From Stegostoma tigrinum (taxonomy: Eukaryota), in assembly GCF_030684315.1 (NCBI RefSeq), contig NC_081387.1, positions 16,771,409 to 16,835,408 on the forward strand: 64,000 bases of DNA. Direction: 5' to 3'. This document shows positions 1 through 64,000 of this stretch, one piece after another (the stretch's first letter is position 1; the number at the start of each line of letters is the position of its first letter). Below the pieces are notes generated by a model. It was given only the letters and a program-made list of their open reading frames with translations, did not search any database and was not told the origin of the DNA. The translations under genes and the position numbers were made by a program.

Positions 1-1859
1 TTCCTGCTCCTCGGATGCTGTCTGATGCGCTGTGCTTTTCCAGTTCCACATTTCTTAGCCCCACGTTCCTCGCATTCACTTTGTGGCTTTTTCTCCATTA
101 CCTTTCATTCCCATTCTGATCAAGAATCTATGTGAACCTGAAATATAGCTGTACTTCTCTGTGGCAACTCTGAGAGAAGGCGGAGTTCCTTAGACTTAAA
201 TTGGTGTCTCATAGTTCTGATACTATCCCCTCTGGTCCTAGACTCTGCCATGAGATAACATCTTCCCAGCATTTACCATGTCAAGCCCCTTAAGAATACC
301 ATATGTTTCAATGAGATCACCTCTCATTCCTTTAAATTCCAATGAGTAGATTCCCAACCTGTTTAGCTTTTGCTCATAAGATCATCCCTTCATACTGTGG
401 ATTGTTCTTGTGAACTTTCAACTGCTTGAATTATTATCTCCAGTACAGTTAGTATAATAGGCATCGCACTATCAGGCATCGACAGGTGTCCCATCCAGAC
501 CCAATCCCTCTATAAGACACCTAATCTACTCATCCCTGAACATTATGGGCAATTTAGAATGGCCAATCCATCTAGCCTGCACATCTTTGGATAGTAATCT
601 TTATCTGAACCCATAAGATATATAAACAGTGTGCTGGAAAACCTCTGAGTTCAAACTAATATAATATTAGTCTTGGAACATTAACTCAGTTGCTCTCTCC
701 ACAAAGGCTCTCAGACCTTCATGCTGTATTTCTTGTCATTAGGTCTAGTTCAGATTATACTATTACTTGAACTATAGCAGAACAATTTGTAATCCTGGTT
801 AAAAAAAAACACATCATCCAATGTACTGTGAACGAGAATCCTTTTTAATTCATGCGTCTTTGACTCCTGGTAACTGTGATAAAATTTTGGAAACTACAAC
901 TGCTTATATACTTAATGATTCAGAATCCTTTCTAATTTCAAAAGCTACACTCACTGGGAGCAACTTTTGCAAATCCAGAGGCAGGCTGCCACAATTTTCT
1001 ATCCATTAATTTTAATTGGTAGAATCAGCACATACTTGAATTTTCCATTGACGTTTTGATGATGGGTTACCTAAAATCATTAAAATTATTAAAAGCAAGT
1101 GTTGATAGGGTAGACTCAGAAAATGCACTCGCTGTTGTGGGAGAAAGTTAACTCGATACAAGATAGAAATCAAGAAATTAAATCAAACTCTGTGGAATTT
1201 TCCTTGCTCAGCGAATGGAGAAATACAAAGCGCATTACTATATGTAGCCATTGAAGTGAGCATTGACACATGCATAAAGATGACTTAGAAGTAATGTCCC
1301 TATCTCTTAGCTAGGAGACCTAGGTACAAGCCCCACCTGCCCCAGTAGTGAACAAGTTGACTACAAAGTACCTGGACACGTAAGAAGAAGCTTTTTAAGT
1401 GTTAGAGGAAGAAGTTAAACAGAACAATTTGCCAATAAGATTTAGATGAGGAGGAATGGATTGGTGACTCAACTAGAGATTGCAGGTTCTACAGTGGGAT
1501 AGTTAGGCCAAAGTGATCTGCTTCTGCTCTGTAATTTCTGTTCTCACTGAAACTGTACTCTCGGGTTTTTGAAGCACAGAATCTTTCACCTGTAAGGATG
1601 CCTTTCAAGGGAAATGGCATAAATATTTGATGCAGACTGTGATACAGGGAAATAAGGAGAGACTGAGAATGTGGATTAGATTTGGACAGAACTCGCAAAA
1701 AGCTGACACTGACAGAATGGACCAAATGGTCTCCTGCACTGTAAACGTCTCATGTTTGAATACTCTCGAACGAGAAGTTTGGTAAAAATGACTGCATTAT
1801 CAGACAGTATGTTACTTCTGGAGTGAATGTATTGGCTAGTTTTATCTTTGAACACTCAC

Positions 1860-1958
1860 CAGCTCTTCTCACTGTAGCCACAATCAGCGAGCATGACAGA
1901 CTGATCACAACGATTCCACCCAGGGGACTCTCAGCAACCATTCGGATCAGACGGTAAG
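1860..1958 (-). CDS. Gene A exon 7: transmembrane helix 4 (PYRLIRMVAESPLGGIVVISLSCSLIVATVRRA); gene continues 3'
   Basis: 99-nt phase 1-1 exon; acceptor ctgtttgattcattgccag|, donor G|gtgagt; no stop reached. Confidence 0.75.
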
Positions 1959-2634
1959 CTGGCAATGAATCAAACAGAATCAAACAGTGCTCACCCATCT
2001 CACACACACAGCACACATTCCGAGCTGTCTTCCTTCTGCCTTACCTTGGGAGGTGCAGATACTCAGGAAAAGTACAAGGATGATAATCTTGTTTGAAATA
2101 ATGGGATCGCCTGCATTTAGCGCTAACAGGAAAATTGGGCAGAACAAACTGCACCTCCCCAGCAGTCTGCCAGGTATCCAATCATTTAAAATCAGCAGAG
2201 AGATAAACCAGTGGCCTCAATATGGATGTGTGCACCTCTCTGTTCAGTTCTCTTTTCTCAGGAAACTCACACTATTTCTTTGGCCTCCTGTTGACCTATG
2301 CTTCCAATCCTGGGCTCTGTGTACATTGCCACTATATGGAGCACAGGAAACTGTGATAACACTTGGAAGTGAAATTTGACATCAGCCAGCTGACGTCCCC
2401 AGACCCGACAACCGAACTCATCATTCAAAGTACGAGCAACAAATACCCAATCTGACATTCTGGCACATGGGTTGGGTTATGTTCAATGGGAGATATTTAG
2501 AAACACTGAGGCACATGTTTGTACACTTTATCTGTTTCTTGGGAATAAAATCAATCACCTTAGGTACCAATTTCTGGGTACCCGGGTTTTTCACATAATC
2601 CACAGCTGGTGGCATGGGCACTCCTTCTGTCAGC

Positions 2635-2950
2635 CCTTTATGGATAGAATCCCTACAGCGTGCCAACAGGCCCTTCAGCCCAACAAGTCCACATCGGTCC
2701 TCACAGCATCCCATTCAGATCCATAGCACTATAACCCACCTCATCTACACATCCCTGTGTACTATGGGCAATTTAGCACGGCCAATCCACACCTGCACAC
2801 CTTTGGCCTGCGGGAGGAAACTGGAGTACCCTGAGAAAGCCCACACAGACACAGGGAGAATGTGACACAGACAGTCACCCGAGGGTGGAATCAAACCTGG
2901 GTCCCTGGCGCTGTGAGGCAGCACTGCTAACCCACTGACCCACCTTGCTG
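2635..2950 (-). mobile_element. HE1-type tRNA-derived SINE
   Basis: Reverse complement of the tRNA head (ggtcagtgggttagcagtgctgcctcacag..gggtttgattcc) and SINE body. Confidence 0.8.
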
Positions 2951-4262
2951 CTCAATGGTTTTTGGCTACCCTGGTGAACGCCTGCATCCATAATGGATCA
3001 ATCTAATTACGCAAATATGGATCCAAAACAAGTTCAGGATGTTTCTGTAAATAATCATCATGGCTCAACTGGGAATAGTTTTTCAGTGTTCCACAAGTTG
3101 GCTCAAAACCATACAAATACATAAAGATGCCCATCAGACACACAAACCCAATTTGCCTGACAACTACCCTGGACAAGAGTAAGTCACAACAGGTGGCTTC
3201 AGTGAAAATTAAAATGTCTTTAATTATTGTGTCACACTTAACTTCAACAGGAAGATTGAAAGCAAAAGATTTCCCTTTCAAGCTGCTTCAAGCCCTCTCC
3301 CAAATATACACAAACTTTCAAACATGATGAAGACAGACAGAAAATAAATAGTTAACACATAAACTATGAGTAGAAAAGAACATGGATGGGATAAACAACA
3401 TTTCAAAGAACAGATTTGCGGCTACAATGTGGAAAATCCTTTCTCTCTCAAATCCTTTTGATTTTTACAATAGTGTAAAGCCACTAAATATCTATTGATG
3501 GTCATCTCTCAATTCAAAGGCTGAGCAGATGAACTTAGATCTTTTTGTGTATGAAATTCTTTCCTTCAAATGTTCTGAGGTTTTCTGTCTTTTTCTCCAG
3601 ATAAGAAGAAAGAGACAGAGAACATGAGAGGATGCTGTCTCCGGGCTGGATATTCTCCACACACTCTACAGCACTTACAGCTTCTCAACAAATCGGAAAG
3701 TTATTTCCTGGCAGAATCACTTTAGCTCGAAAGATTCTTGTGCCATTCAGTCTCAAATGCCCACCTTTGATGTTTCCAAAAGCAACATTGTAGGGCACAG
3801 CCCAAGAAGTTACAACAGTTATGGTGAGTTGTGAAACTCTTCTGGTTTTGAATGAAAGTGGTCCAACTTCCAGTTCAGTTTCCAGTCAAATGAAAAACAT
3901 GTGACTTTTTACATAAAAGCAAAACAAAAATGGGAGTATGTATTATGCAATGTCCTTGCAGTTATTTCAGTCAAAGGGATTTCCAAAGAAGCTGTCAGGC
4001 TGTATCTCTCAGAGCTGCACACTACGGACGGCGGACACTGCCAACCCACACACTCGGGTGCTTCCTGAATCATCATCCACTTGCCTCCCAATGTTTCCTG
4101 GAGGTCACGAGGTCTGAATCTGAGCCAATCCATTGAGCAGGCTGCCTCATTAATCTCTACATTCCTTCCATGTCACTGAATCCTACTCTCAGTAATTCTC
4201 CACCCCCACTAAATGAGGGTTTTGCTGTGCCCTACAAATATGTAATTTGTACCTGAACTTAC

Positions 4263-4388
4263 GTTTAACAATCCAGATCTTGCTCAACATTTTTGTATCA
4301 CAGACCTTCACACTCCAAGTTGAAGGTACTACTCCTACTAACAGGAGTACTAAAAGCATCAATATGATCACTGTGGTTTCAGTGGGCC
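4263..4388 (-). CDS. Gene A exon 6: transmembrane helix 3 plus basic loop (GPTETTVIILMLLVLLLVGVVPSTWSVKVCDTKMLSKIWIVK)
   Basis: 126-nt phase 1-1 exon; acceptor ttttcttcccgaaatag|, donor C|gtaagt; strongly hydrophobic. Confidence 0.8.
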
Positions 4389-6083
4389 CTATTTCGGGAA
4401 GAAAATGTGAACAAAATTAAGTCAATTTGTAAGTTACAGAATAAAAACCATTTCTATTTAATCCTACCTTCAAAATAAGAATATGCAGCATACAAATAAC
4501 TGTCTGTGGGCATTTTTACAACCCATGCTAATGCAGAGGTAGAATATTGAGATTGTCAAACATATTTTGATATGGGTCATGATTATTGTCCCAACATGTG
4601 GAGTTTGGGAGTGAGTGGCATAAGGGATAGCATGTTGTTAAATTTCTGTGAAAGAAGGAGGAGACGACAAACTGATTGGAAAATGCAAGTCGAAAAAAGG
4701 CTGCAGCAGCAAAGGGAGTGCAGAATCACCAATCACTTACACTCAAGGCTCTAAGTTAATAAGGGTTCAATTTCCAGAGGAATTCAATTCAAAAACTGAG
4801 AGGTTATATCAAGCGTATATTGAACGAAGAGTGAACCACATTTGGAATCACAATCATCTCAGAAACAATGACAGAGTCACTGGTGAGGGTGCAGAAGAAA
4901 TTCACAAGAATTATAACCATTATGTAAAGGTTACAATTATCAGGAAAGGCTGTGTTTTTTTTTGATAACTGCAATAACAATGTTTCCATTCGTAGCGGAG
5001 GCAAAATTGAAAGTCATAAATACGGTATAATCAACAAATTCTGCAGGAATTCAGACGAATATTCTTTACCCAAAGAGAATTTTAAAAAGAGGAGTATAGA
5101 GTCACTACAGTTAAATCATGTGAAGGAGATTGTGACCGGATAAGGTAAAAAGGATAGAGACGAGGCTCATGTCGACCATAAATGCTAGAATGGATCAGCT
5201 GGTCCAAATGGTTATCTCTGGGCTGGAATCCAGATGAATCGCTGAGTAAATTACTCATTCAGAGAAACCAATGGGGAATCTTTTGTGCATTTATAATTAG
5301 ACAGTGTAGGGAAGTGATTTGTAATTGTGCAACATGCCATCATTCCTGATTTCACACCACTCAAATTCAACAGCTCCCAGAGGCAATAATGTATGGTACA
5401 GATGTATAACCCAGTTACAACTAACACACAAACAGAAGGGCACAGAAAGCACCCATCCTATTGCCATCCTGTTGATTGCCTAAAGTCACCCTGGTCATAT
5501 GCAAAGGGAGACTCAGATCCTTACAGCACAAAGCAGGCCATTCAACCCATTGTGCCCAGGCCAGTCAACAAAGATCTGATTACATTTATCACATTTTCCA
5601 ACTCTTGGCCCATAGCTCTGGAGATTATGAACAATTTTTGATCATAAGCTCACAAACTGGCATTTTGTGCTGGATTTTATTTGATTTATTATTGTCACAT
5701 GTACCTAGATACAGTGAAAAGTTTTGTTTTGCTTGCAGTATGGATAGATCATACCATGCAAAGTGCATCAGGCTAAAAGAACAGAGAGAGGAATACAATG
5801 TTATGGCTGCAGAGAAGGCGAATAAACAGCAACATCAACATTAAATTTAAAATTTGAGTGGTCCATTTGGAAGTCCAATATCAGCGGGGAAGAAGCTGTT
5901 CTTGAATCTGTCGATATGTGTGTTTATGCTTTTGCATCTTCTGCCCAACAGAAGAAGTGGCAACTGGGTTGGGAGGCACAGTTTGAGAATATCTGATGAT
6001 TCAGTTCCAGAGCAGTCTATCACTTGGGGTAAATCTTGACTGACCTTTAATTAGGAGCAAAGAAACAGGACAGTATATTGTAC

Positions 6084-6173
6084 CTTCAGCGTAGATCCAG
6101 CAACCAAATGCACCACTAAGGAGAAGAAACTGCAAGATTTGGAGTAGATTTTGAAGAAGGTGAAGACCTGGAA
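6084..6173 (-). CDS. Gene A exon 5: transmembrane helix 2 (FPGLHLLQNLLQILQFLLLSGAFGCWIYAE)
   Basis: 90-nt phase 1-1 exon; acceptor tttgcttacag| (second in-frame AG 6 nt downstream), donor GAA G|gtacaa. Confidence 0.72.
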
Positions 6174-6344
6174 CTGTAAGCAAATTCTAATCAACATTTC
6201 TTGAGCAAGGAATGTTGCCACAGTGAAATTAATATTCTATAAAAACAGCCAGAAATTGAAATTTGTAAGGGTCACATTTAGATAATTCATAGCCTCTATT
6301 ATTACATCACGACAGTTTTGAAAACTTTCAATACTTTTGCTTAC

Positions 6345-6458
6345 ATTCTGTTTTGACCTTAAGGAAGAATGCGATTATTTCACAAATCAATGCTGCAGCA
6401 GCAGCAGCCAAAGCAATGATAGATAGTATCCTTGCACAGTCATGTAGCAGTTGAGTAC
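6345..6458 (-). CDS. Gene A exon 4: transmembrane helix 1 (STQLLHDCARILSIIALAAAAAALICEIIAFFLKVKTE)
   Basis: 114-nt phase 1-1 exon; acceptor cttctgtttcag|, donor T|gtaagc; open and hydrophobic in the required frame; absent from the ORF track. Confidence 0.82.
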
Positions 6459-7309
6459 CTGAAACAGAAGATTTATTTTCAGCTCATGCTACTTTGAAAG
6501 CAATTTGCAAATTTCAAACAAGGTCTGCTTTGCCTTAAAGTCGTGCTTCTCATGGATCCTGCATGTTACAGATAGAACACCTCCCCCACCAGGCTTATTC
6601 TGTTTCAACATGACGGACACACGTTTAGAAATAGTACTAAGGTCTTCCCGACCTATCTCAATAACATACTTTGACTCAATAATCTGGGACCGCATCAATT
6701 TCTGGTATTGGGCAACCTGCTGCATTCTGGAGGAGGATCTGAACTTTAAACTGTGATCTTCTCCATTCACGTTCTCAGCAGATGCCAAAGGTTTGCATCA
6801 AGAGATTGCAGGCTTGATCTTTTTGTTTCGCCCCAGGTCATGAATGGAGAGCCAGGACATTTCCCAGCCCCACAGACCCAACCTGTTTAAAAGCACCACC
6901 AACGGTTGGATTTTCGTACTAAGACGTAGGTGAAAGCGGGAGCCGTCCCAGACAACGTGACAAGGAACTCGGAGGCTTCTGGGTGTGGAGGTGTAATGGC
7001 TGCAAGTCTGGCCCCGGTGCTCCAGTGCATTGTTTTTGAAGATGCGAAAATAAGATAAGTGAAAGCTGACTTCATCCCTCACTCCCCGTCACCATTCCCC
7101 GTGTCCCATCCATGCCAACCAATGCCAGTTCATGCCCTCAATCTACTCTCCATGGCTCTTTATAACCCCTACACCAAACAGTCATGACAGGCCATGTCCA
7201 TTCCTTATCCTCTTCCCTTAAATCTACCATAAAACCTCAAAAAGTATCCAATTTGGAGAAACCTCAGGACCAATGATGAGATTGAATAATTGTTGTGTCA
7301 GTTGATGTA

Positions 7310-8060
7310 TTTAGAGTCAGTGAGTCTTACAGCACAGAAACAGACTCTTCGGTCCACCTCATCCTTACCGATCAGATTTCCAAAATTAATCACGTCCCAC
7401 TTGCCAGTATTTGGTCAATATCCCTCTAAACTCTTCCTATTCATGTACCTGCCTAAATGTCCTTTAATTGCTGTAACTAAACCTGCATCTAGCACTCTCT
7501 GTGGCAGTTCATTCCACATATGAACCACGTTCTGTGTGAAAAAGTTGCCTCTCAGGTCCCTTTTAAATCTTCCTTATTTCATCTTAAAATTATGTCCTCT
7601 AGTTTTGAACTCCACTAATCTAGGGAAAAGACCTTTGCTTTCTATGCCCCTTGTGATTTTCTAAACATCTACAAGGTCACCCTTCAACCTTCTACACTCC
7701 AGTGAGCAGTGCCCCAGCCTATCCAGTCCCTCCTTATCACTCAAACTCTCCAGTAGCTTCCTTACAAAATCTCTTCCACACATCTCTTTCCAGTTAATAA
7801 TTTACTTACTTTGACAGAGCGACTACAATTGTACACATTACTCCAAAAGTGTTCTCACCAACACCCTGTTGAACCGAACCCTACATTTAGTGTTCTAAGC
7901 AATGAAGGCAAGCGTGGGGCTCAGGTCTCAAGGAGCAACGTACTTGAACTCCTAGGTCTTTCTGGTCAACTAAACTCCCTAGGGACCCACCCTTAACTGT
8001 GTAAGTCCTGCCCTGGTTAATCTTACCAAAATGCAACACATTGCATTTATCCAAATCAAA
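7310..8060 (-). mobile_element. CR1/HER1 LINE 3' fragment
   Basis: Reverse complement of the CR1 ORF2 C-terminus and 3' UTR. Confidence 0.75.
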
Positions 8061-8944
8061 CATAATCTTTTTTTCACAACTTGCTGATTAAATAATGCTC
8101 ACAATATTTAACTCCTGTTCATCCCTCATAAACACAAACTTCTGAATTCATAGTCCAGCTTCAGTAACTGTAACCACTGTGAACTGTGATTAAAACGTTG
8201 AACAGATGAGCACCCCACTCTAATAATGACAATTTGTGAAATTAGTCACTATTAGTAATCCCGCAATGATAGCCTAGGGCCTGTGTCTACAGACAGAGTG
8301 AAACATGAGTATTTTTAAAGAAGACCGCAGATTTTTTAACTAGTTAAAGGACAGGAGATCAAAGTGACAAATTAGCAACTGGTTTCATCTGACAGTTCTT
8401 TTGATGGGTCTCTTACCTTGTATCCTGTTAAATATCTTGTCCGTTCTTTTGGCAAATCCACCGAGTTCATGTACTTGTGACAGATTTTCATGTCTGCTTT
8501 AACAATCCAAAAGACCTCCTGACTTTTCATAAAGTGCACTTTACCTTTTCAAAAATAAACCTTGGCCTTCTCCCAAGGACAATATTCAAAATGCTCATTA
8601 CTTCTCCAAAAGGAGATCCTACTACTCTAAAGAACTTCAGAACTTCTCCTATGAGATCTAAAGTGCAGAAGTTGTGTTTTGGACATCCCATTAGCCTGAG
8701 ACAGCTATACTTTTACACATGAAACTGCCTTTGTGAATCACAAAGATACAGGTTTGAACCCTATTCCCTGGGAAAATGATGGGGCCATGTTTGGGAATGG
8801 AGTTTGGCCTCTGCTGGTAATTTTGTAACAGTACAGGGAAAGGCTCCTTGTCTGTGTGTGAAAATTCAGGTATCCGTCTACAAACCTCCATCCTACTAAT
8901 TTTTCCTGGCATGAAAATATATCATGCTTCTACTTTCACATCTT

Positions 8945-9540
8945 TAGTAACACAGAGACATACAGCACGGAAACAGGCCCCAGTACAACTGGTCGATGCC
9001 ATCTGTAATCTCAAACTAAACTCATCCCACCTGCCTGCTCCTGGCCCATATCCCTCCAAACATTTCGTATTCATGTACTTCTCCAGATGTCTTTTAAATG
9101 TTGTAACTGTACACACTGCCTCTGGAAGTTCATTTCACATACGAACTACTGCCTGTGTAAAAAAAAACTGCCCCAATGACTTTTTTTAATCTTTCCCCTC
9201 TCACCTTAAAAATATGCCGCCTAGTCTTGAAATCCCCCACGCACAGGTAAGGATGCCTTTTCTATACCCCACTTGATTTCTTAAACCTCGAAGAAGGTTG
9301 AATGATGACCTTTTATGCTTGAGTGAAAATAGTCCCAGCCTAACCAGCCTCTGCTTATAACTCAAACAGTCCCCGTTCCCAGCAACATTCTGGTATATCT
9401 TTTCTGAACCCTCACCAGCTTGAGAAATATCTTTCCTATAATGGGGCAAAAAGACTTGGACACAGTACTCCAGAAGAGGCCTCACCAATGTCCTGTACAA
9501 TTGCGTTACGACATCCCAACTCCTATACTCAAGGGTCTCT
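8945..9540 (-). mobile_element. CR1/HER1 LINE 3' fragment
   Basis: LYRTLVRPLLEYCVQ..RLGLFSL. Confidence 0.8.
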
Positions 9541-9620
9541 TTGTTGGGGCTTAGTGCAGGCCCAATAGTGGAATATCATTTTTACCTGAGAAATGGAACC
9601 AATTACCAGACATGACTCAC

Positions 9621-9884
9621 TGTGTAAAATAAGATGATATGCATCGCTCCTCTTGCTGAACATATTTTCCACGGTGCAGGTGTAGGTGTCACAGTCTGCT
9701 TTTGTGGCTTTAACAATGATCAACTTGCTGTTGTTTTGTACTAACTGATAATGTTGGCCATTCCTTATCAAGTCAGGACCTTTCCTCCACAGAATGGAGC
9801 TCGCTTTCCCTGCAGTCATGTGACAGGTCAGTTCAACAGCGGAATCCACAAAGGTAGCTTTGATCAAAGGTTCTGCCAGTGGTT
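9621..9884 (-). CDS. Gene A exon 3: Ig C2-set domain
   Basis: 264-nt phase 1-1 exon EPLAEPLI..VELTC..ILWRK..NSKLII..DCDTYTCTVEN..LILH; acceptor ggcacag|, donor A|gtgagt. Confidence 0.92.
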
Positions 9885-9930
9885 CTGTGCCAAAGAATAA
9901 TTACTCAGGTAAACAGGTCTGAGCATGAGG

Positions 9931-10660
9931 TATTGTGGGCCAGACCAGACCCTTTGAAACATTTTAAGAAGGTAGCGTAACTCTAGCATTGTCTTATCTA
10001 TAAAGGCAAATGTGGAGTGCCTGTTCTAGATGCCAAGCTACTCGATGTTAAGCAAAACACAACTTATTTAAACACTAAAGTTAAAATACAACCAAGGAAA
10101 GGGAATTTAGAACTTAACACGATTGGAAAAATATCAGAAAGGTGGAGACAGTAACTATTATTAATTAGCTGTTCCAATATAGTAACATCTCATAAACACA
10201 TCCTTTGGCAAAAAGGAAACTTAGGCACAGATTCTCACATGCAGTTCTCCAACCCAGGAGGAAACAAAAAAGAAAATCAAGAGAAAATTCAGAGAGCAGC
10301 AGCCAGGGGATATTCACCAAAGCTTCCAACTCTGAGATCCCAGTGGCTTCTGCTTAAAGGAAAACCCAGAAATCCTGATCTGTAAGAGCTGACCACACCC
10401 ATTCAGGTGTCAAAAAAAACCCAAGGCCTCCCAAGCTATTACTCAAATGGTTCTGGTAGACTACTCAGCACCTCTAGCTTACAAATGAGAAAATTTTCAT
10501 GTAAACACTTGACAAATTCCCTTAACACACTGGCAGTCCCAGCCAATGTTTTAATTAAGTTACCTTGGACTCTCAAACTCCAGAGGATACAGGCTGAGCC
10601 TCTTAAGCTATTCCTTATAAGGTAGTGCACACACTCCAGGTGTTAGACCCGCTGGTGACA
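9931..10660. mobile_element. Probable solo LTR
   Basis: First approx. 270 bp similar to 60471-60735, which abuts the Gypsy RT relic; ends in gtgaca; no clean TSD. Confidence 0.5.
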
Positions 10661-11464
10661 CATCCATCGCCCCCCCCCCCACCTGTCTCAGCAGCAGGAA
10701 TCTGACTTCATGCCTCTCGCAGGGTTAATTTTACATACCATTTACCCTTGTCGATTCGGTGAGGCTGAAAAATCCCACACTCATAAACCAATCACAAAGT
10801 CTGTACACCTCCAACATAGCCCTGCTGTATCCCTACTTCTGCTGAAATTCTCGGCCCCCTCTCTCCCACTAAGGTAGGGGAGGTGGTAGCCCAGTGATAA
10901 GGTCTATCATCCCGAACCCCAGTCTGTTGTTCTGAGGGACACAGCATAGAATGCCACCATGGTAGATGGTGAAACTGGAATTCAATTTCCTTCCTAAAAT
11001 CTGAAATTAACTGCCGACATTGTAACCTCCGTCAGTTGTCTTAAAAGCATCTGGTTCACTGATGTCCTTCCAGAAAGGAAATTGGCCATCCTTACCTGGT
11101 CTGGACTACATGTTGCTCTAGCAACGTGCACAAGTTTTAACTGTTCTCCAGGCAAGTAGAGATAGTGCAATAAATGCTGGCTTAGCAAGCGTACCCCACA
11201 TCCTGTGAATGAATTTTAATAAAAACTCCTTTATTCTAACGCTCTCCTGGCTAGTCTCCCAACCTCTGTCCTTCAACACGTCTAAAATTACATTGCTCCC
11301 ACCCTGTCCCATCACATATCATCCCCATCCTCACTGGCATGCATTGGTTCTTTTATCTGCAGCATTATTAGCCACTTAAGGGCCTCAGTGGGCTCAAATG
11401 GGAGCTCATGGGCCACCTGACGTGTCTGTTGTATTCCACAGAATGGGAGTAAAGTTGAGGAAGG

Positions 11465-11748
11465 GGCAGCACAGTGGATCAGTGGTTAGCACTGCTGCCT
11501 CACAGTGCCAGGGACCTGGGTTCAATTCCACCCTCAGGCAACTGCCTGTCTGGAGTTTGCACATTCTCCCTGTGTCTGCATGGGCTTGCTCTGGTTTCCT
11601 CCTGCAGTCTTGGTGGATCGGCCAGGCCAAATTACCTCTAGTGCCCAGGAATAGGGTAGGGGGTGAGTCTGGGTGGGATTCTCTTCCAAGGGTCAGTGTG
11701 GGCTCAATGGGCCAAATGGCCTGCTTCCACATTGTAAGGATTCTATGA
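11465..11748 (+). mobile_element. HE1-type SINE
   Basis: A box tggatcagtgg, B box ggttcaattcc, body tggagtttgcacattctcc, tail ggattctatg. Confidence 0.85.
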
Positions 11749-12094
11749 AAGCAGTGGGCACTGTGTTTTATGCGGGACATGCTGGTGGACAGGTGTGAAG
11801 TTCAGCCCTGGATCCTTGCATCACTGCCCTCAGGCAAGACAGAATGTCCTCCCCATTGCAGTTCCACCTTTCTCTTCTATCAGCCTGATGCCAGACCACA
11901 AACACTGTCATCGCTCCCGAACCCGGGCAGAACCCATCGGCTCAATTTGGGAATAGTCCCAACTGAATAGCTGGTGGAGACAAACTGTTGCTGCAACAGA
12001 CAAGTGTGAACCTTCAGTGGAACCTTTCACTGTGCAATAGGTCCACAGACTCTGTCTGAATTCCAACTCCTTTTAGAAGGATTGGGGTGGCTGG

Positions 12095-13721
12095 GGGTCC
12101 AATTGAAACTTTCAAAATACCAAAAGGCCTGGACGAAGTGGATGTTGGGAAGATGCTTCCATTGGTAGGAGAGTCTAGGGCCCAAGGGCACAGCCTTAGA
12201 GTAAAGGGAAGAGCTTTTAGAATGGAGATAAGGAGAAACTTCTTCAGCCAGAGAGCGGTGAATCTATGGAATTCAGTGCCACAGAAGGCTGTGGAGGCTA
12301 GGTCATTGAGTACATTTAAGACTGAGATAGACAGGTTTTTGATTATCAAGGGGATCAAAGGTTACGGGGAGAAGGCAGGAGAATGGGTTTGTGGAACTTA
12401 TCAGCCATGATTGAATGGCGGAGCGGACTCAATGGGCCGAATGGCCTAATTTCTGCTCCTAGGTTTTATGGTCTTAACTCCTCACAGCCTCTTCTATTAA
12501 GCTCATTGGTATCATTGTTCAGATTTATTAAATCAAGGAGCATGATCGAAAAGTAATAAATGTGACATTCATTTTCAATCCTGTTACTATCTACTTCTAC
12601 CCCTCCCTCCTTCACACCTCTGTTAAAAACTTCTATCGGTCTGATTATTTTTTCTTTATTCATTGAGAGGACGAGGGCATCACTGGATAAGCAGCATTTA
12701 TTGCCCATCCCCATTCGCTCAGAAAGCAGTTAAGAGTCATCCACATTGCTGTGGGTCTGGAGTCACGTGTAGGTCAGACCAGGTAAGGATGCAAGTTTCC
12801 TCCCCTAAAGGACATTTACAAACCAGCTCACGACTACAATAAAAAGGATGTTGCCAGGTATCAAAGGCATGAGTTATAAAGAGACATGGATATGTTGGGA
12901 CTTTTTTCACTGGAGCACAGGAGGTTGAGAGGTGGCCTTCTGAAAGTTTATAAAATAGTGAGGGGTATAGATATGGTTCATGAGATAACAAGGTGTAGAG
13001 CTGGGTGAACGCAGCAGGCCAAGCAGAGTCAGAGGAGCTCTTCTTGCTCCTCTGATGCTGCTTGGCCTGCTGTGTTCATCCAGCTCTACACCTTGTCATC
13101 TCAGATTCTCCAGCATCTGCAGCTCCTACTATCTCTAGATATGTTTCATGGTAGGTGTCTTTTCCCTGCAGTGGGGCATTTCAAGATTAGGGTCGCATTT
13201 TTAAGTCGAGACAAGACAAAAGATGTGGGGGCAAATTTTTTTTACACAGAGGGTTGTTTGCGCGTGGCATGAACTTCCTGAGGAAATGGCAGATATGGTG
13301 ACAATTACAATGTTTAAAAGACATTTGGATAAGTACATGAGTTAGGAAAGGCTTGGAGGGTAATGGGCCAGGAGCAGGCAGGTGGGACTAGTTTTGTCTG
13401 GGTACATGGTCAGCATGGACTAGTTGGAACAAAAGGTCTGGTTTTGTGCTGTATGACGTAATTACATCATACCATCCTTCACACTTCACTCAGAGTTGTG
13501 AACCTGTGGAATTCTCTACCATAGAATGCGAGGGGCTAGTTTATTAGATATATTCAAGAGGGAGCTGGGTCTGGCCTTTGTGGCTAGAGATCAAAGCGTA
13601 TGGAAAGAAAGTGGGAATGGGATACTGAAATTTCATGATCAGCCATGGTCTTATTGAATGGTGGTGCAGGCTCGAAGGGCTGAATGGCCTACTCTTGCAT
13701 CTATTTTCCATGTTTCTATGG
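12095..13721 (+). mobile_element. Cluster of CR1-type LINE 3' fragments
   Basis: ETFKI..GHSLRVKGRAFR..RNFFSQRAVNLWNS; several 3' tails. Confidence 0.75.
12983..13135. mobile_element. 153-bp palindromic Penelope-derived element inserted in a CR1 relic, 15-bp TSD
   Basis: Inverted arms centred near 13040; flanks tagatatggttcatg (12968-12982) and tagatatgtttcatg (13136-13150). Confidence 0.85.
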
Positions 13722-13914
13722 NNNNNNNNNNNNNNNNNNNNNNNNNNNNNNNNNNNNNNNNNNNNNNNNNNNNNNNNNNNNNNNNNNNNNNNNNNNNNNN
13801 NNNNNNNNNNNNNNNNNNNNNNNNNNNNNNNNNNNNNNNNNNNNNNNNNNNNNNNNNNNNNNNNNNNNNNNNNNNNNNNNNNNNNNNNNNNNNNNNNNNN
13901 NNNNNNNNNNNNNN
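13722..13914. other. Assembly gap (193 N) in gene A intron 2
   Basis: Run of N. Confidence 1.
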
Positions 13915-14749
13915 GGTTTAATCCGAGGGTCACCTCACCACAGAGGGGGATTGGGTCAAGAACATGGGACCTTCGTAATGAACTCACGCTGTTGGCATCA
14001 CTCTGCATTACATAGCTAGATTGGTAGGAAAGTGGTTAGCTCAGTTGGCAGGGCAGTTGCTTTGGGTGCAGCGTGATGCCAATGGACATGGGTTCAATTC
14101 CTATATTTAGCTAATGTCACCATGAAGATCCCACTTTCTCAACCTTGCTCCTTCCCTGAGGTAAAACTCATCTCTCTGTCTCAATGAGAGAGCAGCCTCC
14201 AGGATTATGGTGACTAGTACAGTAACAAATCACAAGTCACAATTCCCAAGGAATTCCTCAATGATGGAATGACAGGTACAGCAGGACAACAGAAGCCGAC
14301 GGTCAATGTCTGTCAGTTTTTTCTTCCATCCTGATCAGTGGCTTTTATTTAGTCTTGAAAGAAGGCAAGCAGTATATGTTTGCTTGATGGAACAATCCAG
14401 AACAAGATGGAATTATCTTAAAAGCTACAGCTGGACCCTTTTACACACATATCATTTAAGTATTCCCCCCTCCCAATCCCACCATAGGAAGAATTGTGAA
14501 ATTGACTACTGGGGTCAGTCGAAATTTTCCAGACGAGATCAATAGGTTTCCCGCTGGGTCATGGAGCTGGCAGAAAGGCATGAAGCAGGTCAATGGAAAC
14601 CAGGCACAGATCAACCATGGAATGGTAGAACAGGTCCGAACAGCTGAATCGCTTATTCGTGTCCCAATTCAATGACAGAGTCCTCAAAACTGCTTCATGA
14701 TTTGAAACGTACGTCATTTTCAAAGTGATAAAGTATTGAAATCACTTAC

Positions 14750-15049
14750 CAATGAGTTTCAGATCCATGCTCCTGTTCCAGGTACCATTCACTGTGATGG
14801 TATATACTCCTTGGTCACTCGGTTTTAGACTGTCTACCATTATTGATCCATTGGATGCATTAAAACGTAAACGGGAATGGTAGTGTTTATTTGGTTTCTG
14901 TACTGGAGAATTTGGTATGTAATCCAAAATAGTAAGCAGTTTTCCACTGCTGTTTTTGAACGTCCATTCAACCTGACTGTCGCTGAGATTCGCTCCATAT
15001 TCAGGATCCAGTAAAACTGACGAGCCAATGGCAGCCACGACATTGCCCC
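14750..15049 (-). CDS. Gene A exon 2: Ig V-set domain without B/F cysteines (CD2/SLAM/CEACAM-N/HEPACAM type)
   Basis: 300-nt phase 1-1 exon GGNVVAAIGSSVLL..VEW..RLRFNASNGSIMVDSLKPSDQGVYTITV..DLKLI; DxGxY motif; donor G|gtaagt; acceptor after a polypyrimidine tract (ctggag|). Confidence 0.9.
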
Positions 15050-15235
15050 CTCCAGGTGATTGACATGAAAAACAGAAACAAAAGTAATCCATCAACATGT
15101 GAACATGAAGCATAGAGCAATTGTGAAGCAAAATTGTAACATTATGCCAGCGGGTGTCTGGAGACTAAAAAGCAAACAGTCCTTTGTGTAGTGTGCTTTA
15201 CCACCTCAAGATTTCAAAAGCTTTTTACAGCAAGT

Positions 15236-18200
15236 GAACAAAGCGTGAAGCTGGATGAATACAGTAGGCCAAGCAGCATCTCAGGAGCACAAAAGCTGAC
15301 GTTTCAGGTCTGGACCCTTCATCAGAGAGGGGGATGGGGAGAGGGTTCTGAAATAAATAGGGAGAGAGGGGGAGGCGGATCAAAGATGGACAGAGAAGAT
15401 AGGTGGAGAGGAAAGTATAGATGGGGATGGGGAGGTAGGGAGGGGATAGGTCAGTCCGGGGAGGGCGGACAGGTCAAGGGGGTGGGATGAGATTAGTAGG
15501 TGGGAAATGGGAGTGCGGCTTGAGGTAGACGGAGGGGATAGGTGAGAGGAAGAACAGGTTAGGGAGGATGGGACGAGCTGGGCGGGTTTTGGGATGCAGT
15601 GGGGGGGGGGGGGGGGAGGGGAAATTTTAGAGCTGGTGAGGTCCACATTTGCCTCTCCCAGACCTGCAAAGGACCCCTCTTGTTTTTTATCCTCCGTAGG
15701 ATCCAGAGACTGAACACCCAGTTCTACTCAGCTTTACTGGACACCAAAAATCGTAAGTACAACAAACTCACTGGCTCCTGCCACCTTAAACAGGATTCCT
15801 CCACCTCCCAGATCCCGAGCCTGTCCCTGCACCTCCCCAACAATGTACCCACCACCATTGACCACGAGGACACGGCCGGGTTGAGGTCACATCTGCCACC
15901 ACCAGGCACACCGCTTCCGGGACCGCGAACGCGACCGCTGCTGCAGTCACCGCCTCCACTTCCAGTTACAACACCACACACACCACCCTCACCGCTGCTG
16001 CCGCCGCCCACCCCTCTCCTCCCATCACCGACGTCGCATCGCCGACGCAACTCCGCCCAGCGCTGATGGAAACCCGCCCACCGCCGATGCCACTGCAACT
16101 CCGCCCACCACCGACAGAGCCCCGCCCACTGCCAACAGACCCCCACCCACCGCCGACATCGCTCCGCCCACAGCCAGCAACCCGAGAGACGACAGCCACA
16201 CTGAGCCGTGTCGAGTTTTTGCCATCCCCACAGACCTCCCACTGACAGAAGACGAACGGTCAGTCCTGAGCAAGGGGCTCACCTTTGTCCCCCTCCACCC
16301 ACACATCAACGAATACCAGTCACGTTTGGACATCGAGCAGTTTTTCCGCCCCCTCCACGATTACTTCTCTAACCGTGAGCCTAACCCTCCCTCCACTGAC
16401 CCCTTCACCCGCCTCCAACACAAGTCCTCTTCCTGGACACCACCCCCAGGCCTCCTTCCCTCCCTCAGCCTCTTCATCTCCAACTGCCGTTGAGACATTA
16501 ACCGCCTCAACTTCTCCACCCCTCTCACCCACTCCAACCTCTCCCCCGCAGAACGGGCAGCCCTCCGCTCCCTCCCCAACCTCACCATCAAACCCGCAGA
16601 CAAGGGAGGCACAGTTGTGGTATGGCTCACTGATCTCTACATCGCCGAGGCCAAATGCCAACTGTCCGATGCCTACTCCTACCGCCCCATGGATCACGAC
16701 CCCAAACCTGAACACCAAACCATCCACAGCCTCGTTACCTCAGGTGACCTCCCACCCATGGCCTCCAACCTTACGGTTCCCCAACCCCACACCGCCCACT
16801 TCTATCTCCTTCCCAAAATCCACAAACCTGCCTGCCCTGGTCGACCCAATGTCTCCGCCTGCTCCTGTCCCACCAAACTCATCTCCACCTATCTGGACTC
16901 CATTTTCTCCCACTTGGTCCAGGAATTCCCCACCTACGACAGTGACACCACCCACACCCTCCACCTCCTCCAGAACTTCCAATTCCCTGGTCCCCAGCAC
17001 CTCATTTTCACCATGGGCGTCCAGTCCCTATACACCTGCATTCCACATGCAGCTGCCCTCAAGGCCCTCCGCTTCTTCCTGGCCCACAGGCCCGACCAGT
17101 CCCCCTCCACTAACACCCTCATCTGCTGAGCCGAACTCATCCTCACGCTCAACAACTTTTCTTCCCATTCCTCCCACTTCCTACAGACAAAGGGGGTGGC
17201 CATGGGTACCCGCATGGGCCCAAATTATGCCTGCCTCTTTGTAGGTTACGTGGAACAGTCCCTCTTCCACACCTACACTGGCCCCAAACCCCACCTCTTC
17301 CTCCGTTACATTGATGAGTGCATCGGCACCGCCTCTTGCTCCCAAGAGGAGCTCGAACAGTTCATCCACTTCACCAACACCTTCCACCCCAACCTGAAGT
17401 TCACCTGGGCCATCTCCAACACATCCCTCACCTTCCTGGAGCTCTCAGTCTCCATCTCAGGCAACCAGCTTGTAACTGATGTCCATTTCAAGCCCACCAA
17501 TTCCCACAGCTACCTAGAATACAACTCCTCCCACCCACCCTCCTGCAAAAATTCCATTCCCTATTCCCAATTCCTTCACCTTCACCGCATCTGCTCCCAG
17601 GATGAGACATTCCACTCCCGCACATCCCAGATGTCCGCGTTCTTCAAGGACCGCAACTCCTCCCTCCCACCGCAGTGGTCGAGAACGCCCTCAACCGTGT
17701 CTCCCGCATTTCCCGCAACACATCCCTCACACACCACCCCACCAAACTCCGGATACAACACATCATCCTCTGACACTTCCGCCATCTACAATCCGACCCC
17801 ATCACCCAAGACATTTTTCCATCCCCACGCTTGTCTGCCTTCTGGAGAGACCACTCTCTCCGGAACTCCCCTGTCCACTCCACACTGCCCTCCAACCCCA
17901 CCACACCCGGCACCTTCCCCTGCAACCGCAGGAAGTGCTACACTTGCCCCCACACCTCCTCCCTCACGCCCATCCCAGGTCCCAAGATGACTTTCCATAT
18001 CAAGCAGATGTCCACCTGCACATCTGCCAATGTGGTATACTGCATCCGCTGTTCCCGTTGTGGCCTGCTCTACATCGGGGAAACCAAGCGGAGGCTTGGG
18101 GACCGCTTTGCAGAACACCTACTTTCAGTTCACAGTAAACAACTGCAACTCCCAATCGCGAACTATTTCAACTCTCCCTCCCATTTCTCAGACGACATGT

Positions 18201-18760
18201 CCATTCTGGGCCTCCTGCAGTGCCACAACGATGCCACCCGAAGGTTGCAGGAACAGTAACTCCTATCCCCCTTGGGAACCCTGCAGCCCAATGCTATCAA
18301 TGTGGATTTCATCAGCTTCAAAATCTCCCCTCCTCTTAACATATCCCAAAACCAGCCCAGCTCATCCCCACCTCCCTAACCTGTCCTTCCTCCAACCTCC
18401 TCCCACCTCAAGCCCCACCACCCATCTCCTACCTGTTAACCTTATTCTGCCCCCTTGACCTATCCGTCCTCCCTGGACTGACCTATCTCTTCCCTAGCTC
18501 CTTACCTACACTCATCTTTACTGGCTCCATTCCGACCTCTTTGACCTGTCTGTCTCCTCTCCACCTGTCTTCTTCTCTATCAGTCTTCTATCTGCCTCCC
18601 CTCTCTCTTTATTTACTTCAGAACCCCGTTCCTCTCCCCCATTTTAAGAAGGGTCTCAGCCCAAAACATCAGCCTTCCTGCTCCTCTGACGCTGCTTGGC
18701 CTGTTGTGTTCATCCAGCTCTACATCTTGTTATCTCCAGCATCTGCAGTTCCTGCTATCT
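15236..18760 (+). mobile_element. Penelope-like retroelement (Neptune-type), degenerate RT + Zn finger + GIY-YIG, with an inverted copy of its 3' end at the 5' side
   Basis: FYLLPKIHK, GVAMGTRMGPNYACLF, LRYIDE, CNRRKCYTC, NVVYCIRCSRCGLLYIGETKRRLGDRFAEH; stops and frameshifts; 15236-15649 is the reverse complement of approx. 18298-18735. Confidence 0.92.
15298..15325 (-). ncRNA. Minimal hammerhead ribozyme motif in the inverted terminal repeat of the Penelope element
   Basis: CUGAUGA-A-GGGU(CCAG)ACCU-GAAA-CG-UC. Confidence 0.62.
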
Positions 18761-21099
18761 CTGAATCTCCACATAATCTGTTTGTGTGATGAATAATTGA
18801 GAATGAACCCAAAGTGTATGCTTGGGGAAAGAGCCAAAAGGACAGGTTAGGGGGAATGGTGGATGTCCAAGAAAGGAGGGAAGGGGTTAGCAGAATGGAA
18901 GGAAGGAAGAAGAATGGGGAAGGGAAAATGGGAAGTGGGAGGGAGGAACGCAAATTTGTGGACAGCATGTGGGAATTTGTGGAGAGCACCGAAATCCCGG
19001 GCAACCACCATGTGATCACTGCCCACGACTTGACTCATTTCAGTTCAAAGACATTGGGCTGGATTCCAAGCTACAAACCTTGTTAGGCATCAGAAAGAGG
19101 GAGAGTTACTTTGACTTTTGGCTTCAGGAAGCACTCACAGCCCCACTGTTCAGAAGGTCTTTAGAAGTGTTTAACCCCTAATGCTGTGTTTGGGATTTAC
19201 CCTAAATGGGGTCGACAAATTGAAAAATAGAATTCGAAAAAGAAAGGCCAAGGCAATGGTGCAGTGTGGCAATCCAAGAAAAAAAACAACAGGTCGGGGG
19301 AACAGAAAAGGGCAGGAAATTGAACATTATCAGTTGACCAGCAAAAAAAGGGCAATTGCAAACAAACAGGTGGGAACAAAGCTACTTTTGTCATCACTGT
19401 GGTCTTCAGTGCCTCAAAACAATGATGAGGTCTGTCAGGGCTCATGATTTGTGGTCACTTATCAGGCCAATTGAGCAGTCACAGGCCTGTGAACAGAAAG
19501 GACAAGGGTTGCCCTGAAAAAACATGGGGAGTGGGGTCCAGCAGCCAGGTCTCAAGCTAGGGCTCTGCCCAGTCTCTGCTTTCATTGCTTCCCCGGAGTG
19601 GCTGGTTTCACACCGAATTGCACCCTGTTGGATGGAGCTCCAACGCGTGGCACAGTTAGGGACAAATTTCACACATAGACTCACACCAATCTGCCTTTTC
19701 AAACAATGAGTCCTTCAGAATGGCCATAAAACATTCCCTCCGCTCTTCTCAAAACCAGGAGCCAACTTTAGCTTGTGGAAAGAAAATTCGGCTTCGGAAG
19801 TTAATTATTTGCGTGATTGTTGTTGCAGTCCTGGAGGAACTGACTTCAGCGAGGGTGCCAGAGATCTTTTTCACTCTCTTCCCATTTGATTGAGCACCTT
19901 GCAAGATATCTCTGGCTCCTGAATGGCCAGATGTGCTTTTGGCTGGTGACCTAACGCTCACTGCTTAATAGAAGGGTCCTGAGGGAAAAAGCCTTTGCTT
20001 TCTCATGAAGAAGTGAAGAGGCACAACCCTCCTATCTGCTTGGGGGAAGATTCTCACACGAAACCTCCTGAACCAGCTCCTACTCATCAGCAAAGACATA
20101 CATCCAGAGAATCGCCCACGTAAATAATCTTTGCCAATCAATACCTCTAAGTGTCTGAAATACTGTACAGTTGGCGTGCTTTTTGCTGCTCTGTCAAAGG
20201 CCCTTGACTTCAATCATGAAACCCTTGGGAAAGTCCTCCAAAGGCATGAACCTCGAGCAAAAGCTACTTCAGATTCAGAACGATATGATGAGACAGGGGA
20301 CATCTTGTGGCACAATGGGTAGTGTCATTGTCTCTGATCCAGAAGCTCTGGATGTCACTCCAGTTCCAGGATTTGTTGGACATGGAAAGTGCACTCACAA
20401 CATGCTGGAGTTCTGCTGAACAGCTTGATTGTAGGACAAAGCAGAATGTCGGCAGAGTAGTAAAAAGCCAAGCAAGTAACTGTGGTATACTGGAACTGCC
20501 AAATGTTTCTCACTGAGATGCCACACGTAAGGTGTACAACATTTGGCACACGGGTTTAGGGTGGGGGTGGTTCATAACGTGCATTTCCTTCAATCTATTC
20601 CCAGGATGTAGGCGTCTCTGGCTAGGCCAGCACTTATTGCCCATCCCTAATTCCCCGGAGGGCCATTAAGATTCAACCACATTGCCGTGGACAAGGAGTC
20701 AGATGTCAGCCAGACCAGTTAATGTTGGCAGTTCCCTTCCCCCAAAGACATTCGTGAACCAGATGGATTTTTTCTGACAATTGACAATGGTTTCACAGTC
20801 ATTGACAGACTCTTAATTCCAGATTGTTATTGAATTCAATTCAAACCCACATTCAAACCCAAATCGCCAGGACATTACCTGGATTTGTGGATTAACAATC
20901 CGTAAGTAATACCACTAGGCCCATTGCCACCCCAGCGGTTGGTCAGGATCACCAACAGAACCACTTTGAAGTCTATCGAAATGAAACTAGGGTCAAGCGC
21001 CACTTCTAAGAAATTTGGGAGATAATTATCCTTTCTCTCAATATTGGAAAACTGATGTCCTCTTGAAACCAACACCGAGATCTAAAGAACAACTCCCAA

Positions 21100-22980
21100 G
21101 AACATAAAACATAGAACAGTAACACAGTACAGTCCCTTCGGCCCACGATGTTGTACTGACTTATTATCCCACAAACATCAAACTACCCTGCATACCCTAC
21201 ATGTTACTATCCTCCATGTGCCCATCCAACAGTCACTTAAAAGTCTCTAAAGTATCTGACTCCACTTCCACTGCCAGCAGGGCATTCCACACACCCACCA
21301 CTCTCTGTGAAGAACCTACATCTGACATCTCCCCTATACCTTCCCCCAATCACCTTAAGATTACGCCCCCTCGTAATAGTCATTTCCAACCTGAGAAAAA
21401 GCATCTGGCTATCCACTCCATGACTTTCATAATCTTTTACACCTCTATCAAGTCAGCTCTCATCCTTCTACGTTCCAATGAGAAAATCCCGGGCTCCCTC
21501 AACTTTTCATCCAGTCTGGGCAGCATCCTGGTAAATCTCCTCTACACCCTCTCTAAAGCTTCCACATCCTTCCTATAATGAGGCTACCAGAACTAAACAC
21601 AACAACTCCCGTCAACTGAGATCAACAGTGATAATCCATCCACTTTGCCAGATCCATTCAGTCTGCAAACAGGGCAGTCCAACAGCAGCTTGTTCTCACA
21701 AACCAACTGCCCAGCCCCCTTAGCACTAACACATTCCACTGGGGAGGCCCTGTTATTCAGACACCTGACATCAGACTCCCAAGCAATGTAGAGCTTGATC
21801 CCAGCATGACAATAGCAGAAACACTTTAAAGGACGTGCTGAGAAGCATTCCTGAAAAGATTAGATATCTCCCTTCAACTCCACCACTTCCTCTGGCAGCT
21901 CATTCCATACACATACCACACTCTACTTGGAAAAGTCCCTTTAAATCTTTCCCCTCTCACCTTAAACCTGTGCCCTCTCATTTTGGACTCCCCTCCCCTG
22001 GGGAAAAGACCTTGTCTATTCATCCCCTTTATGATTTCAAAAACCTCTATGAGATCACCTCCCAGCCTCTGATGTTCCAGGGAAAATAGCACCAACCTAT
22101 TCAGCATCTCCCTGCAGCTCAAAGCCTGCAACCCTGGCAAAACCCTTGTAAATCTTTTCTGAACATATTCAATTTTCGCAACATCCACCCTATAGCATTT
22201 AGAGTAGAACAGCAGCACTCTTCCAAAAGTGGCCTCACCAATGTTCTGTACAGCTGCAACATGACCCTCCCAACTCCCATCGAGGCAAACGTATCAAATG
22301 GCTTCTGCACTGTCCTACCTAACTGTGACTTACAAGGGACTATGAACTTGCAGTGCAAGGTCTCCTTGTTCAGCATCACTCCCCAGAACCTTACTCTTAA
22401 GGTAGATGAAGTGGTTATGAAGGCACGTGTTACTCACCTTTATTAACCAAGGCAGAGATGTTTAGAGCTAGGGGGTTATGCTGAAACTATTTAAGGTGTT
22501 AGGCCACAGATAGAGTGTTGTGTGCAGTGTGGGATCCACATACCAGGAGAGATGTGATTGGAGAGGGTGCAGAGGACAGTAATCGGGGATGTTGATTGGA
22601 CTGCAGAGTTTTAGTTATGAAGAGAATTTGGAGAGGACTGGAATTGATTTCGTTACAGCAGAGAAGACCGACAGAGGGCATACGTGAAATTTAAAGCAAG
22701 GGGCAGTATGTTTAGAGAGGGGACAATTATCTTCAGCCAGTGTGTTGGGAATCTGGAACTCACCTGAATCTACAAACGTGGTGGACGCAAAAAGCATCAT
22801 AATGTTGAAGAAATATTTCCATGCGCACTAGCGCATTGAAATTGAGATATCAATGCGCCAACGGATACAAGGGTATGGGCCCAGTGCTGGAACGGGGGGC
22901 TGAAAGAGCTAGCCAGTGGCTTTTAGCTGGAATGGAGTGGATGGGCTGAAAGGCCCTGTTTTCTTTTAATCCTGCGCTGC
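21100..22980. mobile_element. Cluster of CR1-type LINE fragments (minus 21100-22395, plus 22400-22980)
   Basis: MLQLYRTLVRPLLE, VQKRFTRVLPGL, RGHRFKVRG. Confidence 0.75.
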
Positions 22981-23230
22981 AGACCTGTAGGAATCACCAG
23001 GATACTGAAAAATTGAAAGGTCACAGAATCCCGAACGGCGTGGAGCAAGGCCATTCGTCCTGTTCAGTTCACACTGACCCATGCACGCTAAGGGACAATT
23101 TTCCCAATGCACCCTAACCTGCACAAGTTGGGTCTGTAGGAAGAAAACCGGAGCACAGACACGGGGAGAATGTGCTGGCCCCCCTCAGGCACAATTTACA
23201 CGAACCTCCACGCCTCAGCCAGGTCCTCAC

Positions 23231-23291
23231 CTCCTGCAGCGATCCCCCGGAGGAGACCGAGCAGCAAGACCAGAAGGGGTCGGGGATCCAT
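23231..23291 (-). CDS. Gene A exon 1 (coding): signal peptide MDPRPLLVLLLGLLRGIAAG
   Basis: ATG at 23291 in a CpG-rich stretch; 20-aa hydrophobic leader; phase-1 donor GGA G|gtgagg at 23231/23230; joins the V exon in frame. Confidence 0.8.
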
Positions 23292-23446
23292 CCGCAATCC
23301 CGTCCCTGGCAGCCTCGGGCTGAGGGAAAAAAAAAATCAGCGAGCCCCGCAGACCGCGGGATCGGCCTCCATCAGCTCCGACACGCCGTCAGGTTCAACC
23401 AACACCCACTTCCGTGTCTGAGCGGGCGGAGAGCAGGGGTGGAGAC

Positions 23447-25404
23447 AGACTGCATTCCCCTGTACACAGCGGGGGCGGGGTAACACTGTCATCCCCTGTA
23501 CACAGCGGGGGCGGGGTAACACTGCAATCCCCTGTACACAGCGGGGGCGGGGTAACACTGTCATCCCCTGTACACAGCGGGGGCGGGGTAACACTGCAAT
23601 CCCCTGTACACAGCGGGGGCGGGGTAACACTGTCATCCCCTGTACACAGCGGGGGCGGGGTAACACTGCATTCCCATGTACACAGCGGGGGCGGGGTAAC
23701 ACTGTCATCCCCTGTACACAGCGGGGGCGGGGTAACACTGCATTTCCATGTGCACAGCGGGGATGGGGACAGTCTGCCATCCGCAATACACAGTGGGGCT
23801 GGTACAGTCTGCCATCCCCTGTACACAGCAGAGGTGGGGACAGTCAGCCAACCCCTGTACACAGAGTGGGCGGGGACATTCTGCCATCCCCTGTACACAG
23901 CGGGGGCGGGGACAGTCTGCCAACCCCTATGCACCGTTGGGGTGGGGACTGTCTGCCATCCCCTGTACACAGCGGAGATTCGAACAGTCTGCCATCCCCT
24001 GTACACAGCAGGGGGGGGTAGAGTCTGCCATTCCTTGTACACAGGAGACGTGGGGACAGTCTGCCGTCCCCTGTACACAGCCGGGGTGTGAACAGTCGGC
24101 CATCCCCTGTAAACAGCAGGGGTGGGGACAGTCGGCCGTCACCTGTACACAGGAGACGTGGGGACAGTCTGCCATCCCCTGTACACGGCGGGTCTGGGGA
24201 CAGTCTGCCATCACCTGTACACAGCAGGGGCCGGTAGAGTCTGCCATTCCCTGTACACAGGAGACGTCGGGACAGTCTGCCATCCCCTGTACACGGCAGG
24301 TCTGGGGACAGTCTGCCATCACCTGTACACATAGTTGGTGGGGACAGTCTGCTGTTTCCTGTACACAGAGAGGTTGGGGACAGTCAGCCATCCCCTGTAC
24401 ACAATGGGGCTGGGACAGTCAGCCATCCCCTGTGCACAGCGGGGGTGGGGACAGTCTGCCGTCCCCTGTACACAGAGAGGGTGGGGACAGTCTGCTGTCC
24501 CCTGTACACCGCAGGGGTGGGGACAGTCTGCCGTCCCCTGTAGACAGCTGGGGCGGGTAGAGTCTGCCATTCCCTGTGCACAGGTGATGTCTGGACAGTC
24601 TGCCATCCCCTGTACATGGCGGGTCTGGGGACAGTCTGCCATCCCCTGTACACAGCCGGGGTGGGGACCATCTGTTGTCTCCTGTACACAGCGGATGTAG
24701 GGACCATCTGTTGTCCCCTGTACACAACAGGGCTGGGACAGTCAGCCATCCCCTGTGCACAGCGGGGGTGGTGAAAGTCAGCCATCCCCTGTACACAGCA
24801 GGGATGGGGACAGTCTGCCATCCCCTGTGCACAATTGGGCTGGGACAGTCAGCCATCCCCTGTGCACAGCGGGGATGGGGACAGTCTGCCATCCCCTGTA
24901 CACAATGGGGCAGGGACAGTCAGCCATCCCCTGTGCACAGCGGGGATAGGGACAGTCAGCCATCCCCTGTGCACCGCGGGGATGGGGACAGTCTGCCATC
25001 CCCTGTACACAATGGGGCAGGAACAGTCAGCCATCCCCTGTGCACCGCGGGGATGGGGACAGTCTGCCATCCCCTGTATACAGTGGGGCTGGGACACTCT
25101 GCCATCCCCTGTACAGAGTGGACATGGAGACAGTCTGCCATCCCCTGTACACAGGACAGTCAGCCATACCCTGTACATAGTGGGCGTGGGAACAGTCTGC
25201 CATCCCCTGTGCACAGCCAGGGCAGGGACGGTCTGCATCCCCTGTGCATAGGACAGGTAGGGACAGTCTGCCATCACCTGTACACAGCGGGGGTGGGGAC
25301 ACTCGTACGCGGGGGGATTTGGGGATAGTCTGTCATCACCTGTACACAGCAGGGAGGAAACAGTGTGGTCTGAACTATACAGTGAGGGAGGATACAATCT
25401 GACC
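23447..25404. repeat. 35-36 bp G-rich minisatellite (about 2 kb), unit approx. cccctgtacacagcgggggcggggacagtctgccat
   Basis: Directly visible tandem units; the first 8 (23451-23738) are near-perfect 36-mers, the rest diverged; explains the many repetitive ORFs. Confidence 0.97.
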
Positions 25405-26068
25405 CACATATCCCTGAAAGTTACCACCCAGGTTGATAGTGCTGTTAAGAAGGCTTACAGTGTGTTAGGTTTTATTGGCAGAGGGATTGAGTTCTGGAGC
25501 CGTGATGTCATGCTGCAACTGTACAAAATGCTAGTGCGGCCTCATTTGGAATATTGCATGCAGTTCTGGTCGCCCCATTACCGGAAGGTTGTGGAAGCAT
25601 TGGAAAAGGTGCAGAGGAGATTTACCAGTATGTTGCTGGTCTGGAGCACAGGCCCTATGAAGAAAGGCTGAGGGACTTGGATCTGTTTTCATTGGAGAGA
25701 AGGAGGCTAAGAGGGGATTTAATAGAGACATGCAAGATGACCAGAGAATGAGATAGGGTGGACAGTGAGAGTCTTTTTCCGAGGATGATGTCTTCAGCTT
25801 GTACAAGGCGGCACAGCTACAAATTGAGAGGTGATAGATTTAAGACAGATGTCAGAGGCAGATTCTTTACTCAGAGAGTGGTAAGGGCGTGGAATGCCCG
25901 CCCTACCAATGTAGTTAACTCAGCCACATTAGGGGCATTTAAACAGTCCTTGGATAAGCAGATGGATGATGATGTGATAGTGTGGGGGGAGGGGCTTAGA
26001 TTAGTTCACAGTCGGCGCAACATCGAGGGCCGAAGGGCTTGTTCTGCGCTGTATTGTTCTATGTTCTA
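25405..26068 (+). mobile_element. CR1-type LINE 3' fragment inserted at the distal end of the minisatellite
   Basis: [42 protein letters not shown]; (ttcta)n-like tail; residual minisatellite units at 26070-26130. Confidence 0.88.
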
Positions 26069-28637
26069 TATACACAACAAGAGGTGACAGTCTGATATCA
26101 CCTGTACACAGACTGAGGTGTCAGTCAGCCAATTAATATCTTGTGACCCAAGCCCAAGGAAACCCCGCTTGCTCTTTATCTCCAAATTCGGCAGTCTTTC
26201 ACGATTTCATAAGCACCTCACAATCCAAACTGGTCCTTGTTGGGGCAGTGGACCTAAATAAATCACTAGACACCCGCAGTTCACCTCCAGCATTAAAGAG
26301 TTTATTGCAATTACACTGGTCAGAAGAAACCTCTGGGGGTCAGAAGGTTTTTCGATGAGCAAGGGAAGCACAGGCATTTTGAAACATTTGTTTCCAGCCC
26401 ACCAATGGCAACTGCAGACCAATTGTATTAATAATTAATTACATACACACCCAACCAAATTAATCAGTGGTCAGTGATTGATATTCTACAAGATCATGAT
26501 ATTTACCAGATACCCTTACCTCTGTTCTTGGGGCTTTCACAATGCACGTTGTATGTAACCATTTTCCAATACTGCTGATTTCTCCAATTCAATCCTCCCT
26601 GCGCTTTACCATCTAACACTGTCTTGTCCATAAGATTTTTAGTGAACTCTCTTTAACACTTATTACATCTTTTTTAAAGTTACGTGTCAAAATCTATAAC
26701 TATGAAATCTATAACTATGATTACATGGAAACCTTAACTCAAGTAAATCTACTTGTGATGGGTATCTCAAACTTTAAGTTAGCTAGATATGGAAATTTTC
26801 TCTTAGCATACACAAGGTTGTCCTTATCCATCTGTCTCCCTATAACCAACTGCAGTTACATGTCCGTAACAAGACACTTTGTGTACACCTTAATCTTTGT
26901 TTCCTTGGATATATTCTTCCTACAGAGCTGCTGTTATTCTAACCTATGATTTACTTCTGTATAAACTATACCAAACAAGCTATTCTGGGTCCACTGGAAA
27001 TTACTTTCAGCCATTTGTGCTGCTTTCAGCAATGGGCAGCCCCAATCGTGCTGACTACATTTGTAGGGCTCAAAAGATAATTTTGCTGAAAGATATTGAA
27101 TAGACAGGGGCTAAATTAGAAGCAGATCTCCTGAGGTAATGACTTCAGGATTACTACCCGAACCACAAGAAAACTGGCATTGAGTAAATAAATTCAAGGA
27201 GTTAAATGCATGCATCAAAGATTGGCTTGAGGGACTCCCCCCCCCCCCACCCCTGCCACCCCCCACTCCCCTCAGACAGAAGCGAATCTGTGGAATTCTT
27301 TACCACAGAGGGCTGCAGAGGCCTGGTCATTAAAGGCTGAGATGGACTTTTATCAAGAGTTATGTGGAAAGGCAGGCAAGTAGAGTTGAAGATTATCAGA
27401 TCAGCTGTGAATGATTTCGTAGAACGGCAGAACTACTTAATCAATTGAAAAGCTTACTTTTGGTCCTACTATCTATGGTTGTACCATTTAGAAAATATGC
27501 TTTTCTCTTCTTTCTGCCTAAATGGGCAACTGTGCATTTTCCCACATTATGTTCTGTTTGCCATATCCTTCCTCATTCACTTAAGCTGTCAATATCTGTT
27601 TCTAACCTCTTGGTCTCCTCTTCACAATTTATTTTTTCCTGACTATCTTTGGGAAAAATTGCCAACCTTCCATCCCTCACCTGTGTTATATGTGTACATT
27701 ATAAATCCCTTTGGAACTCAACTTTATATATCTCATCAACCTGAAAAAGACCAAAGTCCATTCTTTGCTTTCTGTCACTCAGCCAATATTCTATGCAAGC
27801 TAAAATGCCGCCATCTTAAGGCTGGCCTTTTATTTTCCACAATTCTAAAATTTCATATGGGCTTCCTTCATACAAGGAATTATCTGCCGCGACCCATACA
27901 ATCGCATAACTCTGCGTCTTCTTCCGCATCAACTGAATATTTCAGCATTCCCTGCTACATTACTCCCTTTAGCAATGCATTCTATGAATCAACAAATCTC
28001 TTTATCAGAATTTGCCCCTAATATCTCTCCATATCCTGACAGTGCTCTAAGCCAATAACCCGCCATATCTGCGAGTGCGAAGTTTTCTCCATTGACCCTG
28101 GAGGCAGCTCGTGAAGAAATTTGTGTTATGACCTCCAGCTGAAGATTATGGATGTTGCATTTTCTTAAAAGCTAATTGTTAGCTCCAAACACACAGACAA
28201 ACCGATACATTTGTCTTCGAGTTCCAAGAACCCCAGACTTGTAGCAAATGAATATTGAAATCCGTATGTACATACTCATAGTTTCATCTCAACATAATTA
28301 CTAAATTCTCAGGCAGCAATTTGAACATTGCTACCACAGTCTTACAGCCTTTCACACTTGTTCAAAAACAAAAACTTTCATGTCTCGCAAAAGCTTTAGT
28401 CTGGACTTCTCCCATCTAGCCATACTGTGCTACAATTCTCTTGAAGGTTTTAAAATGTTCTGTGAAATAAGCATAGCTATGAAATACAGGCAGAAAAAAA
28501 TGGATTTTATATTTACGACTGGAGAATTCATTATAATTCCCTTGCAGCCATTATGGTGGTTTTGTACTTAAACTACATGTTAGTACAATAATTACACAGA
28601 GTGGAAAAACATAAACAGTATAATCATTAAGTTAAAA

Positions 28638-28772
28638 TCAGGTCCTCCGTATCTGAATCCGAGCATGTTCAGTAATCTCATCGGTACCGTACATTATCTT
28701 TCCTGTAGCTTCCGTCGACTCATACAACTTCATCTCACTGAATGTCACGACAGAGTTGCTAGATAATGAATT
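28638..28772 (-). CDS. Gene B last coding exon: cytoplasmic tail NSLSSNSVVTFSEMKLYESTEATGKIMYGTDEITEHARIQIRRT*
   Basis: Strong acceptor tttgtttctgttctttggtttcag|; phase 0 matches exon 4 and gives the only long open frame; TGA at 28640-28638. Confidence 0.68.
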   Translation of the reverse strand, partial: NSLSSNSVVTFSEMKLYESTEATGKIMYGTDEITEHARIQIRRT

Positions 28773-30089
28773 CTGAAACCAAAGAACAGAAACAAAGTCA
28801 GAGATTTATGAGGAGTTGCTTAGATAAATCATATAAATAGATTGAATCATCCTAAGTGGAAGAGGAGACGAACTATTAACAGAGAAACATCTCCGACATT
28901 AATCTTGTAACTTTCAATTGTCTTTGAAAAGAGCTAATGTATTATGTAATTACCTTTTCCCTGACAATATATTAGCTGAACTTAATTCTGAACAATCAGG
29001 AGTAACCTCAGGATTTTGTTCCCATCTCTCCCTTGTACGAATTTGATACATCTGACTTTATGATTCGCGTTTTAGAAACGTCGTCTGCACATTCACAATT
29101 AGCCTGTTTTTCACATAGTCTTTTTAAAATTTTATTTTTTAAAATGATTTTGCTTGAAGGGCTTTTTTGTTTAGGACGTACATTAGGATGTTCTTTTGTA
29201 TAAGTAGTCCTGGTAAACTGCTCATGCCTGAAGTCATGATGAAGTGTACAGAGGTGTGCTGAAATATTGAATGTAAGTGTGGATGAGTAACTTAAACGTT
29301 TTAATTTCAATAGCGAGCAGAGTCAGATATGATTAAGGTGTAAAAGGTATGCTAATTCAATGTTGTCTTTTTAACATCTTTGACCAAAGGTACAATTTGT
29401 CTCATACACCCAGGTGAGGAAGGGTCACCGGACACAAAACGTTAACTCATTTTTTCATCACACATACTGCCAGACCTGCCGAGCTTCTCTGGCAACTTCT
29501 GTTTTTATAATTAACTTTTTGTTCGCTCTATTTCAACAATTGAAATAGTAGCATTTCAGTAAACTGTAAGCATTGCAGATCACAATGAAGTGGAAAGAGT
29601 TCTTCATGATCCATGCTCTACCTCCCCAGTAAACATGTCAGATAATACAGAAACGTTATGAAAGGGGGCAGGTTAAGGTTGACTCTTGCCATTTTATTGT
29701 GTGAAATAATCATAGTCTGATAACTTTAATGTGCCTCTTAGCCCTGGCAGTTCTTCTCTATCATGAATGGAGACCTGAGGGAGTAGACAGAGTGCTACAA
29801 CCAGGAAGTTCCAGCATATCTTTACTGTTGAGTGTAGTCGACAAGCAAAGGGATGGGTAAAACCATCCATCAAATTAGTTCTGTGGAAACTTGTGAGATT
29901 CAAATTCATCTTATTTTGTGGAGCAAAGTGGGTGTTGCCAAACCATCTGTCAGTTCTCTGCCCTGCTCATTATTCAGCTCTGCTGAAGCAGAGAGTGCAG
30001 AATATAGGATGGGTTGTGCAACAGGTAGTCGACTCAGTAACTTCCACTTTGGCCCATACTGATTAGTTTTGATTAACTTGGTCATTGAG

Positions 30090-30408
30090 AGGCACGGTGG
30101 ATCAGTGGTTAGCCCTGCTGCCTGACAAGAGCACGGACTCAGGTTTCATTCCAGCCTTAGGTGACTGTCTGTAGGGAGTTTTCATTTTCTCCTAGTAACT
30201 GTTGAGTGCTTTGGTTTTCTGTCACAGTCCAAAAAGATACAGATTGGGTAGACTGGCCATGCTAAATTGTCTGTCGTATCTAGAGGTATTGAATTGGTGG
30301 ATTAGCCATGGTAAATGTGGGCTACCTGGACAGGCTGGGACGAGGTTTGGGCAGGATGCTTTTTATAGGGTCAGTGCAGGCTCTTTCTATGCTGTAGGGA
30401 TTCTATGA
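30090..30408 (+). mobile_element. HE1-type SINE (diverged)
   Basis: ggcacggtggatcagtggttagc head, gggattctatg tail. Confidence 0.8.
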
Positions 30409-31200
30409 TTTTACTTCAACGCATTTTTAATCCAAATTATAATTAGATGAGGTTTCCATAATTACTCAGTAAATTAATCTCTCTATTCCTGGATAGAAGT
30501 AATACAGTGGTCTCTCTCAAGAGTCTTGAAGTAATTTTGAATCAAAGAATATCTGGAAAATTACAGGCAGTCTCTGTTATCACCTCGCTGATTTCTTTCA
30601 AAAATCTATGTTACATGACTTCAGACCTGGTGAATTGTGTTTTCAATTCCATTGGTTTTTTTCCAAAATCAAACCCTTTTCTGTACCCAGCTCCATCAAT
30701 TTCTCCACATCATCCCCTACAATATTTTTATTTATATTCCTACCATCATTCTCACCATTCCTTCTGTTAACCTCGCCACCAGATTGGTTTACATTTAAAC
30801 AAGACCTGAAGAGGTAGGGGTTTTATGGCCAGACTTTCACCTATTGTTGTAATTTTTCTAAATCTTGAATCAGCATCTTTTTCTGACTTTCAGTATTCAC
30901 TGACTTTCATCGATGGCCGAAGGGCCTGTTCTGCGCTATATTATTCTATGTTCTATGACTTAACATTTATAGTAAGAGCGTGAGATTCTAAATGCAATTA
31001 TTGTCAAGCATGGGACGTAGATATTGATTAGGATATCAATTTGTGTGTTATCCTTGATATGAAACTTCGGACCTTTGATATATATTATATTTATATATAT
31101 GCTTATACATCTTATTTATATTTATAAGCTTATGCTTTTTTAGTGGCATCTTTCTATCTGTAAATAGTAATGGACAAACCACAAACAATCTATTCCAGAT

Positions 31201-31325
31201 TTCTGAAGAAGGTCCAGACGCAAAATGTCAGCTTTCCAGCTCCTCTGATGCTGCTTGGCCTGCTGTGCTCATCCAGCTCTTCACCTTGTTATCTCAGATT
31301 CTCCAGCATCAGCAGTTCCTACTAT
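31201..31325 (+). mobile_element. Penelope-derived 3'-end fragment
   Basis: Same family as 18640-18760; flanked by tattccagatt / tataccagatt. Confidence 0.7.
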
Positions 31326-31541
31326 ACCAGATTAGGTGTCTTTCTATTGTGCACCTTTGCTGATGGTTGAACAGGCCAATCCTTAAGAGGCAGGGTCTGC
31401 CACAAATGCCACACATGAAGCCACCAATTGTAATTTTGGGTTGCTTTCAGCAATAGCTTGTATTACTAAGCCAGGAAGTGCATACTGGCCCAAAAGACAC
31501 ATTCCTCATTTTTCTCTGTAATGACATATCAATGTTTTGGG

Positions 31542-32127
31542 CTCTCATGTCGAGATTGCAAGCAATGTGTAAGCAAAGCTGTCCCCTATCACGCAGCTGC
31601 TGGTCTGTGTTCCTGCTTTCTCTCGTATCTCCACCAGCAATGACAACATAGACTTGTGCCTCATCACACACTTTGTCTTTAATGGCCCAGTATACAAACA
31701 GATCAATGGCTCACCCATGGGGTCACCCATCTCAGGACTCATTGCAGAGACAGTCATGCAAAGTCTAGAACATACTAACCTCTCCCCCATTTCAATCTAA
31801 ATTGTGGATCCCGTACCTTAACAACACATTTGCCATTACTAAACACAACAAACCAGAAGAGATGCACCACCTCATCAACAATGTATTCACCAGGTAAGAG
31901 AGAAAGAAAGCACAATCACCTTCCATTTCTGGATGTCAGAGTTGAACATATAACCAACGGGGAGTTCCAAACCTCAGTATACAGGAAAGCAACTCACACT
32001 GACCAAATTCTCAACTTCCACAGCAACCACCCCAAGGGCAACAAACAAAGTTGCATGAGGGCCCTATTTAAATGGGCCACCACTCACTGCAACATGCCAG
32101 AACTACGCAGGAAAGAGGAAGAGCACC
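31542..32127 (+). mobile_element. Duplicated, deletion-truncated copy of the Penelope-like fragment
   Basis: Near-identical to 34710-35295 (offset 3168). Confidence 0.85.
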
Positions 32128-34709
32128 AGTTGTCTGAGGCTGGAATTGAACCTGGGTCCCTGGTGCTATGAGGCTGCAGTGCTAACCACTGAGTCACTGT
32201 GCCGCCCCAAATAGGCATGATAGAACATTCTGGTTTTCTGACCAGTGGAAACACAGGTGTCAGTTGCATTGGCCTACATAAACCTCACCACCCTAACTTG
32301 TTCGCTCTTCCTGTCCAGAGAACAAGGCAGTTAATTCTTCAGTGTTTATTTAATGTACATCTCAGCTGCCATTGAGATAAGGTGGTTCCAGTTTTTAACC
32401 TTTATTTCCAGGTTTACCATGACCTCAAGTTGACTGGACCTTCTCCCAAACTGAAAATTGTAATGAACGAGTGAGAAGGATTTTAAGATGAGACCATTAT
32501 TGCCAATTTTGTTGCAGGGTGGAGGTCAGTTTGAACAGGATGTTTTTTGTTTTAAATGCTCACACTCTGTAATGAAGCACAATCGGTCAGTTAAGAGGTC
32601 ACTTGTGTTTCCTCTCAGTTATTTTCAAGTTTTGATGTTAGGTGATACCTTCACATTGCACAGCATTGCCGGGGTTTTGAGTAAATATTGATTGGAAATA
32701 AAAATTAAGACTTGGCACAACCTACGCTCAATACTAACTGGGACATATTACTGGAACATTTATTGTGGTTACTTAAGCACTAAAGAATTAAACACCTTAT
32801 GCTCTGGAAGGAAGGGCTAAGAATATATTTGCCCACAAACATTAACTTGAAACTTAAAGTTCCATTTAGCTGCAAGCTGTTTTTCTGTGTCAAACAAAGA
32901 GTCAGAAGGATTTCACAAGCAAGTATTACAAGGCACCTTACCATTGTGTAAAAAAAAAATGAGCATATGCCACTTGGAAATTTCTCACCTTTCAGCTATT
33001 ATAATCTTGATTCTTTAGCCACATTACATAAAATTGAAGGTTCATTCTTTGATGGGCCTTTTTTCTCAATAGTGACCTTTTGAGAAAGCTGAACTGGACA
33101 AGTGTCATGATTTCTATTGTCCCACCTGTGAAAAGTAATGGCTTGAGATATAGGGAGGATTGGTGAAGGGTTTTGGTCTTACTGATGTTGAGTAAGAGAC
33201 CATGCTTTTGTATAGAGAGCTAAAGAAGTTGAGGGCAGTCAGAGCCATTGACAGTATTTTATGCCGATAACAAGTTATGAATGTGCTGAATGGTCATGTT
33301 ACTCTTAGTTCTCAGCCTTTTGAGATTGAAGATTTTCTGTTGAATCAAAACTCAGTCACGACCTGTTGGAGAAGTTGGTTCTGAGGAACATCCATGACCA
33401 CTGTTAGTCCTTTGCTAACTTTTTATTATTTTTGTTTTTACGCTTTATCAATTTTGAATTTTGTGTGCCAGAAATGACCTATGGATTTTGGCACAACTTG
33501 TGTTTAAAGGAAAATAACATGCCAATCAAGCTTTGTTTGTTTATGAGGCCAGGCCAGGAGGTAGGATGTGCCTTCATTAAAAATGTTCTAACAGATACAG
33601 GAAAAATGGGAGGTGCATCATTTTCAAACAGCTAGCAGAGGATGGCTATTGATAAGGTCAGTATTTGGGAATTGGTTCCAGCAAGTCTGGAAAGGACCCT
33701 ATGTTCAAACAACAAATGACAATTGACAATTTTGTTATTTTCTTTCATTTGCCCCTTAACTTTATTTTTAACAATCCTTTGTGTAGCTGGAGGCTGAAAA
33801 CAAATGCTTCTGGCTTAAAGCACAGATATTAATCAGATTGTTGTTCTGTCTAGTTTTCTCTCTGCTGAAGTTATTGTGTATTTAATGAATAGTTAAGTCT
33901 GGAAATTAATTATTCATGAAATCTAGGTTTGATTATTCAAAGTCTGATTAGGACCATTGGAGTGACTATTTGGGCACCTTTGACAGTTTAGTTTTACTGT
34001 ATTGTGAAGACGGAGGCTGTAAAGCTGATTTGGTTCTACTGTCTGCCTCTGTGTCATAACATCAGATTTAGGTAAATAGTGAAGAGGTGATGCAATGACA
34101 CAGACTTGCTTTATTCCAATTACAAAAAGGTTTAGATGCCAGTCCTTCGTAATGGATGGTTACTGCCGTACTGTCATGCAGAAATCAAAGGATAATAATA
34201 TATTTTGTTCAACATCCAGATCACTGGTCAACTTTCTAAAGGGCTTCGCAGCTGAAAAAGTAAAACTGGAGTCAATGGAAAACAGACAAAATAATTCCAA
34301 CAGATAAAGCTATTTCTAGCACATGTTTGCAGTTGTTGGTCAATCATCTCAGGTCATCACTGCTACTCATGGAGTTCCTCAGATGTAGTGCCCTCAGTCC
34401 AACTATCTTTAGCTGCCTCATCAATGACCTGGCCTCCATTATGGATAGAGATGTTTGCTCATGATTTCACAATTTTCAGCCATGTTCGCAAATCTTCAGA
34501 TACTGAAGCAGTCCATTTCCAAATGCAGCAAGACCTGGACAATACCCAGATTTCAGCTGACAATTGACAAATAACAAGCATGCCACAAAAATGCTAGACA
34601 AAGACCATCTCCAACAAGACAGAATCTAACTTTTGCCCATTGATATTCAATGGCATTACTATCACTGTATTCCCAACTGTTAGCATTCTGCCGGTTACAA
34701 CTAACTTGG

Positions 34710-35990
34710 CTCTCATGTCGAGATTGCAAGCAATGTGTTAGCAAAGCTGTCCCCTATCATACAGCTGCTGGTCTGTGTTCCTGCTTTCTCTTGTAGCTCC
34801 ACCAGCAATGACAACATAGACTTGTGCCTCATCACACACTTTGTCTTTAATGGCCCAGTATACAAACAGATCAATGGCTCACCCATGGGGTCACCCATCT
34901 CAGGACTCATTGCAGAGACAGTCATGCAAAGTCTAGAACACACTAACCTCTCCCCCATTTCAATCTAAATTGTGGATCCCGTACCTGGACAACACATTTG
35001 CCATTACTAAACACAACAAACCAGAAGAGATGCACCACCTCATCAACAATGTATTCACCAGGTAAGAAAGAAAGAAAGCACAATCGCCTTCCATTTCTGG
35101 ATGTCAGAGTTGAACATATAACCAACGGGGAGTTCCAAACCTCAGTATACAGGAAAGCAACTCTCACTGACCAAATTCTCAACTTCCACAGCAACCACCC
35201 CAAGGGCAACAAACAAAGTTGCATTAGGGCCCTATTTAAACGGGCCACCACTCACTGCAGCATGACAGAACTTCGCAGGAAAGAGGAAGAGCACCTATAC
35301 AAAATCTATGCTATGAACGGATCTCCCCACAACTTCATCTGCAGATGCCTACCAAGCACACAACAAGAGGACACAGTATGCTCTAACACATTGTGCCACA
35401 CTGCCCTATGTCAAGAACATATCAGAACTGACAACGAGACTCCTACGGCCACTAGGAATCATGGTGGCACACAAGCCCACAGCTACTCTACGACAAACAC
35501 TCACAAGGATTAAAGACCCCATTCCCACAAAATGCAGAATCAATGTAGTTTACAAACTACCATGCAACGACTGCCACAAACATGACATCAGAAGGAAACT
35601 AGCCATCCAAATACATGAACATCAGCAGGCAGCAAAACGACATGACAGACTTTCATTCGGACAATGAGAGCCATCAGTTTAACTGGGACAACGTAATCAT
35701 AGTAGCCTAAGCCAAACATAGAAATGCACGGAAATTCCGAGAGGCATGGTTCACAACCCATAATACCATCGACAAACATATAGATTTGGGCCCCATATAC
35801 AAACGCATACAGAACAAAACAGGAAATTACACTACTCACCATAACAGTATAAATTCCAAGTGGAGTAGAACAACATCTGATTATGTTACCTAGCCTGGTG
35901 ATGAAACTCCTGAATGAGAACAAGCCAGCTTGGCAAGCAAGTCAACAACCTTACCGAAAACCCGAGCTAAAGATCTTTGCTGAAAGATCT
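34710..35990 (+). mobile_element. 5'-truncated Penelope-like element (Poseidon/Penelope-type RT + GIY-YIG relic)
   Basis: YKQINGSPMGSPISG, LPFLDV, VYRKAT..LNFHSNHP, NVVYKLPCNDC; degenerate hammerhead-like motif at 35877-35910. Confidence 0.85.
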
Positions 35991-36284
35991 TTGCTTAAAT
36001 CAAAATCCTGTGTATGGCCACAATTCCTATTGTTGTGTGTACAACTTCAACATTTAACTTGAAGTTGACTATGTAAGCATTCAGATTGGAAATGACACAT
36101 GTGAACTATTAAGTAGATGTGTACTGTGAAGAACGTAGACCTGGATAGTTCTGTCTGTCCCCATACTAGTTACCTTGCATTCAGCAACTGACTAGAGGTG
36201 ACATTACAGGGAACTTAAGTTATCTCAGGGGACTGAAAATAGTATTAATTGTGTTACTAAAAGTTCTGTGTACCATTAACATGT

Positions 36285-36598
36285 GATTAGATTCCCTACA
36301 GTGTGGAAACAGGCCCTTCAGCCCAACAAGTCCACACCACCCCTTGGAGCATCCCACCCAGACCTATCCCCCCATAACCCACACACCCCTGAACACTACA
36401 AGCAATTTAGCATGGCTAATCCACCTAGCCTGCACATCTTTGGACTGTGGGAGGAAACCGGAGCACCCGGAGGAAACCCACGCAGACACAGGGAGAATGT
36501 GCAAACTCCACACAGACAGTTGTCTGAGGCTGGAATTGAACCTGGGTCCCTGGTGCTATGAGGCTGCAGTGCTAACCACTGAGTCACTGTGCCGCCCC
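36285..36598 (-). mobile_element. HE1-type SINE
   Basis: Full-length reverse copy; only its head end is retained in duplicate unit A (32127-32208). Confidence 0.85.
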
Positions 36599-38719
36599 AA
36601 ATAGGCATGATAGAACATTCTGGTTTTCTGACCAGTGGAAACACAGGTGTCAGTTGCATTGGCCTACATAAACCTCACCACCCTAACTTGTTCACTCTTC
36701 CTGTCCAGAGAACAAGGCAGTTAATTCTTCAGTGTTTATTTAATGTACATCTCAGCTGCCATTGAGATAAGGTGGTTCCAGTTTTTAACCTTTATTTCCA
36801 GGTTTACCATGACCTCAAGTTGACTGGACCTTCTCCCAAACTGAAAATTGTAATGAACGAGTGAGAAGGATTTTAAGATGAGACCGTTATTGCCAATTTT
36901 GTTGCAGGGTGGAGGTCAGTTTGAACAGGATGTTTTTTGTTTTAAATGCTCACACTCTGTAATGAAGCACAATCGGTCAGTTAAGAGGTCACTTGTGTTT
37001 CCTCTCAGTTATTTTCAAGTTTTGATGTTAGGTGATACCTTCACATTGCACAGCATTGCCGGGGTTTTGAGTAAATATTGATTGGAAATAAAAATTAAGA
37101 CTTGGCACAACCTACGCTCAATACTAACTGGGACATATTACTGGAACATTTATTGTGGTTACTTAAGCACTAAAGAAGTAAACACCTTATGCTCTGGAAG
37201 GAAGGGCTAAGAATATATTTGCCCACAAACATTAACTTGAAACTTAAAGTTCCATTTAGCTGCAAGCTGTTTTTCTGTGTCAAACAAAGAGTCAGAAGGA
37301 TTTCACAAGCAAGTATTACAAGGCACCTTACCATTGTGTAAAAAAAAATGAGCATATGCCACTTGGAAATTTCTCACCTTTCAGCTATTATAATCTTGAT
37401 TCTTTAGCCACATTACATAAAATTGAAGGTTCATTCTTTGATGGGCCTTTTTTCTCAATAGTGACCTTTTGAGAAAGCTGAACTGGACAAGTGTCATGAT
37501 TTCTATTGTCCCACCTGTGAAAAGTAATAGCTGGAGATATAGGGAGGATTGGTGAAGGGTTTTGGTCTTACTGATGTTGAGTAAGAGACCATGCTTTTGT
37601 ATAGAGAGCTAAAGAAGTTGAGGGCAGTCAGAGCCATTGACAGTATTTTATGCCGATAACAAGTTATGAATGTGCTGAATGGTCATGTTACTCTTAGTTC
37701 TCAGCCTTTTGAGATTGAAGATTTTCTGTTGAATCAAAACTCAGTCACGACCTGTTGGAGAAGTTGGTTCTGAGGAACATCCATGACCACTGTTAGTCCT
37801 TTGCTAACTTTTTATTATTTTTGTTTTAACGCTTTATCAATTTTGAATTTTGTGTGCTAGAAATGACCTATGGATTTTGGCACAGCTTGTGTTTAAAGGA
37901 AAATAACATGCCAATCAAGTTTTGTTTGTTTATGAGGCCAGGCCAGGAGGTAGGATGTGCCTTCATTAAAAATGTTCTAACAGATACAGGAAAAATGGGA
38001 GGTGCATCGTTTTCAAACAGCTAGCAGAGGATGGCTATTGATAAGGTCAGTATTTGGGAATTGGTTCCAGCAAGTCTGGAAAGGACCCTATGTTCAAACA
38101 ACAAATGACAATTGACAATTTTGTTATTTTCTTTCATTTGCCCCTTAACTTTATTTTTGACAATCCTTTGTGTAGCTGGAGGCTGAAAACAAATGCTTCT
38201 GGCTTAAAGCACAGATATTAATCAGATTGTTGTGCTGTCTAGTTTTCTCTCTGCTGAAGTTATTGTGTATTTAATGAATAATTAAGACTGGAAATTAATT
38301 ATTCATGAAATCTAGGTTTGATTATTCAAAGTCTGATTAGGACTATTGGAGTGACTATTTGGGCACCTTTGACAGTTTAGTTTTACTGTATTGTGAAGAC
38401 GGAGGCTGTAAAGCTGATTTGGCTCTTCTGTCTGCCTCTGTGTCATAACATCAGATTTAGGTAAATAGTGAAGAGGTGATGCAATGACACAGACTTGCTT
38501 TATTCCAATTACAAAAAGGTTTAGATGTCAGTCCTTTGTAATGGATGGTTACTGCCGTACTGTCATGCAGAAATCAAAGGATAATAATATATTTTGTTCA
38601 ACATCCAGATCACTGGTCAACTTTCTAAAGGGCTTCGCAGCTGAAAAAGTAAAACTGGAGTCAATGGAAAACAGACAAAAAAATTCCAACAGATAAAACC
38701 ATTTCTAGCACATGTTTGC

Positions 38720-39650
38720 AGTTGTTGGTCGATCATCTCAGGTCATCACTGCTACTCATGGAGTTCCTCAGATGTAGTGTCCTCAGTCCAACTATCTTTA
38801 GCTGCTTCATCAATGACCTGCCCTCCATTATGGATAGAGATGTTTGCTCATGATGGCCCAATTTTCAGCCATGTTCACAAATCTTCAGATACTGAAGCAG
38901 TCCATTTCCAAATGCAGCAAGACCTGGACAATACCCAGATTTCAGCTGACAGTTGGCAAATAACAAGCATGCCACAAAAATGCTAGACAAAGACCATCTC
39001 CAACAAGACTGAATCTAACTTTTGCCCATTGATATTCAATGGCATTACTATCACTGTATTCCCAACTATTAGCATTCTGCGGGTTACAATTAACTTGGAA
39101 TTCTGCAGCATGTAACTCACCAAAACCTCACCACCTTTGAGAAGGCACAAGTCATGAGTGTGGGTCAATACTCCTCACTTGCCTGGACGTATTCAGCACC
39201 AATAACACTCAAGAAGCTTGATACCATCCAGGATAAAGTAGCTACTCGAATGACACCACTTTCACTCCCTCTACCATCGATACTTAGTGTGCATCACCTA
39301 AGATGCATAGCAGAAATTCATGACAGGCCCTTAGACAGAATTTTCCAAACCCATGACCATTAGCATCTAGAAGGACAAGAGCAGCAGATACATTGAAACT
39401 CTATCACCAGCAAATTCCCTTCTGGCCATTCATCATCCTGACTAGGAAATATATCACAATTTCTTTGGTGTTTTTGGGCCAAAACCCTGGAACGCCCTCC
39501 CTAATGACATTTGGATTACCTACAACAGCTGGAGTTCAGTATTTCAAGAAGGAAGCTCTGCACCGCTTTCTCAATGGTAACTAGGGACAGGCAGTAAATG
39601 CTAGAATTACCCTAGCCGGCACATTCCTACCCCATAAATGAATAAAAACA
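38720..39650 (+). mobile_element. CR1/L2-group LINE RT and 3' relic (5' part duplicated at approx. 34330-34709)
   Basis: Decayed GVPQGSVLGP..FINDL..MFAxD motifs; 3' tail ending aatgaataaaaa. Confidence 0.7.
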
Positions 39651-39988
39651 AATACTTTTTTTTAAAAAGCTAGGCTCAGGATGATGCAAGTCATTCCCAA
39701 TAAGAACCTTCCATGCAATTTGTTATTCCTCTTGCAATGTAATTTTAGATTTTTCAGGAAAGAAGTCTATTGAACACCAAGTAGTTTTGTAATTGCACAT
39801 TAAATGTAAATCTCCTGCAAGAAGTACATCCCAAAAGGAAAGGCAAGCGTTATGGAAAAATAAACAAGTGTTTTGCACTCTGTAATACAGCCAGTGCAAG
39901 CATGATGGGCCAAATAGCCTCCTTTTGCACTGAAATAATTTTGTGAAAAAAACAGTACTCTTATCTTTCCACAGAATATTTTACTTAC

Positions 39989-40044
39989 CCAACCCCTCTG
40001 AGCAGTCTTTTTCTTTACTGTTTGTTTCTGAGTTCGATTACAAC
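39989..40044 (-). CDS. Gene B exon 4: basic juxtamembrane cytoplasmic segment (GCNRTQKQTVKKKTAQRGW)
   Basis: 56-nt phase 1-0 exon; acceptor tttttcccctttag|, donor TGG|gtaagt. Confidence 0.75.
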
Positions 40045-40803
40045 CTAAAGGGGAAAAATCTCTGTTAATTTTCCGTGGGGATTGGCCGACTGTTGTCCCC
40101 ACAACACACTATTTTACATCAATCACTCCACAATAAAATGATCCTGCAGTTTAATAAAAGATGGATTAATGTAGAAGTTGAAGATCTCATATTGCCATTT
40201 CATTTTCACAGGTCATTTATGTGACTGAATTTCATGGGTCTGCACTGCATGTGCATGTTGGTTAAATTGTAAATTAGGATTTTCTCTTCTGAATGCCCAA
40301 GGTTAATATTGCAGACTATTGCTATTCAGTAAATGGCTCTGTTTGCTTATTTTACTATTTTTTTTTCTGCCCTACAGTTGTTTTAATAAAGCTGTTCAGA
40401 TGCTATTATACAACTCTAGAGCAGGCAGGATTTGAAGTTGGGTCTCCTGGGTCAGAGGCTGGGCACTACCATGGCACCACAACGATATAAAACATTTCTT
40501 GCACTCAATCCCTTTAGAATTCCTGTCCTACCCCTCCCTACAGCTGCACTGTACAGCACTTTGGGTACAAGACAACAAAAGGTTGGAAATGAAGTAGACA
40601 ATACCTCAAAAGCAAATAAGGAATAAAGAAAAAGATCAATTTATTTCCATGTTACTGAACTGAACTTACTTGGAACAGAGAAAAATATTCCTTCATCAAT
40701 TTCCCTGACTTACAGATGAGCATTTTCCATCCGTGTTGCAATAATAAATGCAGAGTCAGCACGTGTCAGGCACCTGAGACTGTCTCACAACATGACCACT
40801 TAC

Positions 40804-40905
40804 CTGTTTGTGTCTTCACAGTGAAACACAAGAAGATCAAAATAACAGCAAGGCTAGCATAGCGAATTTTGGCTTCAGCTCTTGGTGCTCGTTTTGCCTC
40901 TGTAA
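40804..40905 (-). CDS. Gene B exon 3: stalk plus transmembrane segment (VTEAKRAPRAEAKIRYASLAVILIFLCFTVKTQT)
   Basis: 102-nt phase 1-1 exon; acceptor ttttcttaatgcgcag|, donor ACA G|gtaagt. Confidence 0.78.
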
Positions 40906-41369
40906 CTGCGCATTAAGAAAAGATTTTGTCATTACACTGAAATAGCAGGAAAGCTCACTTCTTTTTTCATCCCAAGACATTCATTTGGGACAGGAGGAAG
41001 CGTTTGTGTCCTTCAGCTACATTAACGTTTCCAATTCATTTCCTCATCTTAGCTCGCTGCCCTGATTGAATTAAATGAACTTTTTACACTGTTATTCAGA
41101 AAGATGATGATCATAAACATTTTTTGCTTAATGTAGTTTGTAACCTGTCCTACAAAGTAACTTTGTATGGCTTCTACAGAGATTACAATGTTTTGTAGAC
41201 TTTAGATACTTCAGTTGGGTGTAGATATCAGATGAATAAATTGAATCATTTACATAAATATTAAGAAATGGGAGACAGGGTGGGCTTTTGACCCTTTGGA
41301 CTTGTTCTGCCATTCACCAAGATCATGGCTGACCTTTGACTCCATTCATACGATCAATCCATTGACCTT

Positions 41370-41720
41370 GCCACGGTGGCTCAGTGGTTAGCACTGCTGC
41401 CTCACAGTGCTAGGGACCCAGGTTTGATTCCAACCTCAGACGACTTGTCTATGTGGAGTTTGCACATTCTCTCCACATCTGACTGGGTTTCTGCTAGGTA
41501 CTCTGGTTTCCTCCCACAGTCCAAAGATGTGCAGGTTAGGTGGATTGGCCATGCTAAATTGCCCCATAGTGTCCAGGGATGTGTAGGCTTGGTGCATTAA
41601 CCACGGAAAATACAGAGTTACAGGGATATGGAAGGGGGCAGATCTGGGTGGGACGCCCTTCAGAGGGCCAATGTGGACTTGGGCCGAATGATCTATTTCC
41701 ACATTGTGGGGGTTCTATGT
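41370..41720 (+). mobile_element. HE1-type SINE
   Basis: cacggtggctcagtggttagcactgctgcctcacag..ggtttgattcc. Confidence 0.85.
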
Positions 41721-42669
41721 TTCTCTGACTGGAACATACCCAACCACTTAGCATCCATCGCTCTCTGTGGTTGAGAAATCCAGGGATTTACAACTTTCTA
41801 GACATAAGACATAGCTGCAAAAGTAGGCCACTCAGCCCATTGAGTCTGCTCCACCATTCAATGAAATTATGGCTGTTCAGACAATCCTCAAAACTAGTTT
41901 CCTGAAAAATCCACATAACCTTTTTCTCCCTTACTGATTAAAAATCTGTCTATATCTGCTTTGAATACACTTAATGGACCAATGTTAATATACCTCTACA
42001 GATCTCCTCAAGTTAGTTGAAAGAAAAAGATGACCTTTACCCTGATTCTATGAAGTTAACTCATTCTACCTTTGGCCTTTAACCCTTGATCTATAGGAGC
42101 ATTGCATCTTTTTTAAACTTATTTTTGCTTACCCATAATATGTCAAGAAAGTTGGGTCATCTTGCCTTCCCTGTGTCTGAATGTGTGTATGTCTGAGATA
42201 AATAGGAATCTAAGTTAAGTCTATATAGTAGTTTAGATGGAAACTGGTGCTTCTACTATTGTAAAAATATAATTTGTTTGAGTTTGTTGAACAAACCTGA
42301 TGAAATGCCTTTTGCAATAGGTAATAGCAATGAATGGAAAAGAAAATGACAATTTATGGTGATTAAAGAAAACTGTACACTTAGAGTAATGGGACTTATT
42401 ACCAGCACACTCTTCATGTTTCAGTCAAAACTTTGTCCAAATAGTACAGGCATACATGTGGTACTATTAGACAGGCAATTCTAGGATTTTGACCCAATGA
42501 GTGAAGCAGCAGCGATAAAATTCCAAATCAGATTTTGAAACAAACCAACAATCAATGGTTTTCCCATACATCTGCTTTGTTCTTCTAAATGCTGGAGTTT
42601 TCAGGTTTGGAAGAAGGCTTAATGCAGTGGTGTAATCCATCTTGTAGATGGTACACCCTATTGCCCATG

Positions 42670-42980
42670 GGGTAGCATGGTGGCCCAATGGTTAGCATTG
42701 CTGCCTCACAGCACCAGGGACCCAGACTCAATTCCACCCTAGGGTGCCTGTCTGTGTGGAGTTTGCACACTCTCCCCTTGTCTGTGTGAGTTTCCTCTGG
42801 GTGCTGAAGTTTCCTCCTACAGTCCAAATATATGGTGGATTGACCAGGCTAGATTGTCCATAGTGGCCAGGGATAGTAGGCTAAGTGGATTAGCAAAGGA
42901 AAATGTAAGGTTACAAGAATGCTCTTCAGAAGTTCTGAATAGGGATGAATAGCCTGCTTCCACCCTTATGGATTCTATGC
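42670..42980 (+). mobile_element. HE1-type SINE inserted in a LINE 3' relic
   Basis: tRNA head and body as above. Confidence 0.8.
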
Positions 42981-44329
42981 ACACCAGAGGTGGAGGGATG
43001 GAATGTTTAAAGCACCAGATGGCATCAACCTTCTTGAATGTTGTTGAAGCTGCACTCAGACTGTATATTCCTGACTTTTGTCTTGCAGGTGATGGATTCT
43101 GGTAAGTCAGGAGTTAAGTTGACTGAATTTCCAGTGTGCTTACTCTGCATGCAGAAATTCAAGAAGACCGTTCAATACCACCTTCTCAAGGGCAATAGGA
43201 TGGGCAATAAATGCTGGCTGAGGCCAGTGATGCCAGATGATAATATCCCATGTCTGGAAAGAAGATCACCAGTTTTGTTTACCAAATTGTGGCTCCATCT
43301 CAAATTACACATGATAGAAAGGGACCATTAACCTCCTATACCTTTTGGAAACAGATTTCAGAGTTTTCCACTCAACATTTCTTTCATTGCAAACATTTTG
43401 TTTTTTTCCCCAAAGTCAACAGTTGACAAAAACAAACCAAGGTGATAATATGACAAGAACAGCTGTTGAAGAATAGATTTCTAGATATTCCAAAGTACTT
43501 AATGGATATGTATTTCAACATATTTCTATCAAACCCTACTTTCAGTAAAATTATCTTGCAACTCAAAAACACATTTTATATCTGCTGATCAGAGCAAATA
43601 AATTAAAAGTGAAGACATAACATTAGAAACACTTGAGGACTTAACGTAGCATTTTATGAGACAGATTCAGTTCAACAATTTTCATTTGTGTTCTGTTGGG
43701 AGGAATAGTTAGCCATTGTCAGTGTGGGAAAAACATGTTAATGCTATTTAAATCTTTATCAGGAAAACTAATGTGGTCCAGTTGCAAATTACTGAAATGG
43801 ATCCATTGACTTACACACCGACCTTATTTCAATTTGTACTTCAGATAGAAAGAATTGCAAAATTATTTCCTGTTTGCTGAAAGATACCCTTAAAACCTAA
43901 TTGTCATGTAAGGTTGCACAATTTTAGTCTTGGTATCAGACATCAGAATTGCCACTGGTGTCTCCTTGAACTTTGTATTAAGCAAAGCATTTGAACATAG
44001 GACCAGGAGTAGGCTTTTCGGGCCATAGAAACGATTATGCTGGTCAGTATTTCAACTTCATTTACCCATTTTGGTCCCTTAATAATACCCTGAGTGTACA
44101 AGAATGTATTTGCGTCCATTCGGAACCTGTTTTGGGACCATATCCTTAAACGATTTGGACTTGGGAATCTGCAGTTTGTGGAGTATACCAAGTGGGGACA
44201 TTGATTTATTATGAAAGACCATGCCAAAATATAAAACGATATCCACCAATTTACAGAATTTGCACGGAATTATCAGCGTAAGGCATGGTTCCACATTTAG
44301 GTTAGAAGAATAAGGAGATCATATACTTA

Positions 44330-44915
44330 GAGTCATTTGGAATGGAACAGACTCTTCAGACCTTGTTCCTAATCTAAACTATTCCCACCTGCCTGTGTTT
44401 GACCTATATCCTTCCAACCCTTTCCTATTCCTGTACTCATCCAAATGTCTAGTAAATGTTGTAACTGCAACTGCATCACTTCCTCTAGCAGCTCATTCTA
44501 CATGCCATTCTCTTTGTAAAAAGCTGTCCCCGTGTCCTTTTTAAATCTTTCCCTTCTCATCTTAAAAATACACCCTTAGTTTTGAACTCCTCCACCCCAG
44601 GGAAAAGACATTTACTGCTCACCATATCTACGCCACCCATGTTTTTGTAAACATCTGTAGAGTCACGCCTCAAGCTCCTGCACTCCGATGAAAAATATCC
44701 CAGCTTTTAATTCAAACTGTCCAGTTTCAGCAACAATCTGGTAGATCTTTTCTGAACCCTGTCATGAACCCCTAACATGATGTCCCAACTCTTATAGTCA
44801 ACCATTTAAGCAATGAAGGCAAGTATGCCAAGTGTTTTCTTAAATATCTTGCCTACCTGTTATACAAATTTCAACGAATTATGTACCTGAACCCCTGGGT
44901 CTCTCTGTTGTAAAG
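44330..44915 (-). mobile_element. CR1-type LINE fragment
   Basis: Similar to 7310-8060 and 8945-9540. Confidence 0.7.
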
Positions 44916-44982
44916 AACATCTTGGGCAAACAACAGTTGAAAAGAAAAGGGATTGAGAAGACTAAAAACGTTATTAAGGCCA

Positions 44983-45105
44983 GTAATAGTCAGAACTGCA
45001 GAGGCTGGAGAATCTGACATAACAAGGTGTAGAGCTGGATGAACACAGCAGGCCAAGCAGCATCAGAGGAGCAGGAAGGCTAACGTTTTGGCCCTAGACC
45101 CTTCT
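44983..45105 (-). mobile_element. Penelope-derived 3'-end fragment
   Basis: Reverse complement of the same family (gctggatgaacacagcaggccaagcagcatc). Confidence 0.7.
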
Positions 45106-45809
45106 AGCTGAGCAAAGACTGAAAACTGCTAAACAAAACCTGGTGGGGTACATATCTAGAAGAATAGGATTCAAAATTAGAATGCTATGTCAAGTGTACA
45201 TGGATCATTGCTTGCTCACATTCTGAAGACCGTGCAATATGGCCTTCACCCTGCAAACTATAAAAAAAACTCACCGGTGAAAGTGATCAAAAGATTTCCC
45301 GGACATTCTAATACATTACAACTATTAGGAAAGACCAAATAGATTCTTGTCTATTCTCTAGAAAAGGGAAGACTATGTTTTCACAGTTGAAACAGAGGAA
45401 AATAAAAGTAACAAGATCAACACATCAAATTTTGGCTGGGGCTGACTTCTTGTCTGTATATATGCAATGAGTAAAGCTTCATTCAATTTACCAATATAAT
45501 AAGAACAATCACGAATATTAAATGTTATTCCACTGCATTAATTTAACCTGAGAGCACATTGATCTGGCAGAAACATATACTTCATCAATGAGTTATCTAT
45601 ATTCGGTTTCTATATTCTAAATTGTTGTTATGATTGAATTAAAAGTTTCTAATTAATTATTTAAGTATAGAATCTTTATATTTTCCATTTAATGTAGTTT
45701 TTAATCTTAAATACTGGTTAAATGAATAACCTAACTTAATTACAGCCATCTCCTGATGGCGCAGATTTCCTAAAATTCTGAAGGCCCTTAACGTTATGAT
45801 TTTAACTTC

Positions 45810-46295
45810 ATAGAATCATCATATCTCTACAGTGTGGAAACAGGCCATTCAGCCCAACAAATCCACACTGCCCCTCTGCAAAACCTCCCACCAGACCCAT
45901 TCCACTAATTTCCCCATGTCTAACCCATCTAACCTAACCATCTCTAGACATTAAGGGCAATTTAGCATGGCCAATTCATCTACCCTGCACATTTTTCTGC
46001 AGGCCATTCAGCCCAACAAATCCACACTGCCCCTCTGCAAAACCTCCCACCAGACCCATTCCACTAATTTCCCCATGTCTAACCCATCTAACCTAACCAT
46101 CTCTAGACATTAAGGGCAATTTAGCATGGCCAATTCATCTACCCTGCACATTTTTCTGCTATGGGAGGAAACCAGAGCACCTGGGAAACCCTCTACTGGT
46201 AAAATGTGCAAACTTCACAGAGACAGTCAACCAAGGCTGGGATTGAACCTGGATCACTGGCACTGTCAGGCAGCAGTGCTAACCACTGAGCTGCT
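45810..46295 (-). mobile_element. HE1-type SINE with an internal 159-bp tandem duplication
   Basis: 45841-45999 repeated at 46000-46158. Confidence 0.85.
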
Positions 46296-46629
46296 AAATA
46301 TAAGGTGGACAAAATTAAATCCTTTCCTAGACCCTAGTATTGACCCATAATACCTGCACACCAGACAGGTTCACTGTCCAGGAACCAAACATGTTTCCCT
46401 CCATTGTATATTAGGTTAGTCTCCATTGAAATACCACATTTATAGGTTATTCACTGCTTAATTCTTGCTTTACTCCTCTTGTTTGCACCTAATATGTATA
46501 ATCCTTTTTCATGGCTAGCCATTGGAGTATTTATGTTTAATACTTAACCATTTACGTAATTTGTTACAGTTCTAAACTTGTTGGGGTGGCAGGGGGGATT
46601 GCAAGAGCAAAGGGACCTGGGTTATAGGA

Positions 46630-46826
46630 AGTAAAAACCGAAAGAACTACGGATAGTGTAAATCAGAAACAAAAACATATGTTACAGGAAAAAGTCTGCG
46701 AGCCTGGCAGTGAGGAGAAAATCAGAGTTGACATTTCAGGTCCGGAATGGTCATCGGAGCCCAAACGTTAAATCTGATTTCTCTGCACAGATGCTGAGCT
46801 TTTCCAGCAATTTCTGTTTTTGTTAC
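46630..46826. mobile_element. Palindromic element of a second Penelope-derived family
   Basis: Diverged inverted arms centred near 46750; same family as 29415-29510, 47440-47573 and 50458-50585. Confidence 0.62.
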
Positions 46827-47542
46827 TGGCTTATAGGAACTAGAGAAGTGAACGGAACCAAGCCAATCACCACAGTCATACAGAACTACAGCATAGAAAC
46901 AGACCCTTCGGTCCGACTCGCCCATGCCCACCAGATATTCTAAAATTAATCGCGTTGGGAACTGAATAGTTTGTGGTTGGTTATTCAATTTGTCCCTGGC
47001 TATTCCACCCTGCTTTCTGACGATGTTAAGCTGCATCTCATATTTGGTTATACCATCCTGGTGGGGAGAACGAAATTCTATAGTTCACCACGTTTACTTC
47101 AGATAGAACTGCATTGCGTAAACAATGAAAGATTTATCACAATTTATTCACCCTGAGCTGGACCTTTGATCCCATTCTGGACAGGCTATGGATAGGACTT
47201 CAAGGCCTTGGAAAATGGGCAGTGGGAATTTCTAAAATTAGACCAAGACTGGAGGCTTCAATTGTGTGGGGAGGCTAGAGAAATCTCCCAGTTCCTTATA
47301 GGAAATATTAAGAGGAGGTGCAGTAGACGTAGATTGGGTCTTAACAGCGTAAGTGAGTAGAGTTAGACGATGTAGAACCGGAGGAGACGGACTGAGATAA
47401 TTACCTCAAAGAAGCAGGGAAGGAATTAGGGGATACTAAATAAAAACTGAAAGAACTGTGGATGCTGTAAATCAGGAACAAAAAAAATGTTGCTGGCAAA
47501 GCTCAGCACGTCTGACAGCATCTGTGAAGGAGAAAACTGAAT

Positions 47543-47573
47543 TAACATTTCGGGCCCGGTGACCCTTCCTCAG
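47543..47573 (-). ncRNA. Hammerhead-like motif of a second Penelope-derived family
   Basis: CUGAGGA-A-GGGUC(ACCG)GGCCC-GAAA-UGUUA. Confidence 0.55.
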
Positions 47574-48161
47574 ACATGAGGGCAAGTTTTTTAAAGCAGT
47601 GAGCGGTAGTGATCTGGAATGCGCTGTCCCAAAGTGCGGACACCGCATATTCAACAGTAACGTTCTAAAGGGAATTGAGTACCCAGCTGAAAAGGAACAG
47701 ACTGTGGGGCCACCAGGAAAGAGCAGCGGTTGGGGTGGGGCCTAATTAGACACAATTCCAAAGAGCCAGCATGGGCTCAGAGGGCCGAGAGACCTCTTTA
47801 CGTGCTGCAGGATTCTGTTTGACCTTCGGCTTTAAAGTAGTGGTTGATTATAACATGACAGAAGATGCAATACTGCCGGATCTCAGACTTGCTAAGGGCC
47901 GTGAATTCCACGGGAAAGTGTGGGCCCTTGTGTGTGTCTGAGGGAGTTCGTCATGTTTTAGCTTCAGTAATACAAGGGATTCAATGATAGAAGCTCAGGA
48001 ACCAATCGCCTCCCTGCTGAGGAATGAAAGGTTTGTGCTAGTTGCTGTTTAGAGCAGTTTATTCCAGAAAGTGATCATGTCAGTGATTCACTTTGAGGCT
48101 AAAGTAACTCAGTAGCGACTGAGTTACAGCTCACTGCATTCCCCTCACATCAACTGTCCTC

Positions 48162-48303
48162 AGGGATAGTAAGAACTGCCGATGCTGGAGAATCTGAAAG
48201 AACAAGGTCTAGAGGTGGTGAAGGGTCTAGACCCGAAACGTCAGCCTTCCTGCTCCTCTGATGCTGCTTGGCCTGCTGTGTCCATCCAGCTCTACACCTC
48301 AAT
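48162..48303. mobile_element. Short Penelope-derived element with inverted 5' piece and 14-bp TSD
   Basis: Flanks catcaactgtcctc (48148-48161) and cattaactgtcctc (48304-48317); contains tgaagggtctagacccgaaacgtc. Confidence 0.8.
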
Positions 48304-49063
48304 CATTAACTGTCCTCCTATGTGAATGGGAAACTGTGGGGATAAGTCAGGGTGAGAAGGATATTTGCAGCTGATTCTCTCACTTTAAAACGAATGGGTC
48401 AAAAACTAGATTAAAGGCATAACTAAATCTTGTAACTCCGGCTCAGTGACCTGAGAAGGGATGTCCGGATTTTGTGAAGGGAATGACTGTTAGGCACGAG
48501 GTCCAACCCTAACATTTCCTGGTCAGATCAGTGGGGCCGATGGAATGATTTTACAATACTCCACCTTCCTGTTGCTTCCTCTAACCCCCCATCCTCTGAA
48601 ATCTGTGTTTCACCAGCCCCCACCCCATCCATTTCTGCATTCCTGAGTTTCCTGGGTTAGATATTCCCAGCGCTGCTGTCCAGATCCTAGCTCTGAGAAT
48701 TCCCGGCCCGAGCTCCCCTAAACCTCTGCATTTCTTGCCCCGTTCAGTGAGGGGAAGGGAGGGGGCTGTCCCCGAACCCTCCCTCTTTGGTCACCAGTCC
48801 TGACACTATCCTGGGTGGGCCGGGGGGTTATCCGTCTGTGAGGTGTCTCGGGAACATTTCACTGGTAATGAAACTTGAGTGCGAGAGACACCGTTTTCAT
48901 CATCAACGTTCCCGTTAAAAAAAGTGAAAATAGAAAATGAGAAACATTTTGTGACCCATGTTCACATTTTCGTACAATACCCAACAGCTGACAACCAGTC
49001 AAAATAAAGACATTTTGTTTTGGAAATTTGTTCATAAAATTAAATAAAACGAACCAACACTAC

Positions 49064-49438
49064 CCATTCCGCCGCCCGTGCCGTTCCGCACTGTTAATAT
49101 GACCCTGGCCATTTCTGTTCCCTCCGAGTGACTGATAGACAATTCATAAATCCCGCCGTCATTGAAATGTAAATCCCGCAGCAGCAATGAAGCATTCTCT
49201 GGGAAATGAACGACTCGGTGTTTGTCGTCACCGGGAACCGGCAGGTAGTGACAGAGCTCCGAGCGCCTGCTGTCTCTGTTCGATATGCACCTATAGTCCA
49301 CTATTCTGGTTCCAGCTCTGTTCCACCTGATCCGCAGGTAACCGCCTGGGTCTGACAGATTGTAAGAGACGGCGAGCAGCGCAGACTGACCAACGGTTCC
49401 ATTCACGCGGTCCTGGTCCACCCTCAGTGTTACAGCAG
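49064..49438 (-). CDS. Gene B exon 2: HEPACAM/VSTM5-like Ig V-set domain
   Basis: 375-nt phase 1-1 exon; NGTVGQSALLAVSY..IRW..ENASLLLRDLHFNDGGIYELSI..VILTV resembles the HEPACAM V domain; acceptor ctccgccttcag|, donor G|gtagtg. Confidence 0.9.
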
Positions 49439-49954
49439 CTGAAGGCGGAGAGAATTACTGTTTATTGCAGCAAAGTGACAACATCTGGATAATAATGCGA
49501 ACATTGCTTACACTGGACGAACAACAGCAGGATTAAAATTGATATTTAGTGTACCCTACACATTTTAACTTCATACTATGAACCATTCAGTGCGATGTTG
49601 GGAACACCCCACTCAATCGCTTTCTGTAACTCCTGGCGCCTATCCCGCCGTCATTAACAACCTGCGGTAACATTTCACTGGTGTTTGTGGGATGGCCAAA
49701 CCTCTTCACCACAGTGAGGAAGCGATATTGGGAGAACGCAGAACTCCTTCAGAACTGGGTACCAGCCGCCGTCCTGCCTGTGGGAGCCATTCCAATGGGC
49801 TTTGATTCAACACATTGTAATAATTTGTAGAGCCACTCAGGACAGAAAGAGGCCGCGCTACACAATCTGCCCCTTGGGAAGAAAGACCACGACAGGCAAC
49901 CCCCCATTTAGTAACATTTGCTCACTTCACCCTCAACAAGTGGCAAAAAAAATC

Positions 49955-50410
49955 AAATCTGCCATAATTGGTCAGAACATTGAGTACAGGAGTTGGGAGG
50001 TCACGTTGCGGCTGTGAGGGTCATTCGTTAGGCCACGTTTGGAAAACTGCGTCCAGTTCTGGTTCTCCCTGCTAGATGAAAGATGCCGTAAAACTTGAAT
50101 GGGCTTAGAAAAAATGGGGTAGGGGAGACCAAAACCAGAGGGTATAGGTTTCAGACGAAAAGGGAAAGAGTTAAATGTGACCTAAGCAACAATTTTTTTC
50201 ATTGACATGTGGTGCGTGTATGGAATGAGCTACCAGAGGTTATGAGGACTAGTATAAATACATTTTAAAGGCATCAGGGTAGGTAAATGATTAGGAAAGG
50301 GTTAGGGGGATCTAGGCTAAATGCTGGCAAATGGGACTAGTTTAATTTAGGATATCTGGTCGTTATAGGCAAGTTGGACGGAGGGGTCTGTTTCCGCGCT
50401 GTGCAAATCT
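49955..50410 (+). mobile_element. CR1-type LINE fragment in gene B intron 1
   Basis: IEYRSWEV.. and 3' UTR shared with 53100-53840. Confidence 0.72.
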
Positions 50411-50686
50411 CATTTGGTAATAACTCCCAGTGATACATGTGCAGGTAATTTTAAAAATAAGGTCACCGGACCCGAAATATTAACTCTGTTTTCTCCCTCA
50501 CAAATGCCACCAGACCTGCTGAGATTTTCCAGCAACTTTGTTTTTGTTCCTGATTTACAACGTCCGCAGTCCTTTCGGTTTTTATACAAAGTTTGATGCA
50601 CCACTTCAGACGATTTCTCCAAATCTTTTGCAATCTAATTCAGTTTGAAAATACACATTTTATAGATTAATTGTGGCAACACCCAC

Positions 50687-50762
50687 CGAGCAGTGTGAAG
50701 GGATTGAGAGCAAGAAGACAGACTCCACACATTCTGGCGATCCCATTTCTCCGCGGTGACAT
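50687..50762 (-). CDS. Gene B exon 1: signal peptide MSPRRNGIARMCGVCLLALNPFTLL
   Basis: ATG at 50762, hydrophobic leader, phase-1 donor CTC G|gtgggt; joins the V exon in frame (..TLLA-AVTLRV). Confidence 0.72.
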
Positions 50763-50924
50763 TCTGTTCCAGGTTCTGTGCAATTGCTCACGGTTGAGTT
50801 TTATTGGAGGGGTTTTTCAGGCAGCGACAAATGTAGAAGCATCGGCACTTCGGCAATAAGCCTTTTCAAACACTTTTGTGCGGAGCGCTGGTGAGGTTCG
50901 GCCGCAATATGCTGAAATGCAAGC

Positions 50925-51020
50925 CTTTAATTTCGCTTTAATCTGTGGTCAGCCTCAGAAATAAACTGCCAGCGTTTCCTGTGTTCTGAAACGTGAATAG
51001 ATGTTCAAGTTTTCGTTTTG
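50925..51020 (-). promoter_or_regulatory. Candidate proximal promoter of gene B with IRF-, RUNX- and ETS-like motifs
   Basis: AAAGCGAAA (50931-50939, minus), TGTGGTC (50944-50950), CAGGAAA (50975-50981, minus), AAAACGAAA (51011-51019, minus), 170-260 bp upstream of the ATG. Confidence 0.35.
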
Positions 51021-52190
51021 GTGTCAGAGGGTAAAATTTCTATGAGGCTTCACAATCTTCTGCTGGAACGTAGCTCCACGGAAGAATAATGTGTTCTAAC
51101 TAATATTTGAGTTTAAGAAATACACTTATTCCAGAAAATTTCTGAAAGGAAATGTGTCACATGACATCTCAATTTGTCATTACACGAAGTGATACACCAG
51201 ATAAGGCATTCAAGCTAAGGCCATTCAGCCCCTCCAACCTGTTCCATCATTCAGTGAGATCATACCACATTTTAACAAAAAAATCTCAGATTCAAAGTTA
51301 ACAACAGATCCTGAATCTATTGCCGTTTGTGGAAGAGAGTCCCAAATATTACCACCATGTAAAAGTCTACCACAATTTGTATCATTAAATTTACAATTCT
51401 CATTGCATATCAAACAATTTACAATTCTCATTTCGAATCAAACAATTTTCTCTATAATCTGAAAGCCGAAAGTGCTAGAGCAAAACAGCCGGCTTAGGCA
51501 GCACATGTGGAGAGAGAGAAACTTGAGTTCGCGTTTCGAGTATGACTGTTCCGAGTAATAATATCGGATTCAAAATATCGACCCTTGTTTGCCGCTCACT
51601 AAAGATGCTGCCCAGATCTGCTGCGTTTCTCCTGCACTGCGATTTCTGTTTTTATTTCAGATTTCCAGCATGTGCAGTACTTTATAACTCGTTGTACATG
51701 GGTTATGGGTGTGGGTGGCTATTTATATCTTGCCCTTCACTAATTGAGCTAGAAAAGGTGGTGGTGAGCTGCCTCCCTGAATTGCTCCTTTGTGTGTAAG
51801 GGCAACCACAGTGCTGTTTGGGAGGGAGTTCCAGGGTTTTGACCCAGCAAATACGTTGGAATGGCAAAATACTCCCAAGTCAGAATGGTGTGTGGCTTGG
51901 AGGTTGGTGTCCTTCCAGCTGGTAGAGGCCATCCCTATGGAAGTTCCTGCTGGAGGAGCTTTGGTGAGCTGCTGCTGTGTAACTTGTAGATGGTAGACAT
52001 TGCTGTCACTGTGTATCAGTGAACTGACTACATCTTCTGAAGATTGAAGGGTTTTGGTGAGGTGATAAGCAACTGGCCCATTCTGTCCTGGACGTGAGCT
52101 CATGAAAAGAAATTTAAATGAGGGGGAGGTGATGATCTAGTTGTATTACCACTGGATTGTTAATCCAGAGACCCAGATAATGTTCTGGGG

Positions 52191-52481
52191 AGATAATGAG
52201 AACTGCAGATGCTGGAGAATCCCAGACAACAAAGCATGAAGCTGGATGAACACAACAGGCCAAGCAACTTCTTAGAGCATAAAAGTTGACGTTTCGGGCC
52301 TAGACCCTTCATCAGAGAGGGGGATGGGGAAAGGGCTCTGAAATAAATAGGGAGATTTATTTCAGAACCCATTCCACATCCCCCTCTCTGATGAAGGGTC
52401 TAGGCCCAAAACGTCAACTTTTGTGCTCCTAAGATGCTGCTTGGCCTGCTGTGCTCATCTAGCTTCACACTTTGTTATCTC
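52191..52481. mobile_element. Palindromic non-autonomous Penelope-derived element with two hammerhead motifs and a 13-bp TSD
   Basis: Arms approx. 52225-52348 and 52355-52481 are inverted; flanks taatgttctgggg (52178-52190) and taatgttccgagg (52482-52494). Confidence 0.85.
52288..52315 (-). ncRNA. Minimal hammerhead ribozyme motif
   Basis: CUGAUGA-A-GGGU(CUAG)GCCC-GAAA-CG-UC: intact core, 4-bp stem II, palindromic ACGU in place of stem III. Confidence 0.7.
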
Positions 52482-53099
52482 TAATGTTCCGAGGACTCCG
52501 GTTTGAATCCCAAGCATGGCAGAATGTGGAATTTGAATTCAATAAGTATCTGGAATTAAGAATCTAATGATAACCATGAATCCATTGTCGATTGTTGAAA
52601 AAAAAACATCTGGCTCACTAATGCCCTTTAGAGAAGGGAACTGCCATCCTTACCTGTTTGGCTTACATGTGACTCCAAGGTGAGCAATGTGGTTGACTTT
52701 GAGCTTCCCTCTGGGCAATTAGTAATGGGCAATAAATGCTGCCCAGCCAAAGACGGCTCTCATCCTGTGAATGAATAGGGGAAATGATGCAAGGGAAAGT
52801 GCACAAATGTTCAGTACAACCAAACATTGAAGCTGGTACTTACTGAGTCAATATCAGTAACTATGCAGGTACATTACTGCATTCCTGACTGTACAGAAAC
52901 ATTATCTAATTACCTGCCACCCCCACCTCCCCACAGCACCACTACCACCCCCTTCCCATTACCCCCCGCCCCCATGCACCTTGTGAATCAGTGGAATTCT
53001 GGTAATTCTTTCAGAGAGTTGATTGTACAAACAGGAAACAGATAAGACCTCAGGTCATAGACCAAATAAAAAGCAAATCTTCAAAACTAGGCAAATCAG

Positions 53100-53840
53100 G
53101 ACCGGACTTATGCACTTAGTATGGTCCTGGGGAGCGTTGCTGAACTAACAAACTTTGTAGTGCAGTTTCACAGATCCTTGAAAGTGGAGTCATGTGTAGG
53201 TAGAATAGTGAAAATAGTGAAGAAGATGTTTGTTTATTGGTCAGTGCATTGAGTATAGGAGTTGGGAGGTCATGTTGCGGCTGTACAGGGCACTAGTGGA
53301 GCCAAATTGAGAATACTGCATTCAATTTTGGTCTCCCTGCCAAAGGAATCACGTTGTGAAACTTGAGAGGTTTTAGAAAAAATTTACAAGGACGCTGCCA
53401 GGGTTGGAGGGCTTGTGCTACAGAGAGGCTGAATAGGCTGAGGATATTTTCTCCAGACCTAAGGCTGAGGGGTGACCTTACAGAAGGTTATAAAATCGTG
53501 AAGGGCACAGATAGGGTGAATAGCCAAGGTCTTGTCCTTGGGGTGAGGGAGTCCAAAATTACAGAGTGTAGATTTAAAGTGAGAGGAGAAAGATTTAAAA
53601 GTGACATAAGGGGCAACGTTTTCAGGCAGAGAGTGGTGCATATATGGAATGAGCTGCCAGAGGAAGTGGTGGAGGCTGGTACAATTACAGCATTGAAAAG
53701 GCATCTGGATGAATAGGAAGGGTTTAGAGGGATATGGGCCAAATGCTGGCAAATGGGGTGAGATTAATTTAGGACATCTGGTGGGCATGGACGAGTTGGG
53801 CCAAAAGGTCTGTTTCCATGCTGTGTGTCTCTATGACTGT
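53100..53840 (+). mobile_element. CR1-type LINE 3' fragment
   Basis: RLRGDLTE..RFKVRGERFK..FRQRVVHIWNELPEEVV. Confidence 0.82.
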
Positions 53841-53989
53841 TTGACTTTAGGACAAACTGAAAGAGTCCACGCAGGAAACTGAAGCCTAGTCTGAAACTAA
53901 CAACAGTTTCTTGACACTAGACAGTGAATTTCCCCAGTGGCACCATATGCAATTAAACAGGAGGCTAACAGGATAAAGGTGCTGCTAGA

Positions 53990-55930
53990 GAAATCGACGA
54001 AATCTGCCCTCCTTACCCGGACTGGCTGTTATGTGTGTCCAGATACACAACAATGTGGTTGACTCTTAACTGCCCCCTAAAGTGGCCCACCGAGTCACTC
54101 AGCTGTATCAAACCACCGCAAGGTCTAATCAGACTGAACCTGAGTGGACCACCCAGCATTGATCTAGGCATCAATAAATATCAGTAGCAAGGATAGATGC
54201 CAGGTCCACTGTGCAGGGCTGTGTTTGCCACAGTCATTTCATCTGCATTGACATGTGGAGGCTCAAGCCAAAATTGGGAGAGCTGTCCGTTCAGATTACT
54301 CAAGACAATGGCCTGACGTAGTCATCCTCATAAACCATACCTTACAGACATTGACCCCCACTGCCTTCACCATCACTGGGTCCCACAGTCAGGACTGACA
54401 TGGCAGCACTGGTGCCACTGTGGTGTACAATCTGGGAGGATTTGCCCTGAGATTTCTCAGCCTTGTCATCAGACCTCACTGTTTGTATTGAAGACTGGCT
54501 ATTAAATCTACAGCTGTTTACCATTCAGCCCTTCTTTGGCTGATGGGTCAGCACCTCCTCATGCTAAACACCATTTGGAAGAAACACTAGGGGGTTGGTG
54601 AGGGTTCAGAATGGACTCTGAGGGAGGGGGCATCAACGTGTAGGACCAAAATTGCCTCAGTAGTACACAACTGATAGAGCTGGCCATGTCCCAAAGTACA
54701 TAGTGGCTGGATCGGGCCTGCATCAGATGGTGAAGGAAACACCGCAAGGGATACACATTTCTGACTACATTCTTACCAATCTACCTGTCACAGTTAATGT
54801 CAGTATTGGTAGGTGTGACCATCAACCACATAATCCTTTTCAAGGTGAAGTCCCATCTTAAACAGGACACACATAAATCACTGGGCAATGGAACTTGTAT
54901 TCAAGCACAGTCTATGACTTAATAGGCCAATGTATACTCCAAGCTTCCATTTCCAGCAAGCCAGGAAATCAACCCTCGTTCAAAGGAGAGTGCAGGAGAG
55001 CATGGTAAGTGGCAGCACCAGGAATACCTGAAGATGAAGTGCCTGCCCTGTTGAAGCTACAACGCAGTCCTACTTACAATGTCAAACAACAGAGCCCAAC
55101 TGATCCCACAGGCAACAGATTAGTTCTAAGGTCTGGAGACATACCACATTTAGTCAGTGCTGGACAGTTTAACAATTAACAGGAAGTGCAAGCCCATTCC
55201 TCAATGATAAGGTTGTCTAGCATGTCAGTGCAAAAGACAAGACATCCACAGTAGCAAGGACAGCTGCCGGATTCACTGCGAAGGATTTGCATCCACAGAG
55301 GTGTTGAGTGGTCGATCCATTCTAAGCTCCTCCACCGGGTCCCACGCTACAGAGGCGGCCTTCGCGCAGTTCAATTCAACCCAACAGATTTCAAGAAATA
55401 GCTGAGACCACTGCAAAAACTTACAATGATAAAGTCAGGTATGTCATTGAATAGTCTGAACTTGCCTGGATATCTGCAGCTCCAACAACACTCCAGCAAA
55501 CGTTTTGACGACGCCCAAGAGGTAACAGACTGATTGATCGACGCAGCCCCCCCACCCCTTCAATACTGACTCCCTTCACCACTGTTAGACAACCTGCCAC
55601 AGTGTGTGCCATCTGCAAGGTGCACTGTAAGTCTGCTTCAATGGCACCTTCCAAACCCACATCCTCTCCCAAGGACAAGCATGGCAGATGCAAGCTCCTT
55701 CCTCTCTGAGCCACACATCATCCCTGAGGTGGAATTACCTAGCTGCTCCTTCACCTTTGCGAGGTTAAAATGCTGGAAGTCTCTTCCTAACAGCATCATG
55801 AGCATCTTATTCCCTTTTCTCCACTGCAGCAGTACCAAGGCAACAGCTCACCACTGCTTTCTCAAGGGCAGTGAGGGACAGGCAAGAAATGCTGAATGAA
55901 TCAACAATGCCCACATCCCATGAATAAATA
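53990..55930 (+). mobile_element. Highly decayed CR1/L2-group LINE relic
   Basis: 3' tail shared with 39300-39650 and 62900-63260; fragmentary upstream similarity. Confidence 0.5.
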
Positions 55931-56014
55931 TTTTCTTTATAGAAAAATAAAGTATCCAGTATGTCAAGATGCCAACCTTTGGCTAAAGCACTGCACGATA
56001 GCTAACAGTACAAT

Positions 56015-56292
56015 CAAAGAATCCCTACAGTGTGGAAGCAAGGCATTCAGCCCATCAAGTCCACATTGACCCTCTAAAGAGCATCCCACCCTACAACCCA
56101 GCATTTCCCATGGCTAACTCACCTAGCCCGCTTGTCCCTGAACACCACAGGCACCTAACCTGCATATATTAGTCTGTGGGAGGAAATCCACTCAGTCATG
56201 GGGAGAATTTGCAAACTCTCTACAGGAGGGTGGAATCGAACCCAGGTCCCTGATCCTGTTGGGCAGCAGAGCTAGCCACTGAGCCACCATGC
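56015..56292 (-). mobile_element. HE1-type SINE
   Basis: Reverse copy with gctagccactgagccaccatg head. Confidence 0.78.
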
Positions 56293-57461
56293 TCTGGAGG
56301 CGTCATGGTCTCTGAGCGATCCTGAGCCACACAGAATGAGATGGTCTGAGGTTTTTCTTTTCCACCTGTCTTTAAACCAAACAGTTCTGAGACATTTATG
56401 CAAACTTCTGGAACAGATGTGACCTGAACCCAGGCCTCCTGACCCAGAGGCAGGGATGCTACCAGTGCACTACAACAGTCCATCTGTCTTTAAAGAATCA
56501 ACTGATCCCAGCTGGGCAGCAATTGGAAGCTACAACAACAGTCAAGGCCCTTAGAATGGAAGAACTCTCACTGAAGTTTTCCTTAAGGTGTCTCACACAG
56601 GTTTACATTTGAAATGCCTCACTAAATTTCAACAAAATACAACCTACAGCATAATTTGCAGAAGAATTGCAATGGCTGCCTTCAAGGCAGAGATCAACAA
56701 ATTCTTGATCTCAGAAGGAATCAAGGGCTACAGGGAGAGTGCGGGGAAGTGGTGTTGAAATGCCCATCAGCCATGATTTAAATGGCGGAGTGGACTTGAT
56801 AGGCCGAATGGCCTTACTTCCACTCCTACGTCTTATGGTCTTATGGTCTTATGGACTGTATGTTATCTTAGCTTTTAATAGACTGTGAGGTCTGTGCAGG
56901 TGGGGTAACCTCTTGACAACGTTCCAAGTTGAAGTCCTTCACTATTCTCACAAGCTAGGGACAGATTTTAGATTACTTTACATTCCTTTACTAATGTTCA
57001 GCCTTGCCACCTGTGGGGTAGCTTTGTTCAATTCTCCCTCACATTCTGCCACTGTAACCTCTCTCCTAGTTCCTTCACTGATCCCCTGCTGCGGTGCGAA
57101 CTCCGAATGTATATGTTTGTACATTGACAGACTGGATACCAGGCCCATATAAAGTCCTGCCTCAGAGACTGAGTTGGTCACTGGTTCTGTGGAGGGCAGG
57201 AAATCTGCTTGCTTGCAGTTAACATGCACCCAATCTGCTTGTTTTTTTAAAATTCTCTTGCTTTCCTGCGGAATTAGAGCTATTTGTAATGTTTCCTTTA
57301 TTTATACCGGAAACATCAATGTGTTTAAAAGTTCAATGCATCATACAAACTCACTCAGCAAGACACACACACACGCAGATACACGCATACACTCAAACAC
57401 AGACACACACACACTTATGATCACACTCACTCAGATGCATATACACTCACACAGCCTCACA

Positions 57462-57464
<3 letters not shown>

Positions 57465-57543
<79 letters not shown>
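57465..57543. repeat. (CA)n microsatellite
   Basis: Pure AC run of about 79 nt after a degenerate CA-rich tract. Confidence 0.98.
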
Positions 57544-57544
<1 letters not shown>

Positions 57545-59297
57545 CCATGAATCCATTCGATCACAATTGCCAATGTTTCCATTTGAAGACGAAATAACAC
57601 TGAAATGTGGCAGAACTTGACCAGGGATCGTCAACATATCTGTTTAATATCCCTCCCCCAGAGGAGACAATGTCAGCGGTAATTGAAACACAAGGAAAAA
57701 GCATATGGCAGAGGCTGTTTCATCTACAGGTATGTGACAGGACATACCCAGACAGTTTTTCACGTTGTTGAATTGGTGCAAATGTTGTAGCTGTGCTGGA
57801 ACAGCGAGGATAGAGATAGGATAGAGGCACAGGTAATATGGGAGCATAAGTCTTCAGTGTTTCAGGTGGTTGTCAGACCTCCATCACCTTTGCTGCATCT
57901 GGTGGCATCAGCTGTATTTTGATATCACATGGGGTGAACTAAATTGGCTGCAGACTGACAGCGACAGTGTTGGGTACTTCAGGAGGTGGCTGAGATGGAT
58001 AATTCACTTCTGGTTGTTGAAGATGGTTGCAAATGCCTCAGACTTGTGTCATGGCGAATGTGGGTATTTGTAGAGCCTTGTCCTCCTCCCATTGTCTGCT
58101 AATTGGCCATCACCATTCATGGCCAGGAGCGGCAGGACTGAAGAAGGATGATCTGATCTGATGGTTTGTTTGATTGCTTAGCTCAGTACTTGCATCATGT
58201 TCAGCTTACAGAAAATTATAGCTTCAGGAGGCCAGCAACCCAACTTTAGAATGTGTCCGGTGTTACACTGCTCATGTATCCTGGCTAATGGTAGCGGGCG
58301 GCATATGCCACTAGATTAGAATCCATCCCACTTAGTGCAGCGGTAATACTGTACTACATTATTCTCAGAGTGAAGGCAGACATCTATGCTTCCACCTGCA
58401 CTGTGTGGTGGTCATTCCCACTAGCTCCTGGTTTGAGCTGCTCAATCAGAAACAGCCTGATTGCTGAGTGGGTGCATTTAGTTGGCTCACATCAGCTCTC
58501 TCGCTGCCTACCGTAAATCCATGCTGAGATCGGGTGGTTTTGGTGAGCTTATCATGGCACACAGTCCTCACACTGCCCTCTCCTACTCACTAACTGGTGA
58601 TACTAGGCAGGCACAGGGCTGGGCTGATGTGAAACCAAGACTGTTCTGTATAGATCTGTGGGAATTAGGAGCAGAAGTAGGCCATTCAGCCCTTCGAGCC
58701 CCCTCCACCAATCAATATAACCATGGCTGATCTTATCCCAATCTCAACTCCACCCTCCTGCCTGCGCCCCCATTTTTCATCAGAAACAAATATATTTCTT
58801 TCTTGAATTTGGTGATTGATTCTGCGTCCACTGCACTCTGGGGAGTGCCACTGACCCTCAGAGAGAGGTACTTACTCCTCATCTCACTGTAATTATTAAT
58901 TGGGCCAACTACTGCTCAGACTGTGAGTCCTGCTGATGCTGAATAGGCATAGCTGTGGCTGATGGACTTTGGGGGGGCCTCACACACTTGCAGAGTTCCA
59001 GTTCCTACTGCAGCACCCACCCCTCCTCCACAACCCGTGCACCCCCCCCGCCCCTGCTTCCGCCCTCAACTGCTATGATGTCACGGTGGCAGGATCCTTG
59101 CCTCTAGATGAGAAAGGTCTTGTTTGAGTCCCATCTGTCCCATGACTAAGTCATAGCACATCCCTAATGGGTTGAATCAAATTATTTCAGACTGCTCCCC
59201 ATTGCACCCTGTGTGAACCAAATGCTGCTTTCTCCGAGAGCCCGGGGCTACCCAGGCTAGTGCGGATCCTCACTCACTGGTATGGCTAAGGTTACCC

Positions 59298-59299
<2 letters not shown>

Positions 59300-59334
<35 letters not shown>
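59300..59334. repeat. (CT)n microsatellite
   Basis: Pure CT run. Confidence 0.97.
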
Positions 59335-59337
<3 letters not shown>

Positions 59338-59949
59338 CTGTGAACCAACGCCTACTCTCAAATTTCCACAGGGAAATGGGAAACCATTGAAAGGGAAGGA
59401 TAATTACAGGTAGAAGAAGAGAAAGCATCATTTCAGGACTTGACATTGCGAGTGTGAACTAAACATCACCCCAGAAGCAGCCAACTGGTGTCAAATCATC
59501 AGCCTCTGAGTGTGTGAATGAAACGAGGATGAGAGTTTCTCTTCCTCAAACTGGTTTCTCTGCGAGCTTGACACTGAATTGATACAACCTGACCCTCTGC
59601 TGGCTGATGGGTGCAACTACTCAAAAAAAAGGGGTTGAATAAATTCGTGGAGTTTCTGACAGAGATTGAAATGATCGAGGCAGAGCAATTACTCAGGCTT
59701 GAAATTGTTCACCCCCAAGTTGGGTACTCACAGTTCCCACTGTGATAATGAGAGGTTGTGAAAGCAATCAAGCAGGACTTATGGTATAAAATGATGACCT
59801 GGGTTTGCATCAGCAAAGAACAAATGTTATCAAAGCAGAAGCAAATTTAGATAACAAAGTGTGGAGCTGGATGAACACAGCAGGCCAAGCAGCATCTCAG
59901 GAGCAGGAAAGTTGATGTTTCAGGCCTAGATCGTTCATCAGAAATGATT

Positions 59950-60400
59950 TCTGTATGTTGGGCTTACTCAGAGGATACCTACCACTGGCAGGTACCTTTA
60001 TCTGAAAGAGCGAAGACAATTTCAGCTTTTGTGAGACCAAATGTACTGTACCAAATTGAAGTCATGCCATTTGGTATGAAAAATGCGCCGGCCACATTTC
60101 AAAGACTAACCAATAAAGTCATTTCGGGATTACCAAATTGTGTGATGTACATCAGCGACCAGGGGATTTTTAATTACACATGGAAGGAAAGTTTGCAGCA
60201 TCTATTGACTTTGGGAAGCAGGTTTAGTGATCAATCTGGCCAACAGTGAGTTGGCAAAAACCCAAGGCACGTTCCTTGGCCATGTTATTGGACATAGACA
60301 GTCAGCCCCTTGCAACATGAAAACAAAATATATTGGGGACCTTCCTGTACAATCGATGAAGAGGGCAGTAGCACCATTACTGAGACTGAGTGGGTTTTAT
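59950..60400 (+). mobile_element. Ty3/Gypsy reverse transcriptase relic
   Basis: WQVPLSERAKTISAF..YQIEVMPFGMKNAPATFQRL..MYISD (decayed YIDD), TFLGHVIG; frameshifted. Confidence 0.85.
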
Positions 60401-60470
60401 GTAGTAGACATTAGTGGGAAGCCAGAGGATCAGGAAGCCTTTAAAAACCAACAGAGAATAACTAAAATAG

Positions 60471-60735
60471 GTATCACGGACCAGACCAGATCCCCTCAAA
60501 ATATTTTAAGGGGGTAGCCTAGACTGTAAAGTTAGATGGGAAGTGCCTGTTCCAAATGCAATACAACTGCTCAAACTGTTCAATGTTGAGCAAAACGCGA
60601 CTTATTTAAACACTGCAATTAAAATACAACCAAAGAGAGAAGAATTTAGAATAGCTTAACTCTATTAGAATGTAACAGAATAGTAGATACAGTAACTATT
60701 ATTAATTAACTGTTTCAAAATCCATTAACACACCA
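60471..60735. mobile_element. Partial LTR-like repeat related to 9931-10660
   Basis: Shared ccagaccaga..ttttaag..cttatttaaacact..ttaaaatacaacc..cagtaactattattaatt. Confidence 0.55.
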
Positions 60736-61494
60736 TTGACTCTGACCATGTGACATACAGACACCAGTACTGGGAGTTAGGGAGTTTCAACATTTTTATC
60801 CAGTAAAGGAAAGGCTTGTAGAAGATTTCCAAGTCAAGATGGTGTTGGATCGGAGGGGATCCAGCAGGTGCTGGTGTTCTGTGCATCCACTGCCCTCTCT
60901 TTCTAGATGGTAGAGGACTGTGGATTTGGAAGGCAACTGTCAAAGGAGCTTTGAGTTGAGCAGTGTGAAGTAAAGACGTCAATTACCCAATGCAGGATAT
61001 GTCCTTGGAGCCATGGTTTTGTATGGTTAGTCCAGTTTCATATTTCATTAGGGTGGCCCCCAGAATGTTGATACTGACAAAGCGTGTATTGGATATTCTA
61101 TTGAATGTCAAGAATAGAATTTTTGTTTCTCTTGTTGAAATGTTCTTGGCCGGGGACTTGTGTGGCACAAATGTTAATTGCCACCTAGTAGCCCATGTTG
61201 TTAATCTGACCCAAATGGCATTAGATACATGAGGGAGGAGAGTACTAGCCATTAATGTTCAACATACACAGGGCAGAGGGGAGAATTTTCCCATAAAAGC
61301 TTAAATACATTCAGGATGGATTAATCAAAGACTGGTCATTCCCATACCATGGGTAAGAGCTGCCCTCCCATGATCACAGATTCCTTGAAAATCGAGACAT
61401 ATTTATGATTGGGAATCTGTGATTGGAGGTGTTAATCCAGAGCCAGACTGACAGCTTGAAAGAAACATTTTAATGAGGTTAGGCAGGCTTGAAT

Positions 61495-62025
61495 ATCCCA
61501 CTTTCAGAATACTGCGTTCAACTCTCATTCCCCGACTGTAGGAAACATGTTGTGGAACTTGAAAAGGGGCAGAAAGGATTTATGAGAATGTTGCCAGGGT
61601 TGGAGGGTTTGAGCTACGGGGAGAGGCTGAATAGGCTGGGGCTATTTTCCTTGGAGCGTCGGAGGCTGAGAGATGACCTTATAGAGGTTGAAAAAATCAT
61701 GAGGGGCATGGACAGGGTGAATATTCAAGGTCTTTTCCCTGGAGTGCGGGAGTCCAAAACTAGACGGCATAGGTTTAAGATGAGAGGGCAAAGATTTGAA
61801 AGGGACCTAAGGGGCAATTTTTTTCATACAGAGTGTGGGTGGTGTGTGTATGGAATGAGTTGCAGGGGAGGTGGTGGAGGCTGGTACAATTATATTTAAA
61901 AGGTGTCTGCAATTGTGTTTCGAAAGATGTGTGCCAAATACTGGCAAATGGGATTAGATTAATTTAGGACAGCAGGTCAGCATGGAGGGGTTGGGCCAAA
62001 GGGTCTGTTTCTATGCTGTACATCA
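61495..62025 (+). mobile_element. CR1-type LINE 3' fragment
   Basis: [34 protein letters not shown]. Confidence 0.85.
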
Positions 62026-62399
62026 TCAGTTTCTCTGCTGAACCGGAGCCAGTTTTGACACAATAATATAACTTTGATTTGGAGAGATTTCTATTACAAA
62101 GATGTATCTTTTGACTCCAAACAACATTGTTTCAGATTGTTCCCATTATAGGAGGAAAAGTGAACTCCCAGTTCTTGCACATCGCAATGTACAATTAAAG
62201 AGAAATTAATATAACAATTAAAATGAAACAGTTAACAAAAGGAAGATTAAAATTCATCTCATTGCAGATGATCATTGCCTGCTATTCATGTGTCATGGTG
62301 ATGTGAATGCTATCCAGCTCTTGCTGCATAAGATGCAGGTATTATCTGAGGAATTGTGAATAGAATTGAATGCTGTGCAGTCATCTACAAAAAAAAATC

Positions 62400-63260
62400 C
62401 TAATCTGACTTAAATCTTCAAAATTACTCAAGGTCAGAAGTTGGGCACTGTTTGCAACTCCTCAGAAGAATTATGAATCCATTTGTAGTATTCAGGCTTG
62501 GATTGCAGAGTTAAAAAGAAAATAATCAGGCCACACGAGTGCCAGACAATAAGCGTATCCAACATGAGAGAATGTAACTACTGTACATTGACATTAAGTG
62601 GCATTACCTTCACTGAATCCCATTCTATCAACATCCTGGAGTTTACCATCAACTAGAAACTGAACTGAGCCAACAATATACACACTGTGGCTGTGGAGCC
62701 AGTTCAGCTCTCTGCTGTGAATAACTCAGTACCTGACTTCCCAGTGCTTGTCCACTACCTACAAGGCCTATGTCAGGAGTGTGATGGAATATTCTTTACT
62801 TACATGGATCACTGCAGTTCCAGAAATAGTGATAAATGTTGATAGCATTCAGGAGAGAGCAGAAAACTTACCTGGAATGCCATCCACCATTTTTATAATG
62901 TTCACTGCCTCAACCACAGATGCAAAGTGCAGAAGGGTTCACCGTCTACAAGATACACTCTAATAGCTCACCTTGGGTCCTCCAACAGCAGCTTCCAAAC
63001 CTGCAATCTCTACCATTTAGAACGCCACCAACTACAAGCTACCCTCCAAATCACCTACTACTGACTTGGAAATAAATTGCAATTCCTTCAATATGATTGG
63101 GGCAAAATCCCGGAACTCCATCCATAAGTGTACATATGAATGTCCCTATGCACCAACAATGCAATGCTTCACAGAAGGCAGCTCACCATACCCTCTCCAA
63201 GGCAACAGGGATATGCAATAAATACTGCCTAAACAGTGATGCTCATATCCCAACAACACA
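62400..63260 (+). mobile_element. CR1/L2-group LINE 3' relic
   Basis: YKAYVRSVMEYS..SIQ; tail as at 39600. Confidence 0.65.
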
Positions 63261-63529
63261 TAATTCAAAGTATGTTAGCTTCCCAACTGTGAGGTGAATC
63301 TATGAAACTGACATTGAAGTGAACTACTGGCCTATCAGGTTCAAAGGCATTGATGATAGTGGCAACCAAAGGGAAGGGGGCACAGCTACCCAAAGGAATA
63401 GGGAACAGAGAGAGGTGATTGACCTTAAAAAAAAACTTAAGGTGGTCAGAGGAAAGAAACTAGACTACACAGGAGATGGCAATGCCAAAACAACCAGGCC
63501 AGCAATACTGCAGAGTGATCAATGGTTAC

Positions 63530-64000
63530 ACAAGGAATGTCAATGGTGAAATTCTGAAAATTGAAGTTAAAATGGAAAGGTGTAGGATGATAGAGGGAGG
63601 GTCAAAAGTGATGGATGGCAGGTCAAGGGGTCAGTTCCACTGCATTGAAAAGTCTCAAGGGTCATTGATAAGTAGTGATTGGGCAGGTGGGGGTCACTAA
63701 AGAGCAAGGGTGATAGATTGAAGGTCAGCCGTGATGAGGAGAAAATTCATTATTTTTGGTTTTCATCTTTATTGGATAAAGCGGTCCCCAAGCCTCCTCT
63801 TGGTTTCCCCAATGTAGAGGAGGCTACAACGGGAACAGCGGATGCAGTTTACCACATAAGCTGGTGTGCACTTTTCCCTGCCAGTATGAAGTGCCAGGCC
63901 CCAAGAAGACTTTCCACATCAAGCAGATGTTCACCTTTGCAGAACGCCTATGCTCGGTTCACACTAAACAACTGCATCTCCCAGTCGCAAACCATTTCAA
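63530..64000. mobile_element. Penelope-like GIY-YIG fragments joined in inverted orientation
   Basis: 63780-63870 is the reverse complement of the YIGETKRRLGDR region; 63890-64000 matches approx. 17975-18170 on the plus strand with an internal deletion. Confidence 0.7.

Follow-up and report, generated by a model that had tools for sequence, protein, structure and literature searches.

Comparison with its relatives shows that gene B of Stegostoma tigrinum has lost two ancestral tyrosines of the cytoplasmic tail, and it is on balance probably an activating receptor, which would signal by pairing Arg168 of its transmembrane (TM) segment with the Asp of FcR-gamma (or CD3-zeta). The two tyrosines are lost while an ancient, conserved TM charge is kept, and gene B is therefore a likely activating member of its family. 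It is possible, though we hold this wider reading only tentatively, that these are paired receptors of jawed vertebrates (sharks, rays and birds; no mammalian match was named in our searches) forming an undescribed family that includes an FcR-gamma-coupled activating receptor, that its Arg-Tyr TM predates the shark-ray split, that living orders keep every step of the switch and that the adaptor interface is not of the NxxR type. The family seems to be undescribed; a search of the main text of freely available articles, by topic and by six locus identifiers, returned no paper on it.

Gene model and last exon

The window analysed is a stretch of 64,000 nt (forward strand of NC_081387.1, positions 16,771,409-16,835,408, assembly GCF_030684315.1). 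Coordinates are window positions and gene B lies on the minus strand. Exon mapping gives a five-exon type I receptor with a single V Ig domain (Table 1), and RefSeq XP_048376267.1 is identical to our model, with the same exons, the last one included. The tail consists of 67 residues spread over two exons beyond the TM exon. The peptides quoted in the preliminary description are all found on the minus strand inside 28638..40905; a second IMYGTD at 5386 (+) is a chance match within unrelated sequence. The IgV exon has a second in-frame donor after 49064, use of which would give the length of the close orthologues, 247 aa. The 11-kb intron of gene B contains a near-perfect duplication.

Table 1. 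Features of gene B in window coordinates
Feature	Position	Strand	Remark
Signal-peptide exon, coding part (25 codons, phase 1)	50687..50762	-	Starts with the ATG at 50762 and translates to residues 1-25 of P0005
IgV exon	49055..49438	-	Pfam V-set E 2e-7
Stalk and TM exon, phase 1/1	40804..40905	-	AG/GT ends, in-frame splice
KIRYASLAV	40870-40844	-	In TM exon
Arg168 codon	40864-40862	-	
Hydrophobic core Y169-V183	40861-40817	-	Stop-transfer Lys184
Juxtamembrane cytoplasmic exon, phase 1/0	39989..40044	-	AG/GT ends; homologous exon found in orthologues
Last coding exon, 44 residues and stop	28638..28772	-	AG/GT ends, in-frame splice; carries both degenerate motifs
Degenerate proximal motif VTFSEM	28731..28748	-	Phe codon TTC 28742-28740; ancestrally V/S-L-Y-S/T-E-M/I
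KLYEST, retained tyrosine	28713..28730	-	Located in last exon
IMYGTD, retained tyrosine	28680..28697	-	Located in last exon
Degenerate distal ITSM/ITIM-type motif TEHARI	28656..28673	-	His codon CAT 28667-28665

The predicted junction 39989>28772 is based on splice signals and on the RefSeq models of 7 other shark species, where the homologous exons are joined with matching frame. All eight shark models which contain the last exon have it open, with its stop and its splice phase unchanged, and a profile made without carpet-shark sequences picks this exon out of 27,682 six-frame segments with E 1.5e-11. A profile of the four Arg-free ray exons alone gives no match to it; the link between the Arg-free ray tail exon and the last exon of gene B runs via the shark orthologues. 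The ITIM-bearing extra tail exon of the ray paralogues was not found by profile within roughly 655 kb of sequence surrounding the loci of the family, among it the introns of gene B (best E 6.3). No RNA run was listed as containing the V exon. Four sequencing runs show a depth that stays level from exon to intron, with no joints within 39850-41100, and therefore behave as DNA from one sample, possibly the source of the assembly; the TM exon shows no differences in these runs, one of which covers it only partly.

V domain

The only cysteines in the V domain are Cys76 and Cys88, and the disulfide between the B and F strands is absent. The domain carries four N-glycosylation sequons and is predicted to be all-beta, with pLDDT mostly 70-92, while TM and tail are of low confidence in the same model. 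A fold search with this model yields generic IgV matches only, the best at 15-22% identity. The solved relatives nearest by sequence are adhesion molecules such as JAML, CEACAMs and CAR (weak profile matches), and database labels on the relatives are HEPACAM-like or A33-like.

Transmembrane arginine

Arg168 stands where the TM begins on its outer side, as had been proposed before, and both R168 and Y169 are invariant in 15/15 aligned Arg-Tyr proteins. When five sharks, each from a different order, are compared, identity is highest in the TM (82.0%, against 69.4% for the V domain and 54.6% for the last exon). The Arg stands exactly 16 residues ahead of the cytoplasmic basic stop in 16/16 Arg-bearing subfamily members (R168 to K184 in gene B). 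The Stegostoma tigrinum genome contains Asp-bearing TM exons of FcR-gamma, identified by best PDB match, and CD3-zeta, and in both the Asp is, by count, 16 residues before the basic stop. Arg-free paralogues have a hydrophobic run of 19 residues here, and the Arg168 column falls at about its fourth position. Behind the Arg, the hydrophobic core extends for no more than 15 residues, and therefore the Arg may simply mark the membrane boundary.

The TM had been likened to that of GPVI, FcalphaRI, LILRA and NKp46. The Arg at the N-terminal start bears this out, but the NxxR motif is absent: position -3 to the Arg is Asn in 0/15 Arg-Tyr proteins, and gene B reads AKIR, with Lys at -2. In PMC2413239, NxxR is tied to FcR-gamma binding. 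A predicted complex of the gene B TM with two FcR-gamma TM chains scored 0.09 against a mark of 0.34, in a run without folded controls. Adaptor recruitment does not depend on a TM charge in every case: in catfish IpLITR 2.6b the Lys>Ala change left FcR-gamma binding unaffected (PMC4810170).

Loss of tail tyrosines

The preliminary description had proposed that Phe and His replaced tyrosines in two motifs, each codon being one change from a Tyr codon, which is correct. Across eight sharks the proximal column (Phe217) reads F,F,F,F,R,Y,Y,Y, with Tyr in 3/8, and the distal column (His242) reads H,H,H,H,H,Y,H,F, with Tyr in 1/8. The Mustelus orthologue retains Tyr at both positions, the orthologues of Mustelus and Heterodontus combine the TM Arg with one or two tyrosine motifs, and the distal column is Tyr in 4/4 aligned Arg-free ray paralogues. 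In 20,000 shuffles of the last exon an ITIM-like near-miss occurs in 52% and the ordered motif pair in 3.8%; the pair is thus weak from sequence alone, and the matter is settled because orthologues carry Tyr at both columns. The alignment confirms that Phe217 and His242 took the place of tyrosines.

We took the ITIM/ITSM consensus, (S/I/V/L)xYxx(I/V/L) or TxYxx(V/I), from PMC12151841. No site in the gene B tail fits it, only KLYEST and IMYGTD being left, while the orthologue motifs VLYSEI and TEYGRI do fit. The proximal motif had been called ITIM-like; its Tyr column is real, but VTFSEM with Tyr restored is VxYxxM, which falls outside the consensus. Met occupies the final position (+3) in 6/8 shark orthologues, and the ancestral proximal motif was mostly YxxM and no strict ITIM. 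The tyrosine columns took 2 steps each, against a mean of 1.59 over the last exon, with no accelerated change; targeted loss therefore lacks support. The length of the gene B-type tail is kept and 7/44 last-exon columns are invariant. A dead tail need not keep these, which counts against the activating reading.

Phylogeny and pairing

In the TM/juxtamembrane tree the 15 shark and ray Arg-Tyr proteins group together on one side with support of 99/98, which is partly circular because the Arg-Tyr columns sit in that alignment. This TM is common to rays and to sharks of five orders. The distribution indicates that the Arg is old and precedes the tyrosine losses, which came later and piecemeal by lineage, and a recent conversion from an inhibitory partner, as suggested earlier, does not agree with it. 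We propose the direction from Arg-free to Arg, a point on which the tree is unrooted. Stingray P0011 has a V domain nearly identical to that of an Arg-free paralogue, Pro>Arg at the Arg168 column and a 30-residue tail without tyrosine. Its grouping with the Arg-Tyr clade is rejected by the AU test (p 0.017); its Arg is an independent gain at this position, found together with tail loss. YxxI/L/V is kept in 16/16 Arg-free but 3/15 Arg-bearing proteins; four outgroups and five rows whose tails look like read-through were left out of this count. All 4/4 independent pairs agree with the association of Arg and motif loss (p 0.125, in a test which cannot attain significance).

Both kinds of member expected from the preliminary description, Arg-free with tyrosine motifs and Arg-bearing with poor tails, are found. 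Pairing exists at the level of the family: members with charged TM and members with tyrosine motifs have closely related ectodomains (stingray P0011/P0012, carpet-shark P0054/P0036, catshark P0007/P0010), and in a second subfamily near-identical V domains occur in Arg/short-tail and ITIM forms. The inhibitory partner envisaged for gene B itself did not emerge; no near-identical twin was found in the Stegostoma genome, where the next V domains are at 35-43%, and with the catshark Arg-free paralogue as query gene B is the best match and all others are at most 42% (counts in both searches are lower bounds). Searching that genome with the tail and TM exons returned gene B only, besides a stop-containing TM match at E 9.8. 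When short homologues of TM and tail were sought, one Cetorhinus isoform came up; several ray Arg-Tyr models have short tails without tyrosine. The gene B-type receptor is an apparent single orthologue in five shark orders.

Proposed mechanism and alternatives

A tyrosine-motif receptor of ancestral elasmobranchs may have been the source of a dual-potential form with the Arg-Tyr TM, similar to KIR2DL4 and still visible in Mustelus. With the adaptor providing the signal, the tail tyrosines would have become dispensable and drifted away lineage by lineage, to Phe in carpet sharks, to Arg in Cetorhinus, to distal His or Phe, and through stops in rays. Ligand at the V domain would then cluster the ITAMs of FcR-gamma and recruit Syk-family kinases without braking by SHP-1/2.

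It is also conceivable, though rather unlikely, that gene B serves in adhesion or as a decoy and does not signal, its tyrosines having decayed where no inhibitory signal was needed, with Lys-Ile-Arg-Tyr as an interfacial anchor or a dock for a non-ITAM membrane partner. The missing NxxR, the short core, the adhesion molecules nearest by sequence and the absence of a close twin in our genome search agree with such a role, as does apparent single-copy retention over five orders, unlike the fast turnover of activating partners. However, the matching depth of Arg and adaptor Asp, the independent Pro>Arg with tail loss in the stingray paralogue and the pairing of forms in the second subfamily argue against it.

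YxxM binds p85, and an ancestor with YxxM (PI3K-type) and ITSM could have been costimulatory rather than inhibitory, gene B now signalling by its own tail through the remaining tyrosines or a tyrosine-independent motif. The frequent Met at +3, a KLY tyrosine common to 4/4 carpet sharks and the preserved length and invariant columns favour this, but the remaining tyrosines fit none of ITIM, ITSM and YxxM, the KLY Tyr is missing in 4/4 other sharks, the IMY column is Y, H or C, and the short ray tails carry no tyrosine; we regard it as improbable. Least probable is that the last exon stands outside the main transcript, its motifs being a relic and the protein ending earlier. Models of some relatives (P0142, P0146, P0148, P0007) skip or read through tail exons and the intron holds the duplication, but the constant frame, stop and phase and the identical RefSeq model speak against this.

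If the activating reading is correct, receptors having Arg with two motifs, one or none form a natural series from a dual to a purely activating receptor. Mammalian activating partners are young and turn over fast; an Arg-bearing single orthologue over five shark orders with graded motif loss would let natural variants test 'charge first, ITIM loss later', a logic which is itself already known. The reading also yields a candidate client of FcR-gamma and draws attention to a whole cluster of paired V-domain receptors whose sole annotation is "uncharacterized". To our knowledge, few innate activating receptors are known from cartilaginous fish.

Comparison with known systems

CD33-related Siglecs have V-set and C2 domains with inter-domain and intra-sheet disulfides; gene B, with a single V domain and no C2 exon between V and TM, is not one of them. 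It shares the V domain without B-F disulfide with CD2/CEACAM/HEPACAM/CTX-type receptors, but the weak JAML/CEACAM/CAR matches and generic IgV folds do not point to a specific orthology. The paired CEACAMs of Xenopus (PMC5112662) offer a V-set comparison; activating CEACAMs, unlike gene B, carry an ITAM of their own. Members of the shark PD-1/CD28 family, as described in PMC12151841 and PMC11599192, resemble gene B in having one V domain, a stalk and a TM, and a tail in which two tyrosine motifs are spaced about 25 residues from each other. Gene B does not belong there: it has neither canonical V cysteines nor a YxC F-strand/CDR3 motif, its F strand being GIYELS.

The Arg at the N-terminal TM start is shared with GPVI, FcalphaRI, LILRA, NKp46, OSCAR and Xenopus XFL TM1 (PMC2413239). 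However, these NxxR-type partners of FcR-gamma have Asn at -3, which gene B lacks, and either no tail or a very short one that the TM exon encodes, whereas the tail of gene B occupies two further exons.

For rat Ly49s3 with its relatives and for primate activating KIR, PMC2213150 describes a charged TM residue first, ITIM loss after and dual-feature intermediates, as in the gene B family, and dates the activating forms to roughly 3.5-31 million years. Fold and family are other than those of gene B. The TM of KIR2DL4 bears Arg, and this receptor combines charged TM and kept tyrosine motif as the Mustelus and Heterodontus orthologues do; it has two C2 domains in place of the single disulfide-less V, and gene B is without both motifs. 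KIR2DL4 has dual function with FCER1G as adaptor (PMC2213150). In contrast to Ly49s3 and KIR, a single Arg-Tyr TM here extends over both sharks and rays, and the intermediates survive in different orders. The route is likely of the known Ly49s3/KIR2DL4 type, but unusually long-lived.

Gene B and its last exon

Gene B, a five-exon single-V Ig receptor gene of Stegostoma tigrinum, was described in the preliminary description as looking like an inhibitory receptor turned activating, with an Arg in its transmembrane segment (TM) and two tail-motif tyrosines replaced. Our analysis confirms the underlying observation: all of the quoted peptides are found on the minus strand, Phe217 and His242 are encoded by TTC and CAT in the last exon, the proposed exon joining is identical to that of RefSeq XP_048376267.1 ('uncharacterized', 250 residues), which equals the gene B model including the last exon, and tyrosines are present in homologues. 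Judged on the sequence by itself, the motif pair carries modest weight: it arises by chance in 3.8% of 20,000 last-exon shuffles. Sequencing runs covering gene B behave as DNA. The last intron contains near-perfect duplications (window 31540-35295 and 36517-39098; 2583 bases at 98.6% and 588 bases at 97.3%), which are either recent or an assembly artefact.

Features of gene B, its neighbours and related loci
Feature	Position	Strand	Remarks
Gene B TM, juxtamembrane and last exons	window 40905-40804, 40044-39989, 28772-28638	minus	AG/GT ends, in-frame splicing
Gene B V-set exon			upstream of TM exon; Pfam E 2e-7
Gene B signal-peptide exon	window, start 50762		upstream of TM exon
Gene A, V plus C2 Ig gene	window 14742-15164 and 9529-9900	minus	downstream of gene B
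Retrotransposon-like insertion	window 15700-18300		GC-rich, broken reverse-transcriptase-type frames; upstream of gene A V exon
Tandem minisatellite	window 23430-25400		about 2 kb, unit near 36 bases; between genes A and B
V exon 97.5% identical to gene A's, inverted	G000:C44:16861447-16861803	+	about 26 kb past window end
Sister subfamily (L001, L002, L006-L008)	G000:C44:16.36-16.49 Mb		about 0.33-0.45 Mb from gene B; three close V exons
Tandem repeats (L026-L031)	G000:C44:16.62-16.67 Mb		about a dozen, spacing near 4.7 kb, same LINE fragment in each
L011, single-V gene, more distant member	G000:C44:19504873-19506296		TM exon with textbook NIIR, then stop

Ancestral tyrosines in the tail

Sequence searches retrieved relatives from sharks, rays and birds. 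A V-domain tree built from 40 proteins groups 11 shark sequences in one clade (support 99/97), Heptranchias being basal; their TM reads K-(I/V)-R-Y in ten and is Arg-free in one catshark paralogue. Models from eight species, Stegostoma tigrinum among them, include the homologous last exon, the orthologue tails being automated RefSeq models; the catshark model runs through an intron. Column 217 is F in four carpet sharks, R in Cetorhinus and Y in Mustelus, Heterodontus and Heptranchias, while column 242 is H in six species, Y in Mustelus and F in Heptranchias. Arg-free homologues with Tyr, which had been proposed as a check, exist as four ray paralogues that carry the distal Tyr in 4/4 and the proximal one in 3/4, there with Arg at +3. 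Because Tyr is present at both columns in shark orthologues and Arg-free ray paralogues, both tail tyrosines are ancestral and have been replaced in gene B. Its two remaining tyrosines are unconserved: only carpet sharks have KLY, and the IMY column varies. On the taxonomic orders and species tree that we assume here, two changes are needed at each tyrosine column, the mean for the last exon being 1.59; this agrees with relaxed constraint without demonstrating selection against tyrosine.

Judged by the ITIM and ITSM consensus of PMC12151841, the distal site conforms, with TEYGRI in Mustelus, position -2 being T or I and +3 being I in 7/8. The proximal site is more often YxxM than a strict ITIM because it ends in Met in 6/8, with VLYSEI in Heterodontus only. 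In several Arg-free ray paralogues an additional, related tail exon bears YAEL, YSEV or YTEI; searching with its profile turned up no copy within about 655 kb surrounding the family loci.

Age of the transmembrane arginine

The Arg-Tyr pair at the start of the TM (R168, Y169) does not vary among 15 proteins from sharks and rays, which occupy one side (99/98) of a TM/juxtamembrane tree that is unrooted and includes the trait columns in its alignment. The Arg coexists with both tyrosines in Mustelus and with one in Heterodontus. The TM Arg thus predates the tyrosine losses, and gene B therefore represents a late stage in the history of an old receptor with dual features rather than a recent conversion. 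A clean conversion of the kind envisaged earlier is seen in the stingray proteins P0011 and P0128, where the column of the gene B Arg has changed from Pro to Arg recently and independently and the tail is truncated, beside a near-identical tyrosine-motif paralogue, P0012.

Pairing and family relationships

The next V domains found in this genome, whose counts are lower bounds, are 35-43% identical to gene B, and a search here with a catshark Arg-free paralogue as query brought up no closer gene, so gene B would appear to have no strict paired twin among the genes found. Pairing, as had been proposed, does occur elsewhere in the family. In the sister subfamily, an ITIM-like tail exon (LTYSLL) in one gene and an Arg-bearing TM exon (LLLAR) in another likely mark a true pair in this genome, and the carpet-shark orthologues of the subfamily have near-identical V domains and opposite tails. 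With its NIIR motif and stop, L011 makes a cleaner candidate for FcR-gamma coupling than gene B does.

The V domain of gene B has Cys76 and Cys88 and is devoid of the B-F disulfide. Fold search returned generic IgV at 15-22% identity, and the solved structures matched weakly in sequence are JAML, CEACAMs and CAR. PD-1/CD28 membership was rejected on the criteria in PMC11599192. Literature searches, locus identifiers included, found no description of the family, and passages of PMC6795676 hold nothing relevant to it; subscription papers and supplements, whose gene lists might name it, lay outside their scope. Bird relatives (P0004, P0024, P0185 and others), all uncharacterized, carry between one and six V domains in tandem, have tyrosine-motif tails and extend the family beyond cartilaginous fish.

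Near gene A, the C2 exon that comes after the V exon at 16861447-16861803 shares only 45% identity with gene A's; the disparity between the two exons is a sign of recent gene conversion of the V exon. The bamboo-shark model of a gene A relative, P0152, runs on into several hydrophobic segments suggestive of a multi-pass membrane anchor, and tblastn did not find exons matching this part in Stegostoma tigrinum.

The arginine as a possible adaptor site and comparison with known receptors

Several features argue for the Arg as an adaptor site. Identity in five sharks is highest in the TM (82.0%), followed by the V domain (69.4%) and last exon (54.6%). The Arg column lies inside the hydrophobic run in all ten Arg-free subfamily members, and the Arg is 16 residues ahead of the cytoplasmic basic stop in 16/16 Arg-bearing ones. 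Two TM exons of zeta-family ITAM adaptors are present in this genome, one with FcR-gamma as best match, and both place their Asp 16 residues ahead of the first basic residue, so that the two charges would meet at equal membrane depth. A stingray paralogue that independently gained Arg at the same column (AU p 0.017) has a short, tyrosine-free tail. Among 31 scored proteins, which exclude four outgroups and five rows whose tails apparently read through, YxxI/L/V is retained in 16/16 Arg-free against 3/15 Arg-bearing ones; the four independent pairs are all concordant, but with p 0.125.

On balance, the earlier interpretation is supported in part: the replaced tyrosines and family-level pairing stand, whereas a recent conversion does not. 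The most likely reading, which we favour somewhat, is that gene B is an FcR-gamma-coupled activating receptor derived from a dual-feature ancestor. The main rival, a non-signalling adhesion or decoy receptor, is less likely. Three points weigh against the Arg as an adaptor site. The gene B TM has no NxxR motif of FcR-gamma partners and its tail is long and on separate exons, and in both gene B differs from the NxxR-type partners described in PMC2413239. In a catfish LITR, moreover, a TM charge is dispensable for FcR-gamma binding, according to PMC4810170. Activating KIR and Ly49 are dated to about 3.5-31 million years in PMC2213150, where the order inferred for rat Ly49s3, charge first and ITIM loss later, is like that of gene B.
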